Shown here: piece by piece, positions 1 to 59,356 of the stretch | Numbering within the stretch: position 1 is the stretch's first letter | Layout: each line of letters opens with the position of its first letter | Source: Chloroflexota bacterium | GTDB taxonomy: Bacteria; Chloroflexota; Dehalococcoidia; SpSt-223 | Direction of reading: 5' to 3' | Assembly (NCBI GenBank): GCA_023512725.1 | Contig: JAILZB010000002.1 | Span: forward strand, 1 to 59,356 | DNA length: 59,356 nucleotides | Position numbers and translations under genes: made by a program | Notes under the pieces: generated by a model | The model's database searches: none | Seen by the model: the letters and a program-made list of their open reading frames with translations, nothing else | What the model was told of the DNA's origin: nothing

Positions 1-1
1 C

Positions 2-733
2 CCCCAGACCGACCGCCGCTCCTTCGTGGCCGAACTCAAGCGCGAGTTGCCGACAGCACTCCGGCGCCTCCAGCAGGGGAACATCGCCCCGGTGGACTTC
101 GCCCAGGCGGCCATCGGCCCCGGCATGGCCATCTACTCCCGCTACAGCCGGATCCTGGAGGCGAGCGGCCGGCCGATGAGCGTCCGCACGGCCCTCGCCC
201 TCATCAACCAGACGCTCACCGAGGTCCTCTCCGAGCAGGAGGACGAGTTCGAGGCCGACACCCGGTGGGCCATCGCCTGGTACGAGCAGCACGGCTTCGA
301 GGAGGGGGAGTTCGGGGATGCGGAGCTTCTTTCCAAGGCCAAGGTGACCACAGTGAGCGGCCTGGCGGAGGCGGGGGTGGTGGTCTCGAAGGGAGGGAGG
401 GTCCGGCTCCTCCGGCCCGAGGAACTCCCGGGCGGCTGGGACCCTCAGGAGGACCGGCGCGTGAGCGTGTGGAAGGCCACCCACTACCTCCTGCGTGTCT
501 ACTACCACGAGAAGCGCGGGGACCGGGCCACAGCGGAACTCCTGCGACGGCTGGGCTCCCGGGGAGAGCTCGCCCGCGACCTCGCCTACCGGCTCTTCGC
601 CATCGCCGAGAAGAAGGGCCGCTCCCAGGACGCCCAGGCCTACAACGCCCTGGTCCTGGGCTGGCCCGAGCTTGCAAAGCTGGCCCAGAAACCCCGCTCG
701 GGTACGGGCTCGCTTTTCGGAGGCAGGGAATGA
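2..733 (+). CDS. C-terminal part of a COG1743/DUF1156-type adenine-specific DNA methyltransferase (5' end lies outside the window)
   Basis: The reading frame is open from the window edge (same frame as ORF 26..733). The tail ...ARDLAYRLFAIAEKKGRSQDAQAYNALVLGWPEL resembles the conserved C-terminus I recall for DUF1156 methylases. The gene sits next to a DUF499 ATPase, its usual partner. Confidence 0.55.
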   Translation, partial: PQTDRRSFVAELKRELPTALRRLQQGNIAPVDFAQAAIGPGMAIYSRYSRILEASGRPMSVRTALALINQTLTEVLSEQEDEFEADTRWAIAWYEQHGFEEGEFGDAELLSKAKVTTVSGLAEAGVVVSKGGRVRLLRPEELPGGWDPQEDRRVSVWKATHYLLRVYYHEKRGDRATAELLRRLGSRGELARDLAYRLFAIAEKKGRSQDAQAYNALVLGWPELAKLAQKPRSGTGSLFGGRE

Positions 734-736
734 CAG

Positions 737-1051
737 GTGTCTGAGGATCTGGTACAGACCATGGTCCAGCGCATCGTGGAACGCTTCCGCCCCGTGCGCG
801 TCATCCTGTTCGGGTCGCGGGCCCGCGGGGAGGCGGGCCCCTGGAGCGACGTGGACCTTCTGGTGGTCCTGGAAGAAGTCGCTAACAAGCGCCAGGCCAT
901 GGTGGAAATCCTGCGGGTTTTGAACGACCTCCCGGTGTGTAAAGACGTGGTGGTGACCACGCCGGACGAGATTTCGCGGCGGGGCCACGTGGTGGGCGAC
1001 GTCCTCCGGTCTGCTTTGCGCGAGGGTAAGGTGGTCTATGAACGGACCTGA
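737..1051 (+). CDS. Minimal nucleotidyltransferase (MNT / pol-beta NTase fold), antitoxin-type
   Basis: The motif ILFGSRARGEAGPWSDVDLLVV matches GS-x(9-10)-DxD. The protein is 104 aa, starts with GTG 3 nt after the methylase stop, and overlaps the downstream HEPN gene by 14 nt. Confidence 0.8.
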   Translation: MSEDLVQTMVQRIVERFRPVRVILFGSRARGEAGPWSDVDLLVVLEEVANKRQAMVEILRVLNDLPVCKDVVVTTPDEISRRGHVVGDVLRSALREGKVVYERT

Positions 1052-1457
1052 ACTGCAGAGCGAAGCCAGACGGTGGCTCCGTTTTGCCCAGGAGGATCTC
1101 CGGGAGGCAGAGCGGCTCCTGGCCTGGCCCGACTCCGTCCCCCGGCACGTCTGCTGGTTTGCACAGCAGGCCGCGGAGAAATCCCTCAAGGCGGGCCTGG
1201 TGCTGGAGGGGATCGAATTCCCGTTTCGCCACGACCTAGACGGGCTACGCAACCTTCTGCCGCCTGGCTGGTCCGTGAAGGAGGCATACCCGGACCTGGG
1301 CGAGCTGACGGCGTGGGCGGTGGAGGCCCGCTACCCGGGGGAGTGGCCGGAGGCCACCTGGGAAGACGCCCGCCATGCGGCGAGCCTGGCAAGGGCCGTC
1401 TACCAATGTGTCGTCAGGGACTTCGAACGGCGCGGGGTGAGATTCGAGGGAGGGTGA
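1038..1457 (+). CDS. HEPN-domain protein (PF05168-like), toxin-type partner of the MNT
   Basis: Carries AAEKSLKAGL...FRHDLDGL and ...EARYPGEW motifs typical of stand-alone HEPN proteins. The gene overlaps and is coupled to the MNT gene. Confidence 0.8.
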   Translation: MNGPELQSEARRWLRFAQEDLREAERLLAWPDSVPRHVCWFAQQAAEKSLKAGLVLEGIEFPFRHDLDGLRNLLPPGWSVKEAYPDLGELTAWAVEARYPGEWPEATWEDARHAASLARAVYQCVVRDFERRGVRFEGG

Positions 1458-1460
1458 ACC

Positions 1461-4400
1461 ATGGCCATGACCAACCACGAGCGAGTCGGCAAGGCCCTGG
1501 ACCTCCTGCGGGCGGGCCTGGGGCCGTTTGTCGAGCGGGAGCTCCAGGGGCAGTACCGGGGCCAGGCCAGGGCAGAGGCCGCGCGGCTGGTGGGAGACGA
1601 CCGGAACGTGACGGGCAAGACCATCCGGGACTGGGACGTGGCGGCCCTGCTGCGGGTCATGTGGGAGGGCTGGAACGAGGTGTTCCGCCGGACCCTGGGC
1701 CAGACCGAGCGGAGCCTGGTTTCGGAGCTGCGGGACTGGCGGAACAAGTGGGCGCACCAGGAGGCCTTCAGTAGCGACGACGCGTACCGGGCACTGGACT
1801 CTGTCTCCCGGCTCCTTTCGGCCGTGTCCGCCCCGCAGGTGGAGGAGCTGGAGCGCATGAAGATGGAGCTGCTGGGGGTGCGGTTCGACGAGCAGATGCG
1901 GGCCGAGCGCCGGAAGGCCGGCGGAACGCTGGTGGAGGCTGCCGCGACGGGTGCCTTGAAGCCGTGGCGGGAAGTGGTGAGCCCGCACCCGGACGTGGCG
2001 AGCGGCCGCTACCAGCAGGCGGAGTTCGCCGCCGACCTGTGGCAGGTGTACCTGGGGGAAGCGTCCTCCGAGTACCAGGACCCGGTGGAGTTCTTCCGGA
2101 GGACGTACCTCACGGAGAACCTGAAGCGCCTGCTCGTGAACGCGGTCCGGCGCCTCTCCGGAGCCGGAGGCGACCCGGTGGTGCAGCTCCAGACCAACTT
2201 CGGGGGCGGCAAGACGCACGCCATGATCGCCCTCTACCACCTGTTCTCCGGGAAGCTCCCGGCGGAGCTCCCGGGCGTGGAGGCCGTCATGGCAGCGGCT
2301 GGCGCCCACAGCCTGCCGCCGGTGCGGAGAGTGGTGCTGGTCGGCAGCCGCATCTCGCCGGGAAGACCTTCGGTCAAGCCGGACGGTACCGTGGTGCGGA
2401 CCCTGTGGGGGGAGCTCGCCTGGCAGCTCGGGTACGCGGCAGGCGGCATCGAGGAGGCCCGGAGGGCCTACGCCCGGGTGGCGGCGGACGACGAAAAGGC
2501 CACGAGCCCCGGAGACGCGCTACGGGAGCTCTTCAACGCCTACGGCCCGTGCCTCGTTCTCATCGACGAGTGGGTGGCCTACGCGCGCCAGCTCCACGAC
2601 GCACCCGACCTCCCCGGCGGGACCTTCGACACCCAGTTTACCTTTGCCCAGGCGCTGACGGAGTCCGCGCGGGCGGCGCGCGCCTGCCTCGTGGCCATCT
2701 CCCTGCCGGCTTCCGACGAGCCCGCGTCCCCCTACCTGCAGGCGGAGGACATCGAGGTCGGCGGGATCCGGGGCCGTGAGGCACTGGCGCGGCTTCGCAA
2801 CGTGCTCGGGCGGATGGAAGCGCCGTGGCGGCCGGCTACCCAGGAGGAGAGCTTCGAGATCGTCCGCCGCCGCCTGTTTGAGCCGATGACGGACCCCGAG
2901 CAGTTCAAGGCGCGGGACGTGGTGGCCCGGGCTTTCGCGGACCTGTACCGCACGCAAAAAGGGGAGTTCCCTCCGGAGTGCGGCGAGCCGGACTACGAGC
3001 GCAGGCTGCAGGCAGCTTATCCCATCCACCCCGAGGTGTTCGCGCGCCTCTACGAGGACTGGGCGACGCTCCCCACCTTCCAGCGGACGCGGGTGTGCTG
3101 CGCCTCATGGCCGCGGTGATCCACAGCCTCTGGGAGCGGGGTGACAAAAGTCCGCTCATCCTTCCCTCCACCATCCCCGTGGACGACCCTCGGGTGCAGT
3201 TCGAGCTCACCCGCTATCTCTCCGAGAACTGGGTTCCGGTGATCGGAAAGGACGTGGACGGGCCGAACTCGCTCCCGGTGCGCCTGGACGCCGAGGTCCC
3301 CAACCTGGGCAAGTACCACGCCTGCCGTCGGGTGGCCCGCACCATCTACTTGGGCTCCGCCCCCATCCAGCGGGCAGCGCACCAGGGGGTCGAGGACCGC
3401 CGGGTGCGGCTGGGGTGCGTGGCGCCGGGGGAGTCTCCCCAGATCTTCGGAGACGCGCTGCGGAGGCTCGCGGGGGAGGCCACCTACCTGTACCAGGACG
3501 GCGTGCGCTACTGGTACGCCCTCCAGCCCAACGTGACGAGCCTGGCGGAGGAGCGGGCTGAGCAGCTCAAGGGCGAGCCGGAGAAGGTAGCGCGGGAGGT
3601 GGAGCGCCGGGTGCGGGAGGAGGTCCGGAGGTCCGGAGACTTCAGCCGCGTCCACGCCTTCCCGCAGTCGCCTCAGGACGTGCCGGACGACCTGGACGCG
3701 CGGCTGGTGGTGCTCGGGCTGGACCGGCCGTACGCGCGGGGCGAGGACAGCCCGGCTCTGCAGGAGGCGAAGCGGATCCTGGAGTCCCGCGGCACCGCGC
3801 CGCGTACGTACCGCAACACCCTGGTGTTCCTAGCCCCGGACCGGACGCGGGTGCAGGACCTGGACGAGGCGGTGCGGCGGTACCTGGCGTGGGAGTCGGT
3901 GCTCCGCGACCGGGAGACCCTGGACCTGACTCCCCACCAGGTGCGGCAGGCGGAGCAGCAGAAGGACGCAAGCGACGACACGGTGAAGGCGCGGCTCCCG
4001 GAGACCTTCTGCTGGCTGCTGGTGCCGGTACAGCAAGACCCCAAGGAGGGGCTGACCTGGCCGGACATCCGGCTCCAGGGCAACGAGGGGCTGGCGGAAC
4101 GGGCCAGCAAGCGACTCTTGCGGGACGAGTGGCTCGTGACCACTCTGGCCGGGACCCGCCTGCGGATGGAGCTCGACCGGATCCCGCTGTGGCGGGGTGA
4201 CCACGTGGAGGTCCGACAGCTGGTGGAGGACTTCGCCCGGTACGTGTACCTCCCGCGCCTCCGGGACCCTTCGGTGCTCGTGGACGCGGTGGAAGACGGC
4301 GTGGCCCTGCCCACCTGGGAGCAGGAGAGCTTTGCCTACGCGGACGGCTACGACGAAGCCACCGGCAGGTACCAGGGTCTGCGGGTGGCCCAGAGCATAG

Positions 4401-4810
4401 CGCTTTCGGCAGAAGCACCCCAGGGGATGGTGGTAAAACCCGAGGTGGCGAGCAGGCAGCTGCAAAAGGAGGGCGTGCTTCCCGGACCCGGCCCGACGCC
4501 CCCAGATGGAGAGAACACCGACCGAGAGCACCAGGGAGACGGCCCTAAGCCGATGCCGCCGAAGCCCGTGCTGCGGAGGTTCTACGGTACCGTAGCTCTG
4601 GATCCCGTGCGAGCAGGAGCCGACGCGGGGAGGGTCCAACAGGAAGTGGTCGCCCACCTCGCGGGCCTACCAGGAGCACAGGTCCGCGTCACCCTGGAGA
4701 TCGAGGCAGAAGTCCCATTCCCCCATGAGGTCCCGGAGCAGGTGGTGCGGGTGGTCAGCGAGAACTGCCGGACGCTCAAGTTCACGAACCACCGGTTCGA
4801 GGAAGAATAA
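1461..4810 (+). pseudogene. Swt1-like HEPN::DUF499 P-loop ATPase, interrupted by a 1-nt frameshift near 3089-3093
   Basis: The N-terminus has an Rx4H HEPN motif (DWRNKWAHQE). The Walker A is TNFGGGKTHAMIALYHL. ORF 1461..3119 ends ...TLPTFQRTR, and ORF 2978..4810 in the +2 frame continues GVLRLMAAVIHSLWE...; together they rebuild the conserved FQRTRGVLRLMA block. The C-terminus ...VRVTLEIEAEVP...ENCRTLKF is typical of DUF499. Confidence 0.7.
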
Positions 4811-4899
4811 GAGCGTAGGAGAGGATCTTCATCACCCTGCGCCTCGACCCCATAGAACGGGCGCTCCCGCTCCCAGCACGTCCCCTCCCCACACAGAGG

Positions 4900-4930
4900 G
4901 TCGCCCCTGCTCCCAGGACGCAGGGGTGAC
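4900..4930 (+). terminator. GC-rich 11-bp hairpin downstream of the DUF499 gene (no U-tract)
   Basis: GTCGCCCCTGC-tcccaggac-GCAGGGGTGAC, containing one G.U pair. It lies 90 nt after the stop at 4810. Confidence 0.3.
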
Positions 4931-5060
4931 ACCGGCACCGGGAGAGGCGACCACTACTGGTTCCCTTCCTCGGGTGCAGCGTGACCCTGACCAGAAGGCG
5001 GGGCAGACCGAGCGTCTCCGCGGCACCGCCTGCCCACTCATGCAGGCGAGCATCCATTCG

Positions 5061-5089
5061 TTGACGCGCCTGAACGGCTGTGCTACAGT
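5061..5089 (+). promoter_or_regulatory. Sigma-70-type promoter for the infC operon
   Basis: TTGACG, a 17-nt spacer, then TGcTACAGT (extended -10). It lies about 95 nt upstream of the infC start. Confidence 0.45.
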
Positions 5090-5096
5090 TGGAGGG

Positions 5097-5125
5097 GCGG
5101 GGGCCTTCCCCGCTATCTTTTGTTG
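5097..5125 (+). promoter_or_regulatory. Leader hairpin plus U-rich tract (possible attenuator, or an insulating terminator)
   Basis: GCGGGG-gcctt-CCCCGC followed by TATCTTTTGTTG, sitting between the putative promoter and infC. Confidence 0.3.
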
Positions 5126-5184
5126 TCCTCTCCTGCTAGCGCGCAGGAGGAAGAGGTAGGGTACCATCAGCGAGGTGGGCAGAC

Positions 5185-5745
5185 ATTAACCGAGAACTGC
5201 GCGTCAACGAGCGGATCCGCGCGCGCGAGGTCCGGCTGATTGGCGAGCGAGGCGAGCAGCTGGGTATTATGACCCTTCCCCAGGCGCTCCAGTACGCCCG
5301 CGACCGGAACCTCGACCTCGTGGAAGTTGCTCCGACTGCTTCCCCGCCGGTCTGCCGCTTGATGGACTACGCGCGGTGGAAATACGAGCAGGCCAAGAAA
5401 GAGCGCGAGGCACGCAAGAACCAGAAATCGGTGCTCATCAAAGAGGTACGCTTCCGCCCGAAGATCGACGACCACGATATCGACTTCAAGGTGAAGCAGA
5501 TCCTCCGATTTCTGGCCGATGGGGATAAAGTCAAGATCAGCGTCCTCTTCCGAGGACGCGAGGTCGCGCACCCGCAGATCGCCAAGCAGCTGCTCGATAA
5601 CGTGGTGGCGCAGGTTAAGGCCCACGCAACGATCGAAAAGCCGGTCTCCCTCGAGGGCCGCGCCATGTCGCTCGTGCTGGCACCACTGGCCACTCCGACA
5701 GCCGCGAAAGGTGCCCGCGAGAGCCGCGAACCCACCGCGCCCTGA
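5185..5745 (+). CDS. infC: Translation initiation factor IF-3 with a non-canonical ATT start
   Basis: In-frame INRELRVNERIRAREVRLIGERGEQLGI lies upstream of the first ATG (5269) and matches the IF-3 N-domain. An ATT at 5185 is preceded by GAGGTGG at 5172-5178. ATT/ATA starts are the rule for infC. Confidence 0.85.
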   Translation: MNRELRVNERIRAREVRLIGERGEQLGIMTLPQALQYARDRNLDLVEVAPTASPPVCRLMDYARWKYEQAKKEREARKNQKSVLIKEVRFRPKIDDHDIDFKVKQILRFLADGDKVKISVLFRGREVAHPQIAKQLLDNVVAQVKAHATIEKPVSLEGRAMSLVLAPLATPTAAKGARESREPTAP

Positions 5746-5867
5746 CCGAGCGAAGGCAGAGGCGGAGCGCCCCCGCTCGCGGGGGTGATCGCCTCCACCC
5801 AAGCGAACGATCATCTGACCGAGTGATGGCACAGGCGGAGCGCCTCGCGCTCCGCGAGGAGAACGCG

Positions 5868-6065
5868 ATGCCGAAGATGAAGACGCACAAGGGTGCGGCA
5901 CGTCGCTTCAAGATCACCGGCACCGGCAAGCTGCTCCGCATGCACGGCGGGAAGAGCCACCTACGACGCAAGAAGGCCAAGCGGGTCAAGGCCCTCTTCG
6001 ACCGGATGGTGCCGGTCTCCCCAGCCGACGCCGGCCGCCTCAAGAAGCTGCTGCCCTACGCCTGA
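5868..6065 (+). CDS. rpmI: 50S ribosomal protein L35
   Basis: Begins MPKMKTHKGAARRFKITGTGK, with a GAGGAG Shine-Dalgarno at 5856-5861. Confidence 0.93.
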   Translation: MPKMKTHKGAARRFKITGTGKLLRMHGGKSHLRRKKAKRVKALFDRMVPVSPADAGRLKKLLPYA

Positions 6066-6077
6066 GGAGGTGGAACG

Positions 6078-6431
6078 ATGACACGGGTCAAGCGTGGCGT
6101 CACGGCACGCCGACGCCACAAAAAGGTGCTGGCCCAGACCGCCGGCCACCGAGGCGGTCGTCACCGCCTGTTTCGCCAGGCGAACGAATCCCTTCTCCAC
6201 GCCCTCGCCTACGCCTACCGCGACCGGCGGAACCGCAAGCGGGACTTTCGCCGCCTCTGGATCCTGCGCATCAACGCGGCCGCCCGCTTGCACGGCACGA
6301 CCTACAGCCGCTTGATTGCCGCCCTGAACCGGGCCAACATTCGGCTCGACCGCAAAATGCTGGCTGAGCTTGCCGTCTCCGACCCCACTGCCTTCGCAGC
6401 GGTTGTCAAGACTGCCCTGGCGTCAGCCTGA
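6078..6431 (+). CDS. rplT: 50S ribosomal protein L20
   Basis: [18 protein letters not shown]...[24 protein letters not shown]. Confidence 0.95.
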
Positions 6432-6452
6432 GAGTGAAGTTAGGGAGATGTG

Positions 6453-8189
6453 ATGCCTCGCGCCAAACGCGGCGTTTCCCCGGACCCGGCCCCGACCCTC
6501 GAGAACGTCCCCGTCGAGGTTGCTCCCCCCGAGGTCGCTCCCGCTGAGCTACCCGCGAGCACCCCACCCCAGCGGGCCAGCCGTCGCTCACGCGCAACTT
6601 CCCCAGTTGCCGAGAGCCCCACGCCGGCTCCAGCGGCTCCGGAACCTGCGCCCACTCCAAAGTCACGCCGGGGCCGAAAGGCTACTCCTGCTGCGCCAGA
6701 GGTGGAAGCAGGCAGTTCGGTGGCGCTCGCTGGCTCCCCCTCTCCGCCCGCCGCTGCAGAAGCGAGCAGCAGCTTCGCTGCCGACGCTCCAGGAAACGAG
6801 CTCGCATTCGCTCCTGCCACCGTATCAGCTGAGGAGCATACCTATCCCGGTAATGGGGCACCCCTCCACGCCACGGGAGCGCCACCAACCGACCGGGAGA
6901 CGAACGCTGCTCCCTCCCCCCCCGCTCCGCGTCGGCGTGCCCGAGCGACCAGCACTGGCCAGGCCACCGTCGAGGCTTCGCCCCCACCGCCAGCACCCGC
7001 TGCGAGCGCGCCAGCAGTAAGCCCTCCCACACCGGTCATCGTAGAGCGGAGTGCTCCGCCGGGCGTGATCTCCAGTCTGGAGAACGAACGCGTCCGCTTC
7101 GTGCGGAGCTTGCACGACAAGCGCGCCCGCGACGAACACCGTGCCTTCCTCATCGAAGGCATCCGCTTGATCGAAGAGGCGCTCAGCTCGGGTGTGACCT
7201 TGCCGCTTGCCCTCTACGACCCCGAGGCGGTCAGCCACCACGCCCGCGCTCGCCAGCTCGTCGATGCCTTGCGCGAAGCAGCACTCCCCGTCACCGACCG
7301 GGTGCTCCGGAGCGTTGCTGATACCCAGAACCCCCAGGGGATCGTCGCGGTCGTGCGCGTCCCCGAGCCCGCTGAGCGCCAGCCCAGCGGCCGGCTCGTC
7401 CTCATCCTCGATGCCATCCAGGACCCTGGGAACCTCGGCACGATCCTGCGCGCAGCAGTGGCAAGCGGGGTCAGCTCGGTCATCATCGGGCCGGACTGCG
7501 TCGACGTCTACAGCCCGAAGGTTGTGCGGGCAGGCATGGGCGCCCACTTCCACCTCGACCTGTTCACCGACCTCGATTGGCCCCAGATCGAACGCCTGAC
7601 AGCCGGTCGCCAGCGGTTCGTCGGTGCTCCAGTTGGCGGCCGGGTCTACCACCAGGTGGACTGGACCCGTCCCTCGGTCCTCATCATCAGTAACGAGGCC
7701 AGCGGCCCGAGCCTGGGCGCCCTGCGGCTCGCGGGCGGGCAAGGCGGTGGGAAAGTCTCGATCCCGATCGTCGGGCCGGCGGATTCGCTGAACGCCGCGG
7801 TGGCCGCCGGTATCCTCCTCTTTGAGGCAGCACGCCAGAATGAACGGCCTGCCCAGCGTGTCGACCGCGGGCAGCGGCCCGACCGTGGCCAGGGCCAGCG
7901 ACCGAACCTGGGACGCAACAGCCCCTTCCGCAACGGCGCCCCCCAGTGGGAAGGCGGCTGGCGGCCAGGCTTCTCCCGCCCGGGCGGCCGCCCCGCCGAC
8001 GGTCGACCGTTTGGCGGCCAGGGTGGGCGCCCCTACCCACCCGGCGGACGGCGGCCAGGTGACTTCGACGATGACGGTCCACCACCCTCCGGTGGCCAGC
8101 CCCGCGGTGGCCGGCCAGGCCACAACCGCCCCGGCGGTGGGCGTTCCGGCGGGCGACCTCCCTTCCGCGGTGGGCGGAGCGGGCGCTAG
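6453..8189 (+). CDS. TrmH/SpoU-family RNA 2'-O-methyltransferase with a roughly 200-aa Pro/Ala-rich N-terminal extension and an RGG-rich C-terminal tail
   Basis: SpoU core motifs are present: LILDAIQDPGNLGTILRAAVASG, LIISNEASG and SLNAAVAAGILLFE. An AGGGAG Shine-Dalgarno lies 5 nt before the ATG at 6453 (an in-frame GTG at 6450 is also possible). Synteny with infC-rpmI-rplT matches the Bacillus ysgA arrangement. Confidence 0.8.
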   Translation: MPRAKRGVSPDPAPTLENVPVEVAPPEVAPAELPASTPPQRASRRSRATSPVAESPTPAPAAPEPAPTPKSRRGRKATPAAPEVEAGSSVALAGSPSPPAAAEASSSFAADAPGNELAFAPATVSAEEHTYPGNGAPLHATGAPPTDRETNAAPSPPAPRRRARATSTGQATVEASPPPPAPAASAPAVSPPTPVIVERSAPPGVISSLENERVRFVRSLHDKRARDEHRAFLIEGIRLIEEALSSGVTLPLALYDPEAVSHHARARQLVDALREAALPVTDRVLRSVADTQNPQGIVAVVRVPEPAERQPSGRLVLILDAIQDPGNLGTILRAAVASGVSSVIIGPDCVDVYSPKVVRAGMGAHFHLDLFTDLDWPQIERLTAGRQRFVGAPVGGRVYHQVDWTRPSVLIISNEASGPSLGALRLAGGQGGGKVSIPIVGPADSLNAAVAAGILLFEAARQNERPAQRVDRGQRPDRGQGQRPNLGRNSPFRNGAPQWEGGWRPGFSRPGGRPADGRPFGGQGGRPYPPGGRRPGDFDDDGPPPSGGQPRGGRPGHNRPGGGRSGGRPPFRGGRSGR

Positions 8190-8240
8190 CGCTCCGGCGG
8201 CCCTGCCCGGTGGCCGACCCCCTCCGGCGAGGGAAGCACC

Positions 8241-9365
8241 ATGAGCAGGCCGGTAGGCCCCTTCATGGCCGAGGCCCTGGCGCTGGCCCAACGCGTACGC
8301 GGGCGGACGAGCCCCAACCCGGCAGTCGGTGCCGTGGTTGTCGCTGACGGCACGGTCATCGGACGCGGCGCCACCCAGCCTCCCGGCTCTCACCACGCTG
8401 AGGTCGTCGCCCTCCAGCAAGCCGGGCCCCGTGCCCGCGGCGCCACCCTCTACGTCACCCTGGAACCGTGTTGCATCTTCGGCCGAACTCCACCCTGCAC
8501 CGACGCCATCCTGGCTGCCGGCATTGCCGAGGTTCATGCCGCCACCCTCGACCCGAACCCTCAAGTCCACGGACAAGGAGTCGCCGTCCTGGAAGCACAC
8601 GGGGTCCGCGTCCTGCTCGGTGAAGGCGAGGTGGAGGCGCGCGCCCTCATTCGCGGCTTCCACAAATGGGTCCGGACGGGCCAGCCACTCGTGATCGCCA
8701 AGTTCGCTGCCAGCCTCGACGGGCGGATCGCCACCCGCAGCGGCGAGAGCCAGTGGATCACCGGCGCCGCTGCCCGCGAGCACGTCCACTGGGTCCGCGA
8801 CCAGCTCGATGCTCTCATCATCGGGGTCGGGACGGCCCTGGCCGACGACCCTCAACTGACCGCGCGCCCCGGGGGGCACTACCCCGCTGATGGGCGCCAG
8901 CCCTTGCGGGTCGTTGTCGATAGCCAGCTGCGCCTTTCCCCTCACGCCCGCCTGCTCTCCCAGCCGGGGCGGACCCTCATCGCCCATCTCGACCCCGCAC
9001 CCGCCGAGCGCGCGGTTGCGCTGGCCGCTGCGGGCGCGGAACTGCTCGCCCTGCCCGCCCAGGACAGGCACGTTGACCTGGCGGCGTTGATCACCGAGCT
9101 TGGCCGCCGCGGGTTGCTAGAAGTCCAGATCGAGGGCGGTAGCCGGCTGCTCGGCGCCGCCTTCGATGCCGGCCTGGTCGATGCGGTGAACGCGTATCTC
9201 GCCCCGATCATCATCGGGGGTGAGGACGCCCTCCCCGCGGTGGGCGGGCAGGGCGTTGCCCGGATCGCTGCTGCCTGGCGGATTGCCCATCCCCGCCTGG
9301 AACAGCTCGGGAGTGATATCCTGATCACGGGGATGCTGGTTGGCCGCGAGGAAAGCAATGTTTAG
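8241..9365 (+). CDS. ribD: Bifunctional riboflavin-biosynthesis deaminase/reductase
   Basis: Deaminase zinc motifs HAEVVAL and TLEPC...PPC, followed by a C-terminal reductase domain. Confidence 0.92.
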   Translation: MSRPVGPFMAEALALAQRVRGRTSPNPAVGAVVVADGTVIGRGATQPPGSHHAEVVALQQAGPRARGATLYVTLEPCCIFGRTPPCTDAILAAGIAEVHAATLDPNPQVHGQGVAVLEAHGVRVLLGEGEVEARALIRGFHKWVRTGQPLVIAKFAASLDGRIATRSGESQWITGAAAREHVHWVRDQLDALIIGVGTALADDPQLTARPGGHYPADGRQPLRVVVDSQLRLSPHARLLSQPGRTLIAHLDPAPAERAVALAAAGAELLALPAQDRHVDLAALITELGRRGLLEVQIEGGSRLLGAAFDAGLVDAVNAYLAPIIIGGEDALPAVGGQGVARIAAAWRIAHPRLEQLGSDILITGMLVGREESNV

Positions 9366-9996
9366 TGGGATCGTCGAAGAACTCGGCGAAGTGCTCCGGC
9401 GCAGCGACCAGGGCTTAGTGATCCGTGCCCACACGGTCCTGACGGACCTCCAGCGCGGCGCCAGCATCGCCATCAACGGGGCCTGCCTCACCGTGGTGGA
9501 CTTTGGCCACGACTGGTTCCAGGTCGACGTGGTGCCAGAGACCTGGCAGCGGACCAACCTCGGCGCGGCTCAACCGGGAACAGTCGTCAACCTGGAACGC
9601 GCCCTCCCCGCCACCGGCCGGATCGGCGGCCACTTCGTCCAGGGGCACGTTGATGGCACCGCCGAAGTGATCGCCCTCGACCCCGTGGGGAATGAAGTCC
9701 GGGCTTGCTTCGCCGTTGCGCCCGCCCTGGCACGGTATATAGTCAACAAGGGGTTCATCGCGCTGGACGGCGTCTCGCTCACTGTCGTCGAGGCGGGAGA
9801 GGAGCGGTTTACCATCGCCCTGATCCCACACACGCGGGAGCAGACGACCCTCGGTCGCCTCCGCATCGGTGACCGCGTGAACGTCGAAGTCGATATCCTC
9901 GGCAAGTACGTCGAGCGCTTCGTCCAGCCAGCGATGGGCTCCACCTCCACAGCGCGCGCTCCGGGGTCCGCCCCAGAGTGCCCGTCCGGGAGGTGA
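9358..9996 (+). CDS. ribE: Riboflavin synthase alpha subunit
   Basis: N-terminus MFSGIVEELGEV. Its ATG overlaps the ribD stop by 8 nt. Confidence 0.9.
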   Translation: MFSGIVEELGEVLRRSDQGLVIRAHTVLTDLQRGASIAINGACLTVVDFGHDWFQVDVVPETWQRTNLGAAQPGTVVNLERALPATGRIGGHFVQGHVDGTAEVIALDPVGNEVRACFAVAPALARYIVNKGFIALDGVSLTVVEAGEERFTIALIPHTREQTTLGRLRIGDRVNVEVDILGKYVERFVQPAMGSTSTARAPGSAPECPSGR

Positions 9997-10002
9997 GGTG
10001 GC

Positions 10003-11205
10003 GTGCCGCTCGCAACTATCCAGGAAGCGATTGAGGACTACCGGCGCGGCAAATTCGTGATCATTGTCGACGACGAAGACCGCGAGAACGAGGGAGACCT
10101 TTGTATCGCGGCTCAGTTCTGCGACAAGCAGGCGATCACCTTTATGGCCACCTACGGCCGCGGCCTGATCTGCGTACCGATGAAAGGTGAGCGGCTGGAC
10201 GAGCTGAAAATCCCGCTAATGGTGCAAGAGAACTCCTCTCGCTTCGGCACGGCCTTCACCGTCACAGTCGAAGCGAAGCGCGGGGTGACCACCGGCATCT
10301 CCGCTGCCGACCGGGCGACTACCATCCGCACCTTGATCGACCCGATGACGCGCCCGGAGGACCTCGCCCGGCCCGGGCACGTCCAGCCACTGCGCTACGC
10401 CGAAGGCGGCGTCCTCCGTCGCGCGGGCCAGACCGAGGCCTCGATCGACCTTGCCATCCTGGCCGGTCTTTACCCGGCGGCAGTCATCTGTGAGATCATG
10501 CGCGACGACGGCGAGATGGCTCGCCTCCCCGACCTCGAGGTGTTCGCCGCCACGCACGGGCTCAAGATCATCTCGGTCGCCCAGCTCATCCGTTACCGGC
10601 GCCAGTACGAAAAGCTCGTCCGACGCATCGCGGATGAGGTTCAGATGCCTACCCGCTTCGGAACCTTCCGCGCCATCACCTACGAGAGCATCATCGACGG
10701 CGGACATCACATCGCCCTCGTCAAGGGGGATATCACCACCCCGGAACCCGTGCTCGTGCGGGTGCACTCAGAATGCCTCACGGGCGACGTCTTTGGCTCC
10801 CTCCGCTGCGATTGCGGCGAGCAGTGGCAGACCGCGCTCAAGCTGATCGAAGAAGCAGGGCGGGGAGTGGCGATCTACCTGCGCGGGCAGGAAGGGCGCG
10901 GCATCGGGCTGCATAACAAGATGCAGGCCTACGCCCTCCAGGACCGCGGCCTGGATACGGTCGAGGCGAACTCGGAGCTTGGCTTCGCACCCGACCTGCG
11001 CGATTACGGCATTGGCGCGCAGATCCTGGTCGACCTGGGTGTCCGCGAGATCAATCTCCTGACGAACAACCCCCGGAAGATCGTTGGCCTCACCGAGGGC
11101 TTCAACCTGCGGATCGTCGACCGTACGCCGCTCCTCGTGCCGGCCAATCCCTACAACGAGCGCTATCTCAAAGCCAAGAAAGAGAAGTTGCATCATATTA
11201 TGTAA
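10003..11205 (+). CDS. ribBA: Bifunctional 3,4-dihydroxy-2-butanone-4-phosphate synthase / GTP cyclohydrolase II
   Basis: [11 protein letters not shown] (DHBP synthase) and [20 protein letters not shown] (GCH-II zinc site). Confidence 0.93.
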
Positions 11206-11219
11206 ATCTTGGAGGCACG

Positions 11220-11696
11220 GTGGGAGCGGTCTTCACGGGCGGCCCGGATGGCGCTGGACTGCGGATCGCGATCGCGGTGGCCCGCTATAACGACCTGGTA
11301 ACCAATGCGTTGCTCGCTGGTGCACGCGCAGGCCTCCTCCGGCATGGTGTCGCCGAGGAAGATATCGACGTCGCCTGGGTACCCGGCTCCTTCGAACTGC
11401 CGCTGGTTGCCGACCGCCTGGCACGGACCGAGCGCTACGACGCCATCATTTGCCTCGGCACCGTCATCCGTGGTGAGACCGCCCACTTCGAGTACGTTGC
11501 CGGTGGCGCCGCCAGCGGCATCGGTCGGGTCGCCCTCGAGAGCGGCCGGCCAGTGGTCTTTGGCGTGCTGACGGTCGACAGCCTGGAGCAAGCGCTCGCT
11601 CGGGCGGGCGGCCACGTCGGCAATAAGGGGGCGGAAGCGGCAACCACTGCCATCGAGATGGTCAATCTGCTCCGCGCTATCGAGAGTAGCAGCTAG
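11220..11696 (+). CDS. ribH: 6,7-dimethyl-8-ribityllumazine synthase
   Basis: [21 protein letters not shown]...[14 protein letters not shown], with a GGAGG Shine-Dalgarno at 11211-11215. Confidence 0.93.
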
Positions 11697-11810
11697 GCCC
11701 CCGGTTCCCGTGCCGCGGCGAAGCAGGCCGCCACTGGACTACGGTGGCACCGCACTCGCCGAGCAGATGACCGCTGGCTACTCTCGCTCCCCGCGGAGAG
11801 CCCCGGCGAG

Positions 11811-13028
11811 TTAGTAGCCGGCCGGGGGCGCACTCGCTTCTGCGCGCGGCAGGTCGGTGAGGAAGAGGACGCTCACGACCGCACCAACCAGCGGCACCGC
11901 CGCGGCGAGGAGAAAGCCAGCGGCGATCCCGAACTGAGGCACCACTGCCGCCAGCGCGAACGAGCCGACGGAGACCCCGATATCGAACCCCATTGAGGTG
12001 GTGGTCAGGGCTGCTCCCCGCTCGTGCGGCGGCGCGCGGTCGGCAGTCCAGGCGGCCATCCCGTTCCGTGCCCCGCTCACGCTGTACCCCGCGAGCACGG
12101 CCGATACCAGCAGGACGAACGAGTTGGTGGCGACCGCCAGGAGCACCATTGCGAGCGTCAGCCCGGCCATCCCCAGGCTCACCACCGGCCGGCGACCGAA
12201 CCGGTCAGCTACTCGCCCGAGCGTCAGCCCGGCTGCCAGCGACCCCAGCGCCTGGAGCGTGAAATAGAGCCCCACGTTCTCCAACCCCCGCCCCGGCGCG
12301 TAGAACGGGAGGTAGGTGATCACGCTGGCAAAGGGCACCGTCACTGCGATCATCAGCACCATCGGCACCAGTGCTCGCCGGTAGAACAGGTGGTGCAGGC
12401 TGAGCGGCGGCCGGAACGCTCCCCGCCGCGGCTCCGGGGCGAGCAGGGCGAAGGTCGCACCAGTGAGGGCCACCAGCGCCAGGAAGAGAAAGAACGCCGC
12501 AAAGTTGTAGCCACCGAAGGTCGCAAGGTCGGGCCACCAGGGGGCGAGCGAGGAAAGCGGGTTCGGCGCCGGCCAGCTGAGCACGGCAAAGCCGAGTGTG
12601 GGGCCGATCGCAGTCGCAGTTGTCTGGATGGCGTTGAGGTAGCCCAGGAACTCTGCCCGGCGGCGCACCGGCGCCAGGTCAGAGACATAGGTATTCACCG
12701 CGGCGTTCATCACTCCGACGCCAGCGCCCTGGACTGCACGGAGCAGCCCCAGGAGCAGGAGGCTCGCCGAGAAGCCATAGCCGACCGCCACCCCACCGAG
12801 CATCAATACCGCCGAGACGATCATCTGGCGCCGCCCCCACCAGTCCGTTAGCCAGCCGGTCAGCGGCCGCGACGCGATCGAGACGACGCCGATCATGCCA
12901 ATGATGAGGGCGATATCAGCCTCACTCGCACCCCGCAGGGAGAGATAGAGCGGCAAGGTCGGAAAGGTGGCAGTGTGGATCAGCATGAAACAGCCCGCTG
13001 CCACGGCAACCTGGGCGAGCGCACGCAC
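11811..13028 (-). CDS. MFS transporter
   Basis: About 12 hydrophobic segments and the motif-A-like GWLTDWWGRRQM. An alternative ATG start is at 12986. Confidence 0.8.
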   Translation of the reverse strand: MRALAQVAVAAGCFMLIHTATFPTLPLYLSLRGASEADIALIIGMIGVVSIASRPLTGWLTDWWGRRQMIVSAVLMLGGVAVGYGFSASLLLLGLLRAVQGAGVGVMNAAVNTYVSDLAPVRRRAEFLGYLNAIQTTATAIGPTLGFAVLSWPAPNPLSSLAPWWPDLATFGGYNFAAFFLFLALVALTGATFALLAPEPRRGAFRPPLSLHHLFYRRALVPMVLMIAVTVPFASVITYLPFYAPGRGLENVGLYFTLQALGSLAAGLTLGRVADRFGRRPVVSLGMAGLTLAMVLLAVATNSFVLLVSAVLAGYSVSGARNGMAAWTADRAPPHERGAALTTTSMGFDIGVSVGSFALAAVVPQFGIAAGFLLAAAVPLVGAVVSVLFLTDLPRAEASAPPAGY

Positions 13029-13181
13029 GGCTCCTGGTGGCGCCTGGTCCTCTGGCGAGGGCGCCTGTTCCCCCGCTGGAACGGTGGGACGCGAGAGCGG
13101 TCTCGCCGTGGGCTCCTCCGTGAGGCGTCGTTCGGGCTGGCCTCCCTGGCGGGGAAGTCTGCCCCCTACAATCTAGCCGAG

Positions 13182-14879
13182 ATGGACGGACTCCGCGACC
13201 GCGCAATCGCCCTGCTCCGAGCGGCCGGGGGGCAGCTTCCCGCTTCTGCTCTCGCCCACGCGCTCTTCAGGGGAAGTAGCCCCGCCTGGAAGGCGCTGCT
13301 GGAACGCCTGCTCGATGACGACTGCTTCCAGCGGGCGGGCGACTGCTGGCAGCTGGTAGCGCCGCCGAGTGAACGGACCGTCGCGCTGGTCCTGCTCACC
13401 ACCGGCCAGGACCCCGCGCGTCACGCCCTGGTCTGGGTGGGCGCCTGCGAAGTCGGGCCTGCTGGTCCTGGCGCTACCTTTTCCACCCTGGTCGCCCCCG
13501 GCCGACGGTTACCCGGCTGGCTAGCCGATCGGCTGGCCAGCGAACTGGCCACGGTCGAGGCGCTCCCCTCGCCGCCCACCGCGCTGACGGCCCTGCGACA
13601 GTTCCTGGGTGAGGCAACTGTTGTCGGCTTCGACCTCGGCTGGGCCTGGCCCTTCCTCCAAGCCCAGTATCGCCTGGCCGGCCTCCCGCCGCTCACCAAC
13701 CCGGTGCGCGACCTGTTGCCGGAGGCCCTGGCCTTGCGCGGCGGCGCCAAGCCGACGCTACGCGCCCTCGCCGAGCACGTTGGCCTGCCCAGCAGCTCTC
13801 AGCATCCCCTAGAAGAGGCACGGCTGATTGCCCAGCTCGCCAGCCGCCTGGCCAGTGCGCCACCCCCCGCCGCCACCACCGTGCTTGCGCGCGCCCGTCA
13901 CCTGCCGGACTCACCCGGCGTCTACCTCTTTCGCGATGCTGCTGGTGCTCCCCTCTACGTTGGGACAGCAAGCCGCCTCCGCCGCCGGGTCCTGGGCTAT
14001 CTCACCCGCCCCCCCGACCACGAGCGCGAGCTGCGTGGGCTTCCTTCCCTCAGCGCCAGCCTCGAGTGGGAAGAACACCCCGATAGCCTGGCGGCTGCTC
14101 TCCGGGAAGCCGAGCTACTCACCCAGCTACAGCCTCGCTTCAACACCCAGCGGCAGGTTGCTCCTGCCCGCCGCTACCTCGAGCTGAATGTGGCCGAGCC
14201 GTATCCCCGTCTCCGTCAGGTCGCCGAGCCAGCCCCCTACCGCTTCGGCCCCTACCCCAGCGCGAGCGCGGCGCGTCGCCTCGGCCGACTGGTCAGCCAG
14301 GTGTTCGCCCTGCGGGTCTGCACGCGCCGCTTGCCCCCACGCCAGCGCCGGGCAGTGCGGCCACCCTGCCCCCTCCTGGGGCGGGGGCGCTGCCTTGGGC
14401 CCTGCCAGCAGGACGTCCATTCCGAGTACACCACCCGAGCCGCCGAGGCCACCGCCGTGCTGAGCGGCAACCTCGACCTGGCCATTCCGCTCGTGCAGCA
14501 ACGCGCCCGGGAGGCCCTTGCCCGGGGCGATCGGCAGCTGGCCGAGCGCTGCATCCAGTTGCTCCGCCTCCTGAGCGAGCAGCCGCTCGCGGGTGAAGGG
14601 GTTGACCTCGCCATCCTGCTCCCGGCTACTGGACCGCAGCGGGTCTACGTCATCCAGGCTGGTGCGCTCACCTGGGCGGGGCCGCTCGCTGAACTCGCGG
14701 GTGGTCAACTGCGCTCGCCCTCCGACCCACAGGCACGCCAGCAGGGAAGCGTCGCGCTGCGTTGGCTGGCCACCAACCGCGGCCGCGCACGTACCGTCCC
14801 TCTCCCTCCTGCGGCACCAGCACCGGCTGTGGCGACGCGAGTCCGGGCGGCCGTGGCGACCCCCGAGGCCACCGTATAA
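13182..14879 (+). CDS. DnaQ-like (DEDD) exonuclease domain fused to a GIY-YIG nuclease domain (Cho/UvrC-N-like)
   Basis: GIY-YIG block: PGVYLFRDAAGAPLYVGTASRLRRRVLGY...EAELLTQLQPRFN. Exo motifs II and III are recognisable (VVGFDLGWAWPFL; HPLEEARL). The start was trimmed to ATG 13182, so the gene diverges from the MFS gene. Confidence 0.7.
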   Translation: MDGLRDRAIALLRAAGGQLPASALAHALFRGSSPAWKALLERLLDDDCFQRAGDCWQLVAPPSERTVALVLLTTGQDPARHALVWVGACEVGPAGPGATFSTLVAPGRRLPGWLADRLASELATVEALPSPPTALTALRQFLGEATVVGFDLGWAWPFLQAQYRLAGLPPLTNPVRDLLPEALALRGGAKPTLRALAEHVGLPSSSQHPLEEARLIAQLASRLASAPPPAATTVLARARHLPDSPGVYLFRDAAGAPLYVGTASRLRRRVLGYLTRPPDHERELRGLPSLSASLEWEEHPDSLAAALREAELLTQLQPRFNTQRQVAPARRYLELNVAEPYPRLRQVAEPAPYRFGPYPSASAARRLGRLVSQVFALRVCTRRLPPRQRRAVRPPCPLLGRGRCLGPCQQDVHSEYTTRAAEATAVLSGNLDLAIPLVQQRAREALARGDRQLAERCIQLLRLLSEQPLAGEGVDLAILLPATGPQRVYVIQAGALTWAGPLAELAGGQLRSPSDPQARQQGSVALRWLATNRGRARTVPLPPAAPAPAVATRVRAAVATPEATV

Positions 14880-14944
14880 TTCCGCTCCGGAGCGCCAGGC
14901 GGCCCTCGTTCGCCGTCGAGCGGTCCGCCTGCGTGGAGGCAGAA

Positions 14945-15991
14945 GTGCAGACGTTCATTCTCGGTTCAACGCGCCCGCGCGCTGGCAAGACGATGCTCGC
15001 CGCTGCGCTCATCGAGCTGCTGCGACGGGATGGCCAGCGGGTTGCGTACTGCAAGGCATTCACAGCCGACGACGCCGCCCCCGAAGCAGCGCCCGACGCC
15101 CGCTTCCTGGGCACCCTCCTCCAGGTGGCAAGCCCGCGCGCTGGCGCCTCTCTTGGGCCGACCACCGTTCGCCACCTCCTGGAAGGAGCCCCCTTCGACC
15201 GCGAAGCGGTGATTGCCGCCGCGCGGGAGGCGGGCGCGAACGCCGACACCCTGATCGTCGAAGGGGGCGTGACCCTCACCCAGGGGCTCGCTGCGGGGGT
15301 TTCGCTGCGGGATCTCGCCGAGGCGCTGAACGCTCGTGTCTTGGTAGTCGCCCGCTACGAGGGAGATGAGGTCGTCGATGAGCTGCTGGCCGCCCCAACG
15401 CTGGTCGGGCAGCGCCTCCTCGGGGTGGTGGTGACAGCAGTGCCCCGCCAGCAGTGGCCCGGCGCGCGGGAGCGGATCGGGGCGTTCTTGCGTGCCCGCG
15501 ACGTACCCTTCCTAGGCGCCCTCCCCTACGAGGAGCGCCTGGAGGCGGTGACTGTCCGCCAGCTGGCGGAGCACCTCGGCGGCCAGATCATGAACAGCGA
15601 AGACCACGCCGACGCGGTCATCGAACACGTGATGGTCGGCACAGTGGTGCTGGGCAAGGCCTCCGAGTATTTCGCCCGCTTCTCGCGCAAGGCCGTGATT
15701 GCCCACGGCAGCCGGCCAGATATGCATCTCGCAGCCCTCGAGACCGATACCCGGTGCCTCGTGCTGGCGGGGAATATCGTGCCGAACCCGATCGTGCTGG
15801 CACGCGCGGAAGAGGAGCAGGTGCCGATCATCATGGTGCGCCAGGATACCCTTGCCGTCCTGGAACAGGTTGAGGAGCTCTTCCCGCGGGCGCCCTTCGC
15901 CGCGGCTGCGAACGTCGGCCTGGCCGCTGACCTTGCCGCCGCCCATCTCGACCTGAGCGCCGTGCGCACCCCCGCCGGCACTGCCTCCTGA
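14945..15991 (+). CDS. Stand-alone Pta-N-terminal-like protein (BioD/CobQ-type P-loop plus DRTGG domain)
   Basis: VQTFILGSTRPRAGKTMLAAAL P-loop, and a DRTGG-like region VIAHGSRPDMHLAALETDTRCLVLAGN. GTG start with a GGAGG Shine-Dalgarno. There is no phosphotransacetylase catalytic domain. Confidence 0.65.
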   Translation: MQTFILGSTRPRAGKTMLAAALIELLRRDGQRVAYCKAFTADDAAPEAAPDARFLGTLLQVASPRAGASLGPTTVRHLLEGAPFDREAVIAAAREAGANADTLIVEGGVTLTQGLAAGVSLRDLAEALNARVLVVARYEGDEVVDELLAAPTLVGQRLLGVVVTAVPRQQWPGARERIGAFLRARDVPFLGALPYEERLEAVTVRQLAEHLGGQIMNSEDHADAVIEHVMVGTVVLGKASEYFARFSRKAVIAHGSRPDMHLAALETDTRCLVLAGNIVPNPIVLARAEEEQVPIIMVRQDTLAVLEQVEELFPRAPFAAAANVGLAADLAAAHLDLSAVRTPAGTAS

Positions 15992-15996
15992 GCCGC

Positions 15997-17418
15997 GTGC
16001 TCCGGCGGACCAAGATCGTCGCCACCCTGGGCCCAGCAACGAGCGACCCAGCCACCCTCGAGCGCCTGATTGCTGCGGGGGTGGATATTGTTCGCCTGAA
16101 CTGCTCGCATGGCACCGCCGAGGAACGGGCGCAGCTCGCGGCGCTGGTCCGCCAAACCGCCGCCCGGCGAGGACGGAACGTTGCGCTCCTGCTCGACCTG
16201 CAGGGCCCCAAGGTCCGCACGGGCGCCCACCGTGACGGCCAGCCGCTCACACTCACCCCCGGCCAGGAGTTGACCATTACCACCCGCCCGGTGCTCGGCA
16301 CTGCTCAGCAGATTGCTACCACCTACCAGCACCTGCCCGCCGACGTCCAGCCTGGGGACCAGATCTTGCTGGCCGACGGGACGATCCGCCTCGTTGTGCT
16401 AGCCGTCGAGCCGGAGGCAGTACGGACACGGGTCGTACATGGCGGCCTGCTGCGCGAGCATCAGGGGATCAACGTGCCCGGGCGTGCCCTCTCCTTGCCG
16501 GCCCTCACCCCCAAGGATGAAGCGGACCTCCGCCACGGCCTGACCCTCGGCATCGACCTCGTAGCCCTCTCCTTCGTCCGCCATCCCGACGATATCCGCG
16601 CCCTGCGGCGATTACTCCGCCGTCAGGGCGCCCGCCCCCTCGTCATCGCCAAGATCGAGAAGCCCCAGGCGCTCGACCACCTCGAGGCGATCATAGACGT
16701 AAGCGATGGCGTGATGGTGGCACGCGGCGACCTGGGAGTTGAGCTCCCCCTCGAGGACGTCCCGCTGGTCCAGAAACGGATCGCCGCCCTCGCACGCGAG
16801 CGCCATCGCCCAGCCATCGTCGCCACCCAGATGCTCGAATCGATGACCAACGCCGAGCGCCCGACCCGGGCCGAAGTCTCGGATGTCGCCAACGCGATCT
16901 TCGACTCGGTCGATGCGCTGATGCTCTCGGCCGAGACGGCGATCGGCGCCTATCCGGTGGAAGCAGTGGCAACGATGCACCGGATCGCCGTCACGACCGA
17001 ACCAGCCGCGCTCGCGCGACCGCTCCCCCCTCTCGCACCGACCAGTCGCTCGGGTGCGATCGCACAAGCTGCCTGCGTGCTGGCTGCCGGGATCCACGCC
17101 CAGGCCTTGATCGCGCTGACACGCAGCGGCTTTACTGCCCGCCTGATCGCGCGGCTCCGTCCCGCGACGCCGATCATTGCGGTGACACCGAGCGAGCCGG
17201 TCCGCCGTCAGCTCGCCCTTTGGTGGGGAGTGGCGGCGGTCGTCCAGCCCTTCCCCCCGACGCTCGATGCGACCCTTGCCCAGCTGAAGGAGCGGCTGCT
17301 CGCCGACCGGCTGCTCGTCCCTGGCCGTTCGGCGATCGTGGTGGGGGGCATTCCCGGTGGACCGCGCGGGCGCACGAACTATCTGACCCTGCTCGACTTT
17401 CCGCGGGCAGGCGCTTGA
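15997..17418 (+). CDS. pyk: Pyruvate kinase
   Basis: [13 protein letters not shown] and [12 protein letters not shown], 473 aa. Confidence 0.93.
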
Positions 17419-17443
17419 GCGTGGCGCGCCAACGAACTACAGT
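17415..17443 (+). promoter_or_regulatory. Sigma-70-type promoter upstream of pcrA
   Basis: TTGAGC, a 17-nt spacer, then TACAGT. This is the same -10 hexamer as at infC and at the ilvB leader. Confidence 0.4.
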
Positions 17444-17488
17444 TCGGAGTGCAGAGTCGTCAGCCAGCTGCCCCGGAGGACGCCACGG

Positions 17489-19678
17489 ATGACCACGCTC
17501 GACGACCCAGTGCTGCGAGGGCTCAATCCCGCCCAGCGGGAGGCGGTCGCGGCGGTCGCCGGCCCCCTGCTTATCATCGCCGGGCCCGGCAGCGGCAAGA
17601 CGCGCGTCATCAGCCACCGCGTGGCCTACCTCATCCGGACGCTGGGGGTGTCACCCCGCCGGATCGTGGCCGTGACCTTCACCAACAAGGCCGCCCGCGA
17701 ACTCCGCGAGCGGATCGAGCGGCTGATCGGCGCGAGCGTCGAGCAACTGACGGCTGGCACCTTCCATGCCATCTGCGCCCGGATGCTCCGCAGCGAGGGA
17801 GCAGCGCTCGGCATCGACCCGCACTTCCAAATCTTCGACGAAGAAGACCAGCTCCGGGTGATGAAAGGCGTGCTGGCGGACTTGCGGCTCGATGAAGGGA
17901 GGGTCAGCCCGCGGGCCGTCCTGAACGCAATCAGCCGCTTGAAGGCAGAACTCGTCCTCCCCGACAGTCCCGAGCTGAGCGGCATCCAGCGCTATTTCGA
18001 TGAAATCGTCAGCCGAGCCTACCGCCTCTATCAGGAACGGCTAGCTGAGAGCCGCGGGCTCGACTTCGATGACCTGATCCTCCAGACCGTGCGGTTGCTG
18101 AGCGAGGTCCCCACGGTGGCAGCCCGCTACCAGGAACGGTACCTCCACATCCTCGTCGATGAGTTCCAGGATACCAACATCGCCCAGTACGAGCTGGTCA
18201 AGCTGCTCGCGGCACGCCACCGGAACCTGACGGTGGTAGGCGACCCCGACCAATCGATCTACCGCTTCCGCTCGGCCGACCTACGCAACATCCTCAACTT
18301 CGAACGCGATTTTCCCGATGCCCGGGTCGTCGTCCTGGAAGAGAACTACCGCTCGACCCAGCAGATCCTGAGGGCGGCGGCTGGCATCATCGCGCCCAAT
18401 CGCGGCCGGAAGCCGAAGCAGCTCGTCGCCGTACGTGGCGAGGGCCCGAAAATCATCGTCCGTGAGTTGGCCAACGAGCACGACGAGGCCGCTGCGGTGG
18501 CGCGCGAGATCGAGCAGCTCCAGCAGGCAGAGCAGCGTCGCTTCCGCGACTTCGCCGTGATGTACCGGACAAATGCCCAGTCGCGCCCGCTCGAACAGCG
18601 GCTGATCCTCCACGGCATCCCCTACCGCCTCGTGGGTGGCGTCCGCTTCTACGAGCGCCGCGAGGTGAAAGACCTGCTGGCCTACCTCCGCCTTGCTCTC
18701 AACCCCCGCGACCTCGTTGCGCTGGAGCGGGTGATCAACGTTCCGCCTCGCAGCATCGGCCAGAGAACGCTTGATGAACTGGTCCGGCTTTCGCGGGCGC
18801 AGGAGCAGCCGCTCTGGGAGACGCTCCTGGCCATCCAGGTTGGGGCGCTCACCGTGAGCCCGCGTGCCCGCGGCCCCCTGCTCGGATTCGTCGCGACGAT
18901 CCAGGACTTGATCGCAGCCAGCGCCGAGCTTCCGCCACCCGCCCTGATCGAGCGGGTGCTCGAGCGCACGGGCTATCGCGACTACCTCCAGCCCGAGAGC
19001 GAGGAGGGTGCGGAGCGGCTGGAGAACATCCAGCAACTGATGACCGCTGCCAACGAGTTCGCCTCCTTCTCGCCCCGAGAAGCCCTCGCCCGCTTCCTCG
19101 ATGAGGTCTCCCTCTTCACCGATATCGACCAGGCAGACCTCACCGCTGATGCCGTGACGCTCATCACGCTTCACGCCGCCAAGGGGCTCGAGTTTCCGGT
19201 GGTCTTCATCGTCGGGCTGGAGGAGGGCATTCTGCCGCACGCACGCGCGATCGCCGGCGAGGAGGACGACCTCGAAGCGCTGGAAGAAGAGCGTCGCCTG
19301 CTCTACGTCGGCGTGACCCGGGCGAAGGAGCGGCTGTTCCTCTTCCATGCGTACCGGCGAGGAATGTGGGGACGCAGTGAAGCCCTTCCCCGCTCGCGTT
19401 TTCTCGATGACATCCCCCCCGAGGTGCGCGAGAAGGAGCAGATCGTGATCAGCCAGAGCAGCTTTCCCCTTCCGACGGTGCGCGCGGCTGGGCTGCCCGA
19501 ACGACTTCCCTTCGGCCCCGGCGATTATGTCCGCCAGGCCCTGCTGGGCGAAGGCCAGGTGGTAGCGGTGAACCCGGTACGTGGGGACTACGAAGTCATC
19601 GTCAATTTCCGCAATCCTCGGACGGGGGTCAAGAAGCTCTTGCAGAGCCTGGCGCGGCTGGAAAAGATCGAGCGGTGA
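17489..19678 (+). CDS. pcrA: UvrD/PcrA-family ATP-dependent DNA helicase
   Basis: AGPGSGKTRV (Walker A), VDEFQDTN (motif II), LHAAKGLEFPVVF and YVGVTRAK. Confidence 0.9.
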   Translation: MTTLDDPVLRGLNPAQREAVAAVAGPLLIIAGPGSGKTRVISHRVAYLIRTLGVSPRRIVAVTFTNKAARELRERIERLIGASVEQLTAGTFHAICARMLRSEGAALGIDPHFQIFDEEDQLRVMKGVLADLRLDEGRVSPRAVLNAISRLKAELVLPDSPELSGIQRYFDEIVSRAYRLYQERLAESRGLDFDDLILQTVRLLSEVPTVAARYQERYLHILVDEFQDTNIAQYELVKLLAARHRNLTVVGDPDQSIYRFRSADLRNILNFERDFPDARVVVLEENYRSTQQILRAAAGIIAPNRGRKPKQLVAVRGEGPKIIVRELANEHDEAAAVAREIEQLQQAEQRRFRDFAVMYRTNAQSRPLEQRLILHGIPYRLVGGVRFYERREVKDLLAYLRLALNPRDLVALERVINVPPRSIGQRTLDELVRLSRAQEQPLWETLLAIQVGALTVSPRARGPLLGFVATIQDLIAASAELPPPALIERVLERTGYRDYLQPESEEGAERLENIQQLMTAANEFASFSPREALARFLDEVSLFTDIDQADLTADAVTLITLHAAKGLEFPVVFIVGLEEGILPHARAIAGEEDDLEALEEERRLLYVGVTRAKERLFLFHAYRRGMWGRSEALPRSRFLDDIPPEVREKEQIVISQSSFPLPTVRAAGLPERLPFGPGDYVRQALLGEGQVVAVNPVRGDYEVIVNFRNPRTGVKKLLQSLARLEKIER

Positions 19679-20622
19679 CCCCCGTCGATGTGCAACTGCT
19701 CATCCCCCTCTCGCTGGGCGCCCTCACCGGCTTGCGGCGGGGGTTCCTCCTTGGCCTCTTCGACCTGCTCGGGCTAGCAGCTTCCATCTGGTTGGCGGGG
19801 CTGCTCTTCCCCTGGGTGGCAGGGTGGGTGAGCGCACCCCTCGGCCTGCCGGACTGGGCGGTCAACCTGAGCACCTTCGCGAGCCTGCTCATCCTGTTCC
19901 AGCTGGGGTATGGCCTGGTGGTGCTGCGCTGGCTCTACCCGGTCCGACGGCTCCTGACGGCAACCTTCTTTCTCAAGTGGCTGGATATCGCTGGGGGGAT
20001 CCTGCCCGGTGCCGCGAAGGGGCTGCTCCTGGTTGCGCTGGTGCTGATCGGGCTCGGGATCTGGCCCATCTTCCCACCCGCCCGCGCGGCTATCGAGGCC
20101 TCGCAGCTCGGCCGCCTTCTCCTTCCCTGGGTGCGCCCACTTGAACAGTACGCCGGGACCCTCGCCGGCCAGCTCAGGCTGCCGCTCCCCGCTGGGACAA
20201 CGGGCGACCAGCTTCCCCTGCCAGCGGCTGCCCGCCCCACGATCGACCCCCGTGCCGAAGAGGAGATCCTCGCCCTCATCAACACGGAACGCGCTCGCTA
20301 CGCCCTCGCTCCCCTGACCCCCAGCCCCCAGCTCCGCGACCTCGCCCGCGCCTACGCCCAAACGCTCTACCAGGCGGGCATCCTCAGCCACCGTGGCCCC
20401 GACGGGAGCACCCCTCCCGAGCGGCTCCAACGCGCGGGCATTCGGGCGCTCAGCTCCGGCGAGAATCTCGCCTTTGCCGCCACCGCCCGCATGGCCCACG
20501 AGGTGCTGCTCGCAAGCCCCGCCCACCGGGCGAACCTGCTCTCCCCCGCCTTCCGCCAGGTAGGGATCGGCGTGGCTTCCGCTCCGAGCGGGCTCGTGGT
20601 GGTCCAGGAGTTCACCAACTGA
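19675..20622 (+). CDS. CvpA-family membrane domain fused to a CAP/SCP (YkwD-like) domain
   Basis: Four N-terminal TM segments. The C-terminus reads ...LINTERARYALAPL...SHRGPDG...GENLAF...SPAHRANLL. The GTG start overlaps the pcrA stop (GTGA). Confidence 0.7.
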   Translation: MTPVDVQLLIPLSLGALTGLRRGFLLGLFDLLGLAASIWLAGLLFPWVAGWVSAPLGLPDWAVNLSTFASLLILFQLGYGLVVLRWLYPVRRLLTATFFLKWLDIAGGILPGAAKGLLLVALVLIGLGIWPIFPPARAAIEASQLGRLLLPWVRPLEQYAGTLAGQLRLPLPAGTTGDQLPLPAAARPTIDPRAEEEILALINTERARYALAPLTPSPQLRDLARAYAQTLYQAGILSHRGPDGSTPPERLQRAGIRALSSGENLAFAATARMAHEVLLASPAHRANLLSPAFRQVGIGVASAPSGLVVVQEFTN

Positions 20623-20627
20623 GCGCG

Positions 20628-20987
20628 CTAGACCAGCACCTCGGCGGACAGGGAGAAGACGCGCAGCACGAACGCCGCCCCGTGGGGGGTCAGGTGCCGT
20701 TCCAGGTACTCCCGCAAGGCGCTCGCGATCCGATCGGCCAGTTCGCAGGGGACCGCACAGAAGAGAGCGGCGTTATTGCCCGGCCAGATCGTATTGCCCA
20801 GCCGCAACCCCGACTCGCCCCGGCCAATCAGCCGGCGCACCTCGGTCCAGCCGGGCGCACCGGCGGCATCGAGCAGCCGCCGCACCTCGTCCTCCGCTGC
20901 CTCAGAAAAAATGATCAGGAGCAAGCGCACCTGCTGGCCTGGCTGCAGGCCAGTCTCAAGTGCCCGGCTGGGAGCAGCAAGGTTCAT
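20628..20987 (-). CDS. Small hypothetical protein (119 aa), possibly with a P-II-like fold
   Basis: ATG at 20987 preceded by AGGAGG. It shows the high third-position GC typical of coding sequence here. I recognise no motif. Confidence 0.5.
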   Translation of the reverse strand: MNLAAPSRALETGLQPGQQVRLLLIIFSEAAEDEVRRLLDAAGAPGWTEVRRLIGRGESGLRLGNTIWPGNNAALFCAVPCELADRIASALREYLERHLTPHGAAFVLRVFSLSAEVLV

Positions 20988-21041
20988 TTCGCCTCCTGCC
21001 AGAGAATTCGCTACAAGTATACAGTACGCTTCGCGAAAACC

Positions 21042-21070
21042 TTGACGGGCTGAATACGGATAGGTACACT
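21042..21070 (+). promoter_or_regulatory. Sigma-70-type promoter for the solute-binding-protein gene
   Basis: TTGACG, a 17-nt spacer, then TACACT. Confidence 0.4.
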
Positions 21071-21121
21071 GAGCATCAATCGAAGCTTTCGTTAGACGAC
21101 AGCCGTTGGAAGGGGGCTTCT

Positions 21122-22696
21122 GTGCGTATCCTTCACTGGCGTCTTCCCTGGGTCCTCCTCCTCCTGACGGTCGGCTGCGCGCCGGCAGCGCCGGCTTCGC
21201 CCAGCGCGCCCGTGCCACCGCAGGAAGAGCGGGCGAGTGAACAGAAGCTGAATATCATCCTCGGCGGGATGGTTGCCAACCTGACCCCGGCGGTGGGCAG
21301 TTCGGGCTACTGGTACTACTCACCGCTCTATGACTCGATGGTCGTCTTCGGCGAGAACTTCGAGGTCCGCCCTGCAGTCCTCACCCGCTGGGAAGCGGCA
21401 GCCGAGGGCAAGAAATGGCTACTCACCGTTCGCGAGGGGATGACGTGGTCTGATGGCGCGCGCCTCACAGCCGAGGACGTGGCCTTCACGCTGAACCTCT
21501 ACGTCGAAAACCGCTGGCCGGCGAAAGTTTCGTTCTTCAACAGCGTGACGCGCGCGACGGCGACCTCCGCCACCAGTGTCGAGCTGGAGACGCAATTCCC
21601 GGACACTTCGGTCATCGCTGGCCTGACCTATGCTTACGTCCTCCCCAAGCACTACTACGAGCGGGTCGGCTTCGATGGCTTCGCCCAGAAACCGATGGGG
21701 TCTGGCCCCTACGAGCTGGTCGAGTTCGTACCGAGCGATTCGATCCGCTACAAGAAGCGCAGCCAGCCGCACGCCTTCCGCCAGCCTGTCGCGGACGAGC
21801 TGTACTACAAAGTGATCCTGGAGAACTCGCAGAAGATCACGGGCCTGCGCACGGGCGAGTTCGACATCGTGACCTTCACCAGCTTCACTGCCGAGCAGAT
21901 CGACCAGCTGAAGCGCCTGGGCATGACGATCATCGCCGACCTCTCGACCAACTGGTCGATCACGTTCCCGAAAGTGGCCTACGAGACCCGGAACACCCCC
22001 CTCAAGGACAAGCGGGTGCGCTTGGCGTTCAACTACGCGGTCGACAAGCAGGCGATGGCGGATAACCTGTTCAAGGGGTACGCGCAACCCTCACCCCAGC
22101 AGTACGCTATTCCTGCCAGCCCCTACTGGGACCCGAGCAACCCCGTCATTCCCTACGACCCCAAGCGCGCGCGGGAGCTGCTCGCCGAAGCCGGGTACCC
22201 GAACGGCTTCAAGCTCCCCTACGGCGTCGATAACGCCCCCGCCCAGTCGCCGGTCGAGCCGCTACTGGCCGTCCAGAGCTACCTGAAAGAGGTGGGGGTC
22301 GAGTTCGAGATCCACTCCCAGGAATGGAGCGTGATCCTAGCCAAAGTCCGCGGCCAGGGTGGCCTGATCCCGGACCTCTGGGCCCAGGGCAACACCGATG
22401 CCACGGGGTTCGCGAGCGGCATTCGCTCCTTCTGGGGCTGCGGCAAGCCGATCCCGAACGGAGAGTGGTACTGCAACCCGGAGTGGGACCGCCTGATGAA
22501 CCAGGCCCTCGCCGAGTTCGACCCCGCCAAGCGCCGCGCGCTCTTCCTCCAGGCGAACCGCATCTGGAAGGAGGACGTGCCGATGCTCTACCTGCTGATC
22601 CAGCCAACCTTCCACATCACCAGCCCCAAGGTCAAAGGCTGGAAGCCGGTCAACTTCGTGATTTACAACTTCGATAGCGCCTACAAGATCAAATAA
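21122..22696 (+). CDS. ABC-transporter substrate-binding lipoprotein, family 5 (peptide/nickel/opine type); orphan, with no adjacent permease
   Basis: Signal plus lipobox VRILHWRLPWVLLLLTVGC. DppA/OppA-like core with many W/Y/P residues and the motif FNYAVDKQAM. Confidence 0.8.
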   Translation: MRILHWRLPWVLLLLTVGCAPAAPASPSAPVPPQEERASEQKLNIILGGMVANLTPAVGSSGYWYYSPLYDSMVVFGENFEVRPAVLTRWEAAAEGKKWLLTVREGMTWSDGARLTAEDVAFTLNLYVENRWPAKVSFFNSVTRATATSATSVELETQFPDTSVIAGLTYAYVLPKHYYERVGFDGFAQKPMGSGPYELVEFVPSDSIRYKKRSQPHAFRQPVADELYYKVILENSQKITGLRTGEFDIVTFTSFTAEQIDQLKRLGMTIIADLSTNWSITFPKVAYETRNTPLKDKRVRLAFNYAVDKQAMADNLFKGYAQPSPQQYAIPASPYWDPSNPVIPYDPKRARELLAEAGYPNGFKLPYGVDNAPAQSPVEPLLAVQSYLKEVGVEFEIHSQEWSVILAKVRGQGGLIPDLWAQGNTDATGFASGIRSFWGCGKPIPNGEWYCNPEWDRLMNQALAEFDPAKRRALFLQANRIWKEDVPMLYLLIQPTFHITSPKVKGWKPVNFVIYNFDSAYKIK

Positions 22697-22763
22697 GCGC
22701 GGGCACGGCGACCAGCAGAGCACTTGCCCCCGCTGGTACACTTCATCCTGGGAGGGCAGCACG

Positions 22764-23726
22764 ATGACCACCAAGCAGAAGGTGAGCCTGGAAGAGAAAA
22801 TGACCCCAGTGGGCAAGCCGCCGGAGGGCACGCCCCAGTACGCTGGCCCACCGATGACCTTTGAGCTGTGGCTTTCGAAGTACTTCCCCACCCTCCAGCG
22901 GATCAAGCAGCGGATCAAATTCCGCTTGCTGGAACAGATGGACGGCCCCTTCGATGCCTCCGACCTCATGCCCCCTGGGGCTACCCAGCCTGCCAAGTAT
23001 CCGGCCTACTTCTTCATGAAGCCGGTCCACACCTTCCCGACGCCCGGTGGGCTCGACCCGGCCTTCGGGCCCTATCACGGCGAGTTCCAGCAGAGAACGA
23101 CCTTCTACTTCACCAAGCCGGAGACGATCAAGTACTGGCTCCAGCAGGTCTATGGGGACATCAAGCCGCAGCGCGCCATCGACCTCGGCTGTGGGATCGG
23201 GGCGACCACCTTCGTGATGGCCGAACTCTGGCCCGACTGCGAGGTGATCGGCATCGACCTTTCCCCCTCGAACCTGCGCTACGCCCGCCGGCTCGCCGAG
23301 CAACGCGGGGTCAAGAACATCTTCTTCTATCACATGGACGCCGGCGACTGTTCCTACTTTCCGGACGCCTCCTTCGATGTGGTCAACGAGAGCTACATCC
23401 TCCACGAGATGCCGACCTATCACAGCCGTGCTGTCGTCAAGGAGATGATCCGCCTAGCCAAGCCGGGCAGCATCATCACCTGGTTCGACTGGCCGCCCGC
23501 CGAGTCCCCCGGCGACCTCGCCCGCCGCGAGGAGATCGCCAAGCGCGGCTCTGAGCCATTCATGCTCCAGTATCTCGACCTCCGGCTGGAGCAGTACCTG
23601 GTCGAACTTGGCCTGGAGGACGTACGCCGGGTGGTCCGCGCGGGAGCGAACATGCTCGTTGCCGCCCGCAAGCCAGCCCACCAGCCGGCGGAGACCGCCG
23701 AGCGCGAGTTGGTGACCGCCTCCTGA
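22764..23726 (+). CDS. Class I SAM-dependent methyltransferase with a roughly 130-aa N-terminal extension (paralog A1)
   Basis: Motif I AIDLGCGIGATT; post-I IGIDLS; ...FDVVNESYILHEM. It is a close paralog of 27566..28489. Confidence 0.8.
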   Translation: MTTKQKVSLEEKMTPVGKPPEGTPQYAGPPMTFELWLSKYFPTLQRIKQRIKFRLLEQMDGPFDASDLMPPGATQPAKYPAYFFMKPVHTFPTPGGLDPAFGPYHGEFQQRTTFYFTKPETIKYWLQQVYGDIKPQRAIDLGCGIGATTFVMAELWPDCEVIGIDLSPSNLRYARRLAEQRGVKNIFFYHMDAGDCSYFPDASFDVVNESYILHEMPTYHSRAVVKEMIRLAKPGSIITWFDWPPAESPGDLARREEIAKRGSEPFMLQYLDLRLEQYLVELGLEDVRRVVRAGANMLVAARKPAHQPAETAERELVTAS

Positions 23727-23761
23727 GCGAGCATCGCCCACGCTTCCAGACCGCGAAACGG

Positions 23762-23790
23762 CGCCGGGAGGGCGTTCCTCCCGGCGTTTA
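23762..23790 (+). terminator. Intrinsic terminator
   Basis: CGCCGGGAGG-gcgtt-CCTCCCGGCG followed by TTTA, with an A-tract upstream. Confidence 0.6.
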
Positions 23791-23804
23791 TGATGAGGAG
23801 AGCC

Positions 23805-24878
23805 ATGGCCCACAAGCGTTATAAGGTCGGCGTTATCGGCACCGCCTGGGCCGCCCGGAGCCCCCTTCCTACCTTCGCCAGCTACCCCCCGGTCGAGCTG
23901 TACGCCATCTGCAGCGCGCGTCTGGAGCGCGCCCGTGAGGCTGCCGAGCGGTTCGGTGCGCCGCTCTTCTTCGATGACTACCGCACCATGGTCCAGCTGC
24001 CCGAGCTCGATATCGTCTATATTGCTGCCCCGGTCTATCTCCACCACCCGATGACGCTGGCCGCAGCGGCGGCAGGCAAGCACGTGCTCTGCGAGAAGCC
24101 CGCCGCGGTGAACGTACGCGAGGCACAGGAGATGCTCGCCGCCTGCCAGCAGGCAGGCGTTGCCCACGCCATGGCGTTCACCATGCGCTACTTCCCCCAT
24201 ACCCTCTACATTCAACGCCTAGTGGCCGAAGGATTTCTCGGCGACCTCCGCCACGCGGCCATCCAGCAGTGGGCGGGCTTTCCGGCGGGTGGGCCGCTCC
24301 GCCCCTGGAGCTGGCTGAACGATGCGTCTCTGGGCGGCGGCTACCTCGGAGCCATGGGCAGCCACTACATCGACCTGCTCCGCGCCTGGTTCGGCGAGTG
24401 GGAGAGCGTCACTGGCCTCTTGCGCACCTGGCAGACCGAGTACCTCGCGAACGATGGGAGCATCAAAACGGCCACGGCGGAGGACGCGTTCGCCATCCTG
24501 GGCACGCTTGCGAACGGCGCGCTCGTCACCATCCAGTGGTTGTTCGGCTGCCGGGCCGCGAGCGGTCAGCGGATCGAACTCTACGGCAGCCACGGCTCGA
24601 TCGTGGTCGACCAGGATCTCCAGGTGCACCTGGCCGGGCCGCAGGACCGCGCTCTCCAGCCCGTCACCGTGCCGGAGCCGGACTTTTCCGAATCAGTTGC
24701 CCGCGCGGCTGCCCCCCGCTTCGCTCAGATCGTGGCTCACTTGATCGAAGCGATCGAGAGCGGCGAGCCGCGTCACCCGAACCTCGAAGATGGCCTCCGC
24801 TGCCAGGAAGTGATGGACGCCGTCCGGCGTGCCAGCGCTGCTGGCCTGCCGAAGATCCGGGAGGCCGCCCCGGCCTGA
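23805..24878 (+). CDS. Gfo/Idh/MocA-family NAD(P)-dependent oxidoreductase
   Basis: YKVGVIGTAWAA Rossmann start and VLCEKPAA motif. Confidence 0.8.
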   Translation: MAHKRYKVGVIGTAWAARSPLPTFASYPPVELYAICSARLERAREAAERFGAPLFFDDYRTMVQLPELDIVYIAAPVYLHHPMTLAAAAAGKHVLCEKPAAVNVREAQEMLAACQQAGVAHAMAFTMRYFPHTLYIQRLVAEGFLGDLRHAAIQQWAGFPAGGPLRPWSWLNDASLGGGYLGAMGSHYIDLLRAWFGEWESVTGLLRTWQTEYLANDGSIKTATAEDAFAILGTLANGALVTIQWLFGCRAASGQRIELYGSHGSIVVDQDLQVHLAGPQDRALQPVTVPEPDFSESVARAAAPRFAQIVAHLIEAIESGEPRHPNLEDGLRCQEVMDAVRRASAAGLPKIREAAPA

Positions 24879-24971
24879 AACAGACCGCCGGATGGCCTGG
24901 GAAACCGCGTCCATTCGGCAGGTGCCCGCCCTTACGATCGAGGATATTTTTCACGTCCAGGGGGTACGCAC

Positions 24972-26423
24972 GTGGGGGAAACCACCAGTGATCGCCACCT
25001 GCTCATTCTCGGTGGCGGCCTGACCGGCCTGGTCACCGCCTTCCGGCTCGAGCGTGCCCTGGCTGAAACCGGAGTTGCCGCTCGGGTGACCCTCCTCGAG
25101 CAGGAGCACCGCTTTGGCGGCAAGTTTCTCACCATCCGGCGCGAAGGCTTTATCGTCGAGGTCGGCCCCGAGGGGTTCGTGGCGGCTGCGCCGGAGGGCT
25201 ACCAGCTCTGCAGCGAACTCGGGCTGGGCGGGGAGCTGATCGAACCGCTGGGGGCAAATGGCGGAAGTTCGATCTACTTTGCTGGCCGCCTCCACCCGAT
25301 CACCCAGGGGATCACCTCTATCCTGCCGCTCCAACCCGGCAGGCTGCTTGCGGAAGGCGTCCTCTCGCCCTGGGGCGCGCTCCGTGCCGCCCTGGAGCCC
25401 TACCTCCCACCCCGGCGGACGGGCGGCGAAGAGTCGCTGGGTCAGTTCCTCCGGCGCCGCTTTGGGGAAGAGGCCTGGACGAACGTGCTCGAGCCGTTGC
25501 TAGGCGGCATCGCTGGCGGCGAAGGGGAGACCCTGTCGGCTCCCGCCGCCGCACCTGGCCTGGTGCTCTTCGAGCAGCGGTTTGGCAGCGTCACGGCAGG
25601 TGCCCGCCACGAGCGTGCCCGGCTGGTAGAGATGGGCAAGGGCGATGCCTCGCTCGCGGCACCCCGCCAAGGCATGGAGACGATCATCGAGCGGCTCGTC
25701 GCCGCCCTGGCCGAGCGACCGAACGTCCAGCTCTGCGCGGGGGTCACCGTCACCGCCATCGAGCGGGCACCCGGCGGGTTTCTCGTCCGCACTCACGGGC
25801 CGGCTGGGGCGAATACCCTCACGGCTGAGGTCATCGTCGCGACTGCCCCGGCCTTTCAGCTCGCTCCTCTCCTCCGTCCGCTCGACCCTTCCCTCGCCGA
25901 GACTCTCGCTGCAATGTCGTTCCGATCGATGGCGACCTACTCCTACGCCTTCCGGCCCGGCGAGGCGAACAAGATCCTGAAAGGCACCGGCTACGTCAAG
26001 CGGGCCGACGCCCGCGACGTGGTCAACTCGGTCACCTGGGATTCGGTTCGCTGGCCGGGCCACGCCCCCGATGGCTACGCCCTCTTGCGAGTCTTCTTCG
26101 GCGACGAAGCCGTTGTCGAGGGAGCGAGCGAGGACGAGCTGATCGAGGCGGGGTTGCAGGAGATCCGAACGGTGCTCCAGGTGAAGGCCGAGCCTCTTTT
26201 TGTCACCGGCGGGCGCTGGACGCCAGCGCTCCCCCGTTACACCCTCGGGCACCCCGAGCGGGTAGCGACAGCCGAGCGGCGGGTCGCAACGATCCCCGGT
26301 CTCATCCTGGCTGGCACCTCCTACCGCGGCCGGGGGGTGGTCGATGCCATCCGCTCTGCCAACGCCGCCGCCGCCGCCGCCGCCCGGCTTGCTCACCAGC
26401 CTGGCCCAGGCGTTGTAGTATGA
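24972..26423 (+). CDS. hemY: Protoporphyrinogen/coproporphyrinogen oxidase (HemY/CgoX type, FAD-dependent)
   Basis: HLLILGGGLTGL FAD fold, VTLLEQEHRFGGK, EVGPEGF, and C-terminal WTPALPRYTLGH...PGLILAGTSYRGRGV. Confidence 0.8.
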   Translation: MGETTSDRHLLILGGGLTGLVTAFRLERALAETGVAARVTLLEQEHRFGGKFLTIRREGFIVEVGPEGFVAAAPEGYQLCSELGLGGELIEPLGANGGSSIYFAGRLHPITQGITSILPLQPGRLLAEGVLSPWGALRAALEPYLPPRRTGGEESLGQFLRRRFGEEAWTNVLEPLLGGIAGGEGETLSAPAAAPGLVLFEQRFGSVTAGARHERARLVEMGKGDASLAAPRQGMETIIERLVAALAERPNVQLCAGVTVTAIERAPGGFLVRTHGPAGANTLTAEVIVATAPAFQLAPLLRPLDPSLAETLAAMSFRSMATYSYAFRPGEANKILKGTGYVKRADARDVVNSVTWDSVRWPGHAPDGYALLRVFFGDEAVVEGASEDELIEAGLQEIRTVLQVKAEPLFVTGGRWTPALPRYTLGHPERVATAERRVATIPGLILAGTSYRGRGVVDAIRSANAAAAAAARLAHQPGPGVVV

Positions 26424-26435
26424 TCGTTGCCGATA

Positions 26436-26468
26436 GTGTCAGGACTGGCATCTCTGCCAGCCTGACAC
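26436..26468 (+). other. Near-perfect 14-bp stem-loop in the hemY / methyltransferase spacer
   Basis: GTGTCAGG-a-CTGGCA-tctc-TGCCAG-CCTGACAC, with no U-tract. Confidence 0.4.
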
Positions 26469-26490
26469 GGGCGAGAGAGGAGGCGTTTCG

Positions 26491-27555
26491 ATGCTCACCG
26501 TTGCGAGAGACGGCGTCCTGCTGAAGCAAGCGGACCGTGCGGTGCTGGACTTCATCCGCAACGCGAAAGGGTTCACCCAGCAGGTGCTTGCGGGGAGGGT
26601 AGCAAGCTTCTACCGGGAACAGGTTGCCCAGCGGCGAGCGAGCGGCCAGCCCGAGCCACAGAGCTTCGCGGATGTCGCCGCCATTGTCTCCCCCCTCTTC
26701 GAGTACCAGGCCGAAAAGTTCATCACCCGCCACCTCCAGGAGCTGATGTGGAACCAGCTGTTCGCGGCCGTCACGCCGCACGCGGAAGACCTGCTCGCCT
26801 GGCTGGATGAGCCGGTCCCTCACCCCAAAGGCACATTGCGGCTCAACCCCGAGCTGGTGCCACCGCCCTACTACGAGATCGACTACCACATTCAGCCAGG
26901 CGGTCAACACCGCGAGCCACTCATCCCCTTCGTGCTCGAGATCGGCCAGGTGGTCTACCACGGCGAGCGGAACGCCCGCTCGGAGCTGAAAGTGGGCGCG
27001 GCGCTCGCGCTCCCGGAGGGGAAGTACGAGCGGATCCTCGACCTTGGCTGCGGCGTTGGGCACTCGACCTACCCGATCAAGGAGCGCTTCCCCGACGCAG
27101 AGGTGTACGGGATCGACCTGTCGGCCCCCCTGCTGAAGTACGCCCATAAGCAGGCGGAAGCCCACGGCTATGTCCTTCACCTCAGCCAGCAGGCCGCTGA
27201 GCACACTGACTTCCCCGACAACTACTTCGACGTCGTCACTTCGACTATCCTGTTCCACGAAGTACCGGACGACGCGGCCGCAGCGATCATCCGCGAGGGC
27301 TATCGGATCCTGAAGCCCGGCGGGCTCTTCCAGATCGCCGACACTCCGCCCTACCGCGAGCACGAGCTGTTCCGCGCCTTCACCTCCGATTGGCAGACCG
27401 AGCATAACGGCGAGCCCTACTGGCGCCAGGCAGCCCTGCGCAACCTGGTTGAACTCTGTTACGCTGCTGGTTTCTCCCGAGTCGAGGAGCCCAGCCGCGA
27501 GCGCAAGAAGCACGGGGGCAGCCCAACCCCTTGGATCACCTGGGCCTGGAAGTAG
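26491..27555 (+). CDS. Class I SAM-dependent methyltransferase with a roughly 180-aa N-terminal helical extension (type B)
   Basis: ILDLGCGVGHST, YGIDLS and FDVVTSTILFHEV, with a GAGAGGAGG Shine-Dalgarno. Confidence 0.8.
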   Translation: MLTVARDGVLLKQADRAVLDFIRNAKGFTQQVLAGRVASFYREQVAQRRASGQPEPQSFADVAAIVSPLFEYQAEKFITRHLQELMWNQLFAAVTPHAEDLLAWLDEPVPHPKGTLRLNPELVPPPYYEIDYHIQPGGQHREPLIPFVLEIGQVVYHGERNARSELKVGAALALPEGKYERILDLGCGVGHSTYPIKERFPDAEVYGIDLSAPLLKYAHKQAEAHGYVLHLSQQAAEHTDFPDNYFDVVTSTILFHEVPDDAAAAIIREGYRILKPGGLFQIADTPPYREHELFRAFTSDWQTEHNGEPYWRQAALRNLVELCYAAGFSRVEEPSRERKKHGGSPTPWITWAWK

Positions 27556-27565
27556 GAGGAAACCC

Positions 27566-28489
27566 ATGACCACCACCGCACGTCGACCCCGCCCGAACTC
27601 CCTGGAAGTGATCGGTCGCCCACCCGAGGGAACGCCCACCTATGCTGGGCCGCCGATGAACTTCAGCCTCTGGCTCTCGAAGTACTTCCCCACCATTTCC
27701 GCCTGGAAGAAGCGGATCGAGCTGGAGTTCTACGAGAAACTGGACGGCCCCTTCGACGCGAGCGACCTGATGCCCCCAGGTGCCACCGAGCCCGCCAAGT
27801 ATCCGGCCTACTACTTCCTGAAGCCGGTCCACACCTACCCCCAGCCTGCCACTCTGCACCCCGCCTTCGCCTCCTGGATCGCGAAGTGGGGCTCAGGCAC
27901 GAAGTTCTACTTTACCGAGCCGGAAACGGTGAAGTTTTGGCTCCAGAAGGCCTACGGCGAGATCAAACCGCAGCGCGTGCTCGACGTTGGCTGCGGGACC
28001 GGCACCACCACCTTCGTGATGGCCGAACTCTGGCCAGAAGCAGAAGTGATCGGCGTCGACCTCTCGCCACCGATGCTGCGCTGGGCCCGCCGCAAGGCTG
28101 AGCAGCTCGGCATCAAGAACATCTTCTTCTACCACATGGACGGCGGCGATATGCGCTACTTCGCCGACGAAAGCTTCGATGTGGTCAATGAGAGCTACTG
28201 CCTCCACGAGATGCCCAACTACCACGCACGGGCGTTCATCGGCGAGATGGTGCGCCTCTCCAAGCCCGGCCACCTCATCTCCTGGTTCGACTGGCCCCCG
28301 GCCGAGAGTGAGGGTGACCTAGAGCGACGCAAGAATGCCGTCAAGCGCAACTCCGAGCCGTTCATGCTCAGCTACCTTGAGCTGAACTTTGAGCAGTACC
28401 TCAAGGACATCGGCTTGGAGGATGTCCGGCGGCTGGTCCGCGCTGGGGCGAACATGCTCGTCGTCGCGCGGAAGCCCGCCCGGAGCTAG
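27566..28489 (+). CDS. Class I SAM-dependent methyltransferase (paralog A2 of 22764..23726)
   Basis: Shares blocks with A1: PPEGTP.YAGPPM.F.LWLSKYFPT, DGPFDASDLMPPGAT.PAKYPAY.F.KPVHT.P, and NIFFYHMD.GD. ATG at 27566 follows a GGAGGA Shine-Dalgarno. Confidence 0.8.
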   Translation: MTTTARRPRPNSLEVIGRPPEGTPTYAGPPMNFSLWLSKYFPTISAWKKRIELEFYEKLDGPFDASDLMPPGATEPAKYPAYYFLKPVHTYPQPATLHPAFASWIAKWGSGTKFYFTEPETVKFWLQKAYGEIKPQRVLDVGCGTGTTTFVMAELWPEAEVIGVDLSPPMLRWARRKAEQLGIKNIFFYHMDGGDMRYFADESFDVVNESYCLHEMPNYHARAFIGEMVRLSKPGHLISWFDWPPAESEGDLERRKNAVKRNSEPFMLSYLELNFEQYLKDIGLEDVRRLVRAGANMLVVARKPARS

Positions 28490-28512
28490 CCTCACGCCCA
28501 TCGCGAAAGGCG

Positions 28513-28548
28513 CCGCCGGTGGCGACCCAGCCACCGGCGGTTTCTTTC
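28513..28548. terminator. Bidirectional intrinsic terminator between the convergent methyltransferase and TerC genes
   Basis: gaaagg-cg-CCGCCGGTGGC-gaccca-GCCACCGGCGG-TTTCTTTC. Confidence 0.65.
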
Positions 28549-28589
28549 CCGCCTTGAGCGCGTCAGGGGCGGGGGCGATCGGCGAGCTC

Positions 28590-29336
28590 CTACGGGGGCG
28601 GCAGGTAGGGGGAGCGCAACTGCACGGGCTCGGTGGGGCGGCGTGCCCCAGCCCGCAGGTTGAGCAGCTCGACGAAGACCGGGAAGGCGATCGCAAAGTA
28701 GAGGTAGCCCTTGGGGATGTGAACGTCGAACCCCTCGGCAATCAGGTTTACCCCGATGAGGAGGAGAAAGCTGAGCGCCAGCATCTTGATCGTCGGATGG
28801 CGGTTCACGAAGCTAGCGATAGCTTCCGCCGAGACGAGCATGATCGCGACAGCGATCACGATCGCCAGAACCATCACCGGGATGACGTCCACCATCCCCA
28901 CCGCGGTGATGACTGAGTCGAGCGAGAAGACGATGTCGAGCAACGCGATCTGAATCACCACCCCGCCGAGCGATGCCACCGGTCGGCCTGTTCGGTGCTC
29001 GGAGGCACCCTCGAGCCGCTCGTGGATCTCGTAGGTTGCTTTCGCCAGGAGGAACAGCCCGCCCGCAATCAGGATGAGGTCGCGCCCAGAGATCGCCTGG
29101 CCGAGCACTGTCACGAGCGGCGCCGTGAGCCCAATCACCCAGGAAAGCGAGAGCAACAGCAGAATTCGCGTCAGGAGCGCCAGCACCAGGCCGAGCCGGC
29201 GGGCGAGCGGCTGACGCGCCTCGGGAAGCTTGCTCGCAAGGATCGAAATGAAAATGATGTTATCGATGCACAGCACCACTTCCAGTGCCGTGAGCGTCAC
29301 GAGCGCGATCACCAGGTTGGGGTCAAGGATCTCCAC
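28590..29336 (-). CDS. TerC-family integral membrane protein
   Basis: Begins MEILDPNLVIALVTLTALEVVLCIDNIIFISI and has a second DNI-like repeat (LDIVFSLDSVITAVG). Confidence 0.85.
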   Translation of the reverse strand: MEILDPNLVIALVTLTALEVVLCIDNIIFISILASKLPEARQPLARRLGLVLALLTRILLLLSLSWVIGLTAPLVTVLGQAISGRDLILIAGGLFLLAKATYEIHERLEGASEHRTGRPVASLGGVVIQIALLDIVFSLDSVITAVGMVDVIPVMVLAIVIAVAIMLVSAEAIASFVNRHPTIKMLALSFLLLIGVNLIAEGFDVHIPKGYLYFAIAFPVFVELLNLRAGARRPTEPVQLRSPYLPPP

Positions 29337-29397
29337 CTGCGCTCCCTTCTCGTCCGCTGCCGCGGGGACTTCCCAAATGGGCGGCGCTCTTCCTGGT

Positions 29398-29655
29398 TCA
29401 GGCGGCTGACGGTTCCAAGCTGAAGCGGTACTCCTCGATCACCGGGTTGGCCAGCAGCTGGCGACACATCTGCTCGACCTGTTCGCGGGCGGCGGCCTCA
29501 CTGCTGGCGCTCAGCCGTACTTCGAAGTACTTCCCCGAGCGCACGGTCTGCACACCCGCGAAGCCCAGCGTGTGGAGGGCGCTCTGGATGGTCAGCCCGG
29601 GCGGGTCGTTGACCACCGGCTTGAGGCTGACGATGATCTTAGCGAGCCACACCAT
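29398..29655 (-). CDS. purS: Phosphoribosylformylglycinamidine synthase subunit PurS
   Basis: MVWLAKIIVSLKPVVNDPPGLTIQSALHTLGF...VEEYRF. The start was trimmed from the 106-aa ORF. Confidence 0.85.
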   Translation of the reverse strand: MVWLAKIIVSLKPVVNDPPGLTIQSALHTLGFAGVQTVRSGKYFEVRLSASSEAAAREQVEQMCRQLLANPVIEEYRFSLEPSAA

Positions 29656-30553
29656 CGATCTCCTCACCCGTGATCCGGCGGTAGGCCTCCCGGTAGCGCG
29701 CCGCCATTGCCTGCACAACCTCCTCTGGAAGGGGTGGTGGCGGTGGCTCCCGGTTCCAGCCCGTGGCCACGAGATAGTCGCGCAATGGCTGCTTGTCGAA
29801 GCTCGGCTGAGGCCGCCCTGGCTGGTACTGGTCGGCCGGCCAGAAGCGGCTACTATCGGGCGTCAGCGCCTCGTCGATCAAGAGCAGCTCTTCGCCAACC
29901 AGCCCGAACTCGAACTTGGTATCGGCGATGATGATGCCCCGCTCGCGCGCAAAGGCGGCCGCGAAGCGGTAGAGCGCCAGGGTCAGGGCGCGCAGCTGCT
30001 CCGCGAGGCCACCCCCCACCAGTTCAACCACCTGGTCGAAGCTCAGGGGCTGATCGTGACCAGCGGTCGCCTTGGTCGTGGGGGTAAAGATCGGCTCCGG
30101 CAGCTGCTCACTCTCACGCAAGCCGGGTGGCAGCGGCACCCCGCAGACAGCGCCAGTTTCCCGGTACTGTTCCCAGCCTGAGCCGGCAAGATACCCCCGG
30201 GCTACGCACTCCACCGGCAGCGGCCTGGCTTTGCGCACGATCATCGCGCGGTCGATGCACTCGGGCGGCACCCCGCCGAACGCCTCCTCCAGCACCTGAG
30301 CGTACGGCCAGCCAGCATCGCGCACCACCGCCAGGTAGTGGCTGGGCACGATCGGTGCCGTCCGTTCAAACCAGAAGGCGGAAAGCAGGGTGAGCACTTT
30401 GCCCTTATCGGGGATCCCTTCGCGCATCACCACATCGAAGGCTGAGACCCGGTCGGTCGCGACGATCAGCAGGCGCTCGCCGAGGTCGTAGGTATCGCGC
30501 ACCTTGCCCCGGGCAAAGAGATGGGGCCAATTCGTCTCCAGCAGCACCCTCAT
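29639..30553 (-). CDS. purC: SAICAR synthase
   Basis: RGKVRDTYDLGERLLIVATDRVSAFD...IADTKFEFG. An alternative start at 30592 would form an ATGA overlap with the upstream gene. Confidence 0.85.
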   Translation of the reverse strand: MRVLLETNWPHLFARGKVRDTYDLGERLLIVATDRVSAFDVVMREGIPDKGKVLTLLSAFWFERTAPIVPSHYLAVVRDAGWPYAQVLEEAFGGVPPECIDRAMIVRKARPLPVECVARGYLAGSGWEQYRETGAVCGVPLPPGLRESEQLPEPIFTPTTKATAGHDQPLSFDQVVELVGGGLAEQLRALTLALYRFAAAFARERGIIIADTKFEFGLVGEELLLIDEALTPDSSRFWPADQYQPGRPQPSFDKQPLRDYLVATGWNREPPPPPLPEEVVQAMAARYREAYRRITGEEIDGVAR

Positions 30554-30588
30554 GCCAGACCCACGCGCGTAGGATCCGAGGCAGTCTA

Positions 30589-31821
30589 TCATGAATCCCC
30601 CACCCGGGCGGCAAAAGCGCGCAGCCGCTCCTGGCGAGCAGCGAGGTCCCGCGCCCCCGCTGCGATCCTCTCGGGGGTGAGCAGCAAGGTAGCCGCCGTT
30701 CGGGCCAGCACCCGTGCTGCCCGCAGCGCGTTCGCCTGAGCCTCGGGTCGGCGAGCCGCCGCGGCAAACTCGGGCGTGCAGAGCGTCGCTCCGGCAACTG
30801 TCAGCGTGAGCGCCAGCGACGGCACTACCTGCGAGACCGCACCAAAGTCGGTCGGGGTGGGCAAGGCGCTCGGGCCCTCGGGTTCGACTTCCCAGACTGC
30901 ATGCCATTGCTCCGCTGCCACCTGGCCGAGCGGAGGGCAATCGAGCACGTTGGGATAGGGGCGGCAGTAGTCCTCGTGCTCGACCGTAGCGCCAGCCGCC
31001 ATTGCCGCACCGTCGGCAGCGCGCAGCAAGCGGCGCGCTAGCCGGCGCAGGGTCGCCGGTCCTGACGCCCGCAGCCAGAAGCGGGCGACTGCTCGCTCGG
31101 GAACGATGTTTGGCGCTGCCCCTCCATGCACGATCACGCCATCAGCGCGGCAGCCGGGTGGCAGGTGCTGCCGGAGGCTGTTGAGGAGGGGAAACGTCCC
31201 CAGCGCGGCTTCCAGCGCGTTGACCCCACGCTCGGGGGCTGAGGCGGCGTGCGACGCTTTGCCGCTGAACCGCAACTCTAGCAGGCGGCCCGCGGGCGCG
31301 CTCGTCAGACGGGGGCGTCGCGCGTTCGTCGCGAGCAGGATCAGGGCGGCATCGATGCCATCGAGTGCGCCCCGCTCGAGAAGCAACACCTTCCCCCCCG
31401 CGTTCGGAGCCGCTGGCTCAGCTGCGGGAGCGCCAACCACCACCAGCCGCCCCGGCAACACGGAGAGAACGGTTGCCAGCGCGGTGAGCGCCACCACACT
31501 CGCCGCGGCGGTCAACGGCCGGGCCGCCAGATGCCCCCCGTCGGGGTGAGCATCGTATTCCAGAAACACGGCCAGCGCGGGCACTCCCCGACCGAGTTCC
31601 GCCCGGAAGGCTGTCTCCAGCCCGGCCAGCGGCGCTTCGAGGGTGAACCCGCTAGCGGCCAGGACCGCCTGCAAGCGTCGGGATGCAGCCTGCTCTGCGA
31701 ACGGGGGCTCGGGGTGCTCAGCAAGCGTGGCAGCGAGCTCCGCCAGGAGCGGACGACGCTGGGCAAGCTCAGCCTCAAGGGTGGCAAGAATTCGGGCGGG
31801 GAATGCCATCGCGCCGATCAT
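30589..31821 (-). CDS. M20D-family amidohydrolase-like protein (AbgB/HipO-like), possibly catalytically degenerate
   Basis: FSGKASHAASAPERGVNALEAA and GGAAPNIVPERA match M20D blocks. The expected GHACGHN metal site reads DGGHLAARP. Confidence 0.55.
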   Translation of the reverse strand: MIGAMAFPARILATLEAELAQRRPLLAELAATLAEHPEPPFAEQAASRRLQAVLAASGFTLEAPLAGLETAFRAELGRGVPALAVFLEYDAHPDGGHLAARPLTAAASVVALTALATVLSVLPGRLVVVGAPAAEPAAPNAGGKVLLLERGALDGIDAALILLATNARRPRLTSAPAGRLLELRFSGKASHAASAPERGVNALEAALGTFPLLNSLRQHLPPGCRADGVIVHGGAAPNIVPERAVARFWLRASGPATLRRLARRLLRAADGAAMAAGATVEHEDYCRPYPNVLDCPPLGQVAAEQWHAVWEVEPEGPSALPTPTDFGAVSQVVPSLALTLTVAGATLCTPEFAAAARRPEAQANALRAARVLARTAATLLLTPERIAAGARDLAARQERLRAFAARVGDS

Positions 31822-31885
31822 AGCTGAACTCGGGGAGGACTATAATTGCCCCAAACTGGGGCCTCTCGGGTTTGCCCCGTTCACT

Positions 31886-33562
31886 ATGATGAGGAACAGC
31901 GTGGATTCCCAAAACGGTCGTGTCGTCCTCCTGATCGACTACGACAACTTCGAGATCTGTGTCCGGCGCGACCTCCAGATGGTCGCCGACCTTGCTCCGG
32001 TCGTTGCCTATGCCCAAAGCCTGGGGACGATTGTGGCAGCACGGGCCTACGGCTCGTGGGATGACCCTGCCACCCGCATGATGGTCTATCGAACCGGGGT
32101 GGAGCCCGCCTTCGCACCCGTCTTCCCCGCCGCCACTGGCCAGCAGGGCGCTGGCAAGAGCGTCGCTGACACCGCCCTCGTCGCCGATGGGGTCGACTTG
32201 CTGCACCTCTTGCGCCCCGATTACCTGGTGGTCGTCTCCTCGGACAAGGACCTGATGCCGCTCGTGCGGATGGCCCGGCTCCGCGGCACTCAGGTGATCG
32301 TCGTCGGCAGCGACTACACCGCCGCTCAGCTTGCCCAGTCGGCAGACCGCCTCGTGACGTACCGAGAACTGGTAGGGGGGCCGCGCCAGCGTGGGGTGCC
32401 GATGCCACGAGGCCAGCAGCCACTCGTCGGGCCGGTCCAGCCCACGTTCAAGACCCAGCCGATTGCCCCTGCCAGTAGCGAAGTTCCCCTGGCGGGCGAG
32501 CCCGTCAGCTCCGGGCCGGAGGTAACTTCCCCGGAGGGCGTGCTTGCTCCCACCAAACGCCGGCGTCGCCGCCGCCGCGGCCGAAGCGAGAGCACTGCTC
32601 CTCCGTCTGATCCAGGAGCCGCCCGCTTCCCAGCAGCAGAACTGCCTGCCGTCGAGGTTGACCTGGCCGAGGCGATTAATGAGGCGGATGAATTGGCGGC
32701 TGCTCCCAGCCCACCCCCTCCGCCGCCAGGGCCACGCCTTCCCTTCCGCCGGCCGGAGGTGATCGCTCGACTCGCCAGCCAGCCGCCACGGCCCGAGCCC
32801 GCTGCACGCCCTGAACCCGCACCTCGCCCGGTGCCACCAGCTCCAGCCGACCTTCCGACCGCACCGCCGCTACCACCGCTGCCGATCGGGGCGGTAACCG
32901 AGGGTTCCGCGGAGGAGCTGATTGCGGTCCGACCAGGTGAACCCCCAATCGGGCCGATCCGGGCAGCAGCTGAGCCCCCACGGGTACTCGAGCCTGAGGA
33001 GCCCGTCGTGGCGACACCCGCGCTCCCGGAGGAAGCCGAGGTGATCCGCCCACCGCTCGAGGCACTCCTTGGCCAGGTCATCGTGCGCGAACTCCCCGAC
33101 CCCATCGCGCAGGCTCCACCCCCCGAGACGAGCCCGCTCACGGCGGCACCACTCCCCGTGGCTGACCCGTCGCTTGCGGTCGAAGCGCAGGCGGCCAGTG
33201 GAGCACCGGCGGCCACCAGCCGGCGCCGGCGCCGCCGGCGTGGCGCTGCCAGCAGCAATGGGATCACTGAGGGAGCACCGATCACCCCGGCACTGGACCC
33301 TCCGGCCACGGTGCTGCTGGAATCCGCACCTGCTCTGGCTGAGCCGGGTGCTGCTGCCAGCCCTGAACCAGCACCCACCGCCGAGGCAGCCGCTCCGACA
33401 CGGGTCCGCGCTCGCGGGCGCCGGCATCGCTCGGGAGCTCCCCCGGCAGCGAGTGCTCCCGCTCCTGCCGACCTCACCCCGGCAAGCGCTGCTCCAGCGG
33501 AGGAGAGCGTGGCCGAACCCGCAGCGGGCCCATCGGCCACGGGGCGACGACGGCGGCGCTAG
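31886..33562 (+). CDS. NYN/LabA-like (DUF88) domain protein with a roughly 380-aa Pro/Ala-rich tail carrying four poly-Arg patches
   Basis: VVLLIDYDNF...VVVSSDKDLMPLVRMARLRGTQVIVVG is a NYN fold signature. A TATAAT hexamer lies at 31841-31846 upstream. Confidence 0.7.
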   Translation: MMRNSVDSQNGRVVLLIDYDNFEICVRRDLQMVADLAPVVAYAQSLGTIVAARAYGSWDDPATRMMVYRTGVEPAFAPVFPAATGQQGAGKSVADTALVADGVDLLHLLRPDYLVVVSSDKDLMPLVRMARLRGTQVIVVGSDYTAAQLAQSADRLVTYRELVGGPRQRGVPMPRGQQPLVGPVQPTFKTQPIAPASSEVPLAGEPVSSGPEVTSPEGVLAPTKRRRRRRRGRSESTAPPSDPGAARFPAAELPAVEVDLAEAINEADELAAAPSPPPPPPGPRLPFRRPEVIARLASQPPRPEPAARPEPAPRPVPPAPADLPTAPPLPPLPIGAVTEGSAEELIAVRPGEPPIGPIRAAAEPPRVLEPEEPVVATPALPEEAEVIRPPLEALLGQVIVRELPDPIAQAPPPETSPLTAAPLPVADPSLAVEAQAASGAPAATSRRRRRRRGAASSNGITEGAPITPALDPPATVLLESAPALAEPGAAASPEPAPTAEAAAPTRVRARGRRHRSGAPPAASAPAPADLTPASAAPAEESVAEPAAGPSATGRRRRR

Positions 33563-33566
33563 GGCA

Positions 33567-34232
33567 GTGAACATCTTCGAGCACAGACCGGAGACAGCCC
33601 CCACCACCGACGATGGCTCCACCCGCGCCGAGACGCTGCTTCTGGCCACCCACAACCTGGGCAAAGGCCGGGAACTGGCCCAGGCCCTGGCGGGCCTTCC
33701 CTATCGGGTAGTTACCCTCGCGGAGCAGGGCATCCGGGCTACCATCGAAGAAGTAGGCGCGACATTCGAGGAGAACGCCATCCTCAAAGCGAGCGCCTAC
33801 GCCGCCATGAGCGGGCTCCTCACCCTGGCGGATGACTCTGGGCTGGAGGTCGCTGCACTCGGTGGCGAGCCGGGAGTGCACTCGGCACGCTACGGTGGCC
33901 CGAGCCTCGATGATGCTGCGCGCAACACCCTACTGCTTGAGCGCGTGCGGGACCTTCCTCCAGCGCAGCGCGCCGCGCGCTTCGTCGGCGTGATTGCGCT
34001 GGCTGAGCCCGGTGGCAAGCCGGTCGTCTTTCGGGGTACGTGCGAGGGGACACTCGCACTCGCCCCGCGGGGCACCAACGGCTTCGGCTACGACCCAGTC
34101 TTCATCCCCCAGGGCGAGCAGCGCACCATGGCCGAGCTGAGCCTGGAGGAGAAGGCTGCGCTCTCGCACCGCGGCAAGGCGATCGCCCAGGCGCGAGCGT
34201 GGCTGGCAGCCCGGGGAGGAGGGCAGCGATGA
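33567..34232 (+). CDS. rdgB: Non-canonical purine NTP pyrophosphatase (RdgB/HAM1)
   Basis: [28 protein letters not shown] and SHRGKA. The GTG start was trimmed from ORF 33069. Confidence 0.85.
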
Positions 34233-34741
34233 CCAGCGAACTGACCCATTTCGACCCCAGCGGTCGGGTGCGGATGGTTGACGTCTCTTCCAAAGAGGAG
34301 ACCGCACGGGTGGCGATCGCCCGCGGACGGGTCGCCATGCAGCCAGCCACCCTAGCACTCGTCCGAGAAGGGCGGGCCCGCAAGGGCGACGTCCTGGCGG
34401 TGGCCCAGGTGGCGGGTGTCCTAGCGGCCAAGCGTACTGCCGAGCTGATTCCCCTCTGCCATCCGCTCCCGCTCGCCAGCGTGGAACTAGACTTTGCCCT
34501 TGGCGACGCTGCGATCGAGATTGAAGCGACCGTGAAGACGACCAGCCGCACGGGCGTCGAGATGGAGGCCCTCACGGCGGTCACCGTCGCTGCGCTCACC
34601 ATCTACGACATGCTCAAAGCCGCCGACCGCACAATGCAGATCGAGGGAGTGCGGCTGGTCTATAAGAGCGGTGGCCGGAGCGGCACCTTCACCCTCGGCG
34701 ATCGGCTCTCGGCACCACCTCCGGAGAGCGCCACGCCTTAG
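34229..34741 (+). CDS. moaC: Cyclic pyranopterin monophosphate synthase MoaC
   Basis: [24 protein letters not shown] and [10 protein letters not shown]. Its start forms an ATGA overlap with rdgB. Confidence 0.9.
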
Positions 34742-36201
34742 TCTTCGCCCTGGGCCTTCGTCCAGCCGGGCTCGCCGTCGATCTCTTCGAGCTTCTCCAG
34801 GTGCATCCAGCGGTAGCGCTGCTGGACGCGACTCACGAGGTCCAGGATGTCCGCGTCCGAGATTGCCGCCACCCCATCGTTCGCGATGAAGCGGCAACGC
34901 CAGTGGTCCACGTTATCAGTGATCGCACCGGTCGGGGGGTAGACCCGCGTGCCCCGGTTCGAAATCATCTTGAGATGGAGCTTGGTGCCCGCAGCAAAGT
35001 CCTCCAGGCTCCGCCCAATCTCCTCCGAATGCAGCCCGCTTTCAATAAAGATATCCACCCCCACCGTCCGGCGGGTCTTCGGCACCACGGTCACCGGGTC
35101 CGGGCTTACCTGCGGCAGCTGGATCGGCCGGTACTCCCGTCGCTTCCAATTGATCGGCCGCCGACCAAGATTGCGGATGATCTCATCAGTGTACTCAGTC
35201 GTCGTGGCGGCGCGCGCATCGCCCACCACATCGCGCGTCAGCTTCTTGCCATCTTCCAGGGTAACGATGACCGCATCCTCGATCAGTTGGGCCGCTTCAA
35301 ACTCCCCGAGATGGCGGAGCATCATCACTGCCGAAAGGATGACCGCCGTCGGGTTGATGACGTTCTTGCCCGCGTATTTGGGGGCCGTCCCGTGAACAGC
35401 TTCGAAGATGGCGACCTCGTTCCCGATATTGGCCGAGGGGGCGAAGCCGAGCCCTCCGATCAAGGCCGAAGAGAGGTCGCTAATGATGTCGCCGTTCATA
35501 TTGGTCGTGACGATGACGTCGAACTGCTCGGGAGCGCGGACGAGTTGGTGGGCCGTGTTATCGATGATGAGGTGCCACGCCTCGATATCGGGGTAATCGC
35601 GGGCCACCCGCTCGTGGACGCGCTTGAGCATCCCCTCCGTCAGCTTCATGATGTTCGACTTGGTCGCCGCAACCACCGACTTGCGGCCTTCCGAACGCGC
35701 GAACTCAAAGGCGAAGCGGACGACCTTCTCGCAGCCCTTGTCGCTAATCAGCTTGAGACACTGTGCCACCCCGGGGGTCTGCATGTGCTCGATCCCGGCG
35801 TAGAGGTCCTCGATGTTCTCCCGGATGATGACCAGATCGATTCCCCGGCCGGAGTACGGCGTCCGCACCCCCGGAAATTCGCGCGCTGGGCGCACGTTAG
35901 CATAGGTCTCGTACAGCTTCCGCAAGGTGACATTGGCACTCTTCTCGCCGTAACCGATCGGTGTGCCGAGCGGCCCTTTCAGCACCACCCGCGTCTTGGC
36001 GATCGATTCCATCGTGTCGGGACGCACCCCGGAGGCCAGCCCCTCCTTGAAGACCCGCTCTCCAGCGTGGCGCTCCTCCCACTCGATCGGGGCCCCGGTC
36101 GCCTCGATGATCCGTATGGCAGCGTAGACGCACTCTGGGCCGATCCCATCGCCCGGAATGACGGTCACCAGCTTCTTCCCGGAAGGGGTGATGTACGGCA
36201 C
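34738..36201 (-). CDS. icd: Isocitrate dehydrogenase, long form with an extra C-terminal domain (Thermus-like architecture)
   Basis: [29 protein letters not shown] and [11 protein letters not shown], plus a roughly 130-aa C-terminal extension. Confidence 0.85.
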
Positions 36202-36235
36202 GGACCTCTCCTTTCCTCCTGCAACTAGGCTACCG

Positions 36236-37291
36236 CTAGGCTACCGCGGGCGGCCGTCCCCTCGGCGCGATGGCCAGCTTTAGCGTCTCCCCGCTGTCAA
36301 AGCGACGCATCGCTTCAGCGGCTGCCTGGAGCGGCAACCGGTCGCTCACGAGCGGCTCGACCGTTATCGCCCCCCGCGTCAGCAGGTCGAGCGACTGGCG
36401 CACCGTGGCTGGGGTATGGTGAAAGGCCCCGCGGACTGTCAGCTCATCATAATGGACCCGGGTGAGATCGAGGCTGACCGTCGCCCCCGTCGCCGAGCCT
36501 CCGAACACGAGCAGCCGCCCTCCCGGTCGGAGGAGGTGGACCGCCTGCTCGATCAAGCTCGGAATGCCCGTGATCTCAACCACTGCGTCGGCGCTACCGA
36601 TCAAGCGGCGCACTTCCGCAACCATCTCATCGCCGGCCGCCACCGTTGCGCTCGCACCCAGCTGACGGGCAAGCGCCAGCCGGTTCGGCTTACGGCCAAT
36701 CACCACCGGCTCAGCACCCGCGCGGCGCAACAACTGGACGAATAAGAGCCCGATCGGCCCGCTCCCCCCGATCACCACGACCGTCTCGCCCGGCCGGGGC
36801 CCCAAGCTCTCCACCCCCAAGACCACGCAGGCAAGCGGTTCCAGGAAGGCGAGCGTCTGGTCGGGAACGCCCGGTGACGCCCGGAACAGGTTCTGGGCCA
36901 CGATCGGCGGAGAGAGGAGCAGATAGTCGGCGAAGGCGCCGCTCAGCAAGAGCTCCGGCAGCCGCTGGCAGAGGTTCGTCCGCCCGGCCCGGCAGGGGGG
37001 GCAATCGCCACAGGGAGCGGAGTTGGCTGCCACCACGCGCTCGCCGGGTACCACGCTCGTGACCCCCTCACCAACCGCGGCGACCCAGCCAACGAACTCG
37101 TGGCCAAGGGGCCAGGGTGGCCGGAAGAGGCGGTGCCCCTGCCGGTACGATTTCAACTCGGTACCGCAGGTCAGCGCGGTCGTCACCTCCACCAACACTT
37201 CACCCGGCCCAGGGTGAGGCACGGGAACCGCGTGGACTTCGACCCGACGCGGCGCTACCAGGACTGCTGCGTGCATCGTCGCCGGCAGCAT
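36236..37291 (-). CDS. Zn-dependent medium-chain dehydrogenase/reductase (MDR) 2
   Basis: GHEFVGWV and structural-Zn CGDCPPCRAGRTNLC. Its start forms a TGATG overlap with the upstream MDR gene. Confidence 0.8.
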   Translation of the reverse strand: MLPATMHAAVLVAPRRVEVHAVPVPHPGPGEVLVEVTTALTCGTELKSYRQGHRLFRPPWPLGHEFVGWVAAVGEGVTSVVPGERVVAANSAPCGDCPPCRAGRTNLCQRLPELLLSGAFADYLLLSPPIVAQNLFRASPGVPDQTLAFLEPLACVVLGVESLGPRPGETVVVIGGSGPIGLLFVQLLRRAGAEPVVIGRKPNRLALARQLGASATVAAGDEMVAEVRRLIGSADAVVEITGIPSLIEQAVHLLRPGGRLLVFGGSATGATVSLDLTRVHYDELTVRGAFHHTPATVRQSLDLLTRGAITVEPLVSDRLPLQAAAEAMRRFDSGETLKLAIAPRGRPPAVA

Positions 37292-38319
37292 CAGCCCCCC
37301 AACTCGATGACTGCCTTCAGGCCAGGGCCAGGGTTCGCCGTGAGGGTGAAGGCCTCCTGGGCCCGCGCGAGCGGAAAGCGATGGGTGATCACCTCGGGGC
37401 CGCGGACCCGACCGCTGCGTAGCCACTCCAGGGCCAGGCGGGTTTCGTGGGGGCCAGCCGAGTAGCTCGCCCCGATGGTGTATTCCTGGAACCAGAGCCG
37501 GTGTGGCTCGATGGGCAACGTTTCCCCGGGCGCACAGGGAGCAAACAGCATCAGGTAGCCCCCCGGTTCGAGCAACTCGAGCCCCGCCTGCACCGGGCCA
37601 AGCCCCGAGGGGGTCACGAAGACGATATCGGCGAGCCGACCGTCGTTTACTTCCCGGAGCTGCTCGGGTGCCGGACCGCTCCCTGGATCGATCACGGCAT
37701 CAGCACCGTAGCCGGGCAGGCGCTCCCGTCGGGCCGCGATCGGGTCGGAGACGACGACCCGGCTTGCCCCCGCCAGGCGGCTTAGCTGGGTCAGGAAGAT
37801 CCCGTTCACGCCCGCCCCGATAATCGCGACCCGGTCACCCGGTCGGACGCCGGCTCGCTGGACGGCGCGGATGGCACAGGCGACCGGCTCAATGAGGGTC
37901 GCTACCGCGGAGGAGAGATCGTCGGGCAAGGGCAGGACGTCCAGCTCGACGTTGGCCGCTGGCACCCGAACGTATTCCGCCATCCCCCCCGGGTCCAGTC
38001 GCGTCGCCTTGAAGCGGGGGCAGTTCGACCAGTTCCCCCGCCGGCAGCGAGGACAGACCAGGCACGGCACGTGGTGGTGAACGAAGACCCGCTGCCCAGG
38101 GGCGACAGTCCTCACTCCCTCCCCAAGGGCCACCACCACTCCAACCGGCTCATGACCAGGGGTCAGGGGGGCGCGCGGCCGGAGGTACCACTCCATCACG
38201 TCGGAGCCGCAGACCCCACACAGCTCCATCTTGACCACGATCTCGCCTGGCCCTGGCTGCGGCTGGGGCAGCTCGACCACGCGGACATCGCTATTGGACC
38301 AGTACTGGACAGCTCGCAC
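37291..38319 (-). CDS. Zn-dependent medium-chain dehydrogenase/reductase (MDR) 1
   Basis: GHEPVGVV, CLVCPRCRRGNWSNC and GAGVNG. Confidence 0.8.
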   Translation of the reverse strand: MRAVQYWSNSDVRVVELPQPQPGPGEIVVKMELCGVCGSDVMEWYLRPRAPLTPGHEPVGVVVALGEGVRTVAPGQRVFVHHHVPCLVCPRCRRGNWSNCPRFKATRLDPGGMAEYVRVPAANVELDVLPLPDDLSSAVATLIEPVACAIRAVQRAGVRPGDRVAIIGAGVNGIFLTQLSRLAGASRVVVSDPIAARRERLPGYGADAVIDPGSGPAPEQLREVNDGRLADIVFVTPSGLGPVQAGLELLEPGGYLMLFAPCAPGETLPIEPHRLWFQEYTIGASYSAGPHETRLALEWLRSGRVRGPEVITHRFPLARAQEAFTLTANPGPGLKAVIELGG

Positions 38320-38340
38320 CAGCGTCCCGAACGTGAAAGT

Positions 38341-38359
38341 GGGGCGCTGGGTGCGCCCC
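38341..38359 (-). terminator. Weak terminator-like hairpin after ilvB
   Basis: On the minus strand: GGGGCGC-accca-GCGCCCC followed by ACTTTCACGTT. Confidence 0.3.
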
Positions 38360-38396
38360 GGCAGAGTATAGCGCGCGGGCCGCTCGCCCGCCGGCC

Positions 38397-40094
38397 TCAG
38401 ACGCCCGCGAGGCTGCGCTCAAAACGCGGGTCTTTGATCGTCTCGGCGAGGGAAGCTCCCGGCGGCACCATCGGGTAGCAGTTCTCCTCCGCCTCGACCA
38501 GGAAGTGCACCAGCGCCGGCCCATCGGCCTTCATCGCCGCCCGCAGCAGGTCCTCTACCTCGTCCGCCCGGTCGGTGCGGAAGCCAGCGATGCCATATGC
38601 CTCCGCCAGCTTGACGTAGTCGGGCCCGATCATGCGGACCTGGGAGTAGCGATTGTCGTGGAACAGTTCCTGCCACTGGCGGACCATCCCCAGGTAGCCG
38701 TTATCGACCACCGCGACCTTGACCGGGATGTTCTCCTGGACGCAGGTCGCCAGCTCCTGGAGCGTCATCTGGAACCCGCCATCTCCCTCGACCGCCCAGA
38801 CCATGGCATCCGGCTCCGCCAGCTTGGCTCCCATCGCGGCTGGCAAAGCGAAGCCCATCGTGCCGAGCCCCCCCGAGGTGATCAGCCGGTTCGGGTGGTC
38901 GTACCAGAAGAACTGGGCCTGCCACATCTGGTGCTGGCCCACGCCGGTAGCGATGTAGGCCTCGCCGTTGGTCACCTCGTAGAGCGCCCGGGCAACGTGC
39001 TGGGGCATCAGCCGGCCGGTATTGGGGATCTCGAGCGAGGGATGCTCCCGCTTCAGTTGCTCCAGCCGGGCCAGCCACTCCGGGTGCTGCTGCACGGCAA
39101 TCTGCGGGAGTAACTGGCGAAGCACCCGCTTGGCATCGCCCGTGATCGGCACGGCGATCTTGACGTTCTTGTCCGTCTCGGCCGGGTCGATATCGATGTG
39201 GACCAGCTTCGCCTGGGGTGCAAAGTCGACGAAACGGCCAAGGGCGCGGTCATCCCACCGGTTGCCGATCCCGATGATGACATCCGCCTCCCCCATGGCG
39301 AAGTTCACCCAGGCCATCCCATGCATCCCCATCATCCCCATGAAGAGCGGATGGGTGCCCGGGAAGCTCGAGATGCCGAGGAGCGTGTTCACCACCGGGA
39401 TCTGGGCCTTCTCCGCCAGTTCCCGCAGCTCCTCGTAGGCCCGGGAGAGGATCACCCCGTGCCCAGCGATGATCACCGGACGCTTCGCCTCGTTGATCAG
39501 CTTAGCCGCCCGTTTGACCGCCTGCGGATCGCCCTCGAGCTTCGGCTCATACCAAGGCAGCGAGACGGGAACGGGGTAACTGAACTCGGCCAGCTCAAGC
39601 TGGACGTCCTTGGGGATGTCGATGTGCACCACCCCCGGTCGGCCGCTCCTCGCGAGGTAGAACGCCTCGGCAAAGGTCAGGGCAAGGTCAGCGGCCGAGC
39701 GCACCAGGTAGTTGTGCTTGACGATCGGCAGGGTCACGCCGGTGATATCGCACTCCTGGAAGGCATCTCGCCCAATGAAGTGCCGCGCCACCTGCCCCGT
39801 GATCGCAATCATCGGCACCGAGTCCATCTGGGCGTTGCACAGCCCGGTGACCAGATTGGTCGCTCCCGGGCCCGAGGTCCCGATGCACACGCCCACATCA
39901 CCCTTCACCCGGGCGTACCCATCGGCCATGTGGGCGGCACACTGCTCGTGGCGGACGAGAATGTGGCGCAACTGGGGATAGTCCGGCATCACGTGATAGA
40001 GCGGGAGGACGGCGCCGCCGGGGTAGCCGAAGATGGTGGTCACCCCCTCCCGCACAAGGCATTCCATCACAATCTGTGCACCGCTGAGCCGCAT
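38397..40094 (-). CDS. ilvB: Acetolactate synthase (AHAS) large subunit
   Basis: GYPGGAVLPLYH, GTSGPGATNLVTG, DAFQECDITGVTLPIVKHNY and GGLGTMGFALPAAMGA. ATG at 40094 follows an AAGGAGAG Shine-Dalgarno. Confidence 0.9.
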   Translation of the reverse strand: MRLSGAQIVMECLVREGVTTIFGYPGGAVLPLYHVMPDYPQLRHILVRHEQCAAHMADGYARVKGDVGVCIGTSGPGATNLVTGLCNAQMDSVPMIAITGQVARHFIGRDAFQECDITGVTLPIVKHNYLVRSAADLALTFAEAFYLARSGRPGVVHIDIPKDVQLELAEFSYPVPVSLPWYEPKLEGDPQAVKRAAKLINEAKRPVIIAGHGVILSRAYEELRELAEKAQIPVVNTLLGISSFPGTHPLFMGMMGMHGMAWVNFAMGEADVIIGIGNRWDDRALGRFVDFAPQAKLVHIDIDPAETDKNVKIAVPITGDAKRVLRQLLPQIAVQQHPEWLARLEQLKREHPSLEIPNTGRLMPQHVARALYEVTNGEAYIATGVGQHQMWQAQFFWYDHPNRLITSGGLGTMGFALPAAMGAKLAEPDAMVWAVEGDGGFQMTLQELATCVQENIPVKVAVVDNGYLGMVRQWQELFHDNRYSQVRMIGPDYVKLAEAYGIAGFRTDRADEVEDLLRAAMKADGPALVHFLVEAEENCYPMVPPGASLAETIKDPRFERSLAGV

Positions 40095-40175
40095 GGCTAC
40101 TCTCCTTCTTTCGGCGCTTCCGCGCCCGTAGTCGTGGGCGTCCGCTGCCCGCGAAGGCTCGCCAGTGAGCCCAAC

Positions 40176-40205
40176 AAAAAACGCCCCGTCCGAAGGGACG
40201 AGACG
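40176..40205 (-). terminator. T-box leader terminator
   Basis: On the minus strand: CGUCUCGUC-ccuucg-GACGGGGCG (9 bp, two G.U pairs) followed by UUUUUU. Confidence 0.7.
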
Positions 40206-40431
40206 TTCGAGTCCCGTGGTACCACCCTTGTTGCCTGGAACTCCAGGCCACTCAGTCGGAGAACGCATTCTCCGCGTCCCGCTAACGGGGGACGAGCCGG
40301 CCGCGTCTACTACCCTCGCCTGAGAGGTTCGGGCGGCAGCTCAGGAGCGACCTTCGCCACGGCTCCCGCACCCGCTCTCACCAGCCCGGGCTCGCTGAAC
40401 GGGGTAGCCACGACTACTCCTCTCCGTCGTC
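40176..40431 (-). promoter_or_regulatory. T-box riboswitch leader of ilvB; best-guess specifier CUC (Leu)
   Basis: The minus strand carries AAGGGUGGUACCACGGGAC (T-box sequence, 40229..40214), overlapping an alternative terminator. Stem-I elements GGAGAGGAGUAG and CUGGUGAGAGC are present. The candidate specifier loop is GAAC|CUCUCAGGCGA, with CUC-A at 40324..40321. Confidence 0.75.
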
Positions 40432-40445
40432 ACCGTTCGGCTCCT

Positions 40446-40475
40446 ACTGTACACCACGCGGGCAGGAGTTGGCAA
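40446..40475 (-). promoter_or_regulatory. Sigma-70-type promoter of the T-box/ilvB transcript
   Basis: On the minus strand: TTGCCA, an 18-nt spacer, then TACAGT. Confidence 0.45.
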
Positions 40476-40566
40476 GCCCGATCCGCGGCTCACTCCTGGG
40501 CTCCCCGGCACGGTGGTGCGTGTCTCCTTGCGAGAGGTCCTCGCAGATGAATACTTCTCCCAGAGA

Positions 40567-40585
40567 TGGTACTATGTATCATTAC
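40567..40585 (+). promoter_or_regulatory. Extended -10 (TGgTACTAT) plus an imperfect AT-rich palindrome (possible Zur/MntR-type operator)
   Basis: tgGTACTATGTATCATTAC lies immediately upstream of the metal-binding-protein gene. It is the only AT-rich patch in a GC-rich spacer. Confidence 0.3.
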
Positions 40586-40612
40586 TGCGACTCATGAAGT
40601 GCTGAGGTGAGT

Positions 40613-41527
40613 ATGCTTCGTCTCCAGGCCGTGACCCTTCTGGCCACCATCATCCTGACTGGCTGTGCAAGCGGGAACCCCTTGCCCGCGGTGGGCACTC
40701 CGGGCGCGGGCCCGAGTTGCCCGGCCCAGCCATTGAATGTGGTCGCCGCTGAGAGTTTCTACGGGAGTATCGCCCTTCAGCTGGGAGGCGCCTGCGTACG
40801 CGTCTTCTCGGTGATCAGCAGCGCCGAGAGCGACCCCCACGAGTACCAGATCGATGCCCAGACGGCCCGCGCCTATCAGACCGCTCAGGTGGTGTTCCAG
40901 AACGGGCTCGGCTACGATGAGTTCTCGGAGAAAGTGGTCTCAACCCTCTCGACGCGGCCGATCGTGGTGACCTTTGGGGAAGTGCTCGGGCTGAAGCCGG
41001 GCGATAATCCTCACCTCTGGTACCATCCCCAGTACGTGGAGCGGATCGCCGCTGCCATGACGGCGGCCTACCAGCGGGCCCGCCCCGAGGCGAGCGCCTA
41101 TTTCGAGCAGCAAGCCCGAACGTTTCGGGAGGCGCTGCGGGAGTACCAGACGCTGGTCGAGCAGATCCGACGCCAGTATGCAGGCACCCCGGTTGGGGCC
41201 ACCGAGAGCATCGCGGTCTACCTGACCGAGGCGCTTGGCCTGCGCTTGCTCACGCCGCCGCAGCTGCTTGACACCATCTCTGAGGGAGGGCAGCCTTCGC
41301 TGGCTGATGTCACCACCATGCAGCAGCAGATCGAGCAGCGCCAGATCCGGGTGCTGATCGTCAATGCCCAGACCGAGAGCCCGCTTACCCGACGCTGGGC
41401 CGAGCTGGCCCGTGCGAGGGGAGTCCCGGTAGTCGAGGTCAGCGAGGTGCCTGCTGCGACCGATGCCACGTTCCAGGCCTGGCAGGTCCGGCAACTGCGC
41501 GCACTCCTTGCGGCCCTTGGAGGTTGA
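40613..41527 (+). CDS. Metal (Zn/Mn) ABC-transporter substrate-binding lipoprotein, cluster A-I (ZnuA/TroA-like)
   Basis: Lipobox LLATIILTGC and DPHEYQ motif. An in-frame GTG at 40607 is an alternative start. Confidence 0.8.
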   Translation: MLRLQAVTLLATIILTGCASGNPLPAVGTPGAGPSCPAQPLNVVAAESFYGSIALQLGGACVRVFSVISSAESDPHEYQIDAQTARAYQTAQVVFQNGLGYDEFSEKVVSTLSTRPIVVTFGEVLGLKPGDNPHLWYHPQYVERIAAAMTAAYQRARPEASAYFEQQARTFREALREYQTLVEQIRRQYAGTPVGATESIAVYLTEALGLRLLTPPQLLDTISEGGQPSLADVTTMQQQIEQRQIRVLIVNAQTESPLTRRWAELARARGVPVVEVSEVPAATDATFQAWQVRQLRALLAALGG

Positions 41528-42287
41528 GCTGACTCCACCCGCCCTTCACTTTCAGGACGTCGCTGCCACCCTCGGCCGGCATCCGATCTGGTCGGGCGCC
41601 ACCTTCGCCTTGCCAGCTGGTGCCCTGGCAGCCCTGATCGGCCCGAACGGCAGCGGGAAGACGACCCTGCTCCGGATCGTCCTTGGCACCCTCGCGCCCA
41701 GCGCCGGGCGAGTGGAGGTCTTCGGTGCTCCACCCCGCCGCGGGAACCGTTGGGTGAGCCTGGTCCCCCAACGGAGCGAGCTGCTGGATGAACTCGCGCT
41801 CCGCGCGCGCGACCTGGTGATGCTCGGCCTGACTGGCCACCGCTGGGGGCTGGGCCTGCCCTCGCGGGAAGAACACGCCCGCGTTGAGGCAGCGCTCGCG
41901 GCAGTGGACGCCCTCGCCTTTGCTGATCTGCCCGTCGGCTGGCTCTCCGGCGGTCAGCAGAAACGGCTCCTCATCGCCCAGGGGCTGGTGCACGAGGCAG
42001 CACTCCTGCTGCTGGATGAGCCGTTCGCCAACCTCGACCTCAAGGGGGAACGCGAGCTGGTCGCTCTCCTGACCCGCCTTAACCGCGAGCGGGGGGTCAC
42101 GGTCATCGTCGACACCCACTACCTCACCACGCTGCTCCCCGTCGTTACCCACGTCGTCTGCCTGCTCGACGGTCGCCCCCGCCTCGTCCCGCTGGAGGAG
42201 GTGCTCACGAGCGCGCTGCTCACCCGCCTCTACGGCACCCCAGTCGAAGCGGTGCGGGTGGCCGATGGCTCCCTGGTCATCCGCTGA
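41517..42287 (+). CDS. Metal ABC-transporter ATP-binding protein
   Basis: GPNGSGKTT, LSGGQQKR and LLLDEP. The start is uncertain: TTG at 41517 or ATG at 41463. Confidence 0.8.
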   Translation: MEVELTPPALHFQDVAATLGRHPIWSGATFALPAGALAALIGPNGSGKTTLLRIVLGTLAPSAGRVEVFGAPPRRGNRWVSLVPQRSELLDELALRARDLVMLGLTGHRWGLGLPSREEHARVEAALAAVDALAFADLPVGWLSGGQQKRLLIAQGLVHEAALLLLDEPFANLDLKGERELVALLTRLNRERGVTVIVDTHYLTTLLPVVTHVVCLLDGRPRLVPLEEVLTSALLTRLYGTPVEAVRVADGSLVIR

Positions 42288-43177
42288 TGCCCCTCCTGAG
42301 CCTGTTCCAGTACGACTTCCTGCGCCAGGCACTGATCGCCGGCACGCTGGTCGCAGTGACAGCCGGGGTGGTCGGCTACTTCCTGGTGCTGCGACAGAGT
42401 ACGTTCGCTGGCCACGCCCTCGCCCATCTTGGGTTCACTGGGGCTACCGGCGCCGCTCTGATCGGGGCGAATGTCGTCGGCGGGATGGTGCTGTTCACGC
42501 TCGCTGCTGCCCTGGTGATGGGCCTGCTCGGCGACCGCCTGCGCGGACGCGACGTAGCAATCGGCAGCGTGCTGGCTTTCAGCATGGGTCTCGGGAACCT
42601 CTTCCTCAGCCAGTCCACCCGCTTGACCAGCCGGGCTACAAGTGTTCTCTTCGGCGACCTCCTGGCTATCTCCGCCGATGCCACCCTCGTCGTGCTGGCC
42701 TGTAGCGTGTTTGTGCTGCTGGCAATTGCGCTAGCCTACCGGCCGTTGCTTTTCGCCTCGATCGACCCAGTGATTGCCGAGACCCGCGGCGTGCCCGTCC
42801 GCCTGTTCGGGGTCGGCTTTCTCCTCCTGCTCGCGCTTGCAGTCACCACCGCCACCCTGGTAGTGGGTGTGCTCTTGATCTTTGCGCTCCTGGTCACCCC
42901 GGCTGCTACCGCCCAGCGGCTGACTGCGCGGCCGGGCGCTGCCATTGCCCTTTCGGTCCTTTTCGCCGTCAGCAGTGTTTGGACGGGCCTCCTGCTGGCG
43001 CTGCTCGTGCCCTGGCCGCCCAGCTTCTTCATCACGGCGCTCTCGTTTGGCATCTACCTGCTCGTGACCGTTGGCCTACCCGCCGGGCAGCGTAGGCGCC
43101 GCTCCCGTCTGCTGCCGGCCTCTCTTCCTGCCACCGACACTCCCACCCGCCCGGAGGTGGTCAAGCAGCCGCGCTGA
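42287..43177 (+). CDS. Metal ABC-transporter permease (ZnuB/TroC-like)
   Basis: About eight TM segments. The start overlaps the stop of the ATPase gene. Confidence 0.85.
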   Translation: MPLLSLFQYDFLRQALIAGTLVAVTAGVVGYFLVLRQSTFAGHALAHLGFTGATGAALIGANVVGGMVLFTLAAALVMGLLGDRLRGRDVAIGSVLAFSMGLGNLFLSQSTRLTSRATSVLFGDLLAISADATLVVLACSVFVLLAIALAYRPLLFASIDPVIAETRGVPVRLFGVGFLLLLALAVTTATLVVGVLLIFALLVTPAATAQRLTARPGAAIALSVLFAVSSVWTGLLLALLVPWPPSFFITALSFGIYLLVTVGLPAGQRRRRSRLLPASLPATDTPTRPEVVKQPR

Positions 43178-43237
43178 GCGCGGGGACCCTCCCCTCGCTC
43201 GCGCAGCTCCTGCTGCTGGGGCCTGGTCGAGAGCGCG

Positions 43238-43417
43238 TCAGGGCACGGAAACCGGCTCGCTCGGGGCGGCCCTCCGCTGATGCGGCAGGTACTGGCCTGG
43301 AGTATGCGAGATCGGCTTGACCGGACCCTGCTTTGGCTTCCGGCTTGCCGTTCGGAAGAGCGAGAGGAAGAACGGGGCCAGCAACGCCAGCAGGTACGGG
43401 AAGGGGCAGCTACCCAT
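43238..43417 (-). CDS. Candidate small membrane protein (59 aa), absent from the ORF track (below its size cut-off)
   Basis: My own translation: MGSCPFPYLLALLAPFFLSLFRTASRKPKQGPVKPISHTPGQYLPHQRRAAPSEPVSVP. A GGAGG lies 10 nt upstream of the ATG. Third-position GC is high and there is one N-terminal TM helix. Confidence 0.3.
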   Translation of the reverse strand: MGSCPFPYLLALLAPFFLSLFRTASRKPKQGPVKPISHTPGQYLPHQRRAAPSEPVSVP

Positions 43418-43574
43418 CGTCTGAACGCCTCCACGGTGAGACCGACAGCGGCCATTCTACCGTGCCCAGCGCCCGGTTGTCACGTGTATCTAACCCAGCG
43501 TTAGCTCGCTGTTCACCTCCCGCTAATCTTCGCCCGCTACCCTCATCCTGCACTACCCAACGAGGAGAGCACCC

Positions 43575-43760
43575 ATGGCCCGACTAGCGTGCAAGCGCTG
43601 CGGTGGGACGATCGTCGCCAGCGACGACGGACCGGAATGCCTGAACTGCGGCCGTCCGCTGGTCAGGCCAGTCGTTCCTCCAACCGCCAAGCGGGTCTAT
43701 CTGCCGGGAGCTCCCGGTCCACGCCGATCCGACACCCGGCGGGTGGGCAGCCACCGCTAA
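43575..43760 (+). CDS. Small zinc-ribbon protein (61 aa)
   Basis: CKRCGG-x13-CLNCG (CxxC...CxxC), with a strong GAGGAGAG Shine-Dalgarno 6 nt upstream. Confidence 0.5.
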   Translation: MARLACKRCGGTIVASDDGPECLNCGRPLVRPVVPPTAKRVYLPGAPGPRRSDTRRVGSHR

Positions 43761-46141
43761 CGTCCGACGCTCAGCGTCCCCGCCAGCAGGGCATCACGGC
43801 CATTGCCCACCAGCCGTTCGCCCGAGAGCGGGTCATACAGCCCGGCTATCAACTGGTACTCGCCTGGGGGGAGGTCACTGGGAAGCGGCAACCGGCGTGG
43901 ATCCACGAGATATTCGCCAGCCTCCCAGCTGCTCGTCGGCCGTACTCCCCCCAGGGGCGGACCGTCGTGCTGGGCGATCAGCTTCCCATCCGCCGCCACC
44001 AGATGGAGAAAGACCGACCAGTCGCGGGCGAGGCGCGCCTCCGCCCGCCAGACGAGTTCCACCGTGACCGTCGCCCCTGGACGAGCACGTGGCGGCGTCA
44101 CCCGCACCCCAGCGAGCGCCACCGCGCTAAGGGTCTCCTCGCGCGGCTGGACCCCGGCTGGCAGCTCCCACCGACGCGGCGGCGTCTGCTCCCAGACGGT
44201 CCGACCGTCGCTCGCGAAGACGGCCAGCCGCAGCACGTCGTCCCAGAGTGCTGGTTCTCCCTCGCTCCTCCCGACCCGGAGCGGCAAGCGGCTGGCACGG
44301 TCCCAGGGGCTCCCCCCATCGGTGGCAACCAGCGAGACAGTGAACACCCCCGGACGCCGCCAGCGACCGAACGTCGGCGTGAGAGCCTGGAAGGGAGTCG
44401 CGCCCCAACGGGTCGGGGGCAAAAAGGTCGGCCCCACAAGCTGCCAGACCTCATCGCCAGGAGCAGGCGCGCGGTCTCCTTCGCTGACGATCACGAACAA
44501 GCGGTCACGCTCGTTGGGGCGCGCACCCGCGCGGAGCGCCAGCACCAGGTGGGGGGTTGAGGGTGGCTCCGGCACCAGCGTGTAGCCATCCAGGAGGAAG
44601 GTATCGCCGAAGGCGGCCTCAGCGCGGCGGGCCGGTGCTTGGGTGCGGAGCTGGTTGCGGTAGCCAGCTTCCACCTGAGCCTGGCTCGGCACTCCCCGCT
44701 GGAGGAGAAAGATGCCATCCTCCGCGGCGACGAGGCCGTAGTCACGGGCAAGCAGCTGGCGAAGGGTACGCAGCTGGTCTTCCACCACCAGCGGAACGTT
44801 GAGCGGCCAGGTATCGAGCACGACCACCTCAAAGTCGAGGCCGCGCGGATAGACCACGACCTGACGCCGCTGGGTCAGGTGTGGGTTCAGCTGAGGGGTC
44901 GCGCTGACCGATGCCTCCGGGGGAACCGCCGCAATCACCCGCTGTGCCACCGCGTAGTGCGGGTGCATCGGCTTGACTTCAAAATCCCAGGCGAGCGGCG
45001 TGAAGCCACGGGCCCGGCTGTAGCCCAGGGTCGCCACCAGCACCAGCAGGCTCGCTGCTGCCACCAGCCGCTGCCCCTGCCCGCTCCACTGAGCTAGCCG
45101 TGCTGTTCCGACGATGGCGGCAGCCACCACAAACGGGACGATCGGCGCTGGATAGTGGTTGACCTCGGGGAGCTTCTGGAGCGGGCTGTTGGAGAGCAGG
45201 TTCTCTGCCAGCGGCGGTAGCCCAAGGATGAGCACCTCCGGTGCCAGCAGAGCCAGGAACGCCACCGGTAGCAACAGCGCCAGGAGGTAGCCGAGCGGGT
45301 CACCATCTGCCAGCAACGGCCAGGCCCGCCAGGGCTGGGTCGCCAGGGTCAGCAGGATCTCCGGGATCGAGCTTCCCAGCTCGCGATAGCGCGGGAGATA
45401 GGGCGAGGCCCCACCCGGGTTGAAGTGGGGAATGACCACGAAGTTCGCCACGACGAACCACCCGGCGGCCAGCCCAATGGTCAACCCGCCGAGCCACCAG
45501 CGTCGCTGCACTAACAGTGCATACAGGCCGAGGGCGATCGCCACCAGCGGCATGTCCTCCTTGCAGCTCACTGCCAGCAAGGTGCCGAGCACGAACAGCA
45601 CGTTCTGGCGTTCCAGCAGACCGGCCACTGCCAGCGCCCAGAACGCGGCCGTCAGGGTCAGGGGGTGGAACTCGTAGAGCACTGCCGCCTGGAGCGCCGG
45701 CAGCAGCAGATAGGCGAGCGCAAAGGGAAGCGCAGCCCAGTCGCTGCCAAGGCAGCGGCGTGCCAGCCAGAAGAGTGGCACCGCCCCCAGCCCAACCACC
45801 ACCGCCTGAAGCACGAGCAGTGTGAGAGGGGTGCTCGCGACCCGATAGCTGAGCGCCAGCAGCAGCAAGACCGGCTCCACGTGCGCGCCCAACCGGTTCG
45901 TACCGCCGCGCCAGTTAGTGGATTCGAACCAGCGCCCCTGGCTCGTGTTCCAAACCGCCTGGTCCAGGTTGCCGAGGTCGTTGCCAGCGGTGCCAAACGT
46001 CAGGTGGCGATGGACGGAGAGGGCTGCAAAGAACCCGCTAAAAGCAAGCACCAGCAGCATGAGGATGAGCGTAGGCAGCCAATGCGCTCGGGCCAACGCA
46101 ACCGGGCGGCTCCGGGGCTGCGTCAGGGCAGGAGCCGTCAT
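43757..46141 (-). CDS. DUF2079-family polytopic membrane protein (GT-C-like) with C-terminal beta-rich domains
   Basis: HRHLTFGTAGNDLGNLDQAVWNTSQGRWFES is the DUF2079 signature. About 12 TM segments. The shared C-terminal domain reads ...WSVFLHLVAADGKLIAQHDGPPLGGVRPTSSWEAGEYLVD...PPGEYQLIAGLYDPLSGERL. Confidence 0.8.
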   Translation of the reverse strand: MTAPALTQPRSRPVALARAHWLPTLILMLLVLAFSGFFAALSVHRHLTFGTAGNDLGNLDQAVWNTSQGRWFESTNWRGGTNRLGAHVEPVLLLLALSYRVASTPLTLLVLQAVVVGLGAVPLFWLARRCLGSDWAALPFALAYLLLPALQAAVLYEFHPLTLTAAFWALAVAGLLERQNVLFVLGTLLAVSCKEDMPLVAIALGLYALLVQRRWWLGGLTIGLAAGWFVVANFVVIPHFNPGGASPYLPRYRELGSSIPEILLTLATQPWRAWPLLADGDPLGYLLALLLPVAFLALLAPEVLILGLPPLAENLLSNSPLQKLPEVNHYPAPIVPFVVAAAIVGTARLAQWSGQGQRLVAAASLLVLVATLGYSRARGFTPLAWDFEVKPMHPHYAVAQRVIAAVPPEASVSATPQLNPHLTQRRQVVVYPRGLDFEVVVLDTWPLNVPLVVEDQLRTLRQLLARDYGLVAAEDGIFLLQRGVPSQAQVEAGYRNQLRTQAPARRAEAAFGDTFLLDGYTLVPEPPSTPHLVLALRAGARPNERDRLFVIVSEGDRAPAPGDEVWQLVGPTFLPPTRWGATPFQALTPTFGRWRRPGVFTVSLVATDGGSPWDRASRLPLRVGRSEGEPALWDDVLRLAVFASDGRTVWEQTPPRRWELPAGVQPREETLSAVALAGVRVTPPRARPGATVTVELVWRAEARLARDWSVFLHLVAADGKLIAQHDGPPLGGVRPTSSWEAGEYLVDPRRLPLPSDLPPGEYQLIAGLYDPLSGERLVGNGRDALLAGTLSVGR

Positions 46142-48174
46142 CCGGCGATGACCTCGAGCGTTCCCAGTTCCAGGCTATCGCCTGCCGGGCCAGCCAGGCG
46201 TTGCCCGCTCGCCGGTTGATAGAGGCCAGCGAGCAGGCGGAAGCGCCCCGCGCGGTCGGCCGGGAGCGGAATGCTCTGGCGGTCGCGCACCGTTTCGCCG
46301 GGCTGCCAACTGGTGGTCGGGCGGGTGCCTGCCAGGGGTGGCGCATCGCGCTGGGCTACGATCCTCCCCTGCCCATCCACCACGTGGAGGAAGACGCTCA
46401 GTTCAGCCGGAAGGGGCGTGACGACCTGCCACTCGAGCACGACCGGAACCAGTGCTCCCGCGCGGGTGGCCTCAGGAAAGGCCCCACCGCTCAGCCGGAC
46501 CGCGCCGAGGTCGCCGGCCAGCGCCCGCACGGGCGGGACCGGGAGGGCAGCGAAGCGCGTCAGCCGCAAGCCGGCCAGCACCTCGCTCTCGGCCGGAAAC
46601 CGCTCCTGCGCCAGCACGGCACGTACCCCCGGCGCGGTCCGGCGCCCTTCTTCGCTATCGATGTACACCTCCCAGATGTCGCCCTGGGGCAGGCGGGGGG
46701 GGAGGTCGGGCAGCACCAATCGGGTCGCCAGGCTTCCGCGGAGGAGGGGAGTGAGGCGGTCGTAGAGGCCACGATCCGAGAAGAGGGCCGTCCCCTGGTG
46801 AGCGTGGAGGAACGTTACAGCCGCGGCAGCGCTCTCGGTCGGGAGACGCGTGGTGGCAGCGGTCACGGTGGCGGAAAGCACCACCCCGCTCAGGAGGACT
46901 GCCAGCGCGCCTCCGGCTGGCAAGGCCAGCCGCGCCGGGAATGGCGAGGGACGGCCAAAGAGGACGCAGCTGTACTCGACGACAAGGGCCAGGAGCAGCA
47001 CCATCCGGGCGAGCACGGCTGCTCCCAGCACGGCTGGTTGATCGGCAAAGAGCAAGAGCGCCAGGGGATACTCGACCAGGTTGACCCCGCTCAGGAGGAG
47101 GGCATAGCCGATGCCACGTGCCCCCGGCCAGAGCACCACCACGGGCGCAAGGAGGTAGACGAGGAACTGCGGGCTGTAGCCCTTGGCCACCAGGAAGAAC
47201 AGGCTGAGGGCCAGCCCACCGGCCGCCACGAGCGCGCGCGGTTGCCAGCGCCGTACGCCCAGCAGCGCTGCGCCGCCGACCATCCCCGCGAGGGCAAGGG
47301 CCAGCACGGTGGCGGGGGGAGCAGAACGGTCGCCTCCCACCGCGGTCGCAGGGTCCAGGCGGGTTTCGGGCTGGGCGACCGCTCCACCGCTGTAGTACCC
47401 CTCCGCCAGCGCCCAGACCGTCTCCCAGCTGCCGCGCGCGAGGATGCTCATCACCGAGGCTCGTGCCATCGTCGGGTTCGCCAGCGCAAAGGGCAGCGCG
47501 ATCAGTCCCGCCGCAAGCAGCGTGCCTCCCGCCAGCAACAGCGCAGCCCGGCGCTGGCCCTGGCGCCAGAGGGCGAGCGCCGCTACCGGCGCCACCACCC
47601 CCGGGATCACCTTGACCATCACCCCCACGCCCGCAGCCAGGCCGGCGAGCACTGCCCAGCCACTCGAACCTCGCTCAAGGGCGACCACCGCAAGCAGCAG
47701 GCTGAGGAGCAGAAAGAAGAGGGGATACCCTTCGAAGCCAGCAGCCCAGTAGAACACCGGGGGGAAGAGCAGCGCCCAGAGCCAGCCCGCGAGGAGACCG
47801 CGGTCCGGCCCAGCGACCCGCGTCGCCAGCCGCCCGATCAGAAGGAGGTTGCCCAGCTCGAAGAGGAGCAGCACCGTGCTGAAGACGAGCGTAAAGCCGA
47901 ATCGGGGGTTATCCCACACCGGCACGAGGGCGCTCAGGCGGTAGACCCCCACCACCAACCAAGGAAAGAGCGGGGGATGCTCCATCCAGAAATCGAGGTA
48001 GGGGTACAGGCCACGGTCGGTGAAGCGTGCCCAGTCCTCAAAGAAGAAGTAATCGCTCCAATCGGCGATGTAGCCCACCGGCCGCAGCACGAGCGGCAGC
48101 CCCAGCCGCAGGGCGAAAAAGCTCACGAGCAGGAGCAGCCACCCCGTCCGGCGCTGGGCAGCGGTCAGGCTCAC
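46138..48174 (-). CDS. GT-C-like membrane glycosyltransferase candidate (YPY.DFWMEHPPL class) with the shared C-terminal domain
   Basis: DRGLYPYLDFWMEHPPLFPW, more than 10 TM segments. The C-terminus reads ...LSVFLHVVDGQGRIVAQRDAPPLAGTRPTTSWQPGETVRD...FRLLAGLYQPASGQRL. Confidence 0.75.
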   Translation of the reverse strand: MSLTAAQRRTGWLLLLVSFFALRLGLPLVLRPVGYIADWSDYFFFEDWARFTDRGLYPYLDFWMEHPPLFPWLVVGVYRLSALVPVWDNPRFGFTLVFSTVLLLFELGNLLLIGRLATRVAGPDRGLLAGWLWALLFPPVFYWAAGFEGYPLFFLLLSLLLAVVALERGSSGWAVLAGLAAGVGVMVKVIPGVVAPVAALALWRQGQRRAALLLAGGTLLAAGLIALPFALANPTMARASVMSILARGSWETVWALAEGYYSGGAVAQPETRLDPATAVGGDRSAPPATVLALALAGMVGGAALLGVRRWQPRALVAAGGLALSLFFLVAKGYSPQFLVYLLAPVVVLWPGARGIGYALLLSGVNLVEYPLALLLFADQPAVLGAAVLARMVLLLALVVEYSCVLFGRPSPFPARLALPAGGALAVLLSGVVLSATVTAATTRLPTESAAAAVTFLHAHQGTALFSDRGLYDRLTPLLRGSLATRLVLPDLPPRLPQGDIWEVYIDSEEGRRTAPGVRAVLAQERFPAESEVLAGLRLTRFAALPVPPVRALAGDLGAVRLSGGAFPEATRAGALVPVVLEWQVVTPLPAELSVFLHVVDGQGRIVAQRDAPPLAGTRPTTSWQPGETVRDRQSIPLPADRAGRFRLLAGLYQPASGQRLAGPAGDSLELGTLEVIAG

Positions 48175-50204
48175 GCCCGCACCTCGACTACGCCAAGATC
48201 GGCAGCATCCGTTCCATCGAGGAGCAGCAGGCGTCGCCCGCTCGCATCGTACAGCCCCGCTTTCAGCCGGTAGGTACCCGGCCCAGGCAGGACGAGCGTC
48301 CGGCGGTCATCTACTGGGGTGGTGAGGGGCCAACGGCTGGTGGGCAGGGAACCTGCCGCGGGCGGGCCATCGTGCTGAGCCACCAGCTGCCCAGTGCTAT
48401 CGTAGGCGTGGAGGAAGACGGAGTACTCCGGCAACGGACGGTTCGTACTCCAGACCAGCTGGACTGCCGCGGCCGCCCCCGGCCGAGACTGCGGTGTAAC
48501 GCGCACTGCCAGGAGGGTAACCCCCTCGCTAAAACGTGCACCCGGCCGTTCTTCCAGCGCCCCAGCAGGCACGAAGCGCAGAATGCGGGCGTTGGGCAGC
48601 CATTGCTCGCCGAGGGGGAACAGCCAGCCTGCCAGGAGCTGGGTCGCCCGCTGGTGCGGCTCACGGTCGGCTGGGGTGCCCGCGAAGACGAGTGCCACTG
48701 GCTCCTCACCCAGGCCAGCCCACTGCCGGGAGGAGCCGCTTGGGTCGATGAGCACCACACGTTGCCGGAGGCCAAGGTAAGGCCGCAGCTCACGGTAGAG
48801 GGTGGGGTCGGTCACGACCACCGTTCCACCCACGGCGGCCAGCGTCTCGCGGAGTTCGCGGTAGGGGCTCGCCTCTGCCCGGCCGTGGTAGTAGGTCCAG
48901 CCCATCGCGACCACAACCCCTACGACCAGCGCAGTGGCCGCAGCCGCCGCCAGCCGGCGGAGGACTGGCGGCACTCCTCGCGGCCGTACGTGCATCCAGC
49001 ACTCACCCACGAGGGCCAGCAGCAGCGCCGTCCGCAGCAGCACCAACGCAGTCAGGATGCCACCGTGCTCGCCCAGCATCGCCAGCCAGAACGGCCACTC
49101 CAGCAGGTTGACGGTCGAGAGGAGCAGCGCGTAGGCCATCCCGCGGAGATCCGGCCAGAGCAACGGCAGCAGGGCGAGGGGGTAGACGACAAACTGCGCG
49201 CTCCAGCCCTTGGCGGCAAGGAGCACGAGCAGGAGGCTCAGCGTCGCGAGCGTCACCACTGTCAGTGGCTTGCGCCAATCATGGCGGCGGGCAAGGGCCA
49301 GCGCGATCAGTCCTCCCGCGGCGAGGGAGAGGAGAGTCCAGGGGAAGCGGGCAGGGTGCTGCGGCTGGTAGGCAGCCAGCGCATCGAAGCGTCGATCGAG
49401 GGGGGCGACCATCCCGCCACCGACATAGCCATCGAGCAAGGCGTAGACTGTCTCCCATGACGAGCGCGTCAAGATACTGGCGTAGGAGGCGATGGTCATC
49501 TCCGGGTTCAGCAGGAGGAAAGGCAGCGCGATCAGCAGCACGGTGAGCGTGAGCGCAAGCGCACACAGCCCGGCTGCGCTGCGCCGTTGGTGCCAGAAGG
49601 CGACCACCACCGCCGGAGCGATTGCGATCGGCAGCACCTTGTACTGGAACCCCAGGCCAAGCGCGACGCCGGCCAGCAGCGCGCGCCAGCGTACTCCCCG
49701 CTCGCTCGGCAACGCCAACCAGAGGGCGAACAGGAGTGCGAGCACTGCCGGCCCATCGTAGCCAGCGAGGAAAAAGTAGAGCGGCAGGAGGAGCGAGGCC
49801 CACGCCGCCGCCGCCAGGAGCGCCAGCGGCTGACCCCAAAGGCGACGCCCGATGAGCCCTATCAGGGCGAGAGTAAGCAGGTCAGCCAGCCAGAGCGGAA
49901 GTCCAGTGGTCAGGCTGAACCACAGGGTCGGATCGCGCCAGGGAGGCAGCCACTGGGCAAGCCAGTAGCTGACGACTCCAAAGAGGGGCAGCAGCGGGGG
50001 GTATTCCATCCAGAAGTCGCGGTACGGGAAGTAGCCGGCGTCGACGTAGCGCAACCAGCCAGCGAAGAAGTAGCGCTCCGACCAGTCGACCACATAGCCA
50101 CCCGGGCGCCAGCTCACCAGCGCTGCCAGCCGGAAAGCCCCCACGAGAGCAAGAAGGGCGAGCAACCACTGCTCTCGCTGCAGCCAGAGAAGCCAGCGTC
50201 TCAC
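48171..50204 (-). CDS. Paralog of 46138..48174 (GT-C-like membrane protein)
   Basis: DAGYFPYRDFWMEYPPLLPL. The C-terminus reads ...YSVFLHAYDSTGQLVAQHDGPPAAGSLPTSRW...YRLKAGLYDASGRRL. Confidence 0.75.
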   Translation of the reverse strand: MRRWLLWLQREQWLLALLALVGAFRLAALVSWRPGGYVVDWSERYFFAGWLRYVDAGYFPYRDFWMEYPPLLPLFGVVSYWLAQWLPPWRDPTLWFSLTTGLPLWLADLLTLALIGLIGRRLWGQPLALLAAAAWASLLLPLYFFLAGYDGPAVLALLFALWLALPSERGVRWRALLAGVALGLGFQYKVLPIAIAPAVVVAFWHQRRSAAGLCALALTLTVLLIALPFLLLNPEMTIASYASILTRSSWETVYALLDGYVGGGMVAPLDRRFDALAAYQPQHPARFPWTLLSLAAGGLIALALARRHDWRKPLTVVTLATLSLLLVLLAAKGWSAQFVVYPLALLPLLWPDLRGMAYALLLSTVNLLEWPFWLAMLGEHGGILTALVLLRTALLLALVGECWMHVRPRGVPPVLRRLAAAAATALVVGVVVAMGWTYYHGRAEASPYRELRETLAAVGGTVVVTDPTLYRELRPYLGLRQRVVLIDPSGSSRQWAGLGEEPVALVFAGTPADREPHQRATQLLAGWLFPLGEQWLPNARILRFVPAGALEERPGARFSEGVTLLAVRVTPQSRPGAAAAVQLVWSTNRPLPEYSVFLHAYDSTGQLVAQHDGPPAAGSLPTSRWPLTTPVDDRRTLVLPGPGTYRLKAGLYDASGRRLLLLDGTDAADLGVVEVRA

Positions 50205-52216
50205 CGTCCGGCAACCTCTACGGTGGCGAAGGGGGCTGAGAACTGCCCGGTGGACTGGCCGCTCAGGTCAAACACGGTCCACGGGCGTTTGCTGTAGTAG
50301 CTATAGACGACCACCCGGAGCTGGTAGCTGCCTGCGGGCGCGTCAGGCGGGATGAGCAGGCGGTAGCGGTCGTAGTACACCGCCCCCTGCTTGATCCGAT
50401 CGGTGGTGAGCAGGCCGTCCCAGGGCTCCTTGTCGACCTGGGCGATCGCCCGACCCTCCGGCCCCCAGAGCTGGAGGGAACTGACCGCACGGAAGCGGAC
50501 GCGGCGCACCTCGATGGGGGTAACTGGCCGCCAGTACAGACCGATGGTCGCCGGTTCACCGGCCGGGAGCGGCTGGGGAGGGAGGTCGTAGCCGACCAGT
50601 TCCAGCTGGGGTCGCCCGCCAGCCGCAAAGGGAATCCGCAGCGGGTGCTGGATCGGCAGTGGATCTACGCGCTGGAAGATCCCGTAGCCATCCTCCTGCC
50701 AGAGCAAGCGATAGAGGGGGTTGTTCCACAGCTCATCAAGGGCGCGCCCGAACTGCTCGGGGGTCAACGGCCAGTAGTCCGACCAGTTATCGAGCAGGAC
50801 GTATTGGGCATCGTGGATGTTGGGGTAGAGATAGACCTCGCGCCGGTGAGCAAGATGCGGCAGCAAGTCCGATTGCACGGAGAGAGAGGCATCCGGAGGA
50901 ATGCGCCTGAACGCTTCCTGGGCGAAGCGGGTATGGTTGTCGATCATGAATTGCTCCGGGTCATGACGCCGGCCAAGCGGCGTCGGCCCGAAAGCGATCG
51001 TGGTTGCGACCGCGGCGATCAGCACGTAGCTCGCGAGTGCATACCTGCCCGCGACCGAACGGAACGGCCGCCAGCGAGCGAGCCAGCTACAGGCCAGGAT
51101 CGTCCCGGCCATCAGGAAGGGGAGAAGCGGCGCGCTGTACTGGTTGACGATGTCGTACTGCTCTTTGTAGTTCGAAAGCAGGAGATACCCGAAGGTCGGG
51201 AGGGAGAGCGCAAAGATCGGCAGGCCGAGAGGGGGCAGCAGCCCCAGTGGCCCCAGCAAGCGCACAAGATACTCGAGGCGCGGCGCCGTCGCGAGCTGGC
51301 TGAGCACCCAGAGCGGCCGGGTGAGCACCGTCAGGAGGATCTCAGGGATCGAATCGCCAAGCCAGCCGTAGCGGACGACGAAGTAGTAGACCGGTGCGTT
51401 CTGAAAATGGGGCACCGCCCAGCCGACGGTCACGAGCAGCCAGCTCGCCCCCACGATGAGCAGCGCCAGCCCCCAGCGCCAGCGGCGCACCACCAGCAGC
51501 GCCACACCAAACGCCATCACGGTGATGGCGATCTCCTCGCGGCAGAGCAGCGCGAGCCCGAGGCAGGCCGCCAGCGGCAGCGGTTGGCGCCGATCGAACC
51601 AGTAGACCGCTCCCAGCAGCAGCGGCGTCGTCAGAGCGATCTCGTGGAAGTCGAACAGGTTGAGGTAGTGGAGAGCCGGCAGCAGCAGATAGGCCGCCGC
51701 CAGCAAGAGAGCCACCCCGGCACTCGCGAGCCGTCGCTTCGCCAGCGCGTAGACCGGCAGCGCCCCGAGACCAAGCGCGACCGTCTGGAGCAGGAGGAGC
51801 GCGCGCGGGTCGGGCCAGACCCAGTAGAGGGGAACGAGCAAGAGGAACACCGGCGCAAAGTGCTGGCCGAGCAGGTTCGCCGAGTACTCGATCATGACGG
51901 TGTTCTCGAACCAGCGGCCCTGGCTCGTGTTCCAAAGCACCTGGGTGAAGATCCCAAGGTCGTAAGCGTGGCTCTTGAGCGCATGATGACGGGTGAGGGA
52001 GAGGCTGCCGAGCGCCACCACGTAGCCTGCTACCAGCAGACCGAGCAGGAGCGGCGTGGCCCGGGCAACGAGGCTCTCGTACCGTTTACTGGCCAGCGCG
52101 AGCGGTCGGCGGAGGAGAGTCAGCACAAGCCAGACAAGCCCTGCTCCGGCCAGGGCCACCGCCAGTGGTAGGAGCAGTTCACCGAAAAGATCGAGCTCGC
52201 CCAGCGACCGTTGCAT
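50201..52216 (-). CDS. DUF2079-family polytopic membrane protein (second copy)
   Basis: HHALKSHAYDLGIFTQVLWNTSQGRWFEN, with a divergent copy of the C-terminal domain (...GSYQLRVVVYSYY...). Confidence 0.8.
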   Translation of the reverse strand: MQRSLGELDLFGELLLPLAVALAGAGLVWLVLTLLRRPLALASKRYESLVARATPLLLGLLVAGYVVALGSLSLTRHHALKSHAYDLGIFTQVLWNTSQGRWFENTVMIEYSANLLGQHFAPVFLLLVPLYWVWPDPRALLLLQTVALGLGALPVYALAKRRLASAGVALLLAAAYLLLPALHYLNLFDFHEIALTTPLLLGAVYWFDRRQPLPLAACLGLALLCREEIAITVMAFGVALLVVRRWRWGLALLIVGASWLLVTVGWAVPHFQNAPVYYFVVRYGWLGDSIPEILLTVLTRPLWVLSQLATAPRLEYLVRLLGPLGLLPPLGLPIFALSLPTFGYLLLSNYKEQYDIVNQYSAPLLPFLMAGTILACSWLARWRPFRSVAGRYALASYVLIAAVATTIAFGPTPLGRRHDPEQFMIDNHTRFAQEAFRRIPPDASLSVQSDLLPHLAHRREVYLYPNIHDAQYVLLDNWSDYWPLTPEQFGRALDELWNNPLYRLLWQEDGYGIFQRVDPLPIQHPLRIPFAAGGRPQLELVGYDLPPQPLPAGEPATIGLYWRPVTPIEVRRVRFRAVSSLQLWGPEGRAIAQVDKEPWDGLLTTDRIKQGAVYYDRYRLLIPPDAPAGSYQLRVVVYSYYSKRPWTVFDLSGQSTGQFSAPFATVEVAGR

Positions 52217-52953
52217 CAGTCCTTGCTCGCGAGCGCGATCACACTCAGCCCGAACGGGAGCGACCAGCGGCGGAGCAGCTGCCCCTCAGCCGCGAGGACG
52301 GCAGTCAGGAGCTGGTTGAGAGCGGGAGCGACCGGCTGCAGGTCCGAATCGCTGCTCTGGGGAGCGGCCAGGCTCTCGTAGACCCGCTTCGCCGCGGCCA
52401 CCGGGAAGAGCACGCTATTCAAATAGCTTGCCCGGCGCACCCGCAGCCCAACTGCAGCCAGCTTCGCGACCAGCTCCCCACGGATGTAGCGGTGGCGGGT
52501 GTGCACCGCTCGGTCGTGCCTGCCGCGCAGCCAATCGTAGGCCGGCACGCGCACGAGCACCCACCCCCCCAGCCGGGTCACTCGCGCCAGCTCGGCCAGG
52601 GCTAACCGGTCATCGCTAACCGCCAGATGGTAGATGACCTCAAAGGAGGTCACCAGGTCGAACGTGCTATCGGGAAACGGCAGCGCCGTGATCGATGCGC
52701 GCACCAGCGGGCCGCCGTTGCGGCAGCGTGCCAGTTGCAACGCCTCTGCCGCGAGGTCGATCCCAACGGGGCACCCGTAGCGCCGCAGGAACTCGAGGTT
52801 CTTCCCGGTGCCGCAGCCCGCATCGAGGATCCGACGCGCTGGTTGCGGCGGCAGGGACGCATCGAGCAAGGCAGCCACTGCCCGGCGCATCCCGGCGTAC
52901 CACCAGAACTGGTCTTCCAGTTCGTACATCCGGCGGTACTCTCCCAGCTTCAT
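52216..52953 (-). CDS. Class I SAM-dependent methyltransferase embedded in the GT-C operon
   Basis: EDQFWWYAGMRR, ILDAGCGTGKN and FDLVTSFEVIYHL. It forms a TGATG overlap with the downstream gene and a 4-nt overlap with the upstream gene. Confidence 0.85.
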   Translation of the reverse strand: MKLGEYRRMYELEDQFWWYAGMRRAVAALLDASLPPQPARRILDAGCGTGKNLEFLRRYGCPVGIDLAAEALQLARCRNGGPLVRASITALPFPDSTFDLVTSFEVIYHLAVSDDRLALAELARVTRLGGWVLVRVPAYDWLRGRHDRAVHTRHRYIRGELVAKLAAVGLRVRRASYLNSVLFPVAAAKRVYESLAAPQSSDSDLQPVAPALNQLLTAVLAAEGQLLRRWSLPFGLSVIALASKD

Positions 52954-55169
52954 GGGCGCACCTGCACCGTCGCGAGGGGAACCGCGTCGCCCATACTGCT
53001 GCCCAACCGCCTCCCGCTCGCGAGGTCGTACATCCCGCCAACGAGCCGGTAGTCCCCCGGTGTCACCGGCACCACGAGCTGGACCGGGTCAGCGAGGCGA
53101 TCGCCCGCCACCCAGGCCGAGGTCGGGAAGAGCCCGCCACGGGGCTGAGCGTCGTACTGCACCACCAGGCGGCCGCTGGCATCGAGCAGCTGGACGAAGA
53201 CGGTATAGTCCCGCGACGGCACCGCATTCGCCTGCCAGACGAGGTCCAGAGCGAGCGGCGTTCCCGGCGGAACGATAATCACCCCTCTCGCAGCAGCGGG
53301 GCGTGCACTGTAGCCCACCAGTTCGATCCCATCCTCCAGGGGCACCCCAAGCGTAACGGCCGGTGGCGGGGGTGGCGGACCAACCACCACGAGCCGTCCG
53401 ATCGTGAGGGAGGTGCCCGTGCCACCGTCGGGCGTGCGGACTGGCAAGCGCTGGAAGTCGGTCACCGGATAGAAGCCGATCACGACCTCGTAGACCCCCG
53501 GAGTTGCCGTGGCAGAGACCGGCACGCTCCGTTCATCGAAGATTGCTTCACCCGCGCGCCAGTAGCGTGTCGGGTAGACGTTGCGGGTCGGCGGGCCATC
53601 CCGCTGGCCGGCCTTCTCCAGCCGCTGGTTAAGCAGGTGGACGAATACCATGTAATGCTCATCCAGGTCTCGGAGTGGCTGCCAGGTGAACGAGAACTGC
53701 ACGTTCTCCCCCGGTCGGACCCGCTGGGGTGCAAAGCGATAGCCGACCAACCGGATCTGCTCGCCGAACACCGCTCCGCTCAGCTGGCCGACCCGCGTTG
53801 GATCGTAGCTCGCTGCCACCAGCTGAGGACTACGCACGAACACGACGACTGCCACTGCTGCGACGAATCCCAGGGCAGGCACCGCCACCCGACGCGACCA
53901 GGAGAAGCCGACCAGGCGCAGCGTCCACCAGCCAAAACTGGCCACGTAGCACAAGGCGTTGACCAGCGTGAGGCTGAGGTGACGATAGTGCAGCGCTAGC
54001 TCTTGCAGGCGAGCGTAGATGAGCGAGTCGTGCAGGACGAGGTTCACCAGAAAGACCATCGAGAGCACGAGGTAAAGCCAGCGCAGCGCTCGCTCACGCC
54101 ACCACACCAGCGCGAGCAGCGGCAGGACGGCGTAGGCATGGGTCTCATGGACGACCGTCATCAGCATAAAGAGCACGAGCCCGGTGTAGGCGGCAATCTC
54201 CAGCGTGCGGAGCTCGTCACGGGTCCGCCAGGCGCACCAGAGGGCGAAGGCCCACCCCAGCACGAGTAGCCCGATCGCGACGAGGCGGTAAGAGAGGGGG
54301 CCGAGGAACGGCTCGGTATCCCGGATCTGCCAGGCGTAGCCCCAGCCGACCAGCCACCAGAGATTGTGGGCGTTGTTGGAGAGGAAGGGGTCGTAGTCGG
54401 CCATCCGCAGCATCTGGGTCAGGATGCCGTCCGCCGTCCCCGCCAGCAGAAACGGTCCGGTCGCCAGCAGTACGCCTGCTGCTATCCCCACTACTCCGCG
54501 CAAGCAGCCAGGCAGTCCTTGCTCACGCAGCGTGATCAGGGCAACGAGGGGAGCAAAGATATCCGCCTGCGGCTTGGTAAAGACCCCCAGCGTAATCACC
54601 CCCCACGCGAGGGCCGGCCGCCGCGCCAGCGCCAGCCAGAGAGCGCCGACGATCATGACAGCGTGCGGGGAGTCGGGCATCCCCCAGTAGGCCAGGTCGA
54701 AGATAACAGCCGGGTTGAAGGCGTAGCCGAGGGAAGCGGCCAATGCCCAGCGCGGCCCGCCGCGCGGAAGCACGAAGCGATAGATCAGCAGCGCGAGAAC
54801 AAGGTCCAGCACCAGGCCGGGAGCACGGATGAGCGCGGTAAACTCGGGCCGGTCGAGGTCGAGGGTCGGCGAGACCCAGGCCCGGTAGGCCCGTGCGCCG
54901 AGGTCGAGCCAGTAGAGGAACATCGGTGGATAGTCGACCACCACCGGACCGTCGTACGCGTGGACCGCGCCCCGCTCCGCGATCACCCGCAACCAGCTCT
55001 TGTACACCTCCAGGTCCCAGACGTTCCCTCCACTCCCAGCAAGAGCCACTCGCACTCCCAGCGCCACGAGCAGGCCAAGGGCAAGCAGCACCCCGCTCTC
55101 GCGGGCAAAAGGACGCGCAGGCGCGAGCGCGACCAGCGAGGGGCCCCGCGGTGGCACGGCCGTGCTCAC
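52950..55169 (-). CDS. GT-C-like membrane glycosyltransferase candidate (DYPPM class; DUF2029/GT87- or ALG6/8-like) with two C-terminal domain copies
   Basis: VWDLEVYKSWLRV...VVVDYPPMFLYWL, more than 12 TM segments, and two tandem copies of the shared domain (IRLVGYRF... and IELVGYSA...). Confidence 0.75.
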   Translation of the reverse strand: MSTAVPPRGPSLVALAPARPFARESGVLLALGLLVALGVRVALAGSGGNVWDLEVYKSWLRVIAERGAVHAYDGPVVVDYPPMFLYWLDLGARAYRAWVSPTLDLDRPEFTALIRAPGLVLDLVLALLIYRFVLPRGGPRWALAASLGYAFNPAVIFDLAYWGMPDSPHAVMIVGALWLALARRPALAWGVITLGVFTKPQADIFAPLVALITLREQGLPGCLRGVVGIAAGVLLATGPFLLAGTADGILTQMLRMADYDPFLSNNAHNLWWLVGWGYAWQIRDTEPFLGPLSYRLVAIGLLVLGWAFALWCAWRTRDELRTLEIAAYTGLVLFMLMTVVHETHAYAVLPLLALVWWRERALRWLYLVLSMVFLVNLVLHDSLIYARLQELALHYRHLSLTLVNALCYVASFGWWTLRLVGFSWSRRVAVPALGFVAAVAVVVFVRSPQLVAASYDPTRVGQLSGAVFGEQIRLVGYRFAPQRVRPGENVQFSFTWQPLRDLDEHYMVFVHLLNQRLEKAGQRDGPPTRNVYPTRYWRAGEAIFDERSVPVSATATPGVYEVVIGFYPVTDFQRLPVRTPDGGTGTSLTIGRLVVVGPPPPPPAVTLGVPLEDGIELVGYSARPAAARGVIIVPPGTPLALDLVWQANAVPSRDYTVFVQLLDASGRLVVQYDAQPRGGLFPTSAWVAGDRLADPVQLVVPVTPGDYRLVGGMYDLASGRRLGSSMGDAVPLATVQVRP

Positions 55170-57232
55170 GCCCCCTCCGCAACCACAAGTGAGGTCAGGA
55201 TGAGGCGGCCTTGCTCATCAGCCGAAGGCAGCCGCTCACCCGTTGGCGGCCAGTACCACCCCACCTCAACAAGGTACTCTCCCGCCGGGGTGGTTGGTGC
55301 CACCGTGAATGAGCGCTGATCGCGGACGACCTGTCCCGGCCGCCACTGCTGGGTGGGAAATTCCCCCCCGAGCGGGTAGCCATCGGCCTGCCCCCAGACG
55401 GGTGTCCCGTTCGCGGGGTTCAGCTGCCCGCCGATCAGGTGGGCGAACACGACCCAGGGGCGGTCGAGCCGCTGGGTGGGCTGCCAGTAGAGGGTAAGGT
55501 CGACCTGATCGCCCGGTCGTACCCGGTCACCGGGGGCCAGCCGGCGGCCCGCGCTGGCCAGCTCAAAGCCAAGCAGGTGGAGGCCCGGCCCCAGCACCCC
55601 ACCAGGGGGAAGGATAGTCCGCGCGGGCAGCCCAGGCGGGGGCTCCGTCCGGATGATGTCGATCGGCGCGAGCGGAAGCGTGCCCGCTGCGCTCTCGACC
55701 TCAACCTGATAGCGCCCTGCGGGCGTGTAGCGGTACACGGCAAACTCGACCTGCTGGCGGACCACTTCACCCATCTGGGCCTGCCGATCGTCCAGCACCC
55801 ATTCTTCGAGGGGAACGCCCTGCCGATCGCGCAGGCGGAGCACCACGGGCCCCGCTGCCGCCCCAGCAGCCCGCCAATAGAGGGCAACGTGCCCCACGTC
55901 ACCAGGAGCCAGCCGACGCGCGGGGAGGTCGTAGCCGAGGAGTTGCCGCTCACCCCCAAGCGGCGCGACCAGCGGGGTCTGGGGAGCGAGCGTTTGGAGC
56001 GTGGGAGGCCGGCCAGCACGGTCGTAGAGGGTCAGGCGGTTATACCCATTCGGCTGGTCATACACCTTCGGGCGGTGCGCATCCAGCCAGGCCGCAATCG
56101 CAAAGGTCGGATCCTGCAGGTGGGCCTCCGCCGCGACGAGCCAGATGCGCTGGTGGCGCTCAGCGATCGGGCCAATATCGCCAGCGGCACTCACGGCAGT
56201 GGCAGGAACGGTGTAGGGCAGGCCGTACCAGCGCGGCTGCGCGGGCACGCCGGGGAGGAAGAGATAGCTGAACAGCACTCCACGGTCCCCCGAGACGAGC
56301 ACGACCCCGTCATCCGGTCGAGCGTAGGCCCGGAGGGCAGCCACGACCGAGTCGAACTCGTCCCGGTGCCGGCGCGCGCTCAAATAGTCCAGAGTGAACA
56401 GCCCGCTCACGATGATTACGCCAGCGCTTGCCACCAGGCCAAGCGGCCGCCAGACGCGGAGGGCCGCCCCGAGGGCAGCTGCCACCAGCAGCGCTCCTGC
56501 GGGTGCCGCCAGCAGGAAATAGCGCGCCTCCAGGCGGGGGGAGTAGAACAGCGCCCGCGGCTGGGTGGCATACCAGACGGCCGCTGGCACGACCAGCGCG
56601 ATGAGCAATGGGGCCAGCCAGCCGAAGGCCCAGCCCGGCCCTCGCCCGCGGGGATGGAGCGCAAACAGTCCAAACCCTCCGAGCAGGAGCAGCACCGCAA
56701 GCACTCCCGGCCAGAACCGGTCGATGTCGACCGAGACGCCGGTAGTCATCACTACCGCAGAGAGGCGAACGAAGAGGCCAAAATCGACCGGCTCAGCAGT
56801 CGACCAGCTCCGCATCCGGCTACTCGCAACCAGTACCCAGCCACCAAAGAGTGCCCCCACCAGCAGGTTGGCGCCGAGCCAGTGCTTCCCCAGGGTGACT
56901 GCAGCCCGCCAGCGGCCGTTCATCAGCTCCTGCAGGAGGGCGAGGGTGACAAAGAGCGAGAGGGCCAGCAGCACCGCACCACTGAGATAGAGTGTCCAGA
57001 GGGCGAGCGAGGCTGCTGCGACGTAGCCCCACTCCCAGCGCCGCCGTTGGACTGCCCGGAGGGCAAAGAAACAGGCTGCCAGGGCAAAAGCCGTCGCTGG
57101 GGCGTACATGCGAAGCTCCTGCGACCACCAGACGGGAAACCGCGCCACGGCCAGGAGCAGCGCAGCCAACAGCGCCACTCGCCAGCCTCCCAGCAGCCGC
57201 CCGACCGGAATAGCCAGCGCTACCGTCAGCAC
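55166..57232 (-). CDS. ArnT/PMT_2 (GT39/GT83-like) membrane glycosyltransferase, 5'-truncated, with two C-terminal domain copies
   Basis: SQELRMYAP motif. In-frame family-typical sequence (FFWLLWLQVRLAGESEFAGRFVALAAG) continues upstream of the first GTG up to a stop at 57323-57325. The usual first 60-80 aa are absent. Confidence 0.7.
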   Translation of the reverse strand: MLTVALAIPVGRLLGGWRVALLAALLLAVARFPVWWSQELRMYAPATAFALAACFFALRAVQRRRWEWGYVAAASLALWTLYLSGAVLLALSLFVTLALLQELMNGRWRAAVTLGKHWLGANLLVGALFGGWVLVASSRMRSWSTAEPVDFGLFVRLSAVVMTTGVSVDIDRFWPGVLAVLLLLGGFGLFALHPRGRGPGWAFGWLAPLLIALVVPAAVWYATQPRALFYSPRLEARYFLLAAPAGALLVAAALGAALRVWRPLGLVASAGVIIVSGLFTLDYLSARRHRDEFDSVVAALRAYARPDDGVVLVSGDRGVLFSYLFLPGVPAQPRWYGLPYTVPATAVSAAGDIGPIAERHQRIWLVAAEAHLQDPTFAIAAWLDAHRPKVYDQPNGYNRLTLYDRAGRPPTLQTLAPQTPLVAPLGGERQLLGYDLPARRLAPGDVGHVALYWRAAGAAAGPVVLRLRDRQGVPLEEWVLDDRQAQMGEVVRQQVEFAVYRYTPAGRYQVEVESAAGTLPLAPIDIIRTEPPPGLPARTILPPGGVLGPGLHLLGFELASAGRRLAPGDRVRPGDQVDLTLYWQPTQRLDRPWVVFAHLIGGQLNPANGTPVWGQADGYPLGGEFPTQQWRPGQVVRDQRSFTVAPTTPAGEYLVEVGWYWPPTGERLPSADEQGRLILTSLVVAEGA

Positions 57233-57412
57233 CCCGGCCGCGAGGGCGACAAATCGGCCCGCGAACTCGCTCTCTCCAGCAAGGCGTACCTGCAGCCAGA
57301 GCAGCCAGAAGAAGGCGGAGTCTCATATGCGTTCCATCTGTGGAGACGCCCGGCGGGACGGGCCGGATTACCGCCTCAATGTAAACGAATGTCAAGGAGT
57401 TTTCGATGAAGC

Positions 57413-57865
57413 TCAGGTCACCGGCGCCGGATTGAACAGCACGAGGTCATTTTCGAGGCCGTGCTGCTCCGACCACGTCCTGCGGCCGGAGGCCGTTTCC
57501 AGAATGAGCCGGAACAGCGCCCAGCCGGCCTGTTCGATGTTCATTCCGCCCGCGGCGATGCCGCAGGCGTCGAAGTCGATCAGGTCCGGCCAGCGCCGTG
57601 CCAGCGCCGTGCGCGAACTCACCTTGATCACCGGGCACATGGGCAGCCCATACGGCGAGCCCAGGCCGGTGGTGAACACATGGACGTTCATCCCCGCGGC
57701 CAGTTCGAGCGTTCCGCAAATGAAGTCGCTCGCCGGGCCGGCCAGAAACAGCAGGCCTTTCTTTGTCGCCCGTTCGCCCGGCGCAATGACGCCCTCCAGC
57801 GGCGCCGTGCCGGACTTCGCCACCGACCCCAGCGCGCTGATGATGACGGTGTTCGGCGCCGACGA
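57413..57865 (-). pseudogene. 3' fragment (about 150 codons) of a GarD/UxaA-family sugar-acid dehydratase
   Basis: ...[65 protein letters not shown]...[11 protein letters not shown] matches only the C-terminal third of this roughly 520-aa family. Confidence 0.7.
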
Positions 57866-57872
57866 CAGCATC

Positions 57873-58163
57873 GGGGCGAGGGCGCAGCAGCGCATCGAGG
57901 CTTTCTTGCGCGCCGCCGCCCAAAAGACGCAACCAACGCCGGATGACGTGCGGCAACTGCAGGCGCTGATCCGTCGCCTGGGCACGGGCTTCTACCGCAC
58001 CGAGCTGCAAACCCTGTTCAACCGCTGGCAGCAAGCGCCCGACTTGCGCGCCATCGAGCAGGTGATCCCCACCCTGCAGTCAGACACGTTGAAGGACGAA
58101 CTGCGCGCGCTGATCCTCAAGGCACAGGAAGTGAAGGGCAGTGCGGAGGGCAGCGATGCTTAA
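57873..58163 (+). pseudogene. 3' fragment (about 96 codons) of an unknown gene that is translationally coupled to the HNH gene
   Basis: Only the last part of ORF 57108..58163 looks protein-like (...[32 protein letters not shown]...). Upstream, the same frame is antisense to the GarD fragment. Its stop overlaps the ATG at 58156 by 8 nt. Confidence 0.4.
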
Positions 58164-59226
58164 GCCCATCCACCGCGTGCCGTGCTCACCGGCCCTCGCT
58201 GCCTGCCAGCAGTTGATGCGTCGCTTCGCGCTGTGGCTGTGCGACCCGCAGGTCTGCGGTACTTCCATCACGCAGGTGAATCTGCAAGTGAAGATGGGCA
58301 GCGCCATCGAAGGCGATTGGTTGTGGCAGTTGCTGGCCGGCAGCACCGGCACCAAGGCGCTGTTGGACAAGGCGAAGCGCATTGCCGGTCTGCCGCCGGT
58401 CGACAAGACCGGGCTTACGCAGTGGGTTCAAGCGGTGAGCGCGCTGGCTCAACACTTCGGCCCGACACCGCCCGCCGCCTTGCCAGTGACTCCCCCCAAC
58501 GGCTGGGGGGCTCGGGACGAACGCTGGGCTAGCTTCAAGGCTTTGATGGTGGCGTTCTACGAGGAGGGCTTGCGCAACGGCCTGCCTTACGCCGCCAACG
58601 GCGCCGCCACGGCCGATGCTGCGCTGCGCGTGAGCTACGACCAATTCGTACGCGAGTTTCGCGCCGCGCACCGCCTCGACCCCCACCCGGATGCCCGCGA
58701 TGTCTGCGTGCTCTGCGGCGGGCCGCTGGTGCTGCCCGCCGTGGACCACTGGCTGGCCAAGAAAGCGTTCCCGCTGCTGGCCGTGTGCGCCGACAATCTG
58801 CTGCCGATCTGCGGGGAATGCAACTCCACGCACAACAAGGGCCAAAAGGATGTCCACACCAGCGGCGCGTTCTCCGATTGGTTCCACCCCTACCTGCGTC
58901 ATGCCAATGGGGCCATCCGGCTGCGCTACGACGATGCCGTCTTGGCCGTGCGCGTCGAGAGCGCAACACCTACCGATTTGGTGAAAGTTCAAACCCTGGA
59001 CAGCTTGCTCAACCTGGGCCAGCGCTGGACGCGGGAGTTCAAAGCCGAATATCGGCGCCTGCAGCGCGAGGCGCAGCGCCGACACATCGGCAACGTGCAA
59101 GCGCTTCAGCAGCGCCTCATGGAGTACCGCCAGGATCTATCGGCAGCCGAGCCACACCACGAGGTTCACGCCCTGCTGGCTGAGACGCTGCTCGACCCCG
59201 CGCGCTTGCAGGCGTTTGCTCAGTGA
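58156..59226 (+). CDS. HNH endonuclease-domain protein (TIGR02646/PtuB-like core) with an unknown roughly 190-aa N-terminal region
   Basis: CVLCGGPLVLPAVDHWLAKKAFPLLAVCADNLLPICGECNSTHNKGQK fits the pattern CxxC...DH...N...CxxCN..K. An in-frame GTG at 58141 is an alternative start. Confidence 0.7.
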   Translation: MLKPIHRVPCSPALAACQQLMRRFALWLCDPQVCGTSITQVNLQVKMGSAIEGDWLWQLLAGSTGTKALLDKAKRIAGLPPVDKTGLTQWVQAVSALAQHFGPTPPAALPVTPPNGWGARDERWASFKALMVAFYEEGLRNGLPYAANGAATADAALRVSYDQFVREFRAAHRLDPHPDARDVCVLCGGPLVLPAVDHWLAKKAFPLLAVCADNLLPICGECNSTHNKGQKDVHTSGAFSDWFHPYLRHANGAIRLRYDDAVLAVRVESATPTDLVKVQTLDSLLNLGQRWTREFKAEYRRLQREAQRRHIGNVQALQQRLMEYRQDLSAAEPHHEVHALLAETLLDPARLQAFAQ

Positions 59227-59356
59227 ATGCCTATACCACGCGGGGAGCCCCATTCATGCTCATGAGCTCGGCAGGCGAGTCGTCACATGGTCAACTACCC
59301 GCCACCAATCTTCTTTACTCGATACGGACAGCGAAGGTCCCTGGACCCCACACCGT

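Follow-up and report, generated by a model that had tools for sequence, protein, structure and literature searches.

Gene organization of the locus

The window, that is, the whole 59,356-nt stretch of DNA analyzed here, contains a seven-gene block of an uncultured hot-spring Dehalococcoidia bacterium. The genes, designated G1 to G7 in the order of transcription, occupy positions 43757-57322 on the minus strand, and neighbors overlap at their start and stop codons by 4, 4, 1, 4, 4, and 4 nt. The overlap sequences from G1/G2 to G6/G7 are GTGA, ATGA, TGATG, GTGA, GTGA, and ATGA, and a GGAGG-like stretch lies ahead of the G2 start. The genes and the basis of each assignment are as follows.

55166-57322 following the open frame (55166-57232 from the first start codon), minus strand: G1, PMT_2 (ArnT/PMT-like) GT-C enzyme (Pfam)
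52950-55169, minus strand: G2, ALG6/Gpi18-like GT-C enzyme, 739 aa, with two C-terminal β-sandwich domains (AF2/Foldseek, names of relatives)
52216-52953, minus strand: G3, soluble class I SAM-dependent methyltransferase, 245 aa (Methyltransf_11, E=2e-20)
50201-52216, minus strand: G4, DUF2079 protein, 671 aa, with a GT-C membrane domain, a periplasmic α/β domain, and a β-sandwich (PF09852, E=2e-82; AF2 model)
48171-50204, minus strand: G5, distant GT87-like GT-C enzyme, 677 aa, first loop DFWMEYPPL (sub-threshold Pfam matches, family profiles)
46138-48174, minus strand: G6, paralog of G5, 678 aa, first loop DFWMEHPPL (blastp)
43757-46141, minus strand: G7, second DUF2079 protein, 794 aa, paralog of G4 (PF09852, E=4e-66; blastp)

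The GC3 values of G1 to G7 are 0.79-0.84, in line with the coding signature of the window. Compared with a 98.9%-identical strain, the seven genes carry 134 nucleotide differences, 93 of which fall on codon position 3 and 31 of which change an amino acid. This bias toward the third position and the small number of amino acid changes indicate that G1 to G7 are real genes under purifying selection. In a consensus scan, terminator- and promoter-like sites inside the block were not more numerous than expected by an appreciable margin (8 against 6.8 expected; 1 against 0.5). Overlaps are present at every junction and are kept in orthologous loci, and G1 to G7 are thus predicted to form a single translationally coupled operon.

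The gene order is identical, again with overlapping junctions, in four Dehalococcoidia MAGs (GCA_026003915.1, GCA_026003895.1, GCA_025054935.1, and GCA_046328265.1). The overlap pattern is kept in loci L001, L003, L005, and L007, one junction there being 1 nt instead of 4. Protein identity across the block-carrying MAGs is 55-78% (64-75% for the G6 orthologs), yet the flanking genes differ in two of the four, and the block is therefore considered to be inherited as a unit. An earlier sequence-only reading of this DNA had proposed an envelope-glycan assembly system and named conservation of the block as a unit as a check on it; the four MAGs bear this out, and the gene coordinates and junction overlaps given in that reading were reproduced exactly on recheck.

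Assignment of the membrane proteins to the GT-C superfamily

Enzymes of the GT-C class draw on lipid-linked sugar donors. The six membrane enzymes come from four families, namely PMT_2, ALG6/Gpi18-like, DUF2079 (two), and GT87-like (two). G1 matches Pfam PMT_2 with 48.6 bits (E=1.3e-12; cut-off 26.1). The matches of the DUF2079 proteins to PF09852 (cut-off 28.2) are much stronger, 278 bits for G4, covering profile positions 1-457 of 459, and 224.3 bits for G7. The AF2 model of G4 has a pLDDT of 95.9 and a pTM of 0.93, and all of its top 20 Foldseek matches in the PDB are GT-C proteins (ArnT, STT3/OST, ALG12, ALG9, DPY19, and PglB). The best of these is ArnT (E=1.9e-6), and global TM-scores against GT-C structures are modest (0.33-0.49). 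Judging from the model, DUF2079 can be assigned to the GT-C fold with confidence.

G2 gives no Pfam match at E≤0.01. Its relatives are named Gpi18-like mannosyltransferases and carry GT87 or Alg6_Alg8 matches; for some relatives at 33-38% identity, precomputed matches to PF03155 or PF09594 are available. The G2 profile also matches GPI mannosyltransferase 1 (E=2e-4). The top PDB match of the AF2 model of G2 (pLDDT 86.4) is yeast ALG6 (6snh; E=1.8e-6, 452 aligned columns), with a target-normalized TM-score of 0.65. By sequence, G2 itself does not fall into the ALG6/ALG8 family (Pfam PF03155, CAZy GT57). G2 is thus ALG6-like in its predicted fold, yet not a demonstrated member of the ALG6/ALG8 family. 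The DUF2079 and G2 families align with each other with a probability of 91.5%.

In Pfam, G5 and G6 show only sub-threshold matches to PMT_2 and GT87. With GT87 (PF09594), G5 reaches 18.2 bits, short of the cut-off of 25, and G6 gives no match. Among 20 members of the G5 family, 12 match Pfam GT87 (best E=3e-11). On these sequence comparisons, G5 and G6 are distant relatives of GT87, a family which we take to include PimE, and not members by the Pfam criterion. In an hhalign comparison, the G5/G6 and G2 families align over 308 membrane-domain columns (97% probability, E=6e-11), and the DYPP motif of G2 aligns with EYPP of G5 in this profile alignment of homologous membrane domains.

G4 and G7 share 38% identity (blastp E=4e-64), and G5 and G6 share 40% (blastp E=1e-96). 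Since identities within the paralog pairs (38-40%) are lower than those between orthologs (61-78%), both duplications predate the clade, with both copies retained, which speaks for non-redundant roles of the enzymes.

The positions of the acidic residues following TM1 should be noted. Such residues are invariant or nearly so, being Asp52 and Asp79 in G2, Asp86 in G4, and the D-F-W-M-E motif in G5 and G6. Further acidic motifs after TM1 are N-D-L-G-N-L-D in G7 and W-W-D-E in G1, the latter in the intact ortholog only. The invariant residues of G2 as a whole are D52, D79-Y-P-P82, K199, N266-A-H-N269, and H341-E342. The catalytic Asp residues of PimE, ALG6, ArnT, and PglB sit in the first outer loop (PMC12041525), and, judging from sequence, the acidic motifs of the block appear to match this position.

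G1, G5, G6, and G7 are accordingly predicted from their sequence families, and G2 and G4 from their modeled folds, to belong to the GT-C superfamily. These assignments agree with the sequence-only reading, which had described six GT-C-like membrane proteins, among them G2, two DUF2079 proteins, and G6 as a paralog of G5, and which would have been refuted by a lack of GT-C likeness. The soluble SAM methyltransferase that it had recognized in G3 is likewise confirmed by the Pfam Methyltransf_11 match; the relatives of G3 in the PDB and NCBIfam are generic methyltransferases without a diagnostic family.

One could still suppose that some or all of the membrane proteins are not monosaccharide transferases, and instead polymerases or ligases using polyprenyl-diphosphate-linked oligosaccharides, lipid modifiers of the ArnT/EptA kind, or membrane scaffolds without enzyme activity. 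G4 has its best structural match in ArnT, a lipid A-modifying enzyme, no mention of DUF2079 was found in the literature searched, and searches of the PDB with the G1, G2, G4, and G5 sequences gave nothing significant. We consider this explanation very improbable, because all the top structural matches are GT-C enzymes using lipid-phosphate or lipid-diphosphate donors, the first-loop acidic residues are invariant or nearly so, and neither Pfam nor Foldseek gave any likeness to Wzy, WaaL, or transporters.

The 5′ end of G1

The open frame of G1 is preceded by an in-frame TGA at 57325-57323, and GTG at 57232 is its first start codon. TM1 and the putatively catalytic WWDEG...DVHPP loop are missing from the copy in the window and present in the intact 813-aa ortholog in L005 (GCA_026003915.1).

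57314-57315, no strand: breakpoint (blastn of the window against L005, both sides of the join inspected)

The likeness to the reference contig (GCA_026003915.1) ends within G1, and positions 57315-59356 are DNA unrelated to it. The ORFs past the join also differ in codon-position GC. G1 had been described as 5′-truncated, which is right with the qualification that the truncation is due solely to the break at 57314/57315, where the window passes into unrelated DNA.

A β-sandwich domain shared by the six membrane enzymes

All six membrane enzymes end in a β-sandwich domain of approximately 125 aa, with pairwise E-values from 1e-10 to 1e-25. The copies were located by hmmsearch with profile A4.

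55178-55570, minus strand: shared domain, G1 copy (i-E=8e-48)
53382-53768, minus strand: shared domain, G2 copy 1 (i-E=1e-52)
52956-53339, minus strand: shared domain, G2 copy 2 (i-E=1e-47)
50210-50614, minus strand: shared domain, G4 copy (i-E=3e-46)
48177-48533, minus strand: shared domain, G5 copy (i-E=6e-44)
46147-46503, minus strand: shared domain, G6 copy (i-E=5e-48)
43763-44128, minus strand: shared domain, G7 copy (i-E=1e-53)

G1 (residues 460-542 of the open frame) and G7 each have a degenerate second copy upstream, and residues 466-737 of G2 align with residues 509-792 of G7. The domain has no model in Pfam or NCBIfam. It matches 29,682 protein cluster representatives, and nearly all of the carriers sampled (n=48) have GT-C domains. 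The commonest Pfam families in this sample are PMT_2, PTPS_related, PMT, TMEM260-like, YfhO, and DUF2142. A domain of this distribution deserves a family of its own.

In the AF2 model, the G4 copy is all-β and is matched in the PDB by sandwiches of the Wzt-C, NPC2/ML, and MG2 types. Wzt-C binds O-antigen, and carbohydrate-binding modules on GT-C enzymes are on record (PMC11127046, PMC3044687). Carbohydrate binding is not the sole reading of the fold, because the domain also resembles the lipid-binding ML/NPC2 domains. The presence of one domain on all six enzymes indirectly supports a single polymer or acceptor.

That acceptor might be a protein, in which case the operon would be a machine for protein O-glycosylation and not for a polysaccharide or lipoglycan. 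Its enzymes would attach O-linked glycans of the mannosyl type to secreted proteins or to those of the S-layer, and then elongate them, with the β-sandwich recognizing the protein. G1 is a PMT_2 protein, and 7 of the 48 sampled domain carriers match PMT and 4 the TMEM260-like protein O-mannosyltransferase family. In addition, a cultured thermophilic Dehalococcoidia (Tepidiforma) has an S-layer over peptidoglycan (PMC10284905), and an outer-face Dol-P-Man transferase finishes the S-layer glycan of Haloferax (PMC3871713). We nevertheless regard such a machine as unlikely. In none of the four genomes does the block contain or adjoin an S-layer or substrate gene, ALG6-like and GT87-like enzymes act on lipid-linked glycans or glycolipids and not on proteins (PMC12041525), and the PMT_2 family is too broad to be by itself a sign of a protein acceptor.

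Related clusters in other lineages and the probable type of donor

A full ortholog of G2 was found in only 2 of 185,579 species-representative genomes; as judged from such searches, the seven-gene block is restricted to a narrow clade. Outside this clade the block falls apart. One relative of G4 (48% identity) and relatives of G5 (34% identity) stand alone, the sub-modules G1-G2, G2-methyltransferase, and GT2-G2 are found apart in other lineages, and other Chloroflexota have arrays of seven GT-C genes of different composition.

These clusters are informative about donors. In L084, a more divergent relative, an ArnC/DPMS-like GT2 gene lies between the G1 and G2 orthologs, and genes of this kind are also found in the related clusters L043 and L083. 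G2-like genes of Chthoniobacterales and other lineages adjoin GT2 genes, nucleotide-sugar genes, and G3-like methyltransferase genes. The pair of a G2-like gene and a class I methyltransferase gene is found in Chloroflexota, Verrucomicrobiota, and other phyla, often beside an ArnC/DPMS-like GT2 gene. The ArnC/DPMS-like genes lend indirect support to lipid-linked sugar donors.

Neither the operon itself nor the ORFs scanned in the window yielded a gene for a donor synthase, a flippase, or a candidate acceptor. The window had been described as devoid of donor-synthesis and flippase genes, and indeed none of its other scanned ORFs is glycan-related. The pathway cannot be closed from the window, since these genes are absent there.

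The scattered occurrence of the parts raises the question of whether there is one pathway at all. The six enzymes could be independent decorating transferases of the Gtr*/ArnT type, each with its own side-chain sugar and target, clustered only through duplication and co-regulation. Most characterized bacterial GT-C enzymes do work singly, in three-component systems (PMC11127046), the two paralog pairs prove that duplication took place, and both the separate sub-modules and the differently composed seven-gene arrays fit such a history. This explanation is quite improbable in our view, given that gene order, 1- and 4-nt overlaps, and block boundaries are kept at 55-78% identity despite changed flanks, that one acceptor-side domain is common to all six enzymes, and that the enzymes are not accompanied by six corresponding donor synthases or flippases. 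With six GT-C genes, and neither a synthase nor a flippase in the operon or elsewhere among the ORFs scanned in the window, the block points to glycan assembly rather than to decoration with a single side chain.

Discussion

Most likely, the operon serves to build or decorate a glycan of the cell surface, at the membrane's outer face. More specifically, we give a probability of roughly 0.6 to an operon of six GT-C transferases that act in series on one surface glycoconjugate, accompanied by a methyltransferase. As to donor type, common acceptor, order of action, topology, and methylation target, we infer the following scheme. At the outer face of the cytoplasmic membrane, each enzyme would draw its sugar, most probably a hexose (for instance, mannose or glucose), from a polyprenyl-phosphate-linked monosaccharide, and all six would add to the same growing glycoconjugate, for which a wall polysaccharide, a lipoglycan, and an S-layer or secreted glycoprotein are candidates. 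The β-sandwich may hold this common acceptor in the way in which EmbC, AftD, and GT136 use their carbohydrate-binding modules, or it may instead bind a substrate by its lipid part. The cytoplasmic G3, presumably tied most closely to G2, would act on a sugar that has yet to cross the membrane, methylating it on a nucleotide- or polyprenyl-phosphate-linked donor or primer. Donor synthases and flippases would be encoded elsewhere in the genome.

In a more far-reaching version of this scheme, which we hold to be rather unlikely, the operon would be the bacterial counterpart of the ER-lumenal ALG pathway, and a whole surface glycan would be built outside the cytoplasm by GT-C enzymes alone. DUF2079 would then be a new glycosyltransferase family, the β-sandwich a new and very widespread acceptor-binding module that ties the enzymes to a single polymer or joins them in a complex, and the G2-methyltransferase pair would both produce and consume a methylated polyprenyl-phosphate sugar. 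To our knowledge, a donor of this type has not been described so far.

Little is known of the envelope chemistry of Chloroflexota, and the carriers of the block are thermophiles that have not been cultured. A conserved operon whose glycosyltransferases are all of GT-C type gives genetics a concrete point of entry to an extracytoplasmic glycan pathway of this phylum. Should its enzymes work in series, it would also be a compact system for studying the hand-over of acceptors between GT-C enzymes. Beyond the sequence-only reading, the new elements are the common C-terminal domain, the occurrence of the G2-methyltransferase pair beside a polyprenyl-phosphate-sugar-synthase-like GT2 in other phyla, and the cause of the G1 truncation.

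Comparison with known systems

In the assembly of mycobacterial and corynebacterial lipomannan, LAM, and arabinogalactan, several GT-C enzymes (PimE, MptA-D, EmbA-C, and AftA-D) act in series on the outer face with polyprenyl-phosphate sugars, as is proposed for the block. Mycobacterial EmbC and AftD have C-terminal carbohydrate-binding modules (PMC3044687, PMC11127046), comparable to the C-terminal domains described here. The families are different, however, the block having DUF2079, ALG6-like, and PMT_2 enzymes and none of the Emb or Aft families. Its six genes also lie in one coupled operon with the same C-terminal domain throughout and a methyltransferase inside, and the host belongs to Chloroflexota, with nothing akin to a mycolata-type wall seen in the window.

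The ER-lumenal ALG pathway (ALG3, 9, 12, 6, 8, and 10) with OST is likewise a series of GT-C enzymes, in which each ALG enzyme lengthens a lipid-linked glycan by one hexose taken from Dol-P-Man or Dol-P-Glc. The structural matches of the block point in this direction, the best match of G2 being ALG6 and those of G4 including ALG12, ALG9, and STT3. In contrast, no protein of the block reaches Pfam Alg6_Alg8, the genes form a bacterial operon, the enzymes have extra β-sandwich domains, and the block gives no sign of a lipid-linked oligosaccharide acceptor or of an oligosaccharyltransferase step.

In the three-component systems (GtrA/GtrB/Gtr*, ArnC/ArnEF/ArnT, and GT136), a GT-C enzyme transfers a monosaccharide from a polyprenyl phosphate charged by a GT2 enzyme; the carbohydrate-binding module of the GT136 enzyme binds the acceptor (PMC11127046). 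Related clusters elsewhere resemble these systems in holding ArnC/DPMS-like GT2 genes, but the operon and the ORFs scanned in the window yielded neither a GT2 synthase nor a small flippase.

The likeness to Haloferax volcanii's Agl pathway for N-glycosylation lies in pathway make-up, since a SAM-dependent methyltransferase (AglP) is combined with an outer-face Dol-P-Man mannosyltransferase (AglS) (PMC3871713), and the target is a surface (S-layer) glycoconjugate. By analogy, AglP and AglS may be taken as an earlier example of a lipid-linked glycan pathway that has both a methyltransferase and an outer-face Dol-P-Man step. The Agl pathway (AglD/AglR/AglS) differs in consisting mainly of cytoplasmic GT-A and GT-B enzymes, which are absent from the block. 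Compared with all these systems, the operon is known machinery in a new arrangement and not a new principle.

Organization of the operon

Seven consecutive open reading frames (ORFs) occupy 43757-57322 on the minus strand, exactly at the coordinates given by the sequence-only reading, which had taken them for a translationally coupled operon of a candidate envelope-glycan system. The genes are designated G1 to G7 in transcription order.

Genes of the operon in transcription order
55166-57232 (frame open to 57322), minus: G1, PMT_2 protein, 688 aa counted from the first start codon
52950-55169, minus: G2, ALG6/Gpi18-like protein, 739 aa
52216-52953, minus: G3, SAM methyltransferase, 245 aa
50201-52216, minus: G4, DUF2079 protein, 671 aa
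48171-50204, minus: G5, GT87-like protein, 677 aa
46138-48174, minus: G6, GT87-like paralogue of G5, 678 aa
43757-46141, minus: G7, second DUF2079 protein, 794 aa

The six junctions from G1 to G7 are overlaps of 4, 4, 1, 4, 4, and 4 nt with the sequences GTGA, ATGA, TGATG, GTGA, GTGA, and ATGA, respectively, in agreement with the start/stop overlaps of 1 or 4 nt read earlier. All seven ORFs carry the coding signature of the window (68% G+C), with a GC3 of approximately 0.8. In a consensus scan within G1-G7, promoter- and terminator-like sites inside the block were not in excess, a result compatible with, though no proof of, a single transcript.

Families and folds of the proteins

Structure models (AF2) were prepared for G2 and G4, and G1, G5, G6, and G7 were judged by sequence. 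Hydropathy/positive-inside analysis under-called the helices and was discarded for topology. Pfam assigns G1 to PMT_2, both G4 and G7 (38% identity to each other) to DUF2079, and G3 to Methyltransf_11, while the NCBIfam scan added nothing diagnostic. The G4 model has a pLDDT of 95.9 and a pTM of 0.93, and all of its 20 best PDB matches are GT-C enzymes, the membrane glycosyltransferases with lipid-linked sugar donors (ArnT, STT3/OST, ALG12, ALG9, DPY19, and PglB). Because only GT-C proteins appear in the top 20, DUF2079 can be assigned, on the basis of this model, to the GT-C fold. We found no functional study in the literature on DUF2079 and PF09852.

G2 has no match in Pfam. Its relatives are labelled as Gpi18-like mannosyltransferases, some of them with GT87 or Alg6_Alg8 matches, and D52, D79-Y-P-P, K199, and the N-A-H-N and H-E residues are invariant in the family. 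The best PDB match of the G2 model (pLDDT 86) is yeast ALG6 (E=1.8e-6, 452 columns), with a TM-score of 0.65 normalised to ALG6. Against PDB sequences, the G2 family profile reaches GPI mannosyltransferase 1 (E=2e-4) and is the sole profile or sequence query to do so; the G1, G2, G4, and G5 sequences and the G5 profile gave nothing significant. G5 and G6 are paralogues sharing 40% identity, and all their Pfam matches (PMT_2/GT87) are sub-threshold. In their family, 12 of 20 members match GT87 (best E = 3e-11), and the family aligns with that of G2 at 97% probability across 308 columns of the membrane domain, placing EYPP on DYPP. By Pfam's own thresholds, G2 is outside Alg6_Alg8, and G5 and G6 are outside GT87; the three are relatives, probably with a similar mode of working. 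In our alignments, the loop that follows TM1 has acidic residues in every orthologue set. The catalytic Asp residues of PimE, ALG6, ArnT, and PglB are located in this loop (PMC12041525).

The folds of G2 and G4, the Pfam families, and the profile alignment of G5/G6 with G2 thus support the GT-C likeness ascribed to the six membrane proteins by the sequence-only reading; non-transferase functions of the operon proteins are highly improbable. The methyltransferase noticed inside the operon was likewise recovered, as Methyltransf_11 in G3. This protein is similar to a large number of class I SAM methyltransferases, among them sugar O-, phospholipid N-, and natural-product enzymes, without a specific assignment.

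A β-domain shared by the six membrane proteins

All six membrane proteins end in one all-β domain of approximately 125 aa, which is new here and absent from the earlier description. Its consensus is L.GY..P..vrPG....L.W.....dy.VF.HL.d..G..vaQ.D..P..G..PTs.W..Ge...D......P....pG.Y.L..GlYd..sG.RL, and the pairwise E-values between otherwise unrelated operon proteins are 1e-10 to 1e-25. The profile search recovered two strong copies from G2 and a single strong copy from each of the other five proteins (G1, G4, G5, G6, and G7), seven in all, with extra degenerate copies in G1 and G7. An α/β domain preceding the β-domain is common to G4 and G5.

Scanned in isolation against Pfam and NCBIfam, the domain hit no model apart from one weak ML-domain match. 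Among 50%-identity cluster representatives, its profile has 29,682 matches (20,520 at E<=1e-10), often in three to four tandem copies. The Pfam families most frequent in a sample of 48 carriers are GT-C families (PMT_2 26, PTPS_related 9, PMT 7, TMEM260-like 4, YfhO 4, and DUF2142 1). The structural neighbours of the domain in the G4 model are the O-antigen-binding Wzt-C, NPC2/ML lipid-binding domains, and MG2-type sandwiches, and carbohydrate-binding modules are documented on the GT-C enzymes EmbC, AftD, and GT136 (PMC3044687, PMC11127046). Of the available clues to action of the six enzymes on one acceptor, the shared domain is the best, and it is quite unlikely that they are six independent decorating enzymes. 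Judging from the model, a lipid-binding role of the domain is a conceivable alternative.

Conservation of the block

The identical seven-gene order with overlapping junctions is found in four genomes, which bears out the expectation that the block is conserved as a unit elsewhere: GCA_026003915.1 (the reference strain), GCA_026003895.1 (KatS3mg060), GCA_025054935.1 (RMM58), and GCA_046328265.1 (STL-CHL33). Protein identities across the carriers are 55-78%. The flanking genes differ in two of the four genomes, so the conserved unit is bounded by G1 and G7. Since orthologues are 61-78% identical, versus 38-40% for the paralogue pairs (G4/G7 and G5/G6), both duplications are older than the clade and both copies have been kept, which argues against simple redundancy of the paralogues. 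A full G2 orthologue is present in only 2 of 185,579 species-representative genomes. A wide distribution of the seven-gene block was rejected, as it is confined to a narrow clade, outside which distant relatives of G4 (48% identity) and G5 (34%) stand alone.

G4 and G5 match proteins of the MAG 'Dehalococcoidia bacterium KatS3mg061' (GCA_026003915.1) at approximately 100% identity. Positions 40202-57314 align with the contig of this assembly, differing by 182 scattered substitutions (98.9% identity), and the window is therefore from a close strain. In the seven genes, 134 nucleotides differ, 93 of them at codon position 3, and only 31 differences change an amino acid; on this comparison, G1-G7 are evidently under purifying selection.

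The alignment breaks off sharply at 57314/57315, within G1. In the reference, G1 has 813 aa and lies downstream of TMEM175 and ClpP genes. Approximately 98 codons are missing from G1 of the window, covering TM1 and the WWDEG...DVHPP loop, which is conserved in all orthologues. Because similarity stops at this point and orthologues keep the missing part, the truncation is a local rearrangement or assembly join, not a property of the system. G1 as a decaying pseudogene is unsupported: of the 20 positions at which it differs from the reference, 14 are third codon positions, and the truncation falls at a join with unrelated DNA.

The DNA at 57315-59356 bears no relation to the reference contig and is mosaic-looking. 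It contains a C-terminal galactarate/altronate dehydratase fragment (57413-57985, minus; Pfam profile positions 100-240 only), followed by an unassignable Cys-rich ORF of 361 aa (58141-59226, plus) with another codon-position composition and no family in Pfam or NCBIfam; a plasmid search with this ORF gave a single weak match. GC1 is 0.55-0.69 beyond the breakpoint versus 0.70-0.77 in the operon genes. The segment reflects a chimeric join made in assembly or else an insertion. In the reference locus, another GT87-family gene (positions 1-94, 316 aa, running past the locus end) lies approximately 4.5 kb upstream of G1; it is absent from the window because of the breakpoint.

Related modules in other lineages

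A tblastn comparison of the window's domains with 73 loci containing G2-like proteins gave three recurring sub-modules. In the first, a G2-like gene adjoins a G3-like methyltransferase gene (35-40% identity, E~1e-45) in Verrucomicrobiota/Chthoniobacterales and several other lineages. One such locus (L043) has the order epimerase, GT2, G2-like, methyltransferase, and second G2-like, with PMT_2 and GT2 on the opposite strand; another (L083) has GT2, DegT, methyltransferase (4-nt overlap), and G2-like. A methyltransferase-GT-C fusion in Verrucomicrobia, raised because tblastn matches were just ~170 nt apart, was rejected, as the ORFs are separate and 13 nt apart. In the second, found in Anaerolineae, a G2-like gene is followed by a PMT_2 gene bearing the shared C-terminal domain. 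The third consists of long arrays of GT-C genes. A locus (L016) from the Chloroflexota MAG CSMAG_1213 has seven of them in succession on one strand at 1612-20205: PTPS_related, PMT_2, PMT_2, G2-like, PMT_2, PMT_2, and DUF2079, most of which bear the shared domain in between one and three copies. Since two further loci (L012 and L055) have similar match patterns, long GT-C arrays seem to be a repeated feature of Chloroflexota outside the studied clade.

A more divergent variant operon without a methyltransferase was found at 6783-14375 of a Logan SRR21358899 contig. It consists of a G1 orthologue (53% identity), a 250-aa GT2, a G2 orthologue (55%; membrane domain 66%), and a 701-aa protein unrelated to G4-G7. 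The GT2, which overlaps the G1 orthologue by 4 nt and stands between the two orthologues, best matches ArnC, dolichol-phosphate mannose synthase, GtrB, and other polyprenyl-phosphate glycosyltransferases. The neighbouring GT2 contexts support polyprenyl-phosphate monosaccharides as probable donors, and gene neighbourhoods suggest a functional tie of the methyltransferase to the G2-type enzyme.

Other features of the window

A T-box leader (40191-40439, minus; Rfam RF00230) scores 96 bits, above the gathering cut-off. It immediately precedes a TPP-dependent acetolactate-synthase-like gene (38397-40268) and overlaps the annotated start of this gene; the true start is probably further downstream. 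At 1461-4810 (plus), HEPN_Swt1 and then DUF499 domains extend across two ORFs (1461-3119 and 2978-4810) overlapping by 142 nt in different frames, an arrangement that could represent a defence-type gene in two parts or with a frameshift. Close to one another are three paralogous class I SAM methyltransferases (22764-23726, 26491-27555, and 27449-28489, plus), each with an N-terminal extension of ~130-180 aa without a family match and with genes for a GFO/IDH/MocA oxidoreductase and for an amine oxidase between them; no link of this cluster to the GT-C operon was seen. A 387-aa ORF (33069-34232, plus) has a Ham1p-like (dITP/XTP pyrophosphatase) domain at residues 190-378, and its N-terminal 190 aa have no family assignment; either the ORF is a fusion or its start was miscalled.

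Discussion

One compact block encodes six membrane proteins, of GT-C fold or homology and drawn from four families, along with a soluble SAM methyltransferase; the six have an extramembrane domain in common. The observation is real, and the sequence-only reading is supported as far as it is testable here. We consider serial assembly of one surface glycoconjugate by outer-face GT-C enzymes to be the most suitable overall picture, with a probability of roughly 0.6. Polyprenyl-phosphate hexoses, produced and flipped by proteins encoded elsewhere, would be the donors, and the enzymes would successively add sugars at the outer face of the cytoplasmic membrane to a glycoconjugate gripped by the shared β-sandwich. 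G3 would act from the cytoplasmic side, SAM being unavailable outside, and methylate a sugar there. The Haloferax Agl pathway, with the methyltransferase AglP and the outer-face Dol-P-Man transferase AglS, is a precedent for G3 (PMC3871713). Candidate acceptors are a wall polysaccharide, a lipoglycan, and an S-layer glycoprotein; both peptidoglycan and an S-layer are present in cultured thermophilic Dehalococcoidia (PMC10284905). That the operon is instead a protein O-glycosylation system is unlikely. The operon overturns no principle. For the envelope biology of Chloroflexota it offers a good lead, as it does for annotation of DUF2079 and the new domain.

The block is similar in logic to the mycobacterial LM/LAM/arabinogalactan GT-C set and to the ER-lumenal ALG series, and individual steps resemble those of the three-component Gtr/Arn/GT136 systems (PMC11127046). 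It differs in its family mix (DUF2079, ALG6-like, GT87-like, and PMT_2), in its single translationally coupled operon without a synthase or flippase, in the methyltransferase embedded therein, and in the one C-terminal domain common to all the enzymes.
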